A stretch of DNA of 64,000 nt, from contig OZ244197.1 of NCBI GenBank assembly GCA_965216785.1, positions 832,001 through 896,000 on the forward strand, given 5' to 3'. Numbering within the stretch: the stretch's first letter is position 1; each line of letters opens with the position of its first letter. The DNA is from Thermodesulfobacteriota bacterium (GTDB taxonomy: Bacteria; Desulfobacterota_D; UBA1144; Nemesobacterales; UBA2774). A program made the translations under genes and the position numbers. Positions 1 to 64,000 of this stretch are shown in pieces. The notes beneath the pieces were generated by a model that made no database searches, was not told the DNA's origin, and was given only the letters and a program-made list of their open reading frames with translations.

Positions 1-504
1 CTTGAGATATGCAGAATGCTCAAACAAAAAAGTACAACGGCATCGGTACCCATTATTATGCTGACAGCGAAAGCTTCAGAAGCGGACGTAGTTGTGGGGC
101 TTGAGCTTGGAGCGGACGACTATATAGTGAAACCCTTCAGCCCGCGCGAATTTGTGGCCAGATGCAAGAGCGTCCTCAGACGGATCGGGTCAATGGAGGT
201 CAAGGACAATGTCATAAAAGTCGGCCCGCTTGCAATCAACCTTGAAAAATACGAAGTAACGGTAGAGGATGAAAAAATCATTCTCACAACAACCGAGTTT
301 AAGATCCTTGAAGTACTGGCTGAGGGAAAGGGCAGAGTGTTCACCCGGGATCAGCTCCTTAAAAAGAAGAGACTTTGGGGAGACGATAAGCTCGTATACG
401 ACAGAACAATAGACGTTCACATAAAAAACCTAAGAGAAAAACTTGGAATTGCGGGTAATTTGATTAAAACTGTTAGGAGTATAGGTTATAAATTAGAAGA
501 GTAG
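1..504 (+). CDS. phoB: OmpR/PhoB-family response regulator, 5' truncated by the window edge
   Basis: Receiver C-terminus (PIIMLTAK..GADDYIVKPF) plus winged-helix domain (RTIDVHIKNLREKL..RSIGYK); directly upstream of a PhoR-like kinase. Confidence 0.75.
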   Translation, partial: LEICRMLKQKSTTASVPIIMLTAKASEADVVVGLELGADDYIVKPFSPREFVARCKSVLRRIGSMEVKDNVIKVGPLAINLEKYEVTVEDEKIILTTTEFKILEVLAEGKGRVFTRDQLLKKKRLWGDDKLVYDRTIDVHIKNLREKLGIAGNLIKTVRSIGYKLEE

Positions 505-511
505 AGATCTA

Positions 512-2281
512 TTGAGTATATTCCGGAAACAGTTCATCCCCTCCCTTATAATCGTATTACTGGCTTTATTTATATTTACAGTAGTTGTATTGGCGCAGCT
601 GAGTAAATATGACCACTCACTCACCGAACAGAATTTAGTCCGCTCGGCCAAAATGGTAAGCGCTGCGCTTGAACCCACACTTGCAGATAAGAACACAGGA
701 CAACTGCAAGATTTAGTATCCAAGCTCGGTGAAACAAGCGGGATCAGAATTACCATCACAGACAAATACGGGGTGGTCATCGGGGACTCGGAGAAAAACC
801 CGAGAGAAATGGAAAACCACTCGGAAAGACCCGAGATCAAAGAGGCGCTAAATGGACATACCGGACAGAGCATACGCTACAGTAACACAATTCAGAAAGA
901 GCTATTCTACATAGCCGTTCCCGTTTTAGGACCCGGTGGCAATGTCGACTATGTAGTAAGAACCTCCTTACCTCTGAGTATCCTGCAGCAGACTATATTG
1001 CCGATCGAAAAGAAAATTATTTACATATCACTATTAATCGCAATTATCGCGATCGCTCTTTTGTTTGCGCTTTCCAGATCACAAGCCAGATCACTTGCGC
1101 CCTTGATCAATATTTCAGAGCAATTAGCGGACGGGAATCTTAACGTGGATATCCCGATTTCAGAGCAAAAGGGTGAAATACCAAAAATTTCGAACGCGCT
1201 TAATCAAATGGCGCAAAAATTCAACGAGCTTTTTAAACAGCTTTCCAGTGAAAAAAATCAGCTAGAAGCAGTATTAAGCGCAATGAGCGAAGGAGTCATG
1301 GTGCTCTCTAGGGATGGGAAAGCTATTATCACTAACAACGCGCTCCTGGATATGTTTAACATTAAGGACGATCCCAAGAATAAGCTGTATTGGGAAATTC
1401 TTAGGAACAGAGAGGTTACGGAGGTTATCGAGAACGTGCTCTCAGAGCGCAGACCCGACACTAAAGAGATTTTCTATCTCTATCCCGAGGAGCGCTACTA
1501 TCTCCTCAATGTCATCCCGCTTGAATCACCCGATGAAGAGGTAATAGTCGTTATGTTCGACATAACGGACTTTAAGAGACTTGAGAAGATAAAAGCAGAT
1601 TTTATCGCAAACGTCTCACACGAGCTTAGGACACCTCTGACGGCGATAAAAGGCTACAGCGAAACAATTGAAGAAGGGGCGTATGAAAACACCGAGGATC
1701 TAAAACACTTTATAGGTATAATCAAAAGACACACAGACAGACTCATTAACATAGTTTCAGACCTTCTGGTGCTGTCCGAGGTAGAAAGCAGAGACTACCT
1801 TTCAGGCTCAGCGCCCGACAGCGATTTTGAATGGATAGATGTCGAGGAAATAATTACCTCATCCCTTGAAGCCATAAAAACAAAAGCCTCTGAGAAAGAG
1901 CTCAACATAGCATTTAATAACGGGGCTGAGCACCATACAGTAAAGGGAAACAGATTTTTACTGGAACAGATGTTCTTAAACCTTATAGATAACGCCGTTA
2001 AGTATACGCCTGACTCTGGCACAATTGGGATCGAGCTAAGTAATCCGGAAGATAATCTATATATTAAGGTATACGACACGGGAATCGGGATCCCCAAGGA
2101 GCACCTGCCGAGAATTTTCGAGCGGTTCTACCGCGTGGATAAAACCAGATCCAGAAAAATCGGAGGCACAGGGCTCGGACTGAGCATTGTTAAGCACATA
2201 GTGATACTTCACGGCGGTACAATTGATGTAGAAAGCGAAGAGGGGAAGGGGAGCAGCTTTAAGATAACTCTACCACAGTAG
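512..2281 (+). CDS. phoR: PhoR-like sensor histidine kinase (2 TM, HAMP, PAS, HisKA, HATPase)
   Basis: H-box FIANVSHELRTPLT; N/G boxes NAVKY, DTGIGIP, FERFYRVDKTRSR, GGTGLGL. Confidence 0.8.
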   Translation: MSIFRKQFIPSLIIVLLALFIFTVVVLAQLSKYDHSLTEQNLVRSAKMVSAALEPTLADKNTGQLQDLVSKLGETSGIRITITDKYGVVIGDSEKNPREMENHSERPEIKEALNGHTGQSIRYSNTIQKELFYIAVPVLGPGGNVDYVVRTSLPLSILQQTILPIEKKIIYISLLIAIIAIALLFALSRSQARSLAPLINISEQLADGNLNVDIPISEQKGEIPKISNALNQMAQKFNELFKQLSSEKNQLEAVLSAMSEGVMVLSRDGKAIITNNALLDMFNIKDDPKNKLYWEILRNREVTEVIENVLSERRPDTKEIFYLYPEERYYLLNVIPLESPDEEVIVVMFDITDFKRLEKIKADFIANVSHELRTPLTAIKGYSETIEEGAYENTEDLKHFIGIIKRHTDRLINIVSDLLVLSEVESRDYLSGSAPDSDFEWIDVEEIITSSLEAIKTKASEKELNIAFNNGAEHHTVKGNRFLLEQMFLNLIDNAVKYTPDSGTIGIELSNPEDNLYIKVYDTGIGIPKEHLPRIFERFYRVDKTRSRKIGGTGLGLSIVKHIVILHGGTIDVESEEGKGSSFKITLPQ

Positions 2282-2386
2282 GCCAAATCAACACTCAAAC
2301 AAGTGCACACCCTTATTTATTTTGTACTGGGAACCTATCCCGGACAGCCACTCAAAAGATAACCTCTTAATTACCGCAAGATACTT

Positions 2387-3799
2387 TTATATATTAAGAA
2401 ATCCCAATGGAGCACTGCCTGAGCCTGTATCGTAGAAGCGCCCTATGTTCGGAAGAATTTGTGAGAGCTCAGATCCCGTTACCCCAAACCAAAGCGCGAG
2501 TTCAGCAAAAAACTCGTCCGTTGAGATTGTCGGTATAAGAACCCCTCTTCCGACATCAAGCGGATTATCCAAGGCGAGAACCGGATAGTCGCCGAATATC
2601 CTGCCTCCCTTCACACCCCCGCCCATAACAATCTGGTTACTGCCCCACGCATGGTCGGATCCTTTTCCGTTTGAGGTCAATGTTCTACCAAAATCCGATA
2701 TTGTAAATGTTACTACGTCTTTGGTAATACCCATTTCGTTAAGCGCGCTATGAAATTCATACAAGCCTTTACTCACAACCGGGAGCATCTCCCCCTGAAG
2801 GGGCAGCGTGTCGTCGTGGTGATCCCATCCTCCGAAAAGTACAAAAAAGACCTGCCTTTTAAGCCCGAGACTATTACGTGCATTTATCGTGTTAGCGATA
2901 AATTTAAGGCTCTTCGAAAATTCATTTTCAGAGAATTCCGTGCTTACAGACTTAACGCTCATTACCGCTTCTCTGAAGGCCATTTCTGTATCAAGTGATG
3001 TGCGAAGCTTATTAGCGTAAGCCTGCTCAAATATATTCTTGTAATTCAGATTAAGCATGCTGTCTATTGACTGCGTAAGAATCTGCTCATAGGGATCCTC
3101 TCCTTGATAACCTATTATGCTGTTTGTACCCTCAGGACTAACGCTGAATTCTGTTGTTTGGTTTCCGGTCTGAAATATATTTGTACCGGAAAGAGAAATA
3201 TTCATTGATATATTGTTATTGCCTATCAGACCCTCGAGCAGGTCGTTCATTCTGCCACCCCAGCCTATACCCGTTCTCTGATCAGGCAGGCTCGTTTGCC
3301 ACTGCTCAATTTGGTCTGCGTGTGAAAAGAGGCCCAATGGTAGTAGCTTAGCTCCTGCCTCAACCTCCTGGACATTTGCCAATGGCTCTACCAGAGTTCC
3401 GACATTTGTAATAAAAGAAGCCGCTCCGCTGTTAAAGAGCTGGCTAAGCTCGCCCATGCCGGGATGCAGGCCAAACTCTCTGCCGTCACCCTCTATAATA
3501 TTTAGTGAAAGCAGATCGTTTTGACTTAACGCCAGATCACCGCGCGCAGCCTTATATTCCTGATATTCCGCGTTTCCTTTTGGAACAAGCATGTTAAAAG
3601 AGTCGTTTCCCCCGGCAAGCAGTATGCAGACCATCGCTTTATACTCTTGTCCTATATTCGCAGCCGAAGCGCTGCTTATCATCCCCAGGTTAAGAAACGA
3701 CGAAAAAAACGGTAACGATCCCATGGCAGCGCACGCCGCTCCAGTGCCTTTTAAAAATGTTCTTCTGCTAATGCTGCTTCCCTTATTCCTTTTCATCAT
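2387..3799 (-). CDS. DUF1501-family protein with Tat signal
   Basis: SRRTFLK Tat motif; GGND, GGWDHH, SDFGRT and GSDHAWG motifs; paired with DUF1800. Confidence 0.85.
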   Translation of the reverse strand: MMKRNKGSSISRRTFLKGTGAACAAMGSLPFFSSFLNLGMISSASAANIGQEYKAMVCILLAGGNDSFNMLVPKGNAEYQEYKAARGDLALSQNDLLSLNIIEGDGREFGLHPGMGELSQLFNSGAASFITNVGTLVEPLANVQEVEAGAKLLPLGLFSHADQIEQWQTSLPDQRTGIGWGGRMNDLLEGLIGNNNISMNISLSGTNIFQTGNQTTEFSVSPEGTNSIIGYQGEDPYEQILTQSIDSMLNLNYKNIFEQAYANKLRTSLDTEMAFREAVMSVKSVSTEFSENEFSKSLKFIANTINARNSLGLKRQVFFVLFGGWDHHDDTLPLQGEMLPVVSKGLYEFHSALNEMGITKDVVTFTISDFGRTLTSNGKGSDHAWGSNQIVMGGGVKGGRIFGDYPVLALDNPLDVGRGVLIPTISTDEFFAELALWFGVTGSELSQILPNIGRFYDTGSGSAPLGFLNI

Positions 3800-3805
3800 T
3801 GCCCC

Positions 3806-5506
3806 CTAATTCTGAACTACGAACTCCGGTGAAATCATAAATAGGTAGAGCGCGGTTTGAACCCTTAACAGAGGATCCTCAAAATTATTTATCGCATCTA
3901 TAATTATCTTCTTCATTCCCTCAGACATCTGCCCGTATGTGAGAATCAGATCCAGACGGTCGACCAAAGCGCCGGGGTCGTGTGCTAAAGCAATCTCATC
4001 ACCAAAATCAAATTCCGCGTCATTTACGGGTAAAAAGAATGTGCCGTCCCGCTCGGGCAAAGATAACAATTCCCCGAGGAAAGCCATTATAAAAACCATG
4101 TTTGGATAATTAATAATGGTTGAGCTGGTAATTATTTGAAACTCCGGGGCAACCAGATTGTTTTCTCCGATTATTCCGTTCGGCTTAAAGTCCGGCAGGA
4201 AAAAATTAAAAACACTTGGAGAGCTAAGTACGTGCTGGTTTAAGAAAAACTGCGCCGCATAGCCGTCATTAAAGTAGTGACCGTCAGGTGTAACAGCATT
4301 AAACTGCCTTAAAACTGAAACGTACCTTACCCACGGTTCATGAAACTTTCCAAATGAGGCATTCCCCGTCTGCGCCGGGCCTGAAGCGTGCTTATCAAGA
4401 AGGATTGCTTTTATTACTGCCCTCAGATCTCCGCGCACTCCCGAGCCGTTATCCGCAAACACGTCAGAAACCCTTTTTATATACTCAGGCTCAGGATTTG
4501 ATGTTACAAGCCTCTGGATCAGTTTTTTACATATAAAGGGCCCCGTGTTCGGGTGATTAAATAAATTATCTATTGCATCCTCAATATCCTTCATCCCGCT
4601 CTGGCCGGAGGGCAGTACCTGAGAGTTGAGTAAAATTTTCTCCCCGGTTTCGTGAAACTCCTCGTTCATCACCATAGGATCGATAAAATTAATCCTATCA
4701 TCGTCAAAGAAAATGCTGCCTGACGGAGCGGACACTAATCCCGTAAAAACTTTTGCAAGCTCCGTAATATCAGTGTTATCGTAAGTAGCTATCGGAAAAC
4801 CCTCGGAATCCTTCCTAATGGTTCCGTCTTGGTTTAGCTCATCAAGACCGATCGAGAATAGCTGCATAGATTCCCTTGCATAGTTTTCATCCGGGAAGCG
4901 GTTAATTTCAGGATCAGCTTTTTTGTTGTTCATGTGACTCAGGTAAACCCCCATCACAGGGTGTAGGGTGACATCCAGAAAAAGGTCCCTGAAATTTCCA
5001 AACGCGTTCCTCAATAAAACATCGTAGTAACTTGATAACCCCTCGGGATGACTCTCCAAAATATCGACCCTGTCAGAAACGACAAAGATTTCACTCAAGG
5101 CAAAAGCCACTCTCTGTCTCAACAAATCAGGTGACGTCATTGCCTGCTGCCACCAGCTGTAACGCCTGAAAGTTTGAAATTCCTCATACTTATTTTCGTA
5201 GGCAAGCTCCAGCAGCTCCAGTGTGTAGGGAAGGTTATATCCTGCGGGCTGGTTAAACTGATCCTCAAGCCACTTCTCTTTTCCAATTTCAGCTACTCTC
5301 TGTATCTCTTCGTAATCTGCGCCGAGTGTCGCCATCGACAAAAACCTTGAGGCCTCTTCCATTGAAATCGGCTCATTTGTGCCTTGATTTGTTTGGTCGT
5401 TTCCCCCTCCGTTATCAGACCCCGATCCGTTGCAGCTTAAAAGCGGCGCTGTGAAAAGCGTTAACAATACTATCAGTAAAAAACTATTCATCGATAGATA
5501 TTTCAT
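3806..5506 (-). CDS. DUF1800-family lipoprotein
   Basis: Lipobox LLSC; LRQRVAFALSEIFVVS and PDENYARESMQLFSIGL motifs. Confidence 0.85.
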   Translation of the reverse strand: MKYLSMNSFLLIVLLTLFTAPLLSCNGSGSDNGGGNDQTNQGTNEPISMEEASRFLSMATLGADYEEIQRVAEIGKEKWLEDQFNQPAGYNLPYTLELLELAYENKYEEFQTFRRYSWWQQAMTSPDLLRQRVAFALSEIFVVSDRVDILESHPEGLSSYYDVLLRNAFGNFRDLFLDVTLHPVMGVYLSHMNNKKADPEINRFPDENYARESMQLFSIGLDELNQDGTIRKDSEGFPIATYDNTDITELAKVFTGLVSAPSGSIFFDDDRINFIDPMVMNEEFHETGEKILLNSQVLPSGQSGMKDIEDAIDNLFNHPNTGPFICKKLIQRLVTSNPEPEYIKRVSDVFADNGSGVRGDLRAVIKAILLDKHASGPAQTGNASFGKFHEPWVRYVSVLRQFNAVTPDGHYFNDGYAAQFFLNQHVLSSPSVFNFFLPDFKPNGIIGENNLVAPEFQIITSSTIINYPNMVFIMAFLGELLSLPERDGTFFLPVNDAEFDFGDEIALAHDPGALVDRLDLILTYGQMSEGMKKIIIDAINNFEDPLLRVQTALYLFMISPEFVVQN

Positions 5507-5780
5507 ATTTGTTAATCCAACCTTTAAGAAACTTAATACCTCTTTTTGTCTTTCACCTAAAATTATAATGTTAAGTCTTTTGCGTTCTACTATTTTTTTC
5601 CATTTGCCCTAAACAACACTCATCGGCAAGTGAAGGTATGAGTAAATAGAAGTGTTCAGTCGATCAGTTGTATGGGGGTTTTTAGAATCTGTAGTACTAC
5701 TTAGCTTTTAGAAACAAACGAGGATCTGGTGATCCGCTATTTTCTCATTCCGGTTCGGATCATAAACGGAGGCTTTAAAT

Positions 5781-6863
5781 TTATTGCTTTCCGGCAGGGT
5801 AAGAGCCGAGGATTTTCAGATAAACCGAGTTTTTTCTTACTTTAGACAGCAGCCTCTTAATATTAGGATCCTCTGAGTGGCCTTCAAAATCGACGAAAAA
5901 CAAATACTCCCACGGCCTCTCTTTTGATGGCCTCGATTCGATCTTGCTAAGATTCACAGACTCCTGAGCAAAGGGCTGAAAAAAAGACTTCTGTAAAGCC
6001 CCGGGTTTATCTTTAAGTGAAAATACTATCGAGGTCCTGTCGTTTCCAGAAGGCTTTGCAGAAGATTTACCTACTACAAAAAACCTCGTAGTATTCTGCA
6101 CGCTGTCCTCTATATTTTTTTTAAGAACGTTAAGATTGTAAATATCCCCGGCATACTCACTTGCTACGGCAGCATACCCTTTTTTACGCGATGCAATCCT
6201 CGCCGCTTCGGCAGTACTCGCAAGCTCAGCCAATTCAGCATGTCCGAGGTTCTTACTTAACCACCCTTTACACTGTGCAAGAGCCTGAGGGTGTGAGGCA
6301 ACGACCTTTACGTCCTTAAGCGATTTTGATTTAGAGAGAAGGAACTGATGTATCTTTTCAAATATCTCGTTTGTAATAACCAGGTTTGAGTGCGAGAGCA
6401 AATCAAGCACAGCTCCTACAGAGCCCTCAATGGAATTCTCTATAGGTATCACGCCAAAGTCTGCCCTTCCGGTCTCTACTTCCTCAAACACTTCGTCGAA
6501 AGTCCCAAGTGGAATGAGTTCGTTTGAGCCTCCGAACTCATTGAATGAGGCCTGGTGCGAAAAACTCCCGCGGGGTCCCAGATACGCTATCCTAAGCGGT
6601 TCCTGTAGTTTTCTGCAGGCCGAGATAATCTCACGGTACACACTCAGCACGGATTCACCGCTGAGGGGACCGCTATTCAATCGGGCAAGCTTTTTTTCTA
6701 TCTCCTTTTCCCTCACAGGATCATAAACACTGTAAGAGTTCTCGCGCTTTAGCTCGCTTATTTTTAAAGCCACGCTTCCGCGCTCATTTAACAGCTCGAG
6801 CAGCTTCTTGTCAATATCGTCAATCTCTTTTCTAAGTTTGTTTAAATTTCGCGAGGAGCCCAT
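5781..6863 (-). CDS. pheA: Chorismate mutase/prephenate dehydratase (P-protein)
   Basis: CM domain LRKEIDDIDKKLLELLNER; PIENSIEG, SHPQALAQC, NTTRF; ACT-domain ESRP motif. Confidence 0.95.
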   Translation of the reverse strand: MGSSRNLNKLRKEIDDIDKKLLELLNERGSVALKISELKRENSYSVYDPVREKEIEKKLARLNSGPLSGESVLSVYREIISACRKLQEPLRIAYLGPRGSFSHQASFNEFGGSNELIPLGTFDEVFEEVETGRADFGVIPIENSIEGSVGAVLDLLSHSNLVITNEIFEKIHQFLLSKSKSLKDVKVVASHPQALAQCKGWLSKNLGHAELAELASTAEAARIASRKKGYAAVASEYAGDIYNLNVLKKNIEDSVQNTTRFFVVGKSSAKPSGNDRTSIVFSLKDKPGALQKSFFQPFAQESVNLSKIESRPSKERPWEYLFFVDFEGHSEDPNIKRLLSKVRKNSVYLKILGSYPAGKQ

Positions 6864-6998
6864 AATTTACCGGTACTAATCAGGTCTTGGCACAAATGAT
6901 AGCGAGCAGGGAAATAGATGTCAAATCAGCGCAGCGGCGTCGATAAAGATAAGTACGAACTTCCCGATCCCGCAAATATTGCTATCATCCAAAATATT

Positions 6999-7517
6999 TC
7001 AAAGTTCCCTTTTTTCTTTCCCGGGGTCAGACAGTGCGGCCTTATCTAATACCGATTTTTTTACATATATCGGCGCGCTCATCCTGGACGCAAGAGCGAG
7101 CGCGTCGCTCGGTCGTGCGTCAATTTTAGAAATCTTTCCATCCACAGATACCTCGACCTGCGCATAATACACCTGATCACGTATATCCACTACTACAATT
7201 CTCTCGACTTTCGCGTTAAGAGTCCTTAAGATAGCCGCTATCAAATCATACGTCATGGGCCTTGGCGGCACGGCGTCGGAGGCTCCTATTTCGATCGAGC
7301 GCGCTTCACAGAGCCCGATCCATATAGGAAGCACCACGCTGTTTTTCTCATCCGTAAGCAGTACAACAGGGGCCTGTGTATTTTGGTCAAACACTATGCT
7401 CTTAATCACCATCTCTTCCTCCAAGCCCGCGGGTGTTTTCTCCGCATACACGGAAAGCGCTGCTACATAAAGAAAAGCTATAAGCACTGAAACCGCCGGG
7501 AATATTGACATACGCAT
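6999..7517 (-). CDS. Bifunctional nuclease (DUF151) family protein with N-terminal signal peptide
   Basis: LPIWIGxxEA, PRPMTYDL and IDARPSDALALA motifs. Confidence 0.85.
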   Translation of the reverse strand: MRMSIFPAVSVLIAFLYVAALSVYAEKTPAGLEEEMVIKSIVFDQNTQAPVVLLTDEKNSVVLPIWIGLCEARSIEIGASDAVPPRPMTYDLIAAILRTLNAKVERIVVVDIRDQVYYAQVEVSVDGKISKIDARPSDALALASRMSAPIYVKKSVLDKAALSDPGKEKREL

Positions 7518-7659
7518 GACAAATACCTCCTGAATTCAAGAATATCACAAACAGGGGTTATGCATAAATACGAAATATTACGCTGATAATGATAGTTTAC
7601 TGAACATTATGGAAGAAAGGTGTGATTATAAAAAACTGTACTCGGCTTGAGATGGAAAA

Positions 7660-7926
7660 CTATTTTTCTCCAATCATGTATCTACACCCTGAAGAGCCGA
7701 TACTCGCCGAATGCACAGCTCCCGCGGGAACATCGAACCTATCCCCCACCCTGTAAGTTTTAGTAGCGCCCTCTGAGTTAACGGTTATCTCACCCTCGAG
7801 CACAATGTGAGCCGTAACACCGCTGTGGGTATGATCTGGGTAATATGCCCCGGGTCGGTCAGTATGCACGAATATCCCCGAAAAACCCTCTTCTTTGAGT
7901 AATTTCTCAAACTCTTTCTCATTCAT
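7660..7926 (-). CDS. Small cupin-domain protein
   Basis: HTH...HIVLEG and VPAGAVH cupin motifs. Confidence 0.75.
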   Translation of the reverse strand: MNEKEFEKLLKEEGFSGIFVHTDRPGAYYPDHTHSGVTAHIVLEGEITVNSEGATKTYRVGDRFDVPAGAVHSASIGSSGCRYMIGEK

Positions 7927-7981
7927 GATTGACTATACCCGGAACGGCTCGATTAATTGATGAATGATGCAGTTAAAAGCA

Positions 7982-8875
7982 TTAAAACCTTTTAACTGAT
8001 CCTTTTTCAAACTTAGGGTTATTAACGGTGCCTATGATCTTCCCGCCCAGACTCCCGTCTCTTTGTTGGGCTAGATAAGGACTTAACATGCCTTTGTACT
8101 TAGCGTACTCCCCTCCCGTGATTTCCAGACGATACCCAAGATCAATAACCCCGCCCTTTGATAGCTCCCAGATAAGTGGCGCTTTCCCAGTTATCTGAAG
8201 ATCGATACCGTCGCCTTTTAGGTTTAGCTCCTGTACATTCGTTTCACGACCCTCGATATTGCCGCTGAAAACAGAGCGAAGCCCTTTTAGCGCCGGAAGC
8301 TTGATACCCTTTACCATGATGTTATCGAGCTCCAGCTCGTCCACTGTGAAATTAAACTCACCGAGGGCTTGAGGAGAAAAATCGATTCTCAGTTTCCCGT
8401 CAAGTGCTCCCCTTAGAGCGAGCGCGTCATCTGAGCCTGTCATAAAAGCCGTGAGGTTGTCCACGTTTACATGCTTTACCTCGGCATCTATTTCGTCAAG
8501 GCCGCTGCCCGACTTGTTTACTCTAAGTGTGCCTTTTATTTCACCGCCGTTAAGCTCGGCTTTAAAGGGAATTATATTGCTCGAAGAAAAGAGCGAAAAC
8601 ACAGAAGGGCTTACCTTCAAGCTATCTATCTTAAGCTTATTGTCCTTAGAGCGGTAAAGTGTTACGTCGTTTAATTTAAGGCTAAAAGGAGGTGCTATAC
8701 CCGCACTTCCAATCTCTGCTTGATAGGGGGTGTTATCAGTTATCTGTGAAATAATCTGCTGCTTGATCCCCTCTGTTGGAAAAGAGGTATAAAGAAATAT
8801 AAAGAACACAACTACAAAGAATGCTATATAGAAAAAGGGCTTAGCGTACTTTGACTTCCTTAGTCTTTCCTTCAT
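7982..8875 (-). CDS. gspN: Type II secretion GspN-like protein
   Basis: N-terminal TM ending FLYTSFP, beta-rich body, C-terminal GTVNNPKF; follows gspL/M-like genes. Confidence 0.65.
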   Translation of the reverse strand: MKERLRKSKYAKPFFYIAFFVVVFFIFLYTSFPTEGIKQQIISQITDNTPYQAEIGSAGIAPPFSLKLNDVTLYRSKDNKLKIDSLKVSPSVFSLFSSSNIIPFKAELNGGEIKGTLRVNKSGSGLDEIDAEVKHVNVDNLTAFMTGSDDALALRGALDGKLRIDFSPQALGEFNFTVDELELDNIMVKGIKLPALKGLRSVFSGNIEGRETNVQELNLKGDGIDLQITGKAPLIWELSKGGVIDLGYRLEITGGEYAKYKGMLSPYLAQQRDGSLGGKIIGTVNNPKFEKGSVKRF

Positions 8876-8876
8876 C

Positions 8877-9476
8877 TCATATCACCTGCTTGAAATCGAA
8901 TGTGGACACTCTCAGCTTTACGTTGACAGATTCAGGTTGTTTTACTTTCGTCGTGATATTCAGGTTAGACACCTTAAGAAACGATTGCTTTGTCTGTATT
9001 TTATATAGTATATCCACTAAATCATCCAATGAAACTCTTTTGAGCTCTACATCAACACTCTTTTCCTCAAACAGCTCTTCGTTATCCGAGCCTCTTGAGT
9101 TGACGTCTCGGATTGAGAAGTTTTGTCTCTGTATGTTCTCAGCTAAGAGCACTTTCTCCACCAGCGATATTAAGTCCTCGTCTTCTTTTTTGATCTTCCC
9201 TGCAAGCTCGGACATCCTTTTTTTAGATTGCTCATACTCAGCACTAAGGCTCTTCACTTTCCTTAGCTCTGACTCGAGCACTTCTGCCCTCTTTTCCAGA
9301 CGCTCAGTTCCGGATGAGAAGAAATGTATAACAAAGTAAAGTATTAATACGCAAACAACTACACCCAAGGCCAACATAGCTCTCCTGTCCCTTTCGGTAG
9401 AGGAGACCTTAAGCAGCTTCTCGCGGCCCGCCTGAATGTAGCTTTTTATTCTCTCTATTATGCTTTGCAGATCCAT
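8877..9476 (-). CDS. gspM: Type II secretion GspM/PilO-like protein
   Basis: TERDRR + TM + coiled coil + ferredoxin-like C-terminal domain; operon context. Confidence 0.6.
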   Translation of the reverse strand: MDLQSIIERIKSYIQAGREKLLKVSSTERDRRAMLALGVVVCVLILYFVIHFFSSGTERLEKRAEVLESELRKVKSLSAEYEQSKKRMSELAGKIKKEDEDLISLVEKVLLAENIQRQNFSIRDVNSRGSDNEELFEEKSVDVELKRVSLDDLVDILYKIQTKQSFLKVSNLNITTKVKQPESVNVKLRVSTFDFKQVI

Positions 9477-9477
9477 A

Positions 9478-10974
9478 TTACACGTTTGACTTTAAATACA
9501 CGGATATCTCGAATTTTGTTTTCCCGTCAACTGCGGCCCCTGTCTGGTCCCGGTTAACACTCTCGAACATCTCAGACTTTGAGAGCGCTTCCTCAATCTT
9601 GGTAACCTCCTGGTACGTATCGCAGACCCCTTTTATTTTCACTCTGTTTTCACCCTCATACCTTATCTCATTCACAGTAAGCTTCATAGTGGGCGGTAGA
9701 CTTGCGGATATATCCCTAAGTACATCAAGTGGTGTTGGCCCTCCCTCTACGCCTTGAATAAGATCGAGCTTTTCCCTTACCTTCTGAACCTCGCTTTCCA
9801 TAAACTGAACAGGCCTTGGGATTGAGCGTACATTGGGAAAAGTGGCTTTAACAACCTCAGCTATCCGGGCCTCCCGCTCTTTCACTTCACTCTTAAGGCT
9901 AAAGTAATTAGAGACGGATCCGTAAATCAGCACTAGAACCAGTATAGCCGCCAGCACTGCGGGAGCCGTGAACACCTTTCTGAGCTCTCTATCAGCGCCG
10001 ACGTACTTATACTCGTCCTTGCGGAAGTTAAGATAACCGCTCTTAAGGGCGCTGCCGTAAAGGGATAGTGCATAGGACTTTGCAAAAAGGGGCGACTTGT
10101 CAACGCCAAGCTCTGGAATATAGAGCTTTTTTACCTCTCTATTCAGCTCCGAGCTCAAATGCTCCCGTGTTCCGGGTATAAGCGACAGCGGGCCTGATAT
10201 AAGAATGGTGTTGATCTTCTCTTTTACCTCAAGCTCAAAAAACTGGATTGTTTTTTTTATCTCGTTTACGATCGGCGCCGTACATTCTTTTCTCTGCAAT
10301 TCTCCGCCTTCATCGAATAAGCTGCCCGAATAATCAATCTCGGTGGCGCCCGCTTTTTCAATTAAATTCTGATAAAAAAGCTCAATCGGCTGAGTGGATG
10401 ATCTAACGCGCAAAAGCCCATCGCTATCAAAGAGAGAAAATCCCAGCTCCGTTTCTCCTATATCAATCAATAAAAGCGGTCTCTTGCCCTCAAGCCCATC
10501 GTTTAAGGCCCCGAACGCAAGCGGCGAGTAAGTTATAACCTTGGGATCAATACCGGCAGAGTTTAGGGAATCAATCACTGTCTCTACCTGATCGTTTTCA
10601 AAAACACATGCAATAGCTTCACTACCGCTATCTTTTTTTACTAGATGGTAGCTGTGTATTTTCTCAGTCGGATCAAAGGTGGATATGTTCTCAAGCTCGT
10701 ACTCATAGACCTGGTCTATTTTCTTAGAGTCTGAAAACGGAAATTTTATAATTCTAATAGAAGTCGGGTTCTCGTTTATTGATGCTGCTACGTCGCCCCT
10801 TGGAAGTGAATTCTCCTTAAACAACTCTGTTAAGTATTCAGGGATTTGCAGCTGTTCTTCATTTATTGGAACACTCAGGGTTTGTAGAAGCTGTACGTCT
10901 CTTAAGCCCCTTTTTATTAGAGAGACACGCGCAGCAGTTTTACCTATATCTAGTCCGACAAATCTTCCGTACAT
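9478..10974 (-). CDS. gspL: GspL-like protein (PilM actin-like domain fused to TM and PilN-like domain)
   Basis: VGLDIG and LIDIG actin-fold motifs, TM, periplasmic PilN-like region. Confidence 0.65.
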   Translation of the reverse strand: MYGRFVGLDIGKTAARVSLIKRGLRDVQLLQTLSVPINEEQLQIPEYLTELFKENSLPRGDVAASINENPTSIRIIKFPFSDSKKIDQVYEYELENISTFDPTEKIHSYHLVKKDSGSEAIACVFENDQVETVIDSLNSAGIDPKVITYSPLAFGALNDGLEGKRPLLLIDIGETELGFSLFDSDGLLRVRSSTQPIELFYQNLIEKAGATEIDYSGSLFDEGGELQRKECTAPIVNEIKKTIQFFELEVKEKINTILISGPLSLIPGTREHLSSELNREVKKLYIPELGVDKSPLFAKSYALSLYGSALKSGYLNFRKDEYKYVGADRELRKVFTAPAVLAAILVLVLIYGSVSNYFSLKSEVKEREARIAEVVKATFPNVRSIPRPVQFMESEVQKVREKLDLIQGVEGGPTPLDVLRDISASLPPTMKLTVNEIRYEGENRVKIKGVCDTYQEVTKIEEALSKSEMFESVNRDQTGAAVDGKTKFEISVYLKSNV

Positions 10975-11041
10975 AATTTTAAGTAAATTACTTAATCCCA
11001 GCCATAAATCTAAAGCACGTCCTTTTCAAAGTCAAATATAT

Positions 11042-11782
11042 TCATATACCCCGGGCTCGCGCAAGCGTTAATACCTGTACGCTTAAAGCGCCTGACTTTA
11101 AAAGAGTTTTCGCGCACTCGTTGCTGGTGCTCCCTGTCGTGAACACGTCGTCTAGAAGAAGTACGGAGCATCCTTGAAATGTGTTTTTATCCCTTACTTG
11201 AAAAGCGCCCCTGACATTTTTACGCCTTGCAGCTTCATCCTTTATCTCAATCTGAGGCAAGGTGTCGCGTATTTTAGCAAGCCCTGTGAGATTAACATGA
11301 ACCCCCATTCTCCTTCCAATATCAGCTGCCAGTACAGAAGACTGGTTGTACTCACGTTGCCTGAGCTTGCCAATATATAGCGGAACCGGAACCAGAAGAT
11401 CTATAGTCTTCATATTTACAGGCATATTCTCAATCATCGTATCGCTGAGAGCTCGGGCAAGCTTCAATTTCCCTTCGTATTTAAAAGAGTGCAGCATTTC
11501 CCGTATCGGCCCTCTATAAACAGCAACTGAGCGGGCTCTTTTAAAGCTGTAATGTCCCTTTAAGCACTTAGCGCATAAATGAGGGTTTTCAGCCTCTTGG
11601 GGAACATCCATTGTTTGAGAAGATTTTGAATCAAAATAACCAAAAGGTACGCCGCACTGGGCACAAACAGAAAGCTCCTTCAAAAAATCGATTTCATCTT
11701 CACACTTTTTGCAAACTTCCTTTCCGGCTGCCGGCTGTAAACCGCATGAAGCACATAAATTCGGAAATAAAAGCTCGAGCAT
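11042..11782 (-). CDS. comF: ComF-family competence protein (zinc ribbon + PRTase domain)
   Basis: Four CxxC pairs; REYNQS, RRKNVRGAF, LLDDVFTTGST. Confidence 0.9.
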   Translation of the reverse strand: MLELLFPNLCASCGLQPAAGKEVCKKCEDEIDFLKELSVCAQCGVPFGYFDSKSSQTMDVPQEAENPHLCAKCLKGHYSFKRARSVAVYRGPIREMLHSFKYEGKLKLARALSDTMIENMPVNMKTIDLLVPVPLYIGKLRQREYNQSSVLAADIGRRMGVHVNLTGLAKIRDTLPQIEIKDEAARRKNVRGAFQVRDKNTFQGCSVLLLDDVFTTGSTSNECAKTLLKSGALSVQVLTLARARGI

Positions 11783-11881
11783 TGTTAATTATCGGCCAAC
11801 TCATCTACCCGTTCGTACTAAGAGCTTTGTTTAGACTCGCAATCAAAATGAACGATATTACCCATGTACATTTACAGCGCT

Positions 11882-12982
11882 CTATACCCTCATTGGCATA
11901 ATAACCGAAAGGTATACCTCTTCTCCCTCGGGCTTAATTACAGCAGGGCTGAGCTCATCGATTAGTCCGATCTCAACTTTATCCTCAGTAATAACCTCAA
12001 GTACGTCCATCAGATATCTTGCGTTAAACCCAAGCTCCACCGGGTCCCCCGAGTAGCTCAAGGGTACGGTTTCCTTAGCCTCACCTACTTCGGGAGATAC
12101 GGAAATCAGTGTGAGAGAGTCTTTATCTATATTGAACTTAACGCTCCTTGTTTTCTCTGAAGAAAGTATTGAAACACGCCTGAGCGCGCTCAGTAAACTC
12201 CCTCTTTCAAGGGATAGAGAAAGCTTAGTAGAATCCGGAGTCACCTGTTTATAATCAGGAAAATCCGCGTCTATAAGCCTTGCAACCAAAATGATATCCT
12301 CCCCTTCAGCCATAAAAAAGTTATCACCAACGCCTATCTTTAATTTATCTGAAAGCTTAAGTACTTTTCTAAGCTCGCCCACCCCTTTTTTCGGAACCAC
12401 GAATCCCTTTCCGAACTTAACTTTCGTATCAATCTCTTTTTCCACGAGTGATAGCCTGTGCCCGTCTGTCGCCACGAGCCTGATCCCCTTATCGCCCGCT
12501 TCTTCAAAATAAATTCCCGCCAGGTTACGCCTTAGCTCGTCAGGGGAAACTGCGAATATAGTCTTTGAGATCATCTCTTCAACCACAGAGCTTTGAACTG
12601 AAAACAGCTGATCCGAATGGAGCTCTGGAATTATCGGAAAATCCTCACTTGGAAGACCCGCAATTTTAAACACCGCAGATGATGCCCTTATCTCGACCCA
12701 ATGGTTTCCGATCTCCTCAATCTCTATTTCCCCTTCCGGAAGCTCTTTTACTATCTCAAAAAGTTTTCTTGCGGGTATTGCAAGGCTACCTTCTCCCAAC
12801 ACTTCTGCATCACACCATGTGCTCATCGTGGTCTCAAGATCAGTCGCGGAGATTTCTATCTTACTTTTATTAACCGTTATAAGTATGTGAGAGAGAACGG
12901 GCATGGTAGCGCGTCTTTCTGAAATTCCCTGTACCAATGAGAGTTTCTGGGAAAAAGCTTCTGCTTGTGTCTTAAATTTCAT
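11882..12982 (-). CDS. dnaN: DNA polymerase III beta sliding clamp
   Basis: SATDLE, VATDGHRL, GFNARYL, VIMPMRV; downstream of dnaA. Confidence 0.97.
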   Translation of the reverse strand: MKFKTQAEAFSQKLSLVQGISERRATMPVLSHILITVNKSKIEISATDLETTMSTWCDAEVLGEGSLAIPARKLFEIVKELPEGEIEIEEIGNHWVEIRASSAVFKIAGLPSEDFPIIPELHSDQLFSVQSSVVEEMISKTIFAVSPDELRRNLAGIYFEEAGDKGIRLVATDGHRLSLVEKEIDTKVKFGKGFVVPKKGVGELRKVLKLSDKLKIGVGDNFFMAEGEDIILVARLIDADFPDYKQVTPDSTKLSLSLERGSLLSALRRVSILSSEKTRSVKFNIDKDSLTLISVSPEVGEAKETVPLSYSGDPVELGFNARYLMDVLEVITEDKVEIGLIDELSPAVIKPEGEEVYLSVIMPMRV

Positions 12983-13218
12983 TTTGTCTACTCCTGTTTA
13001 CTAATAATAACCAATATACTCTATTAATAGTAGTATTAGTAGTAGGGCCTGTTGGTAACTTATTTCCCGCCCCAAGTGTATGAAAACATTAGTTTTTTTG
13101 TGTTGATAAACATGTTTATTGTTTTGGGTACCTATCAACATCTATCCACAGCATTTGTTCGTTTTCAGTGTGAGCATGAGTTATCAACAATTTCATACAC
13201 ACGCTTATACACCACCTA
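12983..13218. other. oriC, dnaA-dnaN intergenic part: DnaA boxes plus DnaA-trio unwinding element
   Basis: Near-consensus boxes at 13050-13058, 13101-13109, 13132-13140, 13142-13150 and 13181-13189; minus strand TTACCAACA-GGCCC-TACTACTAATACTACTAT at 13027-13058; AT-rich flank. Confidence 0.85.
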
Positions 13219-14727
13219 TCAACTCATTAAGCTTTCAATATTGCGGGAAAGAGTTTTCACCGTGTTTGTTAAAGTTGGGTCATTCCCCATATTCTTTTCA
13301 ATCTTCTTTACGGCATGTATTACTGTGGAATGATCCTTTCCCCCGAATTTTTCGCCTATCTCAGGATAGGAAGCCCCCGTGTATCTCCTAGCCAGAAACA
13401 TAGCAATCTGTCTTGGGAGAGCGATGTTCTTCTGCTTCCTTTCTGATTTTAGGTCCTGAACCCTGAGCCCGCAGTAGCTTGCGACTTCCTTTTGTATACT
13501 CTCAATGCTGAGGAATTTCTTATCCTGCTTCTTGAGGATATTCTTAAGCACTTCTTTTGCCAGATCAATCGAGACCTCTGTTTTAAGAAGCTTTGCGTGA
13601 GCCATTAGGTTTGTAAGCGTTCCCTCAAGCTCCCTGATATTCGATGTGGTGTTTTCGGCCAGGTAAAGGGCCACTTGGTCCGGGAGTGAAAGGCCTTCGG
13701 TTTCAGCTTTGTTTTTAATTATCGCAATTCTGGTTTCGGTCTCAGGGGGCTGAATATCAGTGATAAGACCCCACTCAAACCTCGATCTTAGTCTCTCCTC
13801 CAAGTAAGACATGTCCTTGGGAGATTTGTCGCTTGTGAGGACGATCTGTTTTTTTGATTCATAAAGAGTATTAAATGTATGAAAAAACTCTTCCTGTGTG
13901 CTCTCCTTGCCTGCAATAAACTGTATGTCGTCAATCAGGAGCACATCGCACCCAAAGCGGTAGCGGTTTCTGAATTCTTCCATTTTGTTTGATTTGATGC
14001 TGTTTATTACCTGGTTTGTAAAATGTTCTGCGGAAATGCAGCACACCCTAGCCATGTTGGACGTAGCTCTTAGAACATAATTTCCTATAGCGTTTATTAA
14101 ATGTGTTTTACCGAGCCCTACACCGCCATAGATAAATAGCGGATTATAGGCTTCTCCCGGCTTTCTTGCAACAGCTGTTGAAGCTGCATGAGCGAACTGA
14201 TTGCTCGAGCCCACGATAAAGCGATCAAAGCTATAGTTTGGATTAATAACCCCCTTGTAAAGCTTATCTGTTTTTGAGGGTTTTCTGCTCTCAGGTATTT
14301 GCGCGCTTTGTGTTTTATTGCTCTCTTTAACTAAGGGCCCATCCTCGCGCGCTTCAATCATTACACTTACCCTCTTACCGAAAACCTCTTTTACCGTATC
14401 GTTAATAAATTCCAGGTAGTGGTTATTTATCCAGTCTCTGTCAAATTCGCTGTTCGCTTTGAGCACTAGGCAGTCCTCCGTTTCAGAAAGCGGCTCAAGA
14501 GGCGCGAACCAGAAGAACACTTGGGGGTTTGATTTTTTCTTAATTCTCTCAAGCACCGGCTGCCACTGGACTTTGTCGTCTGTGGCCTTTGGTCTGTCTT
14601 TTGCGACTTCGGGATTTTGCTCGAGTACGGATGAGCCCATAAAGTGCTCCAGACCTCTACCTTCTTCCGCTGAATCTGAAAAAAGAGATCTTAAATCGTG
14701 TTTAAGAGGCAGTCTTTTAGCACTCAA
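13219..14727 (-). CDS. dnaA: Chromosomal replication initiator DnaA (exact start uncertain)
   Basis: YNPLFIYGGVGLGKTHL, LLIDDIQF, RLRSRFEWGL, GGKDHSTVIHA. Confidence 0.98.
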   Translation of the reverse strand: MSAKRLPLKHDLRSLFSDSAEEGRGLEHFMGSSVLEQNPEVAKDRPKATDDKVQWQPVLERIKKKSNPQVFFWFAPLEPLSETEDCLVLKANSEFDRDWINNHYLEFINDTVKEVFGKRVSVMIEAREDGPLVKESNKTQSAQIPESRKPSKTDKLYKGVINPNYSFDRFIVGSSNQFAHAASTAVARKPGEAYNPLFIYGGVGLGKTHLINAIGNYVLRATSNMARVCCISAEHFTNQVINSIKSNKMEEFRNRYRFGCDVLLIDDIQFIAGKESTQEEFFHTFNTLYESKKQIVLTSDKSPKDMSYLEERLRSRFEWGLITDIQPPETETRIAIIKNKAETEGLSLPDQVALYLAENTTSNIRELEGTLTNLMAHAKLLKTEVSIDLAKEVLKNILKKQDKKFLSIESIQKEVASYCGLRVQDLKSERKQKNIALPRQIAMFLARRYTGASYPEIGEKFGGKDHSTVIHAVKKIEKNMGNDPTLTNTVKTLSRNIESLMS

Positions 14728-14759
14728 TTTTACTTCAATCCTCCAAAATTAGAGACAAC

Positions 14760-14790
14760 CCATCCACAAGTTATGCACAAATGTGGATAA
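14760..14790. promoter_or_regulatory. DnaA-box cluster upstream of dnaA (autoregulation or second oriC half)
   Basis: TTATGCACA 14771-14779 and TGTGGATAA 14782-14790 (perfect TTWTNCACA, inverted pair); CCATCCACA at 14760. Confidence 0.85.
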
Positions 14791-15059
14791 CTTTTAGCTT
14801 ACAATTAAATGTGTTGTTTGGCCCCACCCAGATCCGTAAGTTACATCCTAACAGATACCAAAATACGTTGTCAAGTGTTTTGATTTAATCGCATGATTGC
14901 AGTGATTTGCGCCACCTAAATTTTGCAATCCACCTTCTGTGCGGAAGTACAATTCTTTAAATGACATAGTGAATATAAGTACCTTAGACAATCTATATGC
15001 ACCCCTAACTCCCTGTAATAATACAATATATCACTCTAGCTTTAGATAGAATTCATTTG

Positions 15060-16340
15060 CTATAAATCTGTGCTTGCGTGCTCTATGCCTTTTTTTTCAT
15101 CGACGCGCATAAGCAAAACCGCACCTCCGATAAAGAACACTACAAGCATTACAATAGCCAGGCGGCTGGAGCCCGTGATCTGAGACACCATGGCGAAAGC
15201 AAGCGGTCCGACAATGCCCGCAAATTTTGAGCTCATACCGTAAAACCCGAAAAACTCACATGTTTTATCTTTAGGCAGCATAGAGCCGAAAAGCGAGCGG
15301 CTGAGCGCCTGTGTCCCGCCCTGCACCGTGCCTACCATAAAAGCCAGGATCCAGAAATGAAGCGCACTCTGCATGAAATAGGCGCTGATAGCTATCCCCG
15401 TGTAAACAGCGAGTCCGAGCAAGATCGAATTTTTTGTCCCCAGGTAACCTGCCAGGCGACCGAACACAAAGGTAAAGGGGATTCCTACGAACTGGGTCAT
15501 TAATAATGCGCCAATAAGCGCCGTTTCGTCGATACCGATTTCAGCCCCGTATATTGTCGCCATTTTTATTATAGTCCCTATACCGTCGTTATAAACCCAA
15601 AACGCAATGAGGAATAAAAATAGCTCTCTATATTTTCTCAGCTCCCCGAACGTAACGTAGATTCGTCTGAATGCCACCCTTACCGGGTTTACGCCGCTGT
15701 GGGTGTTATCCGTTTTACCCTCCGGCTCTCTCACATTTAATATAAGCGGGATCGTGAACAGCGCCCACCAAATTGAGACTGACAGGAAGCAAAGCCGGGT
15801 GGCGAGTATCTTGTCCGGTATGAGCTCAATCATAAGGACATTTATACCGAGCAGTATTCCTCCGCCCAGGTATCCGAGCGCGTAGCCCATTGTAGATACT
15901 CTGTCTATGTTGTCCGGAGTAGAAACGCTTGGAAGAAGAGAGTTATAAAACACATCGGACATAGAGAAGCCAAGGTTTCCGAATATGAAAAATAGTGAGG
16001 CCAAAAACCAGTCTCCTGTGGTGACGAAGTACAGGAGCGCTGTGGCGAATATGCCAAGTCCGGCAAAAGTTAAAAGGAGCTTTTTCTTGAGTCCAGAGTA
16101 GTCTGCGATTGCTCCCATGACAGGGGCCAGCAGGGCGGTTATCAGGAGCGCAATTGAAAGAGTGTATCCCCAGTACACGGTTGCTGTATTAGCGCCGAGC
16201 TCAGCTCCCGCGACGCGGCTGTAGTAGATCGGGAGCACAGCCGCCATTATAGTTGTGGCAAAGGCGGAGTTTGCCCAGTCGTACATACTCCAGCTTAAGA
16301 TCTCTCGGCGATTTCTTTCTTGCTTACCCTTTTCGGCCAT
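15060..16340 (-). CDS. MFS transporter, UMF1/ATG22-like family
   Basis: SWSMYDWANSAF N-terminal motif, ~12 TM segments, QALSRS motif. Confidence 0.85.
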   Translation of the reverse strand: MAEKGKQERNRREILSWSMYDWANSAFATTIMAAVLPIYYSRVAGAELGANTATVYWGYTLSIALLITALLAPVMGAIADYSGLKKKLLLTFAGLGIFATALLYFVTTGDWFLASLFFIFGNLGFSMSDVFYNSLLPSVSTPDNIDRVSTMGYALGYLGGGILLGINVLMIELIPDKILATRLCFLSVSIWWALFTIPLILNVREPEGKTDNTHSGVNPVRVAFRRIYVTFGELRKYRELFLFLIAFWVYNDGIGTIIKMATIYGAEIGIDETALIGALLMTQFVGIPFTFVFGRLAGYLGTKNSILLGLAVYTGIAISAYFMQSALHFWILAFMVGTVQGGTQALSRSLFGSMLPKDKTCEFFGFYGMSSKFAGIVGPLAFAMVSQITGSSRLAIVMLVVFFIGGAVLLMRVDEKKGIEHASTDL

Positions 16341-16650
16341 TTAGTATCTCAGATAATCCAAGTCCAGTTATTGATTCGAATCAGCTCTCTAATATTATCG
16401 GTTATGGATGAAAAGCCAACTCAAACACTATCACTATACATATAAGTTTTGAATATGCGGTGCTTGGCTCTGGAGTGTATACAGTCTTGGCTATTGTAGA
16501 GGGCTATCGGCAGGTTAAAATGGTCTGCGTCTCCTAAATGGTAATTATTCCCACCTAGTAATGACTTGATTTAAGTGTACGATTGTGCGATACTTAAAAA
16601 AAAATAGACTATTATCATGAAAACAAATACAATTCAATTCACCCTATATT

Positions 16651-17166
16651 ATGGAGGTTTTTATGCTGAGTAAACATATTCAGGACGCGCTTAACGATCA
16701 GATTAAAAATGAGTATTTCGCATCTTACACTTACCTATCTATGGCGGCTCACTGTGAGTCCATTAATATGCAGGGTTTCGCGTCCTGGCTCCGCAGGCAG
16801 AGCGCTGAGGAGCTTACGCACGCCATGAGACTCTTTGATTATATGATTGATAGAGACGCAAAGGTAACGCTCCAGTCAATCAATAAACCGCAGGCCAAGT
16901 TCAAATCACTTACCGACATGTTCCAGCAGGTTCTAGACAACGAAAGAGAAGTCACAGGCATGATTAATAAGCTCTACGAGCAGGCTATAAGTGAAAACGA
17001 TCACGCAACAGCCGTGGAGCTCCAGTGGTTCATCCAGGAACAGGTAGAAGAGGAAAAGAGCGCAAAAGATATAGTTGAGAAGCTAAAGATTGCCGGCAAC
17101 AGCAGCTCCGCTCTACTTATACTGGACGGGCAGCTTACAGATAGCGGGACAGTTGAGGGAGCTTAA
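16651..17166 (+). CDS. ftnA: Non-heme ferritin (start may be 16663)
   Basis: ALNDQIKNE..YLSMA, EELTHA, LQWFIQEQVEEE ferroxidase motifs. Confidence 0.9.
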   Translation: MEVFMLSKHIQDALNDQIKNEYFASYTYLSMAAHCESINMQGFASWLRRQSAEELTHAMRLFDYMIDRDAKVTLQSINKPQAKFKSLTDMFQQVLDNEREVTGMINKLYEQAISENDHATAVELQWFIQEQVEEEKSAKDIVEKLKIAGNSSSALLILDGQLTDSGTVEGA

Positions 17167-17207
17167 TAGCTCAGCACCATAACACTACTATATGCAATCG
17201 AGCGTAG

Positions 17208-17831
17208 TTGAGAATAAGGCAGCTTCTTATGAACCCTGAGCTTGAGTTCTGGTATGAGTTTGGCAGCACGTACTCCTATCTTTCAGTCATGAGAATAGAG
17301 GAGTTGGCAAAGATGGAAGGGGTCGCAATTAAATGGAGACCCTTTCTTCTCGGGCCCATATTCAAGAGCCAGGGCTGGGCAACTTCCCCCTTTAATATAT
17401 ATGAATCAAAAGGCCGCTACATGTGGCGCGACTTAGAGCGTCTTAGCAGGAAGTACAATATCCCCTGGCAGAGACCCTCTGAGTTTCCGAGGAACGGTCT
17501 GAGGGCTTCAAGAGTGGCGCTAGTCGCTGAGCCGGAGGGTTGGTGCAATGAGTTTTCACTAATGGTATTTCAAGCAAATTTCGCCCAGGATATAGATATA
17601 TCCGATGAAGCTGTTATAGCTTCCATACTCGAATCGCTCGGGAAGAGCAGCACCCAAGTGATCGAGCGAGCTAAATCGGAAGAAACCAAGCTAAAGCTAA
17701 GAGCTCAGACCGAGCAAGCAATGGAAAAAGGCATTTTCGGCGCTCCTACGTTTTCGGCCGGGGATGAGTTGTTCTGGGGTAACGACAGGCTAGAGGACGC
17801 TCTTAACTGGGTTAAGTCAGAGCGCATCTGA
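17208..17831 (+). CDS. 2-hydroxychromene-2-carboxylate isomerase / DsbA-FrnE family protein
   Basis: FWYEFGSTYSY, GIFGAPTF, ELFWGNDRL. Confidence 0.85.
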   Translation: MRIRQLLMNPELEFWYEFGSTYSYLSVMRIEELAKMEGVAIKWRPFLLGPIFKSQGWATSPFNIYESKGRYMWRDLERLSRKYNIPWQRPSEFPRNGLRASRVALVAEPEGWCNEFSLMVFQANFAQDIDISDEAVIASILESLGKSSTQVIERAKSEETKLKLRAQTEQAMEKGIFGAPTFSAGDELFWGNDRLEDALNWVKSERI

Positions 17832-17899
17832 GTGTGCTCCATTCAGGCTATAATAATTTAATAGCCATCTCTTATATATTTCTACCATAGAATGTTTGT

Positions 17900-18853
17900 A
17901 TGCTTTATACTTTAACTCCTACTTGGGTTTGGGAGAAAATAACGTTGAGAAAAAGTGATTCACTTAAGTGTATTGAGTGCTTTATCGCGCTCCTATTAAT
18001 TTTGGTCACACATAGTCCGGTGTTTGCTCAGAACAATGCACCTTCTGTGGATAAGAGCTTTCTATGGAGTGTTAAATCAGATAGCAACACCGTATATATA
18101 CTCGGGTCTTTACACCTGCTCAATAAAGACAGCTATCCCCTCGGTGAGGTGTTCGAGGAGGCTTTTAGGGACTCGGATGTAGTGGTGTTTGAGGTCGATC
18201 CCGGAGAATTGGAAAGCCCAGAAACAATAAAGATGGTGCTCTCAAAGGCTGCGCTTGAAAAAGGGAAAACACTCCGGGATACCGTGTCTCCCGAGACTTA
18301 CGAGCTTGCCAAAGATGAGCTAAAGGATCTCGGGGTGGATATAAATATGTTCACACTCACAAAACCCTGGTTTTTAGCTGTAACGGCAACAATCCTCAAG
18401 CTTTCCAAGATGGGGTTTAACCCCGAGTACGGTGTGGATCAGCATTTTTACAAAAAGGCACAGGGTAGTGCTAAGGTGGTCAAAGGCTTAGAGACAGCTG
18501 AGTTCCAGATCGATTTGATCGCGTCTCTGGGAGAGGAGCATCAGGATGAGGTGCTTCTTCATACACTTAAAGACCTGGAGGTTATAGAAAAGGAGCTTGT
18601 CAGCCTGATCGATTCATGGAATAGGGGAGATGCCGAGGGGTTTCAGGAGCTCGTTCTAAGAAGCTACAGTGAGTACCCAAGGGTTTATGAACGGCTCATC
18701 GTGAACAGAAACAAAAACTGGCTCAAAGAGATCGAGGTTTACTTAAGAGGCAATAAGAATTATCTGGTTGTTGTGGGCGCGGGCCACCTTGTTGGTCAGC
18801 AGGGGCTCATAAAACTTCTTAGCAATAAAGGCTACAGAGTTGAGCAGATGTAG
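17900..18853 (+). CDS. TraB/GumN-family protein
   Basis: FLWSV..VYILGSLH, GLETAEFQ, RNKNW, VVVGAGHL. Confidence 0.85.
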   Translation: MLYTLTPTWVWEKITLRKSDSLKCIECFIALLLILVTHSPVFAQNNAPSVDKSFLWSVKSDSNTVYILGSLHLLNKDSYPLGEVFEEAFRDSDVVVFEVDPGELESPETIKMVLSKAALEKGKTLRDTVSPETYELAKDELKDLGVDINMFTLTKPWFLAVTATILKLSKMGFNPEYGVDQHFYKKAQGSAKVVKGLETAEFQIDLIASLGEEHQDEVLLHTLKDLEVIEKELVSLIDSWNRGDAEGFQELVLRSYSEYPRVYERLIVNRNKNWLKEIEVYLRGNKNYLVVVGAGHLVGQQGLIKLLSNKGYRVEQM

Positions 18854-18897
18854 CTGATAGTTTATAGCTATCGAATTTTTTTATGTGCTGTAAAGTT

Positions 18898-21780
18898 CTA
18901 CGCGTCTGTACTTCGTAAAAACCTATTAACGACTTCTCCAAGCTCTTTAAGTTTGTAGGGTTTAGCAATAAAACCCAAAAATCCATGCGTCTTAAAATCT
19001 GACATTACGGGGTTATGCGAGTAGCCGCTTGAGGCAATCGCTCTTACCCCGGGGTCAATTTCGATTAACTTCACCACCGTTTCTTTCCCTCCTATACCGC
19101 CCGGTACCGTGAGGTCGAGTATTACCAGGTCGTACTCCCCTCCGTTTTGCCCGGCGCTTTCATACATACTGATTGCCTCGGAGCCGTCTTTTGCAAATGA
19201 GACTTCATACCCAAGACTTGAAAGCATTTCGCCGGCGACTTCTCTTACAAGCTCCTCATCGTCCATAATCAATATTTTTCCGCATCCACTGATATGCTTT
19301 TCATGAGATTCAATATTGCCATTGCCGTTTGTGGATGATGCAGGCAGCAGTACTTTAACGCTCGTACCCAAACCTGGCTCCGACTCTACGGTTATCGAGC
19401 CGTCGTGCTTTTTAATAATCGAGTAGCAAGTGGCAAGGCCGAGTCCGTTCCCCTCTTGTTTTGTTGTGAAATAAGGGTCGAATATCTTTGAGAGGTATTC
19501 GTGAGGAATACCGATGCCCGAGTCCTTTATAGAAATCTTTATATATCTTTTTTCCGAGAGATGACCCCCATCTTTGAGCTTAAGGTTCTCGGCTGAAATG
19601 TTGACGACTCCTCCTTCGGGCATTGCTTGTTTTGCGTTAATAACCAGATTATTAATGACCTGACTGATTTGTCCCTCATCTACTTCAACTGACCAAAGAT
19701 CTTCTGATATCGAGAATTCACACCTTGTATTAGATCCCCTGACGGCAAACTCCGCAGATTCTCTAAGTAGCTCTTTGACAGACGTAACGGATTTAATCGG
19801 AACCCCGCCTTTAGCAAATGTTAAGAGCTGCTGGGTCAGGTCGCGCGCGCGAAGGGAGGCCCGCTCAGCCTCCGAGAGCCTTTTCTCAAGTTTTTCCCGA
19901 GATTCATGATATGATTTGGCAAGAGAAATATTCCCCAGAATAGCAGTTAGAAGATTGTTGAAATCGTGAGCGATACCGCCCGCTAAAATTCCGAGTGACT
20001 CTAATTTCTGAGCTCTGAGTAGCTCTTCCTCCATCATCTTCCGTTCCGTAATATCCTCATAAGTACCCAAAAGACCTACGACTGTCCCGGTGTCATCGTG
20101 AAGGGGTATCTTGTTCATATCCACCCATGCGTCTTTACCATCGGCATGAAGCTGAGTCGTCACTATGTGATATTCCGGGTTGTCGTTCTCAATAACGCGT
20201 TCATCTATTTCTTCAAATAATCGGGCTTCCTTTTCTCTCCATGCCAAGTCGCTATCCCTCATTCCAATAATTTCTTCAGGGGAGTTTATGCCGGCGTGTA
20301 AGGCGAATGTCTTATTACATCCCATGTACTTAAAATCAATGTCTTTCCAGAAAATGGCCTGTGGTATATTTTCAGTTACGAGCTTTAACATCTCCCGCGA
20401 TTCTCGAAGCTCGGTTCCCGCTCTTTTATGCTCAAGCACATTAACGAATATCTCTGCTACTATATTTAGAAGCGGTATGATGTCTTCTGGCCAAACTTTT
20501 TCCTCTTTTAAAGACTCCAGTCCAAGAAAACCGATTACCGTGTGTCCGAAGACCATGGGCACTGCTACCATGGATTTTATACCGGCCTTGTGAAATGCTT
20601 CTTTTTCGTAGGATGCTTCTTCCGGTAGAGTATCGAGGCTGGGGAAATAAATTGTTTCCCCTCTCATATGACGGTCGAATATCCAAGGGAGACTGTCCGA
20701 GCTCTTCTCTTTTAGAATTGTATTCCTCGGCTCAATTCCATCTTTACACCACTCATGGGTAGAGCTCAGGATTCCCGAGTCTTCTATATACTGGTAAATG
20801 TAACTTCTGTCTACGCCTTCAAACTTCCCTATTACACCAAGGGCGTAGTTAATACCCTCTTCAATCTGATCAGGAGAAAGGTTTATAAACAGATTTGAGA
20901 GCCCGGATATGAGTTTTTCAAACTCAAAGCGGTATTTAAGTGATTCCTCGGCTCTTTTTCGCTCAGATATTTCAAGCTCAAGCTCCTTTGTTCTTTCCCC
21001 AACTCGTTTTTCAAGCTCGTCCTGGGCCCTCTGAAGCTCTTGGTCTCTTTCTTCTATTTGTGAGAGCATTTCGTTGAAATGCTCGACTAGTATGCCGGAT
21101 TCGTCATCACTCTCTCTGAAAGCCCTTATCGAGAAATCTTTGCTTTCCGATACGCGGTTTGCTATGTCTGCCAGATTAAGTATGGGCTGTGAAATCAGTT
21201 TCTGAAGCGCTGTCGAGAGCGTAAAAGCTACAAGAAAACATATGAGAAAAATTATAAGAATAATTGCGATTTTCTGTCTTAGCGACGAGTAAACAGCATT
21301 CATGTCGGCACTAATGTACATTGTTCCGATTTGCTCATTATCCAGAGTTATCGGGATATATATCATCATCAAGTCGTTTTCGATGTAAGTTCCGGGGGGT
21401 CTTGGTTGTGAGGAAATAATGTCTGCGGCTGTATTATTTGCAGAGCTTGCTTGCGCTCTGACTTTATCGCTTAGGGAAGTATACGAAGCAAAAAGCTTTC
21501 CACCTCGCGTGTATATAGCGGCGGATACTATGTTCGGGTTTTCCTTGAGTGCCGACAGCGTTTCCTTTCCCGCTTCAGGGTCGCCGAACTCAAGAGCTGC
21601 CGTGCTGTTCAAGCCAACTATTTTTGCTGTGCTGGTGAGCTCTTTTTGTATTTCCGAGCGAAATCTTATAAAATCATCAGTTATAAGCGCGATCGAAGCC
21701 AGGAATAAAGCTGCCCCTGTGGTTACAAGAACAATAAGGATTAATTTTCTTTTAATAGATAGGTTTTTTAAGAATTGCAT
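18898..21780 (-). CDS. Hybrid sensor histidine kinase (periplasmic sensor-HAMP-GAF-PAS-HisKA-HATPase-REC)
   Basis: AGGIAHDFNNLL H-box; FDPYFTTK..GNGLGL; C-terminal receiver ILIMDDE..LDLT..KPY. Confidence 0.9.
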   Translation of the reverse strand: MQFLKNLSIKRKLILIVLVTTGAALFLASIALITDDFIRFRSEIQKELTSTAKIVGLNSTAALEFGDPEAGKETLSALKENPNIVSAAIYTRGGKLFASYTSLSDKVRAQASSANNTAADIISSQPRPPGTYIENDLMMIYIPITLDNEQIGTMYISADMNAVYSSLRQKIAIILIIFLICFLVAFTLSTALQKLISQPILNLADIANRVSESKDFSIRAFRESDDESGILVEHFNEMLSQIEERDQELQRAQDELEKRVGERTKELELEISERKRAEESLKYRFEFEKLISGLSNLFINLSPDQIEEGINYALGVIGKFEGVDRSYIYQYIEDSGILSSTHEWCKDGIEPRNTILKEKSSDSLPWIFDRHMRGETIYFPSLDTLPEEASYEKEAFHKAGIKSMVAVPMVFGHTVIGFLGLESLKEEKVWPEDIIPLLNIVAEIFVNVLEHKRAGTELRESREMLKLVTENIPQAIFWKDIDFKYMGCNKTFALHAGINSPEEIIGMRDSDLAWREKEARLFEEIDERVIENDNPEYHIVTTQLHADGKDAWVDMNKIPLHDDTGTVVGLLGTYEDITERKMMEEELLRAQKLESLGILAGGIAHDFNNLLTAILGNISLAKSYHESREKLEKRLSEAERASLRARDLTQQLLTFAKGGVPIKSVTSVKELLRESAEFAVRGSNTRCEFSISEDLWSVEVDEGQISQVINNLVINAKQAMPEGGVVNISAENLKLKDGGHLSEKRYIKISIKDSGIGIPHEYLSKIFDPYFTTKQEGNGLGLATCYSIIKKHDGSITVESEPGLGTSVKVLLPASSTNGNGNIESHEKHISGCGKILIMDDEELVREVAGEMLSSLGYEVSFAKDGSEAISMYESAGQNGGEYDLVILDLTVPGGIGGKETVVKLIEIDPGVRAIASSGYSHNPVMSDFKTHGFLGFIAKPYKLKELGEVVNRFLRSTDA

Positions 21781-21805
21781 TTTGTATATCCCGTAAATGC
21801 GTAAT

Positions 21806-22348
21806 TTACCTAATTACATTTGTAGCCAGGTTTAGGAGCTTAGAGCTTATCTTAAGACCTGCCTGCGCTCCGGCATTTAGATTTATTTCGAATCTGATTT
21901 TATTATCCACTACAACAAAGTTTATAATCACTCCCTTCTGAGCGAAACCCTTTGTTTGGCCTACTGTCAAAATATTCGATCCCTTCACCTGATCCAAGAT
22001 CTCCTCGTGGCTCTTTTCTTCAGAGGGACTGATAAATAAGACATTACAACTTTCAAGCTCTTTAGGCCCACTCAACTTTCTGACTACAATCTTGAGCCCC
22101 CTGACTTTCTTGCCCTCGATCTTAACTAGGGCATTAACCATCGGCCCCTTGCCTAAAATACCGAGTACTATAATGTTAGAGTCAGAGGGTAGAGAGCCCT
22201 CAGGCCATTCAATGAACTTAATGAACTTATGTATGAATGCCGCTTGTACGTCTTCCTGTGAAGCGGACTGGGCGCGAGCGTAATCAGCGCCGTCAACCGC
22301 AACTAGATGTAAGATTATAAAAATAACACTAAAATATTTCTTTAACAA
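21806..22348 (-). CDS. YfiR/DUF4154-family periplasmic protein
   Basis: AAFIHKFIKFIEWP and FEINL..AGLKISSKLLNLA motifs. Confidence 0.85.
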   Translation of the reverse strand: MLKKYFSVIFIILHLVAVDGADYARAQSASQEDVQAAFIHKFIKFIEWPEGSLPSDSNIIVLGILGKGPMVNALVKIEGKKVRGLKIVVRKLSGPKELESCNVLFISPSEEKSHEEILDQVKGSNILTVGQTKGFAQKGVIINFVVVDNKIRFEINLNAGAQAGLKISSKLLNLATNVIR

Positions 22349-22387
22349 TGGATTCTTATCCTGTTTAACTAATTGCTATAGACCTTT

Positions 22388-24400
22388 CTATTTAAACTCC
22401 AAAGTCAAGGCACCGAATACGCTTCTCGGTATCCTCGTTGCATTACCGATAAATGAATCACTGAACTCAAAATGCTCTTCAATGAGGTTTTGTCCGACTA
22501 CGCTTATCTCCACACCCTCGATCGGTTCCCATCCTAACTTGACGTCGAGCCTAGTGTATGAGGGTATATCGAGCGCAGGCAGTTTCTCTACCCAATAAAG
22601 AGAAGTATCGAGGCCTACGTCATAAGGCAGATTAATAAACGACTGTACTTTTATCTGATTATTTGGGCTTGCTCCCCCTCTGAATCTTGGCTCGGGGTTA
22701 TCGGGGTCTTTCTCGAGATCGAGTTCGAGAAACGAGTAATTCACGTGGAGCCTGAAGTAATCGACAGGACTCCACTTTGTTGCAATTTCAAATCCGTAGC
22801 CATCTCCGTTCAGTCCGTTATTCAAAAAGAGCGGGACTACCAGGTGGGGTATCGGTTCGTTAACTATAAAAGGCTCTCCTGGTCTTATAGATTCAAGGTT
22901 TTTGTAATGATTATAGAAACCTGTGATATCAACGAATACACTATTTAGTGGGCGTGTTCTGTATCCAACTTCTAAAGCGAGAAGGTCTTCTGATTCAAAA
23001 TCATCACTTCCCTGTACTACAACCAGAGTAGGGAGGCCCGTTTCAGGGTTAAGGAATGCGTCAGCTACAAAGCTCACGTCGTGCTCGGTGCGTGAAGGGG
23101 TTCTCACGGCGCGCGAGACAGCGGCCCATAATCGGTTGGTTTCGTTAACCGCCCAAAGAAGTCTTGCATCGGGCTGTATCTCAAAACCCGAAAAATCGTT
23201 ACGCTCGAATTTTGAACCGATAGTAAGATAAAGCTTCTCGTTTATGAGAGTAAGCTCATCCTGAACGAAAGCGCTGTATAGATTGTCTGTACGGTTGTCT
23301 TGACCCGGATCGAAAATAAAGCCGCCGTTTACGTCTTCATTTATAACACGATAGCCAAGTCCCCATATAACGTCATGATTTGCTAAGAAATTAAAATTAA
23401 ACCGGTTCAAGAATTCGATGTCGAAAGTCTGTCGTTTTTCTTTGGCGAATGTATCGATGTCACGGTCGACTATATCGTAATACGTCTGGAATACAGTATT
23501 CGAATCCTCTGAGAAAGCATGGGTCCAGCGAAGCAATATATTGCCTCCCGTGGTAGTGTTTTGAACTCTTGAGGTTTCTTCAAAAGGAGGGAACAAAGAG
23601 GATACCGTCAGCGAGCGGTGTGCGTCTATATTATAGATATCTCCTGTGAGAGTTACAGCGTCACTATTTTTATTATCCCAATCAACCCTTACGCCGCCCC
23701 TGTAGGATTTCCAGTCGTCGTTTCCGTCTCCTCCGCTGCGGCTCTCATAGCTGTCTCTGTTGTAGAATTTTCCGTAGCCCCTGTAATATAAGTTCTCTCC
23801 AACTTTGCCCCCATAGCGGAGACCCGCAAACCCCTGTTCCACATTTCCGCCTCCGCCCTGTAAAAAAATTCCCTCCGTGTCTTTAGCTTCTTTTGTGATT
23901 ATATTAATAACTCCGTTTACTGCGTTAGCTCCCCATATTGCACCGCCGGGACCCCGTATAACCTCAATACGGTCTATATCCTCAAGTAGCGTATCCACCT
24001 CATCCCAAAATACTCCTGAAAAAAATGGCTCATAAACGCTCCTGCCGTCTATGAGTACCAAAAGCTTGTTAGCTGCGCTGTTATTAAACCCTCTTATGGT
24101 AACCGCCCACTCATTTGCGTTTATCTGCGCGACTTCCACTCCGGGTACAATGCGCAGGGCGTCCGGTATGCTCCTTACTCCCGAGCGCCGTATCTCTTCT
24201 CCCGTGACCACATACACTGCAGCCGGTGTATCGAACAGAGACTCCTCTTTTTTGGATGGCGTCGTGACCTCTACACCCATAAGCTCTTCTAGGCTGAGCT
24301 CAGTTAGATCGGCATCAGGCTCTTCGGCAATTACTGAGCCTAATATTAATAGATATGATAGTATTGTTAATGTAATAAGTCTGATTGGTATCCTCATCAT
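22388..24400 (-). CDS. TonB-dependent receptor
   Basis: Plug motifs (LSLEELM, IRGFN, LLVLIDGRS, IDRIEVIRGPG..WGANAVNGVINIITK); beta-barrel; C-terminal F. Confidence 0.92.
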   Translation of the reverse strand: MMRIPIRLITLTILSYLLILGSVIAEEPDADLTELSLEELMGVEVTTPSKKEESLFDTPAAVYVVTGEEIRRSGVRSIPDALRIVPGVEVAQINANEWAVTIRGFNNSAANKLLVLIDGRSVYEPFFSGVFWDEVDTLLEDIDRIEVIRGPGGAIWGANAVNGVINIITKEAKDTEGIFLQGGGGNVEQGFAGLRYGGKVGENLYYRGYGKFYNRDSYESRSGGDGNDDWKSYRGGVRVDWDNKNSDAVTLTGDIYNIDAHRSLTVSSLFPPFEETSRVQNTTTGGNILLRWTHAFSEDSNTVFQTYYDIVDRDIDTFAKEKRQTFDIEFLNRFNFNFLANHDVIWGLGYRVINEDVNGGFIFDPGQDNRTDNLYSAFVQDELTLINEKLYLTIGSKFERNDFSGFEIQPDARLLWAVNETNRLWAAVSRAVRTPSRTEHDVSFVADAFLNPETGLPTLVVVQGSDDFESEDLLALEVGYRTRPLNSVFVDITGFYNHYKNLESIRPGEPFIVNEPIPHLVVPLFLNNGLNGDGYGFEIATKWSPVDYFRLHVNYSFLELDLEKDPDNPEPRFRGGASPNNQIKVQSFINLPYDVGLDTSLYWVEKLPALDIPSYTRLDVKLGWEPIEGVEISVVGQNLIEEHFEFSDSFIGNATRIPRSVFGALTLEFK

Positions 24401-24615
24401 CCGTCCTCATTTTATTTATTATTTCCATACGAACATCATAGGGAGATTCATGAAATATCTAATGCTTCTGTATGAACTTTAACGGTTCAAAGTACTTAGT
24501 GATGTAACATAAAATTCCTAGTTTCGCCTGAATAAGAAACTCGGCACAGTAGTAGCCATAGTTTATCTCCGTGTATGTAAAAAGATCGTAATAATTGAGT
24601 GTAGTTTGTATTTAA

Positions 24616-24631
24616 AGCAATATGTGTGCCG
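24616..24631 (-). promoter_or_regulatory. Putative sigma-54 (-24/-12) promoter for the TonB receptor operon
   Basis: Minus strand CGGCACACATATTGCT matches YGGCAC-N5-TTGCW, ~215 bp upstream of 24400. Confidence 0.5.
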
Positions 24632-24890
24632 AATGAAAATATTAAGGAAATCCGTGTATTGATAGTGGGTTAGAGGACGAATTTTGAATTTAAGCGGATT
24701 GCTGTTATGTCTTTACTACAAAATTTGACTAAAAGTCACAAATATTGTTAGTGTAAATAGATACCTACAGCTCATAGTTAATACATCAAATGTTTAGAAT
24801 AAAGTCCTGTAGGAACTTGAAGCTTAGTCAGTGTAACAGTAATAACAAATTGTCAAAATTCTGAGATTACACTCCGTCAGTAGGATAAAG

Positions 24891-24927
24891 AAGGGGCGCA
24901 GAAATTTTTCCTATTTCAGCGCCCCTT
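24891..24927 (-). terminator. Hairpin terminator downstream of the PhoX-like gene
   Basis: AAGGGGCGC...GCGCCCCTT inverted repeat ~30 bp after the stop. Confidence 0.65.
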
Positions 24928-24956
24928 GATTGATTCATTAGATTTGTAAGCGGTTT

Positions 24957-26711
24957 CTAGTCATCATCCTCGTTTATTAGGAATAGTAACTGTCCTCCTT
25001 CAACGAGGTCTCCGTCCTCGATGCGCGAGTCAGGATTTACGTCTTCCTGATCTTCAATACCGTGCGCCTGCACATCGAAAAGGAAAAGCGTGCCCGCGTC
25101 TTCGTCAAAGAGCTCCGACACATCAAGTATTCCCGAAGACTCCCATTCACCTGCTGCTCCAGCATCCATATCCACTGGGGTGCCCGCAGTTGTGGGATCG
25201 AGAATAACGCTCCTGTCTATATTTGCAACCCTTTTAATCTTTTTGCCTTTCTTATTCATGCGTACAATCCCGGCTTCATTCGGGTTGGCCGCACCATCGC
25301 CGAATAGTACTTCCCCGCTTAGCGAGTCTTCTTCGGCTTCATCCTCTTGAATATAAATAAATCCGTCGTCGGCCCAGTCAAGATTGTCCGGAGACCTGAG
25401 TGCCCGCGTCGGATCAGCATCGCCGTCGTATATTATCTTTACCTTGGCCTTGAGTTTTTTGAAGTTTGTTCTTATTGTGTACATCGTTCCGAATGTATCA
25501 GCTCCGTCTCCGGTGACAGGGTCCACAGCGTACGTATCCACACCCGTTGAAGCTAAAACGACCTGGTTACATCTGTCGGGGTTGGTAGCTACGTCTTCTG
25601 GTCTTGAGAACCCGAACGCCCCTGCCGCTTTTGCCTGAAGCCATAGGTTGCACTGCGAAGGGTATCCGAAATCGTCGAATTTCTCGTTTTCTACAGCATT
25701 GCAGCCGTCGGCTATGCCTCCTGGATTGGCTCCGGGACTATTATCGATTTGAACCCACTTTCCGTTTTGTACTTTAGCGCCGCTTGAGCCGTTAAAATCT
25801 AGAGGTGTTCTTATGCCGCTGTTATTTGCGACCCACACGTACAGGTCTCCGCCCCTGAGACCGTTTCTTCCAAGGAAATCTCCGTCAGGATCTTTCTCGC
25901 CAATGTATAGGTAAAGAGGCGCAGCTTCTGGAATTTCATCTCCATCAAAATCAAACGGTGAAGAATCGTCTGCCAGAATAAAGGCAACGGTATCTTCATC
26001 CCCTGTGCAGACCTCGGTTATGTTCTCCCATGCTCCCCGTCCCATAGCCGGTACATGGTAAAGGCTCATCGTAGAAGGATCGAGCGCCCATTCGGCACCA
26101 CCGTCCGAGTTAAATGCACCGCCGTCTTCTTCCCCTGTGAAATAGATGCGGTCTTCGAGCCCTTCGTCGTCACCGAACTGCTCAGCTTCAAATACTCCGC
26201 TTGAGCAAAAACGGCTGAAGCCGCCCGGGGTCGATGCTACGCAGGGATCTTCACCCTCTCCGCCGCAAAGACTGGGTGCGAAAAATTGGTTAAGAAACGA
26301 TGTGTCAGTGGCCTGATCACCGTCTGCGTCAAATATCTTATTATACGCCGGCCCTGCATCTACTATCTGTCTGCTTTCTTTATCTATGTCGAAATACGAG
26401 ATTCTAGCGCCGGAAAGTGTTATTGAAACGCCGTTTCCGTCGTTTACTTCATAATCATAGCCCCTGAAGTGTAAAAGCTCGTGGTTGGCAAGAATCCTGA
26501 CCGTGTCCTCGTCCAGCTCATAAGCCCCCAGACCGTCCAATATTCCGGGTGGGAAATAACCATTTATCGATTCACCTACTGTGAATATATCCTCTGTCAC
26601 AAAACCGTTTTGACCGATAGCCATAGGCTGTGCTATGGCTTGTGGTGCATGAAGACTAATTAAGGCAATCACCGCGGCCACAATACTAAAAAGCTTGTTT
26701 TTGTACTTCAT
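24957..26711 (-). CDS. Secreted PhoX/DUF839-type alkaline phosphatase-like protein
   Basis: Signal peptide; NHE, FSRFCS, MGRGAWEN, FSRPED, SPDNL, IQED, WESSG, VQAH; acidic beta-propeller composition. Confidence 0.7.
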   Translation of the reverse strand: MKYKNKLFSIVAAVIALISLHAPQAIAQPMAIGQNGFVTEDIFTVGESINGYFPPGILDGLGAYELDEDTVRILANHELLHFRGYDYEVNDGNGVSITLSGARISYFDIDKESRQIVDAGPAYNKIFDADGDQATDTSFLNQFFAPSLCGGEGEDPCVASTPGGFSRFCSSGVFEAEQFGDDEGLEDRIYFTGEEDGGAFNSDGGAEWALDPSTMSLYHVPAMGRGAWENITEVCTGDEDTVAFILADDSSPFDFDGDEIPEAAPLYLYIGEKDPDGDFLGRNGLRGGDLYVWVANNSGIRTPLDFNGSSGAKVQNGKWVQIDNSPGANPGGIADGCNAVENEKFDDFGYPSQCNLWLQAKAAGAFGFSRPEDVATNPDRCNQVVLASTGVDTYAVDPVTGDGADTFGTMYTIRTNFKKLKAKVKIIYDGDADPTRALRSPDNLDWADDGFIYIQEDEAEEDSLSGEVLFGDGAANPNEAGIVRMNKKGKKIKRVANIDRSVILDPTTAGTPVDMDAGAAGEWESSGILDVSELFDEDAGTLFLFDVQAHGIEDQEDVNPDSRIEDGDLVEGGQLLFLINEDDD

Positions 26712-26763
26712 TGAGTATGCCCCCTTTAAAGTTTGATTTGTAGAAGTGAGGGTAACTAGACGT

Positions 26764-26846
26764 GATGAATTTCAGGTTAAAGCGAGATTAAGGTTTGGTT
26801 TTTTTCAGGTGAATATTTTGTTTAAGCCGGATTAAGGATTGATTAA
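26764..26846 (-). promoter_or_regulatory. Array of 11-bp-period direct repeats (Pho-box-like) upstream of the phosphatase
   Basis: GRTKAA-like hexamers at 26764, 26775, 26786, (26797), 26808, (26820), 26830 and 26841. Confidence 0.6.
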
Positions 26847-26853
26847 GAATCAT

Positions 26854-28704
26854 TCAGCTCGGGAAATTGCATGCAAGCCTAAGTTCCCGCAGCATGGACA
26901 TCTTCTTAAATTGGTGTGTTTCCATTCTTCTCAGTATATTGTCCAGTGCTGTTAAAGCATCCAGTATATGAGGGCCTTTATTCAGCATAACGCACTCGGC
27001 CCTGTGCCCCATGGCGGCATCCGTAATTTCAGCCCTCGTCGGCGCGCCCAGCTTTGCCAGGCTTTCAAGTACTTGAGTTGCCCATATTACCGGAATATGA
27101 GCGGCCTCGCATAGCCATAGTATTTCCTCCTGGACTTCCGCCAGTCGCTCGAATCCAGATTCGACTGCCAGGTCGCCTCTGGCAATCATAACGCCGCAGC
27201 TAGGGCTCTTCATCGCCTCAAGAAGCATCGCAGCGAGGTTCTCAAATCCACGCCGCGTTTCAATTTTAAGCACTATGGAGGGCTGCCCTTTACCAAGGGT
27301 CTCTATTTGATTTATAAGGGTACTTATGTCTTCTGGGCTATTAACGAACGACAGCGCCACAATATCGGCGTTTTGTACTATGTAATCCAGTACGGGTAGA
27401 TCATTTTGAGTCAGCGCCGGCAGCCTGAGTTTTGTTAAAGGGAGGTTTATGCCTTTATCACTCCTTAGTTTCCCAAGGCGGGGGCCTGTATTTGTTATGC
27501 GTATTCTAAGTCCTTGAGCGCCCTTGGCCTCTATAACTCCGCTTATTTTCCCGTCATCAAACGAGATCGGCTCGCCGATTTCAACGTCGTTATAAACCTC
27601 AGGTATCGTACAGCCAATAACAGCATGTGACACAAGGTTTTTACAATCGTCATAATCCGCCGGGTGGCCCGGCTTCAAATCTTTGTTAAGCTCGAGCGTA
27701 TCGCCCGCCTGTAGTGGGATGAAGTTTTCCCGGGGCGTTATATTCAAGACTTTAGTCTCGTGTTTATGGGGGCAGAAAAGTTTTGTATCAGGAGTGATAT
27801 AAGCGGTTTTCCAGGCTTCGGCCAAGAGTCCTTCGTGAGCTCTTCCAATTACCTTGATATTTCGTTTAGTGCCTCGCGCGTCTGCAAATTTTATTCTGTC
27901 GCCCGGCTTGAGACGCTCGAGCCACTTATCTTCGACCGACAATACTGCACCGCCGGGTTTCTTAGAAATTAAGCCGGGATCAATTTTATCTGTAAGCAAC
28001 ACTGTTGCAGGTTTTAAAACCTTTCCGTATGCATTCTTTTTTGGGCGAATCTTTACAACTCTGGGTCCGGGACAAAGAGGTCCGGTACGGAGCTTAGGTC
28101 CCGGCAGGTCCATAATGATTTTACACTCAAGCCCTGTTTCCTTACGGGCCCGCTTAAGGTTCTCGATCATTTTAGACCATACTTCCCTACCGTCATGGGC
28201 GCAATTGATTCTCATGCAATTCATACCTTTTTTTAGTAGATTAAGTACAAGATCATAGTCAAAGGCTGCGGCACTCGGCATAGTTACCATAATGTATTGG
28301 TTTCTTCCGGAAGGCGAGGGGCCGAGCAGTATCCGGGTGTGCTGCTCCAGAATGCGCTTTGCCGTTATGAAGCCGATTTTATTTTTATCGGCATCAGCTA
28401 CTGCGGGCTCTTGCTGAGCCAGGCGCGATAATGTCAGCAGCACAGCGTCGATTGTAGCGAGCACGTGAGACTCTGAGCGCCCGAGTGATGATAGCCCCAG
28501 TTCCGCCAGCTCCGATTGCAGTGATCTCAGATCGCGGCGTCTGAGCGCAAGATAGTGAATCAAGTTCACTGCGCTATCTCTATACGAAGGGTCAAGACCG
28601 GAGATGGTTCGCTCCAGTTTTTCAGCTAAGCCCAGCATTTCTTTGCGCATAACACTAAGCTGCTTTATCAAGTACAATAGTTCGTCTTTAGATTTTTTAT
28701 ACAT
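26854..28704 (-). CDS. pyk: Pyruvate kinase, long atypical form
   Basis: RINCAH, DLPGPKLRTG, KIET, MIARGDLAVE, ATQVLESL, PTRAEITD. Confidence 0.8.
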   Translation of the reverse strand: MYKKSKDELLYLIKQLSVMRKEMLGLAEKLERTISGLDPSYRDSAVNLIHYLALRRRDLRSLQSELAELGLSSLGRSESHVLATIDAVLLTLSRLAQQEPAVADADKNKIGFITAKRILEQHTRILLGPSPSGRNQYIMVTMPSAAAFDYDLVLNLLKKGMNCMRINCAHDGREVWSKMIENLKRARKETGLECKIIMDLPGPKLRTGPLCPGPRVVKIRPKKNAYGKVLKPATVLLTDKIDPGLISKKPGGAVLSVEDKWLERLKPGDRIKFADARGTKRNIKVIGRAHEGLLAEAWKTAYITPDTKLFCPHKHETKVLNITPRENFIPLQAGDTLELNKDLKPGHPADYDDCKNLVSHAVIGCTIPEVYNDVEIGEPISFDDGKISGVIEAKGAQGLRIRITNTGPRLGKLRSDKGINLPLTKLRLPALTQNDLPVLDYIVQNADIVALSFVNSPEDISTLINQIETLGKGQPSIVLKIETRRGFENLAAMLLEAMKSPSCGVMIARGDLAVESGFERLAEVQEEILWLCEAAHIPVIWATQVLESLAKLGAPTRAEITDAAMGHRAECVMLNKGPHILDALTALDNILRRMETHQFKKMSMLRELRLACNFPS

Positions 28705-28809
28705 CGCAATAATCGGCTAATTCGGAAGCTTATCGGGTGATTTTTATAGAAAGGGTATCGTAGAATTATTAATTTTATGTTAAAAATCCTATCGACAAGT
28801 GTGGTTAAA

Positions 28810-29406
28810 TTATATTAAGATCTTCACCATAGTTGTTGAAGAGGCAAAGCCGATGTAGCGTCCCAGGTAGGGGTAACGATCTGTCTTGGTAGCCTTGAAC
28901 CCCTGACTTTCATAGAGCTTTTTGGCCCTGTCATTGATGTCAATGACGTCGAGTCCTATCTTTCCGTACCCTTTCTCGGCTCCAAATTCACTCAGCTTTT
29001 TCAGAATTCCGCTGCCAATCCCCTTGCCTCGCATAGACGAATCCACAGCGATGCCGTCCATCAACAGCTCACCCAGTTCCGCTTTTCTCTCATATAATAT
29101 TCCGAATATGAATACGGCCCACAAGCCTCTGAATAAACCTAGCAGTTTGATCAATCCGTAAGTACTGCCGCCGCTCGTGAAGTAGTCTCCTTCATGATGA
29201 AATCCCGCAAGTCCTACTAATCTATCGCCCTCAAACGCAGCTACTGCATATTCCGGCTTGATAGACTCTGTAAGAATCTCAACCATCTTCTCTTTGGATT
29301 TAGCTACTGGAAAGAATTTCTGACGGAAAGCTTCTTCATAAAGCTCAGCTGCTCTTCTGCGGGATGACTCGGGTATACCTACCCGGTATTCAATAGATTT
29401 ACTCAT
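28810..29406 (-). CDS. GNAT acetyltransferase
   Basis: IAVDSSMRGKGIGS motif A; NDRAKKLYESQGF motif B. Confidence 0.88.
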   Translation of the reverse strand: MSKSIEYRVGIPESSRRRAAELYEEAFRQKFFPVAKSKEKMVEILTESIKPEYAVAAFEGDRLVGLAGFHHEGDYFTSGGSTYGLIKLLGLFRGLWAVFIFGILYERKAELGELLMDGIAVDSSMRGKGIGSGILKKLSEFGAEKGYGKIGLDVIDINDRAKKLYESQGFKATKTDRYPYLGRYIGFASSTTMVKILI

Positions 29407-29464
29407 GTTTATTTTAAAACATAGTCTACTTATATTCAGGTCGGATCAACATTACCTGCTCAAG

Positions 29465-29899
29465 CTATTCCGGCAGCACTTCTCCTGAGCCACCGGCCTC
29501 CTTAGGCAGATCCTTAAACTTGGTTAAGCCGTCTTTAATGTGCAGCACCGTCTCCTGATAATGAACGTGCGCTTGAGGAGTAAACGGAAACCCTGGAATC
29601 ATAGCGGGATATACGTCAAAAAGTCCCATTGCCCGATGATCGGTAAAGATATGGCCCCCGCAGGTCTTACACCATTTCCGGTAGCTTTGAGGAGTTTTGT
29701 TGTAAGTGCCGATATTATCCTCGCCTTTTGTAATCTGGACCGCTCCGGGTATCCACAGCGTATACTCGGTAACAGGGCATGCCGACCAGTGGCGGCAAGA
29801 CTCGCAGTGGCAATAACCCATCGCTATAGACTCACCACTTACTGTAAGCTCGACCGCTCCGCAAAAGCAGCTTCCTGAATAAATTTTCTCATCGCTCAT
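29465..29899 (-). CDS. GFA/CENP-V family zinc protein
   Basis: GSCFCGAV, CHCESCR, WCKTCG. Confidence 0.88.
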   Translation of the reverse strand: MSDEKIYSGSCFCGAVELTVSGESIAMGYCHCESCRHWSACPVTEYTLWIPGAVQITKGEDNIGTYNKTPQSYRKWCKTCGGHIFTDHRAMGLFDVYPAMIPGFPFTPQAHVHYQETVLHIKDGLTKFKDLPKEAGGSGEVLPE

Positions 29900-29951
29900 A
29901 ACCTAGCTCCTTATTTATTCTCATATATGGCGCAGTAAATTAGGCTAATTA

Positions 29952-30779
29952 TTATACCACGCCCCTATCGAGCGAGCGGTACTGTATAGCTTCGGATATA
30001 TGGTTTGACTTGACGTTGTCCGAGTCCTCAAGGTCGGCAATGGTTCGGGCTACTTTTAATATTCTGTCATAAGCCCTTGCGCTGAGGCCCAGCTTATCTA
30101 TCGCGGTCTCGAGCAGCTTACTGCCGGTGTCATTTGGTTTTGCGTATTTTTTCACCTGCGTTGGGCTCATCTGCGAGTTTGAATGTATCGGAGAGCCCTT
30201 GAAGCGCATCATCTGTATCTCCCTCGCTCTGTTTACCCGGTCCTTAATATCTGAGGATGTCTCGCCTCCCGCCTCGTCCGAAAGCTCCTTATATCTAACA
30301 GGCGGCACCTCTACGTGAATATCAATCCTATCCAGAAGCGGCCCGGAGACCTTGGAGCGGTATTTGTGTATCTGAAGAGGGTTGCACGAGCATTCCTTCT
30401 GCGGGTCCCCATGGTACCCGCACGGGCAGGGGTTCATAGCGGCAACGAGCATAAAGCTTGCGGGATATGTGAGCGACGTGACGGCTCTTGATATCGTGAC
30501 CATCCCGTCCTCAAGGGGCTGGCGCATAACTTCAAGTACGTTCTTTTTAAACTCGGGGAGCTCGTCCAGAAACAGCACGCCGTTGTGCGCGAGGCTCACC
30601 TCCCCTGGTTTTGGAATCGCGCCCCCGCCGATAAGTCCCGCGTCGCTCACCGTGTGGTGAGGCGAGCGATAAGGTCTCGTAGCGTAGAGTGACGAATGAC
30701 TAGGCAGGAGCCCGGTCACGGAGTATATCTTGGTTGTCTCGAGTGCCTCTTCAAATGTCATGTCCGGCAGTATCGTGGG
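29952..30779 (-). pseudogene. comM: comM (YifB Mg-chelatase-like ATPase), 3' half, split by island insertion
   Basis: [57 protein letters not shown]; the frame extends upstream as PTILPD to the junction. Confidence 0.95.
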
Positions 30780-32442
30780 TACTATTCTGATTTAAATTAG
30801 TAATTTTTCCTTCATCAATAAACCTCTGCAAAATCTCTGGATTCCAATTTAGTTTGAATTTAATTTTAGGACCTCCAGGTCCGTCTATCTCATTGTCCTC
30901 CTGATAATCTATAACAACTTTATCCTTAAGCATAGATTCAACCAGTATTTTTTTGTCGTTTCCGTTCAATTTCTTTATTTGCTTTGCTAGTTTTCTTAAT
31001 TCTTTTTTGTTATTGAGTAAAAAATCAGTAATATCGTTCTGTCTGTCAATTATGGATATGAGTTCTTCATATTGTGATTTAGTCTCATGTAACATGCCTT
31101 TAAGCTCCATTATTTCATCCTGGTTATTGCGTAATTTATCTTTTAGCTCGTTGATGTTTAAGTCATCATCCTCCATACATTTAAAAATGTTACTTCTAGC
31201 TCTATTCTTTTTATTTAACTCATTTTCCAACCTGTCCATTGTTTCCTTTAACTGATCCACTTTACTCTTCTGTTTTTCTGAATCAAACAAGAATTTGAAA
31301 GCGATGTCAGGATTTAATGAAAAATTTACCAAGATGTCAGCCCAAATTGCGTTTTCAATAGGCTTAGTTTTAATAAAAGGTAAACTGCACTTCTTCTTTC
31401 GTCCTGACGCAAGTAAGTTCTTTTTACTTGTACCAGCCCAATAACAAACATAATAACGGGGTACTGAACCATCTTTTCTAACATTACCTACTCTTGGTTT
31501 TACTCTACCACCGCATCTTCCACAAATTAGAACATCGCGTATTGTTAAGTCTTCTGTTTTAGTAGAACGTTTAGATTTACGTTTATTAAATTCTGTCTGT
31601 TTTTGTATAAGGTCCCATTGATTTTTAGAGATCAATGGTATTATTGGATAACTTATATGTTCGGAGCTAGGTTTTCTTTTTTTTGTTCTTTTCGTACCTA
31701 CACCTCTAGCACTATCTTCATACAAATATTGATTAACCACGTAATTTCCATAATATGCTGGATTTTTTAGCACATAGCCTATTGTTGTGCCGCTCCAAAA
31801 TGCACGTTTACATTTGATCCCTTGCTCTTTGAGCTTAATACTTATGTCCTGAAATGACATTTTTTGATTCAAGTACATATCAACAAGCAAATGATAGACT
31901 TTTGCTTCTTCTTTATTAATTTCTAGTTTTTGTGTTTCTTTATTCCAGTAATAGGCAAACGGAGTTCTGCCATTAAAAATGCGTAGTTCTCTCCACCTCA
32001 CCATCTTGCTCTCATTCATTTGTTCCCTTATAGTGTCACGTTCCAATTCAGCAAATGATGCTAAAATTGTTGCCATCGCTTTTCCAGTATTTGTAGTTGG
32101 GTCGAAGTTTTCTTTTATACTTACAATTGATATTCCGTGCTCTTGAAGTTCATGAAATAGGTTCAAGTATTCTCTAGTATTGCGTGCAAATCTTGATAAC
32201 CTTGTGAATATTACAACTTCAAACTTTCCTTGCTTAGCATCCTCAATCAATTTTTTAAAATCAGTTCGATGCTCAATTTTAGCACCTGACATACCTTCGT
32301 CAGAATATATTTTTTTCAATTCCCAACCTTTGTTCTTAGCAAATTCAGTTATCTGCTCTCTTTGTGTTGAAAGACTTTCACCTTCTTTTACTTGTTTGCT
32401 AGTGGATACCCTTGTATAGCCAACTACTTTCTTTATATGCAT
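30751..32442 (-). CDS. Large serine recombinase (integrase)
   Basis: Catalytic YTRVST, DEGMSG, SRFAR; recombinase domain; Zn ribbon CGRCG..YYVC..C; coiled coil; ORF reads through the att junction. Confidence 0.95.
30762..30795. other. att junction, integrase-proximal: comM arm / GG core / element arm
   Basis: Core GG 30778-30779 followed by TACTATTCTGAT 30780-30791, the inverted copy of the arm at 62952-62963. Confidence 0.9.
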
Positions 32443-32832
32443 ATAATATCTTCCTCTATTGCATGGGATTGGTTTTACTCACCAAAAATAAAAAACCAAT
32501 CGACCTGACAATGCTACAATTAGCAGCACCTATCTTATTATACCGATGTGGTGGACTTTTTACGGGGAGTTATTTTTCGGGAAAATCTTGAAAGTTTATA
32601 ATACTTCAATAATAACAAGCAGATACAAGGGCAAAAATTTTTTCTGGATTCCCATTTTCGGATGGCAATATGTCAGCATACAACACTATTTGATATAAAA
32701 TGTAGATTTTCTATATAATAATGAAGTATTCAAGAGACAAAACAAGAAAAAGTTATCCCTTCATTAGTAAAATAAAGCTCAGACGTAAATCTATGCTTAG
32801 TCGCTAAGGATTAGTATTTATTATTTGCAGTA

Positions 32833-32909
32833 ACTTTTAATAGGGCATAACGCTTTACGGTCGGATCACAATACCACTCAATTCTATCCTTTTTTGCTAG
32901 CGTTAAGAA
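32833..32909 (+). repeat. Repeat site A (putative recombination site)
   Basis: GGGCATAA-CGCTTTACG-N7-CACAATACCACTC with downstream homology to site B (CTAGCRTTAAGAA). Confidence 0.6.
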
Positions 32910-33002
32910 TATATCTATAAAAACACAAACTGATGATACTCAGAAGGCGAATATGTAGTCGAAGATATCCGCCTCCTTTATGCTTAACTATAAATACTAC
33001 TA

Positions 33003-34436
33003 TCACCTGACTTTTTCGACATCTGGAAGTGTCCAGGTTTTATCGAACAGCGCCTTCTCAGGCCCATAAAGACGGAAGATTAAAAAGAAGTCCTCGCCTG
33101 TAGGTAGCCAGTTTGATTCCATTCCCTCAGGCGCCTTTGGTCCAAAATATATATCAATTGTCCCATCCTCATTCTGCTTTAGATCAGCTTTTTGGACTGA
33201 ACCTAGTCCGACCTTGCTTGCATTATTAATGAAGCCTTTGGTTTTCATGCTATAGACGATAGCTGACCAGAATTGGGCTGCAGGCACATCTTTTGGGACC
33301 TTAAGACGATAGAGAGAAGATCCGTCAAACAGCTCGCCTGATTTGTCTCGCAGACCCATTAGATAGAAACTCCCTTTTCCTAAACGTTTTGGCAAGAAGG
33401 TAGCCCAGAAGTATATCCCTCCTGCCCGCTTATCCAGTAACAACTCGTCCTTAGTTACCATCGGAAACCCTGCTTCAACTTGTGCTTTAGGGAAATTTGG
33501 TGCTTGCCATTTAACATCTGACCACCAATTTACAAGTGATTTGCCAGGTGTTGTGAAGTAACTCTGCATCAAATCATAACCAAGTGTGATAGACTGCTCC
33601 AGAGCTTTTTTTGTTTCTTCATCAGGCTTAAACTCTGTACCTTTTTGAATTCCAATAGTTGGCAGCATACCCATCATTACCAGATCTTTCTCCTGAACTG
33701 GTTCTTCGTTAACAACAGTGGCTAGGTCCTCAAAGAAGCTGATATCGTATTGTGGGAGAGTGTTCCATGTTTTGGGAAATGCATTTATATAGCGGGTTGG
33801 CTCAGGATTCTCCGCCTCTGATAGTGGATAGGCCTTAAGTTTCTTGGCATATGTTACAGCCTCTTCAAGTGTACCTCCGTTAACTGCAACTGGGCGAAGT
33901 CCAACATACAAATTGAATGTCTTGGGCCTTTGGACCAGATATCCTTCAGGCACCTCTCCCTCGTAATCCGGAGGTAAAAAGAGATACTTGCCGCCTTTAC
34001 CCTTATCATCTCCTTCAGGTCCGACATCTGTCACAGGCACTTGCCATGCATCAATGACGCTTCCGAAATAGATAACCTTTTCTGATGCGGGTGGGACCTC
34101 AAGTATTACAGGGCCGTCCTTGGTGTTTAACACCGAAATTACATAGGGCACGTCGTTATTAGCAGTGAGAAATCCGTGTCTCGAAACCATAGGCTCAGAG
34201 AAATAAATGATATCGTTGAATGTAAAACCTAGCTGAGCTTCTGCGCTTTTTCGTAAATCCATCATGCTTACAGCCGGCATACCCCAGATAACAGCCTGTG
34301 TGCCGCGCTGGACAGCTTGCTTGTGCTCAAGCGATTCATCAGCTCCGTTTTGTGCCTGAGCCCGTCCCAGCTCCACAACTAGCATTATTGCTAAAATCAA
34401 AGTGAGACATGTAACCATCTGTGCTAATTTTTTCAT
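33003..34436 (-). CDS. Secreted DUF1254/DUF1214 protein
   Basis: Signal peptide; LTANNDVPY, GPVILEVP, DKGKGGKYLFLPP, FWSAIVY, NWLPT..FRLYGP. Confidence 0.88.
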   Translation of the reverse strand: MKKLAQMVTCLTLILAIMLVVELGRAQAQNGADESLEHKQAVQRGTQAVIWGMPAVSMMDLRKSAEAQLGFTFNDIIYFSEPMVSRHGFLTANNDVPYVISVLNTKDGPVILEVPPASEKVIYFGSVIDAWQVPVTDVGPEGDDKGKGGKYLFLPPDYEGEVPEGYLVQRPKTFNLYVGLRPVAVNGGTLEEAVTYAKKLKAYPLSEAENPEPTRYINAFPKTWNTLPQYDISFFEDLATVVNEEPVQEKDLVMMGMLPTIGIQKGTEFKPDEETKKALEQSITLGYDLMQSYFTTPGKSLVNWWSDVKWQAPNFPKAQVEAGFPMVTKDELLLDKRAGGIYFWATFLPKRLGKGSFYLMGLRDKSGELFDGSSLYRLKVPKDVPAAQFWSAIVYSMKTKGFINNASKVGLGSVQKADLKQNEDGTIDIYFGPKAPEGMESNWLPTGEDFFLIFRLYGPEKALFDKTWTLPDVEKVR

Positions 34437-34632
34437 TGTTGCTCTCCATGTATAAATTGATAAGCGAAATCATACCTAAAAGTTTAGTCTGATACTATTT
34501 AATATTATAAGTTTCGTGGTCTTAAGAAGAAGTAAAGCAACTGATTAAATGCAAATTCAATTTTATGACATAAAGGCGAAATTGAGCTCCATTTTTTTAC
34601 TATCTGCTGGTAATAACCAAATAAAGACAGCA

Positions 34633-34711
34633 ACTTAAACTAGAGTGCATCACCCTTACGTTATGCCCACAATACCACTCTTTTATACACCTTCTTAACT
34701 AGCATTAAGAA
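34633..34711 (+). repeat. Repeat site B
   Basis: ACTTAAACTAGAG-TGCATCA-CCCTTACG-TTATGCC-CACAATACCACTC. Confidence 0.7.
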
Positions 34712-34973
34712 CACATATAGACACGGAAACCGTACTTGACAAAAGAGGTATAGTACAGAAATACAAACTGAACAATTGGGTTGTATATTACAACAGGAAT
34801 TACCTTCACTCGGCTCTTGGGTTCCGCACAACAGTTCAGGCAGAAGTGGAGTATCAAAAGAATACAGATGGAAATCTGTTAAATGCTGCTTGACAAAGAA
34901 GTTCATTATTATTTGGTATTTTTCCCGACTGTATTATATTTCTTCTTTATATCTCGTTTTAAAGGAGGAGTAA

Positions 34974-35885
34974 ATGAGACTAGTCCTATTGATAATATCT
35001 TCATTATTACTGTCTGTGGGTGTTTCAAATGCTCAGGATGTGGAATTGTTTAGTGTCGCAAGGAATGAATGTGTTGAGGGAATCCCCCCACTTGGTAGTT
35101 CACTTTTTAGAGTTGACCCGGATACTGCAGAAACTGAAATTATAGGTCCTATCGGTTTTGGTGGTGTAACTGGTTTGGCATTTCTGCGGGGACGTATACT
35201 AGTGGGTAGCTCTAGTGGAGGAGTTGATCCTAGAACCGCCACTCTTATAAGGATTAATCCTGAAACTGGGCAAGGGTCAATAATAGGTGTAATAGGTAAC
35301 GAATCTGTAGATGGAGAATGCGGTAGAGCTCCTGATCTAACTTATGAAGCAGCTACTAACACTTTATTTGCGTCAGGTGATGTTTGTGATGGGGGTGACT
35401 CTTTACAAACCGTAAATCCAATCACAGGTCAGGGTACAGTTATTGGAAACTTTGACGGTGGCATTGGCAGTCCGGGAAATGGACTTGCAATAAGTGATAC
35501 CGGTGTACTATTCCATTCAGGTAGTGGTGTACTGTCCAACATTAATCGCAATACTGGTGAGGGGACATTTATTGCCAATCTTACGCTTGTTGGCAGGGTT
35601 TTTGTAAATGCACTTGCTTTCCATCCGGTTACTGGAGAGCTTTACGGAACTACAGTGGATTTATCAGATCCTCCAACTGAAAGATCATCTGCTCTTGTAA
35701 AGATAAACACAGAAACAGGTGTAACTACTGTAGTCGGGGACTTACCTAACTGTTCCGATGGTCTGATATTTTTTCAACAACCCGAACCCATCCCGACCCT
35801 ATCCGAATGGGGACTTATAGCCATGGCGGGTGTGCTGGGAATAATAGGTCTACTAGCTCTCCGAAGAAGAAAGGTAACAGCTTAA
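34974..35885 (+). CDS. Secreted beta-propeller-like protein with IPTL-CTERM sorting signal
   Basis: Signal peptide; repeated (I/V)(N/D)PxTG..IG units; C-terminal IPTLSEWGLIAMAGVLGIIGLLALRRRK. Confidence 0.85.
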   Translation: MRLVLLIISSLLLSVGVSNAQDVELFSVARNECVEGIPPLGSSLFRVDPDTAETEIIGPIGFGGVTGLAFLRGRILVGSSSGGVDPRTATLIRINPETGQGSIIGVIGNESVDGECGRAPDLTYEAATNTLFASGDVCDGGDSLQTVNPITGQGTVIGNFDGGIGSPGNGLAISDTGVLFHSGSGVLSNINRNTGEGTFIANLTLVGRVFVNALAFHPVTGELYGTTVDLSDPPTERSSALVKINTETGVTTVVGDLPNCSDGLIFFQQPEPIPTLSEWGLIAMAGVLGIIGLLALRRRKVTA

Positions 35886-35921
35886 TCAGAGACTAACTGA
35901 TACAGTAAATTAATACACTAA

Positions 35922-35944
35922 GGGGAGCTTTTATACTGCTCCCC
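35922..35944 (+). terminator. Hairpin after IPTL-CTERM gene 1
   Basis: GGGGAGC-N9-GCTCCCC. Confidence 0.55.
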
Positions 35945-36005
35945 ATTAAGAAGTAAGTATAGTTAAGTTGGTAAATTATCCGTAATACACAGTGGGAGAG
36001 CAGCC

Positions 36006-36179
36006 ATGAAACGAAGAAGATGGGACTCTAAAACCAAGACTAAGATAGTACTCGAAGGTTTATCTGGCAGACCCGTAACAGAGATTTGCAACGAGTACGG
36101 AATACATCAGAACCAATACTACCTCTGGCGTGACAAGTTTTTATCTGATGCTCATAACGCTCCTCCTTATTTCTTTTAA
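36006..36179 (+). pseudogene. Truncated IS3-family OrfA-like transposase fragment
   Basis: MKRRRWDSKTKTKIVLEGLSGRPVTEICNEYGIHQNQYYLWRDKFL HTH_Tnp_1-like sequence, ending abruptly; no OrfB follows. Confidence 0.75.
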
Positions 36180-36187
36180 TAATGGTG

Positions 36188-37123
36188 CTATTCAAATTCC
36201 ACCGGAGATTGTGGTTTGGTATTTACGCGAAGTTTAAATATGTCAGGGCGTGAATAATGGCCTACCACGTCAAGTGCTCGTTTTGCCTTAGCTGCACTGT
36301 TACAGTCAACATCATAATAGATAACCCCTTCTTCTTTTCGCATAGGGCCAACAACTATATCACCACCCGGGCCGATAACAATAGAATCACCTTGGTTTAT
36401 CCATTCGTTATTATCAGGGTATAGCGTGGATTTCTCAGGGAAATCATTTGGGATATCTTTGCCCTTCATAACATTACCACAACCCACTACCCAGCAACAG
36501 CCTTCTCGTGCGATGTGTTGTAAGGTTCCAATCCACGCATCTCCACTATCATATGTTGGTGCAATATATATCTCTACACCCTGTGAATAGAGTGCGTACC
36601 TTGCCAATGGCATGTAATTTTCCCAGCATATTAGTGTTCCTATTCGTCCAACAGGAGTATCAACAACTTTTAAACCAGAGGCATCACCAAACCCCCAAAT
36701 CATCCTTTCCGGATTGGTAGGCATCAATTTGCGATGCCTATTTAACAGTGACCCATCAGAGCCAATAACAATGGTAGTGTTATAAATAGTTGCACGACTT
36801 AGGTTACTGTCCCTTTCGTCCATACCACATACAACTGTTACATTACATTTTCGAGCAGCTTCATAGAGGACTGATAAGTCGTCACTTTTCAAACTAACGG
36901 CATTTTCCAAGAGCCTAGAGTATAGTTCTTCTGATAATTTCCCATCTTTCCCCGGCCTTAAACGCCATATCCACGCTGGATAACCAGGGATAAAAGCTTC
37001 TGTGAATATTACAAGTTCAGCGCCTTTAGAGGCCGCCTCATTAACTGAATTAACAGCACTAGCTATTGTTTCTTCCTTATTCAAGAATACAGGTGCTTTT
37101 TGAACAATTGCTAACCTAGCCAT
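36188..37123 (-). CDS. Nitrilase (carbon-nitrogen hydrolase family)
   Basis: Catalytic E (FTEAFIPGYP), K (HRKLMPT) and C (ICWENYMP); DVVGHYSRPD. Confidence 0.92.
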   Translation of the reverse strand: MARLAIVQKAPVFLNKEETIASAVNSVNEAASKGAELVIFTEAFIPGYPAWIWRLRPGKDGKLSEELYSRLLENAVSLKSDDLSVLYEAARKCNVTVVCGMDERDSNLSRATIYNTTIVIGSDGSLLNRHRKLMPTNPERMIWGFGDASGLKVVDTPVGRIGTLICWENYMPLARYALYSQGVEIYIAPTYDSGDAWIGTLQHIAREGCCWVVGCGNVMKGKDIPNDFPEKSTLYPDNNEWINQGDSIVIGPGGDIVVGPMRKEEGVIYYDVDCNSAAKAKRALDVVGHYSRPDIFKLRVNTKPQSPVEFE

Positions 37124-37274
37124 TGTTGATACTCTCCTCCCTTTTTAATCTAAGTCTGGTTAATATACATAACCCTGTTAATGTTTGTACAGTATGGGCA
37201 TTGTCTCTTACCCCTTGGGGGGCATCGGCTCCCTTTTGTGTTTGCAACCATTCCACCTTAAACCAAGCTTGACA

Positions 37275-37307
37275 AAAGGGGTGCAGTACAGTTACTTGCA
37301 CCCCTTT
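37275..37307. terminator. Bidirectional-looking hairpin at the end of the B-C module
   Basis: AAAGGGGTGCA-N11-TGCACCCCTTT. Confidence 0.55.
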
Positions 37308-37385
37308 AACGGGACTATAGAATAAGTTAGATTTTTAACAGGAAAAGGAACGATAGCACTCTCATTAAAGTCAACAATCACTGGG

Positions 37386-37449
37386 ACTTAATATAGAGCC
37401 GAACAGGCTTACGTTATGTTTACAAAACCACTCATTTTTACCCCTTCTT
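37386..37449 (+). repeat. Repeat site C
   Basis: ACTTAATATAGAG-CCGAACA-GGCTTACG-TTATGTT-TACAAAACCACTCATT. Confidence 0.7.
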
Positions 37450-37681
37450 CTCCATTGTTCTGCTGCAGCTCTGAAATACTAAATGAGTTTCCTAGAGATC
37501 GTAGGTTCAGGTTTTTATCACTACAATTCAAATTAAGCGCTTTATACTGCTCCCCATTAAGAATCTAGTAGGATTAAGATATTTAAAGAGTGCTTGACCG
37601 AAGAATAGCGGACAACTATTAGTTTCTTTCTACTTATAGTATAATAAAGCCCACAATTTCTTATTTAGGAGGACAGAGCAG

Positions 37682-38743
37682 ATGGCAAATAAGCTGAGCA
37701 AAATACCTGGTTGTAAGGTTATCTGTAAACTGCTGGTTGTTATCGCTGTGCTTGCGGGAACCTTGCTGGCGACCCAGGGTGCGATGGCAGCCGTAAAGAA
37801 GGTCTACTGGACTGACCGTAACAACGGGACGCTTTCGGTAACGGATGTTATCAACGGCCAGACCCAAGTCTTGGCGCAAAACTTTTCACGTCTCCAGGAC
37901 GTCGATCTTGACACTAACACGGGCATTCTGTATTTCGCCGATTGGGGACCCGTTGGTCCGCCTGGAAACGAGGGTTCGATAAATCGGGTTAACAGTGACG
38001 GGACCGGTCTTGCAACCGTGTTTAATACGGGGGACGCGGTGCACCAGCTAGCGTTGGATCAGGCCTATCAACTCATCTACTTCACAAGGGCGGTAAGCTA
38101 CGATGGCCGCGAGGTTTCCGTCGTGGATTATACTGGCGGTAACTACACGATCTTACTCACAGGAGCTGGTGGCGGGCCGGGATGGTTCTACTCGGGTCTT
38201 GCCGTAGACCTCGGGAACAACTTGCTCTACTGGGGCGACCCCGGCGTCATGTCAGGTCCCCCGGACGGTTCAGTGAACAGGATGACCACCGCCGGGGTGG
38301 CGCAAACTCAGCTAACACCCCACGTCGACGGGCGAGGTCGGGGCTACGCGCTCGATCCGGTTACCCAGACAATCTTCTTAACCTCACACGATTTCCAGTC
38401 GCCTGGGACAGGGGGGGCGCTCTTCTCCTATGACATTGGGAACAACATTGAGACGCTTCTCATAAACGATCCCAACACCGGTTACTGGGACATCGAAATC
38501 GACCCGATCAGTCAGCGAATCTGGTGGACCGATTACGGGCGCGGGGAGATCCGAAGTGCCAGGTTCGACGGCTCTGATGTGCGGGTTGAGCTGTCCAACT
38601 TGACGAACCCCTACGGACTGGCACTGGAGCTTATCCAGCCTACCCCCACCCCCACTTTATCCGAATGGGGACTTATAGCCATGGCAGGAGTTTTGGGGAT
38701 AATAGGCTTACTGGCTCTACGAAAAAGAAAGGTAACAGCTTAA
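37682..38743 (+). CDS. Secreted YWTD/LDL-receptor-like beta-propeller with IPTL-CTERM signal
   Basis: VYWTD, LYFAD, LYWGD and IWWTD repeats; C-terminal PTLSEWGLIAMAGVLGIIGLLALRKRK. Confidence 0.88.
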   Translation: MANKLSKIPGCKVICKLLVVIAVLAGTLLATQGAMAAVKKVYWTDRNNGTLSVTDVINGQTQVLAQNFSRLQDVDLDTNTGILYFADWGPVGPPGNEGSINRVNSDGTGLATVFNTGDAVHQLALDQAYQLIYFTRAVSYDGREVSVVDYTGGNYTILLTGAGGGPGWFYSGLAVDLGNNLLYWGDPGVMSGPPDGSVNRMTTAGVAQTQLTPHVDGRGRGYALDPVTQTIFLTSHDFQSPGTGGALFSYDIGNNIETLLINDPNTGYWDIEIDPISQRIWWTDYGRGEIRSARFDGSDVRVELSNLTNPYGLALELIQPTPTPTLSEWGLIAMAGVLGIIGLLALRKRKVTA

Positions 38744-38780
38744 CAAGAGACTAACTGTAACAGTAAAATTGAATACCAAA

Positions 38781-38803
38781 GGGAGCTACGGCTCCCCTTT
38801 TTT
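38781..38803 (+). terminator. Rho-independent terminator after IPTL-CTERM gene 2
   Basis: GGGAGC-TACG-GCTCCC followed by a T run. Confidence 0.8.
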
Positions 38804-38852
38804 GTTCCAAAATACTCAATAACTGTAGCTTATTAGAACACCCGGATTAAGT

Positions 38853-38891
38853 CCACATCCCGCTTACGTTATGCTCACAATACCACTCATT
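38853..38891 (+). repeat. Repeat site D, recombinase-proximal
   Basis: CCACATCC-CGCTTACG-TTATGCT-CACAATACCACTCATT, ~45 bp beyond the tyrosine recombinase stop. Confidence 0.7.
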
Positions 38892-38934
38892 ATTACAAAT
38901 TCAATTGTAACTATTGGATATTTTGCTTTATTTT

Positions 38935-39561
38935 TTACTCTCTGATCTTATTAGCCAGATTACCATTTTCTGATGGCAAAACATCAGCATAAAGTACAGT
39001 CATGCTTATTTTGCTATGTCCAAGTTGTTTCTGAACATACCTTAAATTGTTCGTAGCATGAAGCAAAAAGGTAGCATAAGTGTGACGAGCACAGTGGATT
39101 GAATAATGTGAAGGTAAATGAGATTCTTCGATTGCCCTCTTGAATGATTTCATAAGAGTTATTGCTGCGGAGTGTTTTCCATTTCTACCCATAAATAACG
39201 GACTGTCATTATCAACTTCTTCGCCCATTGTTTTCTTTTTCCAAGCTATAAATCTCTTTAAATGGTTTACAAGTTCTTTGTCCAAATAAACATCCCTTTT
39301 TTTACCTCTCTTTCCATTTCGTACAATTAAATATGGATCTTTAGTTGTTAATTCAATATCACCGATTTTTAAGTTAGCAATCTCTGCTACACGCAATCCG
39401 CTAAAAAGTGCTAAATCCACTAACATGTAGCGTTTTATCCATGTTTCACGACCGTGTAATAAATCCAACTCCGACTTATCTTTACAGGTTTTTAACAGTT
39501 TTGATCTTTGATCAGAGTCTAAAATCTTTTCTCTATGGATGTTGTAAGTAGTAGAATTCAT
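38935..39561 (-). CDS. Short (catalytic-domain-only) tyrosine recombinase
   Basis: Complete R-K-H-R-H-Y set: SGLRVAE, NGKRGK, HCARH, LGH, TVLY; 208 aa with no N-terminal core-binding domain. Confidence 0.92.
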   Translation of the reverse strand: MNSTTYNIHREKILDSDQRSKLLKTCKDKSELDLLHGRETWIKRYMLVDLALFSGLRVAEIANLKIGDIELTTKDPYLIVRNGKRGKKRDVYLDKELVNHLKRFIAWKKKTMGEEVDNDSPLFMGRNGKHSAAITLMKSFKRAIEESHLPSHYSIHCARHTYATFLLHATNNLRYVQKQLGHSKISMTVLYADVLPSENGNLANKIRE

Positions 39562-39747
39562 GTTGTCGCCCTATATTTTATAGCCTATGGGTAATACTAT
39601 ATAGTCTAATACGTTTAGGACAACGGTATTTTATAGGTTATTTATGTTCTCTATAAAATATTCTGAATTCTAGATATTAAACAATACCAAAGGAAGAGAT
39701 TAAATCTACTTGGGCAGGAAATATGCAAGAAACATTTTCGACGTACA

Positions 39748-40516
39748 TTATTCGTTCTCTATTTTTTCCCAGTCATAGGTAAATTCTACATTTTCAAGAA
39801 ACTTCAGCGCTTTACGCCTCAAGCTCAGGGTCACTGTTTTGACTAGTAGAGATATGATAAAAAATAACTCGATAGAACATAGCTCCTTTACCTATCCAAC
39901 TCTTGTACGGACCTTCTATAACATTAATTTCAATATATTCATAAAAATACCGTTCACTCGGGTTTAATGTAGATTCTAAGAATCTTATTGACGAACCGCC
40001 CTTCCCGAGCCAAATTGGTTTAGATGAGGAATAGTCAGTCTTTGATTTAACACATATATCTTTAATCCCATTTACCACTTCTAAGTTGTATCGATAGTCT
40101 TCAATACCGAACTTATTGTCCTTAAGAGTTGTATTTTGGACGGATTCCAGTTCTTTTTCTATTTTATCAAACAAATATTTATCGCTTAGCTTATCGTTCC
40201 AAGATCCTATATAACTATCGAAACCGATGAAGTAAACATCATCCCCGTCACCGCTAGCAAATTTAGCTTCATTTTCACACTTATCATTTAAAGCATCCAG
40301 GGAATAACTCCTCTTATGCCACTCACCATCTTCGGGAAGCACTATTGAATAACAATTAAGCTCAATCTTGGTAGACGGATTTTCGATCTCAACATATTTT
40401 GCCGAACAGCTGAGAATAAATAAAAAGAATGGTAAGAAGCCGATAAAGAACTTGTAGCTTGGCAGTATTTCTCTATTTAATATACGCCGATCAATGTTCA
40501 TTTGTTCTTTCGCCAT
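39748..40516 (-). pseudogene. Lipoprotein of unknown function with a +1 frameshift near the 3' end; paralog of 60803-61555
   Basis: ILSC lipobox; stop after DPELEA; next frame continues KALKFLENVEFTYDWEKIENE, matching the paralog C-terminus. Confidence 0.7.
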
Positions 40517-40594
40517 AAGTCAGAGTCTATGTCCTATGAATAATTCCAATTGTTGGTACATAATATTCAATTGCACTGCATAAGTGGCAGGTCA

Positions 40595-41839
40595 TTACTC
40601 TGATTGTGAAAACACCTGAATGCGATTATTAAACGAATCTACTACGTATATATTGTTCATACTGTCCACTACTATGCCAGCTGGAGAATCAAACTGCCCA
40701 ATCCCATTGCCGTTTATACCTGCCTGGCATGGAGTATCTTCAGTGGTACAAACTTGAAACTCATTAGTACCATCATCTACCCCCCACCCAAACATAAAAA
40801 GAAAATTAGCTGAAGAATCAAACACCTGGATGCGATGTCGTCTCGTATCTGTTACGTATAAATTATTCATACCGTCTACCGCTATGTCATCAGGATCAAA
40901 AAACTCTCCAGGCCCATCACCGAATGAACCAAACATAAAAAGGAAACTACCTTCAGAATCAAACACCTGGGTGCGATTATTAAACGAATCCACTACGTAA
41001 ATATTCTTGATACTGTCTACCGCAATGCCAAAAGGGAGATTAAACTGCCCTGCTCCACCACCTTCTAAACCTGCCTGACATGGAGTATCTTCAGTGGTAC
41101 AAACTTGAAACTCATCAGTACCATCATCTACTCCCCACCCAAACATAAAAAGAAAATTCCCCGCGGAATCAAACACCTGGACGCGGTGATTAGGAAAGTC
41201 TGAAACGTATATATTATTCGAATTGTCTAATGTTATACCAGCAGAACCATCAAACTGCCCTGCTCCACCGCCAACTGAACCTGCCTGGCAAGGAGCACTT
41301 TCACTGGTACAAATTTGAAACTCATCGGTATCATCATCTACACGCCACCCAAACATAAAAAGAAAATTCCCCGCGGAATCAAACACCTGGACGCGGTGAT
41401 TAGTTGGATCTGAAACGTATATATTATTCATACTGTCTACTGCTAAGTCATTAGGGAAATGTAACTGCCCTGCTCCACCACCTTCTAAACCTGCCTGACA
41501 TGGAGTATCTTCAGTGGTACAAACTTGAAACTCATCAGTACCATCATCTACCCCCCACCCAAACATAAAAAGAAAATTCCCCGCGGAATCAAACACCTGG
41601 ACGCGGTGATTTATGTTATCTGCAATGTATATATTATTCATACTATCTAATGCCATGCCGCCGCTGAGTGAACTAAATATGGATTCAAAAAGCACGGGAG
41701 ATCTGTCTCCGTCTCCATCACCTTCTCCATTTTCGATGTCTCCATTTCCTCCGCTACTCTGACTACATCCACCGATATTACCAAGAGCAAATACGACAAG
41801 CAATAAAGAAACTACTATATGTCTGGTTATATACATCAT
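40595..41839 (-). CDS. NHL-repeat lipoprotein with Cys-containing loop inserts
   Basis: AGGAGG RBS before 41839; IGGC lipobox; six NHL blades (IAVDSxNNIYVxD..NHRVQVFD). Confidence 0.88.
   Translation of the reverse strand: MMYITRHIVVSLLLVVFALGNIGGCSQSSGGNGDIENGEGDGDGDRSPVLFESIFSSLSGGMALDSMNNIYIADNINHRVQVFDSAGNFLFMFGWGVDDGTDEFQVCTTEDTPCQAGLEGGGAGQLHFPNDLAVDSMNNIYVSDPTNHRVQVFDSAGNFLFMFGWRVDDDTDEFQICTSESAPCQAGSVGGGAGQFDGSAGITLDNSNNIYVSDFPNHRVQVFDSAGNFLFMFGWGVDDGTDEFQVCTTEDTPCQAGLEGGGAGQFNLPFGIAVDSIKNIYVVDSFNNRTQVFDSEGSFLFMFGSFGDGPGEFFDPDDIAVDGMNNLYVTDTRRHRIQVFDSSANFLFMFGWGVDDGTNEFQVCTTEDTPCQAGINGNGIGQFDSPAGIVVDSMNNIYVVDSFNNRIQVFSQSE
41043..41611. repeat. 210-bp-period intragenic tandem repeats
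   Basis: 41043-41191 and 41463-41611 differ at one base; more diverged copies near 41253-41401 and 40693-40830. Confidence 0.9.
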
Positions 41840-41896
41840 ACACCTCCTAATAGCCTCAATCTCATCAGATGTAAATAATAACAAAGAAAAACCTAG

Positions 41897-42622
41897 CTAG
41901 TCTGAGCCAACCGAAAGATTTTCCGCAAAATTAAAAATATTCTTTTTACCGATATTAAGGCTTTTGACTCCTTTAGCTTTCATCTTATCTATAATCATAT
42001 TACGAGCCTCGTTAAGGTCTGCAGTAACAAATGGCACAACATCTTCACAGTCACCACTTAGGTCAATTCCAAATGGGATATCGGCAACAACTAAGTCGTT
42101 AACTTCAAGCATTTCTCCGTTCTCCAGCCTAACGCATTCTCCACTAGCATCAGAAAATACGTCCAATATCAATGCTGTAAAAATATCGCACATATTCTCT
42201 CCTTGAGCTGAAGCACCTAAACCAATGACAGCCCCAGAATCTGGTATGTCCGACAAAGTTAAGGCAACATTCTCTCCATCAGAGGTTAAACCAATCAGGA
42301 CAGCATTATTTGCATCAACAAAAAAGTATCCTGTATCACTAAAGTCTGTATTAAGTGGTGGAGCTTGACATTGAGTCGGTGGTGAATTTGTAGGTGGCGG
42401 TACAATACCACATTCGGGAATACTATTACACATCCTCCCAATTTGCAACTGTCCGCCGAGACCGTCACATTCAGCTTTATTAGTACCGTCCAAGCAGGCG
42501 TTCTCTCCTATTACACAGCAGCCTTCATTTGTTCCACCACCACTGCTTCCGCATCCCCCCACAGTTGCAAGTCCTATAAAAACAAACAAAACAGCAATTC
42601 CCAATAATCTTAGATAACTTAT
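41897..42622 (-). CDS. Cys-rich lipoprotein of unknown function (start uncertain)
   Basis: VGGC lipobox; GCC..C..C..C..C module; Pro-rich linker; the RBS precedes an in-frame ATA at 42622. Confidence 0.7.
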   Translation of the reverse strand: MSYLRLLGIAVLFVFIGLATVGGCGSSGGGTNEGCCVIGENACLDGTNKAECDGLGGQLQIGRMCNSIPECGIVPPPTNSPPTQCQAPPLNTDFSDTGYFFVDANNAVLIGLTSDGENVALTLSDIPDSGAVIGLGASAQGENMCDIFTALILDVFSDASGECVRLENGEMLEVNDLVVADIPFGIDLSGDCEDVVPFVTADLNEARNMIIDKMKAKGVKSLNIGKKNIFNFAENLSVGSD

Positions 42623-42702
42623 GATAACCTCCCCAATACCTTAGTAATGTCTAAATATTATTGCATAAGTCATACCAGAACTATTTGTACAGTAATTAAG
42701 GT

Positions 42703-44472
42703 TTAAGGAGGGGCATCGCATGGAGTCCCGTCAGCTAATCGACATGGTTCAAACATAAATACATCAGTCGCAACAGAACTTAAATTACCGAGGTTATCTT
42801 CCGCTTGTACAGTCCATATCCAGTCATTGAGGTTACTATCTATTACAAAGGAGTTGCAGCTCAATTCAGTAAAATTTGAATCCTGCACAAAAGTATCGAT
42901 AATAGGAAAAATAGCACCAATGCGCATTGCGAAAAGGTGGTAGCCTCTTATTCCGTTTGGCGAAGTGGCATCTGTCCAATCAAAAAATAAGCGGAAGCCA
43001 AACCCACGTGTCTGGTCAAACGGGCAACCGATATTCGGATTGTTTTGTTGAATGATATCGTTGTTAATAGGAGTCAATAGAATAGGGGTTGTTACGGTTG
43101 GTGCTGGTGCATTATCTGATAGCACTTTCATTAAATCTTCTATCATCTCTCGAATTGCCATTTGTGCCTCATCAGTGGGTAATGGTGGAGGTTCTGAATC
43201 TTGGATTTCGTAAGCCCCAATATCACAAGCTACTCCATTTGGACGGGGGAAGCCACGTTGATCTTCATTTATTAACAAACCCTGTGGATCAAGGCATCCC
43301 GAGGGATCTCCCATATCTATTGCAGGACTTCCTTCAAGTAGTGCGTGTGTATTTGTTGGACCTCCATTGGCAGCAAGTGTGTCCAACAGCGGGTCAGTAA
43401 AAGGCTTATCACCCTCTTCAATGAGGTCGCATGTTCCATCACTATCAATATTATAGCCATTTGAAAATATTACACCGAAATCTCCGTCACAATCTGTACC
43501 AAATAAATTGTTTGCGATAATAGTATTACTAAGTTCCAGGTTGCCATTACTAAAGATACCGCTACCTTCTGTACCCGCAGAGTTACCGTATATAGTGCTG
43601 TTTGATATAAAAGAATTTCTAGAAAATATAAAGATGCCACCTCCCTGAGTGTCTGAAGAATTTCCTGATACCGTGCTGTTTGTCATATCTATCGTGCTTC
43701 TGAATGTAAAAATACCTCCCCCATCAGAGCTACTAGTATTTCCTGATATTGTGCTTTTGTTTATTTTTACTGTATTAAAGTCAGCGGACACTCCACCTCC
43801 AAAAGTTGCTGAGTTTCCTGATATGGTACTGTCGTTAATTTCTTGGGGACTAGTTAACATTACATATGAAATGGCCCCTCCGTGGCTGCCTGCAGAGTTT
43901 CCGGACAATGTGCTGTTGTTAACTATTAATGTACCTTTGTTGTTATGAATAGCTCCACCAGATAAGAGTGCAGAATTCCCAAACAACATACTGTTGTTGA
44001 TTTCTAATCTGGCTAAAAAGCAACAGTCTATATAAATACCACCACCGTTGCTGTTATTTCCACTAGCACAACCATTGCTTACTGATATATCGTTCAGTAT
44101 TAGGTCTCCGGTTTGGGACACATGAAAGATACGGAATTCAACGCCCACCCCATCACAAGGAATATTGCTCGCACTTCCTACGATATTTGATCCGTTACCG
44201 TTGATTGATAGCTCGCTCGTTATGCTTGGAAGACCATTAACTCCATCAGCTGGAAATGGAATCCTGCCATCATTAGCTGGCGATAAGGTATAGGTGGAAC
44301 CGTTAGCAAGATTGATAGTATCTACTTCACCATTAGAGTTAGATGTAATAATGGCATCTATTAGTGCACTAACATCACCAGGTGGAATATTGAATACTGC
44401 GGAATGTGATGAAACTGGGAGTATCTGTAAGAATAAGATGAAGGCTATGACTAATATTGTTAAGTTTTTCAT
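42703..44472 (-). CDS. Secreted parallel beta-helix protein with choice-of-anchor Q domain
   Basis: NSTxSGNSA..GGGI repeats; ANGGPTNTHALLEGSPAID..DQRGFPR..CDIGAYE. Confidence 0.82.
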   Translation of the reverse strand: MKNLTILVIAFILFLQILPVSSHSAVFNIPPGDVSALIDAIITSNSNGEVDTINLANGSTYTLSPANDGRIPFPADGVNGLPSITSELSINGNGSNIVGSASNIPCDGVGVEFRIFHVSQTGDLILNDISVSNGCASGNNSNGGGIYIDCCFLARLEINNSMLFGNSALLSGGAIHNNKGTLIVNNSTLSGNSAGSHGGAISYVMLTSPQEINDSTISGNSATFGGGVSADFNTVKINKSTISGNTSSSDGGGIFTFRSTIDMTNSTVSGNSSDTQGGGIFIFSRNSFISNSTIYGNSAGTEGSGIFSNGNLELSNTIIANNLFGTDCDGDFGVIFSNGYNIDSDGTCDLIEEGDKPFTDPLLDTLAANGGPTNTHALLEGSPAIDMGDPSGCLDPQGLLINEDQRGFPRPNGVACDIGAYEIQDSEPPPLPTDEAQMAIREMIEDLMKVLSDNAPAPTVTTPILLTPINNDIIQQNNPNIGCPFDQTRGFGFRLFFDWTDATSPNGIRGYHLFAMRIGAIFPIIDTFVQDSNFTELSCNSFVIDSNLNDWIWTVQAEDNLGNLSSVATDVFMFEPCRLADGTPCDAPP

Positions 44473-44753
44473 TTATCCTCTCACCCTGAAATAAATTCAC
44501 TTATACAGTAAGTCAAATAGCCTTTTGCTTATTCCACTCTAGTATACTGCACCCAAATTGTCAAGCATTAGTTACCTTGGAGTACTAGATGTTAAACAAT
44601 ACGAAAATAAAGATTAACAATTGCTGGGTAGGAGATCAGTTATAGAGAGGTTTGATATAATGGGGAGCAGTATAAGCAGTATTACTACACCAAAAACGAC
44701 CATATCTTATAGATTATTTATATTCTCTATAAAATTTTCTGTATTCTGGATTT

Positions 44754-45275
44754 CTACTGCACTAATAAAACTAAGTTGCATGAAACATCTGTCCTACGAT
44801 CCATCTCTCTATCTAATATTTGAGAATGGGTCATTCTTCCGTCTTCTGACGAACCATCAATGCTAAATATCTGCCCGAGTCCATAGTTGTCGGGACTTGA
44901 TATACTTATAATTCTGCATCCAATTTGTCTCCAAAAGAACGAGCCACCGATTTCCATATTTAATTCACTTCCTTCAAAGACCAAGCCACCGAATGCCGTA
45001 CTTTCTCCTGTCCCATCAGCGTAAATAGAGAGCTCGTATTCTTCGTCAAAATCGTTAGTACAACTCCAGAATGAGTTTGCTTCTTGAGCATTGGGTCCGT
45101 TCGTAATATCAACAATCTTGAAGTCTGTTAAATCACTGCAACGAGGAGGGGGGTCAGGACAAAATCCTCTACAGTCATCTCCCCCACAACCACCTATTAC
45201 ACCAAAAGCTATTATTAGGATGAGAACTGCAAAAGATATATCAAATCTATTCATACTACTCTCATTGTAACGCAA
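44754..45275 (-). CDS. Hypothetical lipoprotein
   Basis: IGGC lipobox; Cys-rich N-terminus. Confidence 0.65.
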   Translation of the reverse strand: MRYNESSMNRFDISFAVLILIIAFGVIGGCGGDDCRGFCPDPPPRCSDLTDFKIVDITNGPNAQEANSFWSCTNDFDEEYELSIYADGTGESTAFGGLVFEGSELNMEIGGSFFWRQIGCRIISISSPDNYGLGQIFSIDGSSEDGRMTHSQILDREMDRRTDVSCNLVLLVQ

Positions 45276-45277
45276 TG

Positions 45278-46300
45278 CTAATACACTGTAATTGAATAAC
45301 CTCTTTCATTTAAGCATTCTCGGTAATATTTATTCGACTTCTTGAAAAACTTAACGCCTCCTGGCTTTGACTTAACATTATCATATGTAAGCCTCATACA
45401 TTCATCCCTGTCTTTCTGCCACTTAGTTTTTTCATACTTATCCTTTGTAGGATGTACGTTTACAAATGGATTTAATTTCCCCGACTCGCATATTGAATAA
45501 TAGCTGCCATCTGAGTAATAGCCCCCTTCTACATGCTCGGCAATATCACCGACAGGATGTCCTTTCTCTATGCATTCAAATTTGCAAGCCCGTGACTTTT
45601 CATGGCATGATAGAAGCCCCTTAAAATATTTTTGCCTAAAATCCTCGAGTGGACCGCCACAAGTGTTTGAATATTTAGAATCACATTCCTCAATACACAT
45701 TCTTTCATCAATACCTATGTATTCGACCACATAAATACCTTCATATCCGAATTGATTTTCATAGATTCCGTATGTTCCAACTAATCCTGTTGCGAACTCA
45801 TCTCCAAGGTGGAACTCAGGATAATACGGCTCACACCCCTCACCCTCAACAAAACCAGAAACCGCTCCTAGGGTAGAAGAGATAGCTGCTGACTCCAGGC
45901 TTATTGCTCCAGAATAAAGAATAGCAGCAGGAGGAGCTAGAATAACCGCAGATGTTACACCGACCGTAAGTATAGTAATCATGAGAGCGTTTTTCCCAGC
46001 ACTAACAGTCTCTTGTTTCATCCCCGTTATATCGCTTAAGAGAACTTTTATATTCTCTCCGAATATGGCTTCATCTGTAACCTCTGTAACCTCAAATTCT
46101 GTCTCTTGGTTATCCTTGGTAACTATTTTTACCGTATCACCGGGTTCAATTACGGACTGGATGTTCACAGGGTCAGGGTAAACTGCGGTATGGGATGCAC
46201 AGGAGGCTAATATTAAAAGAAAAGCTGCTAAGATAGTTGCACCAGTCCGCATTAATTCACTATCTTTATATTGATTAGCGCAGTCCAAAGTTTTCTTCAT
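45278..46300 (-). CDS. Hypothetical lipoprotein (likely start 46252); paralog of 46297-47070
   Basis: LASC lipobox; shared PGDxxKIVTKDNQExEFEV domain; hydrophobic segment; Cys-rich C-terminus. Confidence 0.7.
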   Translation of the reverse strand: MKKTLDCANQYKDSELMRTGATILAAFLLILASCASHTAVYPDPVNIQSVIEPGDTVKIVTKDNQETEFEVTEVTDEAIFGENIKVLLSDITGMKQETVSAGKNALMITILTVGVTSAVILAPPAAILYSGAISLESAAISSTLGAVSGFVEGEGCEPYYPEFHLGDEFATGLVGTYGIYENQFGYEGIYVVEYIGIDERMCIEECDSKYSNTCGGPLEDFRQKYFKGLLSCHEKSRACKFECIEKGHPVGDIAEHVEGGYYSDGSYYSICESGKLNPFVNVHPTKDKYEKTKWQKDRDECMRLTYDNVKSKPGGVKFFKKSNKYYRECLNERGYSITVY

Positions 46301-47070
46301 TGGTTATTTTCGTTATAACATTTACGTATACATGACTCGAGAGGATGGCATAGTTCCATACCTTCAAGTTTAGCACGACCGTAACTAGCACGACCGTAAT
46401 ATTGTTGCATTGTATTATCCGTATTACTCACTCTATTATTACAATTGTGATTTTTATCGCACTCTTGGGCACATATTTCTTCCTCTATAGTTCTTTCTTT
46501 ATAAGTGTAGAAGTCCGGATGGTATTCATAACTGGTGCCGGTAAATATCAACAATTCTCCAGCCTGTTCAGCAGTAGACCCTAGAGTATCTGATAAAGCT
46601 TCGTATTTTGAGCCTCCATACGGCGCACCAAGTACACCTAGTGCCAGATAACCAGCTAAACTAAATGTAAATATAGAAATTAAAAGTGTTTCTTCCCCGC
46701 CACTTGCAGTCTCTTCCTCTATGTCTGTTATATCTGTAATAGGAACCTTTATATTCTCTCCGATTATATATTCGTCGTTAACCTCAATAACCTCAAATTC
46801 AACTTCCTGGTTATCCTTGGTAACTATTTTTATTTTATCACCGGGTTGTATCTCTGATTGTATGTTCGCTGGGTATGGATGAATTGTTTTGTTTGAGGTA
46901 CACGAGGCTATAAGAAAAATTATTATTAAAAAATGAATATAGAGTAATTTACGTATTCCACACCCTCCAATGGTGCCTAGTGTAACAAATATTAATAGAA
47001 TAAGTTTAAGTTTTTTCATACTATCATTACCCTTATTAAGGCGTAAAAGGCTGCCTTTCACCTTCTCCAA
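46297..47070 (-). CDS. Hypothetical lipoprotein with two tandem signal peptides (likely start 47019)
   Basis: MKKLKL..IGGC followed immediately by IRKLL..IASC; same domain as 45278-46300. Confidence 0.7.
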   Translation of the reverse strand: MEKVKGSLLRLNKGNDSMKKLKLILLIFVTLGTIGGCGIRKLLYIHFLIIIFLIASCTSNKTIHPYPANIQSEIQPGDKIKIVTKDNQEVEFEVIEVNDEYIIGENIKVPITDITDIEEETASGGEETLLISIFTFSLAGYLALGVLGAPYGGSKYEALSDTLGSTAEQAGELLIFTGTSYEYHPDFYTYKERTIEEEICAQECDKNHNCNNRVSNTDNTMQQYYGRASYGRAKLEGMELCHPLESCIRKCYNENNQ

Positions 47071-47428
47071 TTTTGTTATATTCAGGCTGTTCTATTCCAA
47101 CATGTTCATATTCAATTATTTCCATTTGAGGACTGCCTAATGCATTGGTATCGCCATCTTCATATCTTTCTATTCTCTCATCGCATAAAGCATCATCATC
47201 TGCCCACTTTTTATCAAAGTAATACTTTTCTGTACACAAATCTAAAGGCGGTAGTCCTTGTTTTTCTCTCTCAATATTCATTTCATTATATTGAGCCATA
47301 AATCTTTCCTTACCTGCTCTAGTTTCAGCTTTTTGTGCTTCAATAGCTGTACCTGTTGCTATCATTGCTGCAGATAAACATCCTGTATTTAGGATACAAA
47401 TTATTAAAAGTCCAATCAGTTTTTTCAT
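47036..47428 (-). CDS. Hypothetical lipoprotein; paralog of 47519-47902
   Basis: NTGC lipobox; NIEREKxGLPPLDLCTEKY motif. Confidence 0.75.
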   Translation of the reverse strand: MKKLIGLLIICILNTGCLSAAMIATGTAIEAQKAETRAGKERFMAQYNEMNIEREKQGLPPLDLCTEKYYFDKKWADDDALCDERIERYEDGDTNALGSPQMEIIEYEHVGIEQPEYNKIGEGERQPFTP

Positions 47429-47518
47429 AACCTAAGACCTCCAGTTTGTTAGTAATCCAGTAAAACTAATCTCATTAATGCCAGAAGGCACTATAAATAA
47501 GTCGTAAGGTTTCAATTA

Positions 47519-47902
47519 TTAAGGTTCCACTGGTTGCTTGTCTCCAGATCTTTGATAATTGGGCTCGACACTATGGGGATTAACTTGGTTTGATTCGTCA
47601 ACTTCTCTATTTCCCAGAGCCGTGCTATCACCCGCTTCATATCTAATAATTCTTTCTTTGCATTCTGGATCATTATCCGCCCACTTTTCGTCAAAGTGAT
47701 ATTTTTCTGTGCACAAATCTAATGGTGGTAAGCCTGCTTTTTCCCTTTCAATATTAGTCTCGTTGAACTGTTCCATGAACTTTTCATTTGTCCTATTAGT
47801 TTCACTACGACGATATGTATCAACAACTACTGCCTCTATACATCCAGTACTTAAAATTGAAAGACATGTTAAGAGAATCAGATGTGTATTTATAAGATTC
47901 AT
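47519..47902 (-). CDS. Hypothetical lipoprotein; paralog of 47036-47428
   Basis: STGC lipobox; NIEREKxGLPPLDLCTEKY motif. Confidence 0.75.
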   Translation of the reverse strand: MNLINTHLILLTCLSILSTGCIEAVVVDTYRRSETNRTNEKFMEQFNETNIEREKAGLPPLDLCTEKYHFDEKWADNDPECKERIIRYEAGDSTALGNREVDESNQVNPHSVEPNYQRSGDKQPVEP

Positions 47903-47944
47903 TAGCCTCTCCTTTTCAGTCTATGAATTGCCTATACGGTGCTA

Positions 47945-48991
47945 TTATGGACCGATACCTGTATTGTGATCAGAAATGATTGTCCGATTGCCGGTGAATT
48001 GATCTACGTAAACTACTGCATTTAGACCCGAGTCAAGCACTACAAAATCCCCATTTGCAGTAATCGTTATATCAATAGGAATCTGAAAGAACGGTCCACT
48101 TCCCCTGCTGTCATCGGAAATTATTGATCGATCTCCCGTGAACTGATCCACATGCACGACCGCGTTTAAGACACTATCAACTACAACAAAATCCCCATCC
48201 CTAGTAACTACTAAATCTATAGGGTGTTGAAAAGTGATGCCGCTTCCAGTTTCCATATCGGATACAATCGTGCGATCACCAGTAAGCTGATCAACATACA
48301 ATAAGTCCATTGAATTTGGATTTACTATCACAATATTCTCATCTGCCGTGAGTGCCAGTCCAAAACCAAAGGGTATTGGACCACTGCCATTGCTGCTATC
48401 GGAAATTATTGTACGATGGCCTGTTTCATGGTCTATATGTGTTACAGCGCCGTCACCCACAACAACATAATCCCCGTTCTGAGCGACAGCTACATCTTGT
48501 GGGAATATAATGTCGGGGCCAGTACCTGTTGCTAAATCGGAAATTATCCTACGGTCCCCTGTTATCTGATCTATATGGAATATTGCATTTGATAGTAAAA
48601 CGGCCACCACAAAATCTCCATTTGGTGTTACCGCTATTTCGAAAAAGCCTGTAAATATCGGGCCACTTCCTATGTTTATGCTAGAGACAAATGTGCGGTT
48701 GCCTGAATCAAAATCAACACGTATTACGGAACCAGGACTCAGTGGAGCAAGCAATCGATTTTCATTGGTTTGATTTTTACCTACAAAATCATCTGTAACT
48801 ATAAAATCCCCATCAGTGGCCATTGCTATACTAGTAGGAGATCTAAAGCCCGACACTCGGACATTATTACTTTCTGATTCTTCTGACATATCACAGGCTG
48901 TCAAAGCTGTAGTAACAACCAAGACAAATAGGATTAAAACTTTAAGAAAATTCAGTTTTGAGCTAATCATATGAAACAACCCCAATGTCAA
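47945..48991 (-). CDS. Beta-propeller repeat lipoprotein
   Basis: LTAC lipobox; ~49-aa repeats GDFVV..VDQxTGDRxIISD..GSGP. Confidence 0.75.
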   Translation of the reverse strand: MTLGLFHMISSKLNFLKVLILFVLVVTTALTACDMSEESESNNVRVSGFRSPTSIAMATDGDFIVTDDFVGKNQTNENRLLAPLSPGSVIRVDFDSGNRTFVSSINIGSGPIFTGFFEIAVTPNGDFVVAVLLSNAIFHIDQITGDRRIISDLATGTGPDIIFPQDVAVAQNGDYVVVGDGAVTHIDHETGHRTIISDSSNGSGPIPFGFGLALTADENIVIVNPNSMDLLYVDQLTGDRTIVSDMETGSGITFQHPIDLVVTRDGDFVVVDSVLNAVVHVDQFTGDRSIISDDSRGSGPFFQIPIDITITANGDFVVLDSGLNAVVYVDQFTGNRTIISDHNTGIGP

Positions 48992-49000
48992 AAATTCATA

Positions 49001-49111
49001 TTAATCTTTCATTCTATTTACTACTTCTAATGTAAAGAAGAAAAGCGCTACAAGTACAGGACATAAACCGTAAATACAAACATCTATAATCTCACTAAAC
49101 CACGCATCCAT
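49001..49111 (-). CDS. Putative 36-aa single-TM small protein
   Basis: GAGGTG RBS; MDAWFSEIIDVCIYGLCPVLVALFFFTLEVVNRMKD. Confidence 0.45.
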   Translation of the reverse strand: MDAWFSEIIDVCIYGLCPVLVALFFFTLEVVNRMKD

Positions 49112-49149
49112 AATCACACCTCGCTCCTGTAATCTATTTTTAAAGACCC

Positions 49150-49323
49150 TTATCCATAATTCATACGTTTCCACTTAGTTATGTCTATTAATGTGCTCAC
49201 ATCTGTAATTGAATCGTGGAGCAGTGTATAGATCCCGAGGGTGTAGAAGCTGAAGAAAATGAGAATAAGAGAGCAAATCCCCAGGATTTGAAGTAGATAT
49301 TTAAATCTTTTAAGTTCGTTCAT
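49150..49323 (-). CDS. Putative 57-aa single-TM small protein
   Basis: GAGGT RBS; MNELKRFKYLLQILGICSLILIFFSFYTLGIYTLLH... Confidence 0.5.
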   Translation of the reverse strand: MNELKRFKYLLQILGICSLILIFFSFYTLGIYTLLHDSITDVSTLIDITKWKRMNYG

Positions 49324-49366
49324 TTCTTACCTCACTTTAAGTCGTATTAAATTTCCCCTTCAAATA

Positions 49367-49436
49367 ATGAACACCGTTTAATTTCATCATAGCACATAAT
49401 TGAACACTGTTCAAGAGGTAATTTAACAATGTTCAA
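49367..49436. promoter_or_regulatory. Three palindromic TetR-type operators
   Basis: TTGAACACTGTTCAA 49400-49414 (perfect palindrome), TTTAACAATGTTCAA 49422-49436, ATGAACACCGTTTAA 49367-49381. Confidence 0.8.
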
Positions 49437-49453
49437 AAAAATCAGTTATACTC

Positions 49454-50062
49454 ATGAATATGGGAAGAAGAAGCGATCATTCGCGTGATAAGATTAAACA
49501 AATGGCTATAGATGCAGGAAGGAATTTAATAGAAACTAAAGGGTTTTCAGGGCTTAGTGCAAGGAAGGTTGCAAAAGAAATAGGGTATACGGTGGGAACT
49601 CTATATAATGTATTCGATAATTTCACTGACCTAATCTGTCATATAAACTATGAAACATTGGATAGGCTAAAGACACATCTTGAAGAAAACTCCAAACCCG
49701 GCAAAAACAGAGTCGATGCGCTAAAACAGTTAGGAGAGTCATATGTTGAGTTTGCCAGAGATAATACTCACCTTTGGTCTGCTCTTTTTGAATTTCAGCA
49801 TCCAAAGGATTATCTATTACCAAAATGGTATTTAGATAAGGTCCGCAGCATTTTCGAACTGCCAGTAAAAATTATAGCCCCTATATTTAAAGGAGATATG
49901 AAAAAGGCAGAATACGAAACAAGGGTAGTATGGGGAGGAGTTCACGGTATATGCCTTCTAGGTATAAGCGATAGACTTGGTCTTGGCAGTGACGAATTGC
50001 TCAAATCAAAAGTAAATTCTCTTATCACTAATTATATGAGAGGAATGGGTGTTGAAGAATGA
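49454..50062 (+). CDS. TetR/AcrR-family regulator (WHG-type C-terminal domain)
   Basis: HTH SARKVAKEIGYTVGTLYNVF; VWGGVHG. Confidence 0.9.
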   Translation: MNMGRRSDHSRDKIKQMAIDAGRNLIETKGFSGLSARKVAKEIGYTVGTLYNVFDNFTDLICHINYETLDRLKTHLEENSKPGKNRVDALKQLGESYVEFARDNTHLWSALFEFQHPKDYLLPKWYLDKVRSIFELPVKIIAPIFKGDMKKAEYETRVVWGGVHGICLLGISDRLGLGSDELLKSKVNSLITNYMRGMGVEE

Positions 50063-50143
50063 ATTCAGCTAGATAATTCCTCTTTTATTCATGAGAGTTT
50101 TCTCACGCTAACAGCCTTATGTAATCTGACACGTGAGCACAGA

Positions 50144-52480
50144 TCATGGTTGCATATTGAGCTGTCTTCTTGGTGTAGTTGGTGTATCATAAAAACTTCT
50201 AAGTAGAAGTGGAAGCATTACTAAATCACCAATTAAGATTGCTATAACTGAAAATGTGATTAATAATCCAAAGTAAAACACAGTTTTTATACTAGCAAGA
50301 AGTAGTATTGAAAAGCCTAAAAACAATATTATACTGCTAATTACAATAATTCTGCCTACCTGGTAATTAGCTTTTCTAAGGGCGGTAAATAAGTCCACAC
50401 TACGATTTCGCTCTCTTAGATATCTATTCATATAATGTATAGTATCATCAATAGATATACCGAGTACAATTGCGGCAATAGTAGAAGTAGTCAAATCCAA
50501 ATTGATTTGAGAAAATCCCAAAAACCCAAGAAAAAGTACAATCGGAAATATATTTGGGAGTATGGCAATGAAAGCTAGTTTAAAGCTTCTCAACATGAAC
50601 AGCATAGTGATAAAAATGAAAAAAAATGCTACAAATAGGCTTTTTTTCATTGATCCGAAAGCATAATCCATAACTTTAATAAATAAGGCTGGATAACCTG
50701 GGATGGTTAGATCAGCTATATCTTGGAAGTATTTGGTGCCTAACTCGCTAATATTGTTGAGATTCTTTTCAAGTTGCTTGATACTCATAGTAGATCCAAT
50801 TAACACATTGATCCTTGCTTTAGTAAAATTTTTGTTTATGAAACTACCAGAATCTTCGCTCTCGGTTATAGACTGAGGCAAACTTCTAATAAATGGATCT
50901 GATAAATACGGGTCGTAAAGGGTTTCAAGCAATTCCTTATTGTAAAGTACGTTCGAATATCTTTGTAAAAAGTGAACATAGCTAAATGTGCTTTTTATCT
51001 CTTGCATATCCGTTAATTCTTGTTCAAAATCATGGATGGCTTTGATCAATTTAGGATCTTTCAGGTTTTGGTTCTCTTTAGTTAACACCATGAGGTCTAT
51101 AGGGTAAGCATCGCCACCCCAATTCTCACTTATAAATTTGTGGTCTTTCATGACTTTAGAATCTGCAGAAAAGTAACCCATGGGATTCATATCAATATTG
51201 ATCTGTGTTATTCCATAGGCAGAAATAAACAGTATTAATAATAAAAATGCCCAATAAGCTTTTTGATGTTTAAAAATTTGAGCTAGAAATTGTACTAGGC
51301 TATTTGCTATGTAGGTTTTAGGATTGAACTTTAAGGATGATAGTTTTATAAAGTTCAATAATAATGCACTATATATAAATGCACATATAAGCGCTATTAA
51401 GGTACCAACCGCAGCAAAAACTCCGAATTCCTTTATAACAGATGTCGATGAAGTGAGTAGGGATAAAAATCCTATCATAGTAGTTAGGGTAGTGTACAAA
51501 CAGGGTTTATAGATGTTTATAAGTGCTTGTATAATAGTCTCAGATTTTTTCATTTCTGTTTTTTGATTTTGATACAATAGCTCGAATTCATTGACTATGT
51601 GCAAAACAATAATAAAACCTAAAACGATTATTAATGTAGGAATAATCATAGTAAAAATGTTCAACCTATAACCCAGATATCCATAAATTGAAAGGGTAAT
51701 AATCGTAGAAGTAATCGTTGTTGCAAAAACCAATAATAAATAGAGCACTCTAGGAAAGAACAAAAGAGTAAGCAGGAAGGTCAATAAGTATGTTAAACCT
51801 AAAAATAGAGCAACATCATGTCGTGTTAACTTGTTTAGGTTATATGTCACTATGTCCATACCACCCAAATGAACGTTTTCAGCACCTAAAATATTTATGG
51901 ACACTTGATGAATTTTTTCCACAATATTGTTTCTTTTATCGTCAATGTCCTCTAGTGGATCAAGTTCGATTATTATCATACTAGCCTTACCATCATTATT
52001 GATAAAACGATTTATTAGCAAAGGGGATGATAGAATTGATTTTTTATACTCTGACAATGTTTCTTCTAATATAGGAATGCCATTTTCAAAATAAGAAGTA
52101 AATTCAATCTTGTAAGCACCATCTTCTTTAATTCTCCTTACATCCTTAACATTAGTAATTGACCAAACTTTTTTAATACCTTCAGTGACTTGAAGTTTCT
52201 CAGTTAACGACTTTATTTTATGTAGAGTAGTTGGTTCTATTACTCCAGGACTTTCAACAATTAAAAGAAATATCATCCGGTCGTTACCGAATTCATTTGT
52301 GAATTCGTTGTATAATTTTAGTGATGGGTCATCATCAGCAAACCAAATATTGATTTCACTATTTGGAGATAAAGCATGTTCTAGATACTTTGCACCAAAT
52401 AAAGCTATAACTATTAATATGATTAGAATTACTAACCTAAACTTATAGAAATAGTAAAAGAATCTTTGTACTCTGTGCAT
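50144..52480 (-). CDS. MMPL/RND-family lipid exporter
   Basis: Two repeats of TM + periplasmic domain + 5 TM; LTTMIGFLSL; GISIDDTIH. Confidence 0.85.
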   Translation of the reverse strand: MHRVQRFFYYFYKFRLVILIILIVIALFGAKYLEHALSPNSEINIWFADDDPSLKLYNEFTNEFGNDRMIFLLIVESPGVIEPTTLHKIKSLTEKLQVTEGIKKVWSITNVKDVRRIKEDGAYKIEFTSYFENGIPILEETLSEYKKSILSSPLLINRFINNDGKASMIIIELDPLEDIDDKRNNIVEKIHQVSINILGAENVHLGGMDIVTYNLNKLTRHDVALFLGLTYLLTFLLTLLFFPRVLYLLLVFATTITSTIITLSIYGYLGYRLNIFTMIIPTLIIVLGFIIVLHIVNEFELLYQNQKTEMKKSETIIQALINIYKPCLYTTLTTMIGFLSLLTSSTSVIKEFGVFAAVGTLIALICAFIYSALLLNFIKLSSLKFNPKTYIANSLVQFLAQIFKHQKAYWAFLLLILFISAYGITQINIDMNPMGYFSADSKVMKDHKFISENWGGDAYPIDLMVLTKENQNLKDPKLIKAIHDFEQELTDMQEIKSTFSYVHFLQRYSNVLYNKELLETLYDPYLSDPFIRSLPQSITESEDSGSFINKNFTKARINVLIGSTMSIKQLEKNLNNISELGTKYFQDIADLTIPGYPALFIKVMDYAFGSMKKSLFVAFFFIFITMLFMLRSFKLAFIAILPNIFPIVLFLGFLGFSQINLDLTTSTIAAIVLGISIDDTIHYMNRYLRERNRSVDLFTALRKANYQVGRIIVISSIILFLGFSILLLASIKTVFYFGLLITFSVIAILIGDLVMLPLLLRSFYDTPTTPRRQLNMQP

Positions 52481-52518
52481 CTTTATACTATTCTCTCCCC
52501 ATTAGAACTAGTTCCTGT

Positions 52519-53733
52519 TCATGAAGTGAAACCAAATCTTTCGCTATATTCCGTAAAGTGTTTGGCTATTGTAGAGTCCGTTAATCCAAAATCGGCTGAA
52601 CTATAATCTTGCTTTCCAAATCTATCCTTAGGGTTTTCGATCAAATATGATTGCAAACGCTTCTCAAAACTATCTGACCAAATTAATCCGAAATGATTAT
52701 ATATACCTCTTACTGTGTCTATTGGGTCAGATATTAACTGGTCGTATTGCACGTCATAAATTTTGTTTGGATTAGTAGCACGCACATTAAGACTTATGTT
52801 CGCCCATTTTTTAAGACCTAAAATATTTGTCTCTGCCATTTTTTTGATGTTTAAATCATCTGATACAATTGCATGATTGGAATATATTAGTGTATTTAAA
52901 CTATTACAGACTTTAACCGGGTGACGGTGCGTCTGGATTAACAAAGCTTCAGGTATAGCCTGTAACAGGGTCGGAATTGAACCTGTGTGTGAAGGAGCTT
53001 TAAGTATTAAACGACGTTTTGGATCGACTGATTGTAGTATATGCAGTAGTGAGCGATATTCTTGATATGCTTTAATGTGATCATGTGAATTGAACCAGCT
53101 TGCGTAGCTATATACTGGTGCAATAGTCCAAAAAAAAATACTCGCAAATGTGCTTCCCTGGAGCAATATACATTCTTCGGGAGTATCGGCTCGTGAATAA
53201 TGCAAACGATCAATTTTGGGAGTCAGTTTTAATCTCATCTTTACATCGTTTTCACAAAGTTTTATACGACGATCAGGTTTGCTTAATGGCAATGGTCGCA
53301 ACAATTCCCACATAGGAACTCCACGATGTACTGGATCAAGAGCTAACATGCGATGAAGAAGAGTAGTACCAGTTCTCGGTAAACCTATAATTATGATTGG
53401 TGGTATTAATGGGAGCTGAAACAAAGACGCATTGCATTTTTGAGTCTCTATGAACAATAGCCTATTTGAAAGAAAAAGTTTAATTATTGCATGTACATAT
53501 ATTTGTCCAATAAAGTGAAGATTTACATCCGTTTTGAGGGAATCAAGTAAATATTGTAAACCCTCCCTAAAATATGTATCACCAAAATCCTTCAAACCTG
53601 TATGTCTTCTGGCTGAGTCATATAAAACGTCTTCTTCAAAACGTAAAAACGGCAACTTACCTGCCATCAAATAGCTAGATATTTTGTTCAAGAGACGGTA
53701 ATGCCAAGCCAAACTTGATCGTGAATTTAACAT
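52519..53733 (-). CDS. PAPS-dependent sulfotransferase (Sulfotransfer_3-like)
   Basis: 5'-PSB loop GLPRTGTT; LKAPSH; 3'-PB motif THRHP..S. Confidence 0.88.
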   Translation of the reverse strand: MLNSRSSLAWHYRLLNKISSYLMAGKLPFLRFEEDVLYDSARRHTGLKDFGDTYFREGLQYLLDSLKTDVNLHFIGQIYVHAIIKLFLSNRLLFIETQKCNASLFQLPLIPPIIIIGLPRTGTTLLHRMLALDPVHRGVPMWELLRPLPLSKPDRRIKLCENDVKMRLKLTPKIDRLHYSRADTPEECILLQGSTFASIFFWTIAPVYSYASWFNSHDHIKAYQEYRSLLHILQSVDPKRRLILKAPSHTGSIPTLLQAIPEALLIQTHRHPVKVCNSLNTLIYSNHAIVSDDLNIKKMAETNILGLKKWANISLNVRATNPNKIYDVQYDQLISDPIDTVRGIYNHFGLIWSDSFEKRLQSYLIENPKDRFGKQDYSSADFGLTDSTIAKHFTEYSERFGFTS

Positions 53734-53853
53734 TTAGCTAACTCAAATTTAATGTATTGTTCCTTATAGATTTAACTCCATACTAGATTCAACTTAGTTC
53801 CATACAATCTTATAATATGTAGGATACGAATGCTCAAATTAAATGTTATTGGA

Positions 53854-56800
53854 TCAAGTTGTGTTAGTATTGTTGCTGAAATTTTGTTTAAGTTGGTTAA
53901 TAGTTGATTTGCGTATTTCAGCCATATTCATTTTTAAATTGAAACCATATTCCAGTGCAATCAATATTTCAACAGTCATAAGTGAGTCCATACCTAATTC
54001 GAATAATGGAGTATCCATATCAACCTGACTTTCATTTTGAAATCCAAAAATATGTAGTATTACATTTACTAAGTCTGTAGAAGTCTTTTTAGAGTTGTTA
54101 GCAAATTCTTTGTGACGGTGAAGGTCTAATGTAAAACTTGTTACAACTGTTTCGTCTTGACTTAGTAATATGTCAAGATTTTCAATACAGGAATGTATAC
54201 TCTGCAAACCGAGCAAAGTATTGGAAAGATTTACATAAGCATTTTTCTGAATGAAACCTACATCACCAATAGGTCCCCACTGTATTGAGATTGCAGGTAG
54301 ACCATTTCTCTTCCTTTGTTCACATAATCTATCCATAGCTGCATTGGCAAATGCATAGTTAGTTTGCCCTTCATTACCTTCGGTGGCTACTATTGATGAA
54401 AAGCAAACGAATTGATCAAGTTTTTTACAATACTCCGAGCTGACTTTACTAAGATTTTCAGCTCCATTCAATTTCACTGAACAGACTTTTTCAAAGGTGT
54501 GTTTATCCTGATTGAGAAATAGTGCATCGGACATGACCATCGCTAAATGAAATATCCCACCAATTGGCGCAATTTTTTCACATTGCTTAATAAGATGCAA
54601 AGTTGATCTATAATTTGTTACATTTCTTTTACTTATCGTTACATTAGCTCCGAGATTTTGCATTTTATCTATTTTTGAGGCCTGGTATCCATTTTTGATA
54701 CCTCTTCTACTTGTTAAAACAAGATTTTTAGCACCTCGAAGAACTAACCAGTATGCTAATTCAAGCCCGAACCCACCTAGTCCACCAGTTATTATATATA
54801 TCTTCTTCGAGTCACATGAGAATTTTGGTTTAGCGAGTACCTTGATTTTGTCTCTATTATTCTCATCTCGAATGCGAATGAGTACTTTCCCAATATGCTT
54901 TGCTCTAGCCATATACCGAAAGGCATCTTCTACCTCATCATAATCAAAAATAGTTCTATCTAATGGTTTTATTACTCCACTTTTAATACCTTTATCGAAC
55001 AGTTGTAACAGTCTTTTTGTTTCATCAGGATTGTGCAAGATAGTACTACTCAGATCTACTCCATGGATGCTTATATCTTTCAAAAATATAGACATGCCCA
55101 AGGGGGTATCCTGAATCCTATCAAATTTCCCAATTTCCACAAAATGCCCATTCATAGCAAGAACTCTCAGACTTGCAAGCATAAGCTCACCTGATAGTGA
55201 GTTAAGAACAATATCAACTCCATGACCATTTGTTTGTTGAAAAACCAACTTTTCAAATGATGTATCTCTACTATAACCTATATGATCATCGTCTATTTGA
55301 GGGAATTTTTTCTTGATATATTTCCTTTTTTCTTCGCTACCAACTGTTGTAAATACTTCACATTGCATTGATAGAGCTAGATTGATTGCGGCAATACCAA
55401 TACCACCTGACCCAGAATGGATTAGTACTTTTTGACCTTGTTTCATACCAGCCCTTATGATAAGTCCCAGATATACAGTAAGATAGACAAGTGGAACAGT
55501 TGCTGCTTCTTCCAAAGTCCAGGATTCTGGGACCTTCCAGGCCCGGTCCACCTTTCGTTGCAATATAACTTTTGTTGAAAGCGCTTTTACGGCAATACCC
55601 ATTACACGTTGACCATCACGATTTCGTATACCGGAGAATTCCATTCCTGGACAATCATGATATGTTCCACCTGACTCTGCTGGCAATTTTCCAGAAGCAA
55701 GCATAATGTCTTTAAAATTCAATGCGCAGTAGTTAACATCATAAACATCAGATTCATGACATAGATCTGGAGCACTTATCCATCTCATACTTGAAAAATC
55801 ACCTTTTGTCATGACCTGCATGTAGGCGCTATCGGTCTCGACCATATCTGTTTCGGGTAACTCCCTATATTGGTATGATCCCCATATACCGTTTTTGAAT
55901 ACATTTGTGGCTAAATCATGTTTTAGAACCTTGGATATCTGTCTTTTACTAACTTTATTAGAATCATCTACGAACAGACACCGAACCCTATCTCCGTTGG
56001 GTTCCTTGCGAAGACTTCTTACTAATCCGGTCAAACCAGGTGCAGAAGCTGAATTACCCATTAACCACAAACGTTTGTTTGTATTATCATTAAGAGCATT
56101 ATAATAATCTTGACATGTTTTTAAGTCATCTTTATTAAACTGCAATCTCTGATGGATAGATTTTTTATTATATGTTTTACGACAAAGGATCATTTTTTGT
56201 TTATAAGTCTCTTTAATAGCTACTATATCAAAACCGCTATCTTGTAGTAGATTGTTCCAATTTTCTTGAGATAAATTTAAACCCACATCCTGTCCATCAA
56301 CATCCCAGTAATTCCAGAATTTTTTTCGTAAGCCCCAAGTACAAAGAATTGATGCTAGATTGGCATTTTCAATATTTAACAAAAGAAAACCGCCATCTTT
56401 AAGACTCTTTCTAATATTTTGTAATGCTTGCATTAGTTCACTATTAGTGTTAAATGTTTGTCCGGTTATTACTAGATCATAAGTCTTTTCATGGTGAGTT
56501 CTTGTGAAATCCCAAATCTGATAATCCGTTACCATTGAAAAATTACTAAGTTCATTTTTTATCCTATCAAAGTAGGAATCATCAAAATCTGTGATTACAT
56601 AACGATCATTAATAGATCTAAGATTAGTTAAAACCTTCCGGCTAAATAAACCTGTTACTGGACCTACTTCACAAATATGAATAGAATTTTGAGAATTGAG
56701 ATTTTCTTGAACTATGTTCAGCATCTCACGAATAAAATAATCACTATGAAATAAAGTGTCTGCTAAATCTCGATTGTACAGATCATCATATTCCTCAAAT

Positions 56801-59800
56801 CCAGCAATATGCTTTTCTGTATTTCTAATTAATTTTTCAGGCTTTTTGTACAAATATTTGATAAATCTAAGATTTACACTATTAGGGTGCTTTAAGTATT
56901 TATTAAGACTTTTTTTATTCGGGATTTTCTTATCATAACCTCTTAGCATATCCTTTATTCTCAAAAAATGTGAAGGTATATCTTTGTCACAAGTTTTAAG
57001 GTGTCTGTAAAAATGTAAGAATTGAGTTATAGCATAAGAATTTTCAATCTCATTATATACCTCGATGTTACGTCCTTCCCGCAATTTTTCGTAATATGGC
57101 GAGAAGTGCATTGAGGCTAAAATTGGTGGTTTCTCAATTCTCTCGGAAAGTGAAAGACCTACAAAACCTTCCATAACAAATGAAGAACAATATTTTGTAA
57201 AAAGATGTTGGTCGAAATGAATTTCAACAAACGACTCGTTGTAATTATGTTTTAGTGGATCAATGGTTACGCGTCTATAATAGGTAGGTAAAACAGTAGA
57301 TCGATTATTCACAAGAAGTATGTTTGTTTGTGCCATACTGTCGAGAAATGTAATCCAATTTCCATCCCATTTTACTTTTGCCCAATTGCCGTTTGTTGAG
57401 GATTCAGATATTACTTGAAACTTTGGACCATAGTCATAGCCACGTAATCTAAATTCTTGATAGATATCATCTTTAGAAAGTATGATTTCATATTCATTTC
57501 TGTACTTTTGCTCAACAGTATCAGGCCATCGAATGTCATCTCCAATTTTTAATTTCCCACTCGCCAGCAAAGTGTCTTTTTCTTTAACCTCAAACATCTG
57601 GCTTTCTTTAAGATAACTAACATTGAATTCAAATTTCTCGTCACTACGAATCATTGATGCTCTATGTAGTTTTACATCTTCAAACTGTACAGGAAGTGTT
57701 TCTTGAGGAACCTGTAGATTAAGAGATGCGGCTTTCCAAGTTAAATATAAATATCCCACGGCCGGGAAAACTATTTTTCCATTTAGTCTATGATCACTCA
57801 AAAAATTGTACTCTTCTTCCTTTACATCTATATCAAATGTAAATTGCACCCGTTCTTCAGCAATCTTCGGGACAGGCCATGTTTTGTGATGATCCCATGC
57901 CATTAGATTTGGTATTCTAGGCAGACTTTTAAAAGATGGTTTGTTATTGACAAGATTTTCATAATTCATATCAAGCCCTGACACATAACAATGACTAAGT
58001 CCATCAAATAGGTTAACAATGTTGTTTGAATTCCGCTGCATAAAACTAATGTGAGTGATATTATTTAAACTCTCAATTAGTATCCCTCGAAATAAGGCAT
58101 GAGCGCCGATCTCAATTACAATAGATCCATTTGGTATGTATTTTATTCCTTCGTGAAAATATACGGGATTAAGCAAGTTATTTTTGAAGTAGTTAGCAGA
58201 ACAATACCTAGCACGGTGCCATTCACGTTCAGGACGAGAAGTGCAAATCCATCGCTTACTGCGTTCTAGAGGTTTTGGTATGATTTCACCGAGTTTAGAA
58301 TGAAACTTTTCTGCTGCTGGACTAACCATATGAGAATGGAAAGCTTTTCTTGTTGATCTTATTACTTTGGCCTCTATATTCTTTGTTTCTAATTTCTTCA
58401 CAAACCTGGAAATTGCTTTTTTCTCTCCTGATACAGTTACATTGTTTTCACCATTATGACATGCTACAACTACATCTTTTGGGCATATTTTTTCAGTTTC
58501 GAATAAATTTAGACCTACATATGCCATGGCCCCTGCTTTAACTTTGGTTTCAAGCATAGACCTTCCACGCCAGTAACTAACTCGCATTGCTTGTTCCCGG
58601 GTCAATTTTCCATCTGCATAGGCACATGCTATCTCTCCTACACTGTGTCCTATTAAAAAGTCTGGTTTTAGTCCGGCTAAATTTAAAATATCAACTAGAG
58701 CAATTTGAATCGCCGTCAAACAAGGAAATGTATTCACTGTATTTTCAAATGCTCTTTCGTCACAATCCGATAAAAGTTCTATTAAATTTAACTCTGTATG
58801 CTCAAGAGCATTGTTGCATAGATTAATTGATCGCCTGAATACTGGCACATTAATTAAGTCTGAAGCCATACCTGTCCATTGCGCACCTATACCATTAAAT
58901 ACATAACAAAGGCTTGGCTTCTTTAATGGCGTTTTACCTCTAATAATTCTGCACTGGTTGTTTTCTGTTCTATAAATTACTGCTCGATTGTTCATTTTAT
59001 TCAATTGAGTAGAAGCTAGGGGTTGTAAAAATGACGCTATATCATTGCGGCATCTAATATTCTCTAGATATTCTAAAAATGTGTCAAGCCCATCCTCAGT
59101 CCGAAAGGAGCAGGGGGCGATTGAATATCCTTGTGTTAATTCTGGGATTTCTTTATGAGATTTAGCCTGCCCTTCTAGAACAAGATGAGCGTTTGCACCA
59201 CCAAACCCAAATGAACTGATTCCTACCAGTCCACCCTTCCATGGAGTTCTTTCTAAAACCACTTTTAATCTGCCCTCTAAAATTCCTTTCATTTCAGGGT
59301 TTGGCTCTGAAAAGTTGATATTTGGTGGGATTTCTCCATGATACATGGCAAGTAGTATCTTTAATACACTGGCGAGGCCCGCAGCACCTTCCGTGTGTCC
59401 AATATTCGATTTTACAGAACCAATAAGTAAAGGATTCTTTTTATTTCGATTTTGACCTAAAACTTCATCTATAGCAGCTACTTCTTGAGGATCTCCTGCT
59501 GGTGTACCTGTTCCATGAGCCTCATAATATTTTATTTTGGTAGTATCAATACCAATGTCATTATATGCTTTGCGAAGGAGAGACACTTGAGCTTGTTTGT
59601 TAGGAAAAGTTACACCTTCTCTATTGTAGCCATCGTTGTTTGTCACACAATTGAGTATGCGAGAATAATTTCTTCGTGCTAAATGTTCACGTGTTATTAA
59701 AGTAGCTACAATTCCATCTGATCGCACATAACCGTCTGCAGATTTATCAAATACTTTGCTCTCACCTTCTGGTGAAAGCATCTGAAATTTCGTCATCGAA

Positions 59801-60399
59801 ATAGAAAGGTTCGGGGTAAATATCAGATTAGCTCCACCAATTAGTGCAAAATCACACCTTCCTGTGATAATTGCATCTATACCAGCACTTAGAGCAAATA
59901 TTGAAGATGAACATGCTGTGTCTATGGTCATACTGGGGCCATTGAAATCGAAGAAATATGAAATACGGTTAGAAAGCATAGCAAGCGATATACCTGCAGC
60001 CTCATACCCAGTAAGACGATTAGCGTCAGCTACATAGGTACCAGCTGCTTCACTACCCATGCATCCCATAAAAACACCTGTATTTGAGTTTCGTAATTCC
60101 AGAGGGTTATAACCTGCATCTAGAATAGCTTCATAACAAACCTCTAGCATTAAACGAGTCATAGGATCGAGTTTTTCAGCTTGTCTTGCACTTATTTCAA
60201 AAAATTGGGAATCAAAGTAATCAGGGGTTTTTACTTTTCCGAAACGCTTAGGTGTGGAAAATATACCATTTGGCCAGCGTTCTCTCTCAACTGAAGTCAT
60301 ATCCTTAGCATTGATCAGATTTTCCCAAAATTCATCAGGACTATCTGATTCTGGAAGTCGACAAGATATACCGCCGAATACTATATTTTCTTTACTCAT
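53854..60399 (-). CDS. Iterative type I PKS/FAS: KS-AT-DH-pseudoMT-ER-KR-ACP, animal FAS-like, no TE
   Basis: KS [71 protein letters not shown] GMDSL. Confidence 0.93.
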   Translation of the reverse strand: [2181 protein letters not shown]

Positions 60400-60482
60400 C
60401 CTACCACCACCAAATTTAATTTTTCCTACTAACTACTTCTCTATAATTGAATAGATATAACTTTAACGCCCCCCCCATCAAA

Positions 60483-60530
60483 TTTAACACTGTTCAATTA
60501 CTTTATACTATATTGATTCAGTGCAGTCAA
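60483..60530 (-). promoter_or_regulatory. Putative sigma-70 promoter with a TetR operator upstream of the PKS
   Basis: Minus strand TTGACT-17bp-TATAAA; operator TTTAACACTGTTCAA at 60483-60497 just downstream of the -10. Confidence 0.7.
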
Positions 60531-60802
60531 GAGGTTCATTTGCAGCGATGAATAGAATTAATGAAATATTATTTCAGGTGAATATTTTATAGAACTGGAA
60601 ATCTCAATCCTAAATAATAAAGAGAGCCTAAGATTCCCTTTGTATATTCAAAATAGTCTAATACCAATAGCCTTAGATTAAGTTCCTACCTTTCTTCTTC
60701 GAATTGCTAAAACTTATTTAAACGTTTAGGTGTAATCTAGATTAAATGAATCTATTGTCGACTCTAGAAAAATATGCTATTAAGGAAATAAGGTTCATAT
60801 AA

Positions 60803-61555
60803 ATGAAAGTAGATTGGCATATCTCAATATGGGGTTTTTATATATCTCGGACATGGTATTTTTTCCTTTTTTCTATATCTTTATTTATTCTAAGTTGTTC
60901 TGCTAAATACGTTGATATAGATAATCCATCTCGTCGGGTTGATCTTAATTGTTTCTCTATAACACTTCCCGTTAATGGTGATTGGTATAAGAGAAGTTAC
61001 TACGTACCAGAATTACAAGATAAGTGCGAAAATGAAGCTAGATTTGCTAGTGGTAATGAGGAAGGGGTCTACTTCATTGGGTTTGAGAGTTATATAGGAG
61101 ACTGGAAAGAAGAATTTAGCAATAAATACTTATTAGATAAAAAAGTACAAGAACTCGAAGATGAACAAAATGAAATTCTTAAAGATAACAGGTTTGGTAT
61201 TGAAGACTTTCGTTATAATGTGGAAGTAGTTAGTGGAATAAAAGATATTTCCGTAAAATCAAAGACCACCTATTCCTCATCCAAGCCAAATTGGCATGGG
61301 TATGGTGGTTCTTCAGTAGAATTTTTGAAATCTACACTAAAACCAAGTGACCGATACTACTATGAATTCATAGAGCTAAGTGTTATAGAGGGCCCTTATA
61401 AACGTTGGATAGGACAAGGGGCTATCATATATCGAGTAATTTTTTACCATATATCAGTTAATGAAGACGGTGACCCGGAGCTTGAGGAGAATTCGCTGAA
61501 GTTTCTAGAAAACTTAGAATTTACTGACGACTGGGAAAGAGTAGATAAAGATTAA
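60803..61555 (+). CDS. Hypothetical lipoprotein; paralog of 39748-40516
   Basis: ILSCSAKYV lipobox region; collinear similarity along the whole length. Confidence 0.75.
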   Translation: MKVDWHISIWGFYISRTWYFFLFSISLFILSCSAKYVDIDNPSRRVDLNCFSITLPVNGDWYKRSYYVPELQDKCENEARFASGNEEGVYFIGFESYIGDWKEEFSNKYLLDKKVQELEDEQNEILKDNRFGIEDFRYNVEVVSGIKDISVKSKTTYSSSKPNWHGYGGSSVEFLKSTLKPSDRYYYEFIELSVIEGPYKRWIGQGAIIYRVIFYHISVNEDGDPELEENSLKFLENLEFTDDWERVDKD

Positions 61556-61891
61556 AAAACCATTCAAAAGACTACTATAGATCATATTCAAAAAGTGAGA
61601 TTTAATTTCGGTTATCAGATTATAAGCTACAGATTGGGATTGAAATACAGAATATACAGGGCTAAATATTAGCGTAAACAGGCCTATATTGGGATTTTAT
61701 TTAAAAGCAAGGGGTATATGTCGCTTTATTATACAAAGCCATTCTAAGTGGATGTTTGAGATTTTTCAAAAGTGATCTGGAAGTATTAAAGCGTAAGGTG
61801 AAGATCAACATGTTGTTGAAAATCCAATTTATGATGAATTGAAATCATCATCAGATTAAGAATAATAATTTTGACTAGAGGTTTAGTAATA

Positions 61892-61923
61892 CACTAGGAA
61901 AACGAAATAAAAGAAATTTATAC
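61892..61923 (+). repeat. Direct repeat copy 1 flanking rep
   Basis: CACTAGGAAAACGAAATA-N6-ATTTATAC. Confidence 0.8.
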
Positions 61924-62116
61924 TCACTACTGCATCATAAATACACATCATATAATTAAATCCTATTAAGTGTAAATACTATTAAGTTCACTCTACATAC
62001 TATGATAATTATCTAACTCATACAATCTAATCTTTACATAACAATATTATTCAAGAGAGTATAACCTCAACTTGTTAGTAACTGCCCATAAAGTAGCAAT
62101 CGGATGACTAACTCAC

Positions 62117-62830
62117 TTATTCATGAGTCTCGATACTACGGGCCTTACCCTCTCGTTCATTTCGAGGGATGAACATATCAATATATACATCTTTGTAGAT
62201 ATGCTTCGTCAAATATTGTATAGCTCCCCTAGTGGGGTCATAAATTTTTATCACTGCGTTTCCGTTAACAATACGATCAATAAAAGGTCCATTTTTCCCA
62301 ATGCGTTGTCCGTTACACTCCCAGAGCTTTGCCATATACTTCCTGCTAAGTTCTAATAACCCTTCTGCACCTAGTAGAGCATGAATGTGAAGTGTTCCCC
62401 TCTTCTGATACTCGTACACAACCGCATAACGTATACCACGCCCCCTCAGTTTATAGCGCCAGCCAAATAGACTACAGTTAAGAGACCCAAGCCACTTATG
62501 GAATCTCTGCTCAGCTTTCATAAGATCTATATCTTCTATAAACGTCAAGGTAACAAACATGTCATAATCATAGCGAGAGATAAATTCTTGCCAGTCCATT
62601 TGCAGGTCTTTATTAAACCAGCCTGTCTTTAGAGGTTTATACTCCCTTTTGTTTTGCTCACTTTCAATTTGAGAATTTATGATATGATGAGAGGATTTAT
62701 CATAAGCTAAACAATTATCTCTACCCTTTATTCTTCTTCTTATTGATTGTTCTTCTCTTAATTTCCGAAAAATGCTGTTCTGACCATCCACAAGTATCTT
62801 GTATGCAAGTTTAGAAATCTTCTTCTTCAT
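62117..62830 (-). CDS. HUH-endonuclease rolling-circle replication initiator-like protein
   Basis: RCR motifs in Rep order: I FVTLTF, II LHIHALL, III YLTK; AGGAGG RBS. Confidence 0.8.
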   Translation of the reverse strand: MKKKISKLAYKILVDGQNSIFRKLREEQSIRRRIKGRDNCLAYDKSSHHIINSQIESEQNKREYKPLKTGWFNKDLQMDWQEFISRYDYDMFVTLTFIEDIDLMKAEQRFHKWLGSLNCSLFGWRYKLRGRGIRYAVVYEYQKRGTLHIHALLGAEGLLELSRKYMAKLWECNGQRIGKNGPFIDRIVNGNAVIKIYDPTRGAIQYLTKHIYKDVYIDMFIPRNEREGKARSIETHE

Positions 62831-62846
62831 TTTTAAACTTCCTCCT

Positions 62847-62878
62847 CACTAGGAAAACGAAATAGAGCTCATTTATAC
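62847..62878 (+). repeat. Direct repeat copy 2 flanking rep
   Basis: CACTAGGAAAACGAAATA-N6-ATTTATAC, adjacent to the rep RBS. Confidence 0.8.
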
Positions 62879-62947
62879 ATGCTAATAATTTATGAGCAGG
62901 GTTAACCTATGCTGGTTTATTGTTTTGTGAAAGGAAAAGAAGTTTAA

Positions 62948-62980
62948 TTACATCAGAATAGTAGGCAGTCTCCGCGCGAG
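62948..62980. other. att junction, rep-proximal
   Basis: ATCAGAATAGTA 62952-62963 + core GG 62964-62965 + comM arm. Confidence 0.9.
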
Positions 62981-63667
62981 CATGGTCTTTCCCGCTCCTG
63001 GGGAACCTATCATGAGTAAGTTATGCCCACCGCTCGCGGCAACCTCAAGAGAGCGTTTTACGTGCTCCTGGCCTTTTACCTCGCGAAAATCGACCTGGTG
63101 CTCCCTTGCTTCCTTGAATACCGATTTTATGTCTACTTTGGTAGGTTTTATCTCTTTCTTATCCGCAAAGAACTCCACCACGTCCTGAAGCGAATCAACT
63201 CCCAGCACATCAATACCGCTTACCACCGCTGCTTCCTCGGCGTTTTCCCTGGGGAGAATGATGCCCTTTAGCTTTAGGTCCCTTGTGCAGATTGAAGTCG
63301 GAAGAGCGCCTTTGATCGGTTTAACCTCACCGTCCAGTGAGAGCTCGCCCAGGATTATATAGTCTTTTAGCTTTTTGTGATCGACAAGACCCATTACGGT
63401 AAGGATGCCGATTGATATTGGCAGGTCGAATGCGGAGCCCTCTTTTCTTATGTCCGCAGGGGCCAGGTTTACCGTGATTCTTCTGTATGGGAACTCATAG
63501 CCGCAGTTCTTGATCGCGGCGCGCACCCGCTCCTTGCTCTCTTTCACGGCCCCTTCGGGCAGGCCAACTGTATTAAAAGCCGGAAACCCTAGCGCTATAT
63601 CCACTTCCACTTCCACGAGATAGGCGTCAACTCCCAGCACTGCGCTGCTCAGAACTTTAGCTATCAT
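62948..63667 (-). pseudogene. comM: comM 5' half, truncated just after Walker A by the island
   Basis: VGLPEGAVKESKERVRAAI, ITVNLAPAD, GELSLDG, VKGQ..AASGGHNLLMIGSPGAGKTMLARRLP. Confidence 0.95.
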
Positions 63668-63843
63668 AACGGTCGGGGATTATTATAACCTGACTTTGTT
63701 CTAATATATAAGGTAATTAAATAAAAATTTGGGGATAGTGTAAAAGCTCACACTTATATTGAAAATTACATCCGTGTAAAATGCGGAGCCACTGTACCAA
63801 TTAATATAAACAAAAAAACTCCCGACCTGGTACAATCAAAATT

Positions 63844-64000
63844 ATGGCGGAAGGTAAAAAAGAGTTAACTCTAAAAAGGGGTTCACGAAAAAAGAAGAAG
63901 ATCGCAGTGCTGGGTGCTACCGGTTACGTTGGCGCAAGGCTTGTGCAAGAGCTTTTGAATAAAGGATATATTGTAAGGGCCTGCGGCAGATCGTTGGACA
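63844..64000 (+). CDS. NAD(P)-binding SDR/epimerase-family protein, 3' truncated by the window edge
   Basis: IAVLGATGYVGARLV Rossmann motif. Confidence 0.75.
   Translation, partial: MAEGKKELTLKRGSRKKKKIAVLGATGYVGARLVQELLNKGYIVRACGRSLD

What the first reader, a model, noticed from the sequence alone, without database searches (positions are those of the whole stretch)
30751..30800. Recombination rewrites the integrase C-terminus
Seen: the integrase ORF crosses its own att site. Integrated, it ends ...[13 protein letters not shown] (563 aa, tail taken from an alternate comM frame). On the excised circle it would end ...NQNST-YYSDVIKLLFLSQNNKPA (573 aa, stop at 62907-62909). No RDF gene is evident. 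Known analogy: some mycobacteriophages place attP inside a gene so that integration changes a C-terminal degradation tag. Inference: the tail swap may control integrase stability or directionality.
Basis: partly seen in the sequence, partly recalled or inferred. Interest (0 to 1): 0.7.

Follow-up and report, generated by a model that had tools for sequence, protein, structure and literature searches.

The report
Integrase gene crosses its attachment site
A 32-kb mobile island sits inside the comM gene, and its serine integrase gene runs across the island's own recombination site, so excision would replace the enzyme's last 8 residues with an 18-residue hydrophobic tail; most relatives share this already-described layout, and the swap is likely a tolerated by-product rather than a proven switch.

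Summary
A large serine recombinase (30751-32442, minus strand) reads through the crossover GG (30778-30779). Integrated, it has 563 aa with 8 residues from an alternate comM frame; on the circle it would have 573 aa. Empty, intact comM is assembled in two samples of one other study. The layout is clade-wide: the ORF crosses att in 21 of 22 comM-adjacent relative loci. Integrated tails are arbitrary, 1-162 aa. Circle tails are 9-20 aa, hydrophobic, with motif xY[SF][ND]LIxLL. That motif is mostly the att arm itself, and protein-level selection beyond it is not significant (p about 0.15). The swap lies about 20 residues past the end of the solved integrase fold, with pLDDT under 50 in both forms. 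Circle tails share no degradation-tag-like end. The arrangement is already described for streptococcal rumA-targeting serine integrases and for phage Mx8 (PMC4701971), and this scan noted it on other DNA. Best reading: tolerated by-product (55%). Mx8-like activity switch: 28%. Degron: 8%.

The parts
30751..32442 (-). Large serine recombinase ORF, integrated form (563 aa)
   Evidence: fold matches SPbeta, Bxb1, phiC31 and LI integrases
30778..30779 (.). Crossover dinucleotide GG (CC on minus) at the integrase-side junction, inside codon T555
   Evidence: empty-site contig leaves the window sequence after 30779
30780..30812 (-). Integrase-side att arm, double-coded as the last conserved codons of the integrase ([10 protein letters not shown])
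30751..30777 (-). Integrated-state tail HDTAGHDI plus stop, read from an alternate frame of the comM 3' half
62931..62963 (-). Far att arm, inverted repeat of the integrase-side arm
62964..62965 (.). Crossover dinucleotide GG at the far junction
62907..62963 (-). Circle-state tail coding sequence (18 aa, YYSDVIKLLFLSQNNKPA) plus TAG; joined to the integrase only after excision (predicted)
   Evidence: similar tails in 12 relatives and 4 natural attP-type proteins
30780..62963 (.). Whole integrated element, 32,184 bp
62964..63667 (-). comM 5' half (to about residue 233, includes Walker A)
29952..30779 (-). comM 3' half
62117..62830 (-). Rep-like ORF (PF23343 REP_ORF2-G2P, 237 aa), 76 bp after the circle-state stop and co-oriented with the integrase on the circle

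Best explanation
A large serine integrase gene has its att crossover inside codon 555, so integration into comM replaces a predicted 18-residue circle-form tail with 8 residues from an alternate comM frame, and this swap is likely a tolerated by-product of one att arm doubling as the gene's last codons, with both forms likely active. Shown: the geometry, the empty site, the clade-wide layout, arbitrary integrated tails, and hydrophobic 9-20 aa circle tails whose first 6 codons are the att arm. Predicted by structure models: the junction lies about 20 residues beyond the end of the known integrase fold, in a flexible region. Inferred: the enzyme tolerates almost any tail, so the element can insert into comM in either orientation, into a peroxiredoxin-like gene or elsewhere without losing its recombinase. 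Excision would then be controlled by something else (expression level, or an unrecognised or host RDF).
For: Integrated tails are unconstrained: 75 of 78 parsed homolog tails are non-attP-type, 1-162 aa, median 9 (a few may be contig-end truncations). They come from comM sense, comM antisense (L014, L042) and other targets. Structural alignment of the natural attP-form protein P0121 (577 aa) with solved integrases ends at model residues 543-547 = SPbeta 530-535, LI 452-454, Bxb1 479-482, phiC31 584-588 (Z 17.2, rmsd 8.1, 395 aligned for 9dxh_A), while its att junction is near residue 566. AlphaFold gives pLDDT under 50 for residues 552-563 of the integrated form and 562-577 of P0121. In 12 far arms, 12 of positions 2-17 are invariant, including third codon positions 3, 6, 9 and 15, while first and second positions 8, 10 and 13 vary (4 of the 12 arms were found by a pattern that fixes these bases). 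That is DNA-level constraint. Codon-phase test beyond the arm: p = 0.15 over 7 lineages, 0.14-0.32 with one sequence per lineage. Circle tail lengths (9-20) match what local stop-codon frequency predicts (8-17 further codons). In L040 the integrase stops 23 nt before att, yet its never-translated far arm still reads HYFNLIKYLF.
Against: The ORF crosses att in 21 of 22 loci, down to about 42% identity, although a stop just before the arm would be easy to gain. All 13 circle tails stay open for at least 9 codons, whereas a perfect mirror of the integrase-side arm would stop at codon 5-8 in 5 of 9 cases. The pattern is amphipathic: codons 8, 9 and 11 are hydrophobic in 12/13, 12/13 and 9/10, and codons 7 and 13 in 1/13 and 0/10. 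pN is below pS in tail codons 8-14 in 6 of 6 non-independent pairs of 4 close relatives, resting on 2 synonymous changes each; over codons 8-18 pN exceeds pS in 2 of 6. G072 differs from the window by an in-frame 3-nt indel in the tail. The tail is modelled as a helix (568-576). In Mx8 the analogous swap lowers activity (PMC4701971, passage).
Confidence: 0.55

Rival explanations
1. Mx8-like built-in switch. The circle-form amphipathic helix docks on the zinc-ribbon/coiled-coil region or on a partner subunit and promotes integration. Its loss on integration lowers activity, stabilising the island, or relaxes directionality so that the integrated form can excise without an RDF.
For: Clade-wide retention of read-through (21 of 22). 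Hydrophobic fraction 0.61 in attP-type tails against 0.23 in integrated tails. Helix predicted. Weak pN below pS. No shared small ORF among 8 elements. Precedents: Mx8's 112-to-13-residue swap gives a less active enzyme, and F532 near the SPbeta integrase C-terminus matters for directionality (PMC11722253, passages).
Against: The region matching SPbeta 530-535 lies upstream of att and is kept in both forms. No confident packing of the tail (pLDDT under 50). Selection test not significant. Tail length varies from 9 to 20 aa. The L040/P0033 lineage has lost read-through. Some serine recombinases excise without RDF and without any known tail swap (TndX; PMC5704250, passage).
Confidence: 0.28
2. 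Degron swap. The hydrophobic circle tail is a protease tag that shortens the life of the circle-made integrase; integration removes it.
For: Circle tails are hydrophobic. Exposed hydrophobic C-termini can be protease substrates (recalled knowledge). Mycobacteriophage precedent for a repressor.
Against: No shared terminal residues among 13 tails. The four closest end in polar or basic residues (NNKPA, KHKK, RNTK, PLRK), unlike the host tmRNA tag AENDYALAA. Integrated tails end in any residue. A less stable integrase on the circle would work against integration.
Confidence: 0.08
3. What matters is the transcript, not the peptide. On the circle the integrase gene is followed after 76 bp by a rep-like gene with a strong ribosome-binding site. 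Integrated, it is followed by the comM 3' half, and the rep gene falls behind the comM 5' half. Recombination would rewire expression, and the tail is incidental.
For: Geometry. No sigma-70-like promoter or terminator found in 62700-63000. An in-frame comM ATG at 30761 overlaps the integrase stop.
Against: The rep gene is shared only with G072 among 7 other full elements. Elements sit in both orientations and in other genes. No RNA data were available.
Confidence: 0.09

Closest known systems
Streptococcal ICE/dICE serine integrases targeting rumA (PMC4701971; passages read)
   Same: Serine integrase with the att site inside its own gene; integration exchanges 3' ends with the target gene, changes frame, and gives a different C-terminus and length in the excised form; function untested there as well.
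   Different: Different clade, hosts (relatives' records name Thermodesulfobacteriota / Ca. Dadabacteria) and targets (mostly comM, both orientations, plus others). No conjugation genes among the 29 ORFs scanned. Sequence relatedness to rumA integrases was not tested.
Myxococcus phage Mx8 IntP/IntX (seen through PMC6070905 and PMC4701971 passages; the primary papers are not held)
   Same: attP within the integrase gene; integration rewrites the C-terminus.
   Different: Tyrosine integrase; 112 residues replaced by 13, with measured loss of activity. Here 18 are replaced by 8, outside the folded core.
Mg-chelatase/comM-targeting large serine recombinases (PMC10083194; passages read)
   Same: LSR domain architecture; the target gene family is hit by 12.4% of predicted site-specific LSRs.
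   Different: The passages shown to me (12 of 19) do not mention att inside the LSR gene; supplements not read.
Mycobacteriophage integration-dependent immunity, e.g. BPs (PMC9262239; passages read)
   Same: attP inside a coding sequence; integration changes a C-terminus; no evident RDF.
   Different: There the gene is the repressor, the integrase is tyrosine-type, and an ssrA-like LAA tag is removed. None of these holds here.
Archaeal suicidal integrases, SSV1/pTN3/pT26-2 (PMC8371274; passages read)
   Same: att site within the integrase gene.
   Different: Tyrosine recombinases split into two inactive fragments; here 555 of 573 residues and all known domains stay in one ORF.

Membership tests
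Large serine recombinase (serine integrase) | Resolvase + Recombinase (PF07508) + zinc-ribbon domain with inserted coiled coil; catalytic Ser | tested here: met
   Pfam; invariant R11-V12-S13 and four Cys; helices 388-466 and fold match to SPbeta integrase, E 5e-26
Large serine recombinase (serine integrase) | Short att sites: inverted arms around a 2-bp crossover; recombination restores the target | tested here: met
Large serine recombinase (serine integrase) | Excision needs an RDF | tested here: inconclusive
   no small ORF shared among 8 full elements; RDFs have no common signature
Integrases with att inside their own gene (Mx8 / rumA-ICE kind) | Crossover inside the integrase ORF; excised and integrated forms differ in C-terminus and length | tested here: met
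   natural attP-type proteins P0031, P0036, P0121, P0245 and a natural attP in L034
Integrases with att inside their own gene (Mx8 / rumA-ICE kind) | The two forms differ in activity (shown for Mx8 only) | not testable with these tools
   needs biochemistry
Mycobacteriophage integration-dependent immunity | attP in the repressor gene; tyrosine integrase; tRNA attB | tested here: not met
   att is in a serine integrase gene and the target is comM
Mycobacteriophage integration-dependent immunity | Circle-form protein ends in an ssrA-like tag | tested here: not met
   13 circle tails share no LAA-like end; host tag AENDYALAA
Archaeal suicidal integrases | [quoted passage not shown] | tested here: not met
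   all domains lie in residues 6-545, upstream of the junction at 555

The most novel reading that the evidence does not exclude
A widespread clade of RDF-less serine integrases encodes its directionality switch in its own attP. The far att arm is double-coded as a short amphipathic helix that exists only in the circle-made enzyme and locks it in integration mode, while the tail-less integrated form excises or falls quiet. Recombination itself would toggle the recombinase.
Probability: 0.2. Interest if true: 0.72.

Novelty: new member of a known kind. Interest (0 to 1): 0.36.

Why it matters
If the tail changes activity, it would be a self-toggling serine integrase: a cis-encoded alternative to an RDF, useful for engineered one-way or reversible integration, and a direct test of a guess left open for the rumA integrases. 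Even if neutral, there is a practical point. Nearly all database proteins of this clade (75 of 78 parsed tails) are the integrated isoform, so integrases mined from genomes for genome engineering carry host-derived C-termini rather than the ones the integrating circle would make.

Tried and rejected
Circle junction in reads: only assembled contigs were available. No attP joint was seen in X1, X3 or X4 (one sample, probably the source), which does not show absence. No RNA holder was listed. Short low-depth pieces of the integrase in X5 were not interpreted. More far ends: five metagenome records could not be searched. A pattern scan of viral contigs gave 12 loci, none with an integrase or comM hit, treated as chance. 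A 2-mismatch pattern search in G080, G085, G087 and G089 gave matches no more convincing than the control, so no far end was assigned; G072's was found. G021 and G022 carry far-arm-like sites but no integrase match (0 of 2, 92% and 83% complete); G023 was not searched. These four arms are counted as one lineage and cannot be tied to an integrase. Two pattern hits (L192, L194) were dropped as chance or unassignable, as were arm-like hits in L068 and L072. Plasmid collection: no match. The circle-form protein of this window was not folded; the natural attP-form relative P0121 was used instead, with only 4 of 42 alignment rows carrying such a tail, so low pLDDT is weak evidence. No complex prediction was run because the tail is under 30 residues. 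Rejected: that the similarity of L040/P0033's internal tail to circle tails shows a fixed functional tail; it is encoded by a hairpin-like insertion. The Mx8 primary papers are not held and Abe 2021 on the SprA extreme C-terminus was seen only as a reference line. Seven literature searches listed no paper on this clade or an isoform test for a serine integrase; most subscription papers are not covered and no supplements were read.

Full report
Observation. The ORF 30751-32442 (minus strand) encodes a 563-aa large serine recombinase with Resolvase, Recombinase and zinc-ribbon domains. It sits at one end of a 32,184-bp element (30780-62963) that splits comM. Joining the halves restores a 509-aa ComM, and the crossover is the dinucleotide GG at 30778-30779 / 62964-62965, flanked on the circle by inverted arms. 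The crossover falls in codon T555. Integrated, 8 residues follow from an alternate comM frame. On the circle, 18 residues encoded at 62963-62910 would follow, giving 573 aa. An intact comM with exactly this junction is assembled in runs X5 and X6, two samples of one study, so the island is a real insertion. The circle junction was not seen, but only contigs were available.

The layout is clade-wide. A search gave 296 homologs at E up to 1e-20, of which the best 120 were listed; a profile search added 150 rows. Conservation runs to a motif EGKI..(L)(N/D)(K/Q)N(S/G) and ends there; that motif is the integrase-side att arm. Of 39 non-redundant loci examined, 22 had a recognisable comM junction; in 21 of these the ORF crosses it, with 4-48 residues added, and one (L040) stops 23 nt before. 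Several of the 22 are near-duplicates. Insertions occur in both orientations in comM and in other genes, including a peroxiredoxin-like gene (that name is my reading of the sequence, not a library hit). Of 121 proteins whose match reached the C-terminus, 78 were parsed: 75 have arbitrary tails of 1-162 aa (median 9) and 3 have attP-type tails; a fourth (P0245) was among the 43 not parsed. L034 holds a natural attP palindrome, so un-integrated forms of the clade exist.

What the circle tail looks like. Thirteen far ends were read. All give 9-20 aa, hydrophobic tails with the motif xY[SFY][NDK][LIV]IxLL. Its first six codons are the far att arm: 12 of positions 2-17 are invariant in 12 arms, including silent third positions, while first and second positions vary (4 of the 12 were found with a pattern that fixes these bases). 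That is DNA-level constraint. Beyond the arm there is an amphipathic pattern (codons 8, 9 and 11 hydrophobic in 12/13, 12/13 and 9/10; codons 7 and 13 in 1/13 and 0/10), and T is enriched at second positions (43 against 26 and 24 of 68 codons). After grouping into 7 lineages this is not significant (p = 0.15). Among four close relatives pN is below pS for codons 8-14 in 6 of 6 non-independent pairs, on very few sites, and not consistently over codons 8-18. Tail lengths fit local stop-codon frequency. In L040, where the tail can no longer be translated, the far arm still reads like the others. In favour of function, no far arm has the early stop that a perfect mirror of the integrase arm would give in 5 of 9 cases. 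Protein-level selection on the tail is therefore inconclusive.

Structure. AlphaFold models the integrated form confidently (mean pLDDT 85) up to a last helix at 535-543; residues 552-563 fall below 50. The natural attP-form relative P0121 gets a tail helix (568-576), also below 50 (few alignment rows carry this tail). Structural alignment of that model with solved integrases ends at residues 543-547, matching SPbeta 530-535, LI 452-454, Bxb1 479-482 and phiC31 584-588. The swap thus lies about 20 residues past the known fold, and the region matching SPbeta's directionality-relevant F532 is present in both forms. This check was prompted by earlier scan notes that called similar tails DNA-binding; for this clade I find no support for that.

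Degron and RDF. The circle tails share no terminal motif and do not resemble the host tmRNA tag AENDYALAA. In the mycobacteriophage case the gene is the repressor and the tag is ssrA-like (PMC9262239, passages). No small ORF is shared among 8 complete elements, which is weak evidence because RDFs are diverse, and TndX excises without one (PMC5704250, passage).

Mechanism. Most likely (0.55) the att arm is double-coded in the flexible end of the gene, the enzyme tolerates whatever follows, and both forms work. An Mx8-like switch, in which the circle-only helix promotes integration or restrains excision, gets 0.28. A degron gets 0.08 and transcript rewiring (integrase-rep on the circle) 0.09. 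All functional steps are inferred; none was tested.

Comparison with known systems. [quoted passage not shown] Archaeal suicidal integrases split the gene outright (PMC8371274, passages). Seven searches listed no paper on this clade or any isoform comparison for a serine integrase, within the limits of an open-access library; supplements were not read. Eight earlier notes of this scan describe the same layout in other genomes (unchecked AI notes, not counted as support), and a sequence look-up found none for this protein.

Verdict. A real, precisely described and conserved feature, and a new member of a known kind. Its function is open and cheaply testable, but present evidence leans toward a tolerated by-product. 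Interest 0.36.

Noticed in passing
window 32855, 34656, 37409, 38864 and ORF 38935-39561 (-): Four copies of a 41-77-nt repeat lie between cassette-like genes (DUF1254/1214, two IPTL-CTERM proteins, a carbon-nitrogen hydrolase) next to a 208-aa tyrosine recombinase. That recombinase is also in the G072 and G084 elements (78-83% identity) and as a fragment in G088. My pattern for the repeat gave no convincing copy in the 7 other elements.
   Followed up: partly
window 30751-30761: An in-frame comM ATG (Met240) lies 8 nt before the integrated integrase's stop codon, so a 269-aa ComM C-terminal fragment lacking Walker A could be translationally coupled to the integrase.
   Followed up: no
window 62117-62909: A rep-like gene (PF23343) follows the circle-state stop after 76 bp, with two predicted hairpins and a strong ribosome-binding site; a homolog is in the G072 element only. 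It suggests a replicating circle.
   Followed up: partly
window 49454-60399: Low-GC cargo cluster: 2181-aa type I polyketide synthase, sulfotransferase, MMPL transporter and TetR regulator.
   Followed up: no
G072:C5:243069-243130 and about 260080-260810: The far arm is preceded by a second arm-like sequence and a tRNA-like 3' end, and the comM 5' half lies about 17 kb further on in the opposite orientation: a rearranged locus.
   Followed up: partly
L040:11670-11760; L062:11650-11770: L040 (and protein P0033) has a hairpin-like insertion that stops the integrase before att; L062 has a duplicated att arm inside the ORF.
   Followed up: partly
G021:C27, G022:C215, G022:C227, G023:C146: Far-arm-like sites, two behind degenerate comM-like sequence, in genomes where no integrase of this clade was found (G021 and G022 searched): possibly non-autonomous or decayed elements.
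   Followed up: partly
G000:C1:1151417-1151764 (-): A second, distantly related large serine recombinase (614-aa open frame) elsewhere in the same genome.
   Followed up: no
window 39748-40424 and 60803-61555: Two paralogous ORFs of about 240 aa with no Pfam match, in inverted orientation (75-82% DNA similarity).
   Followed up: no
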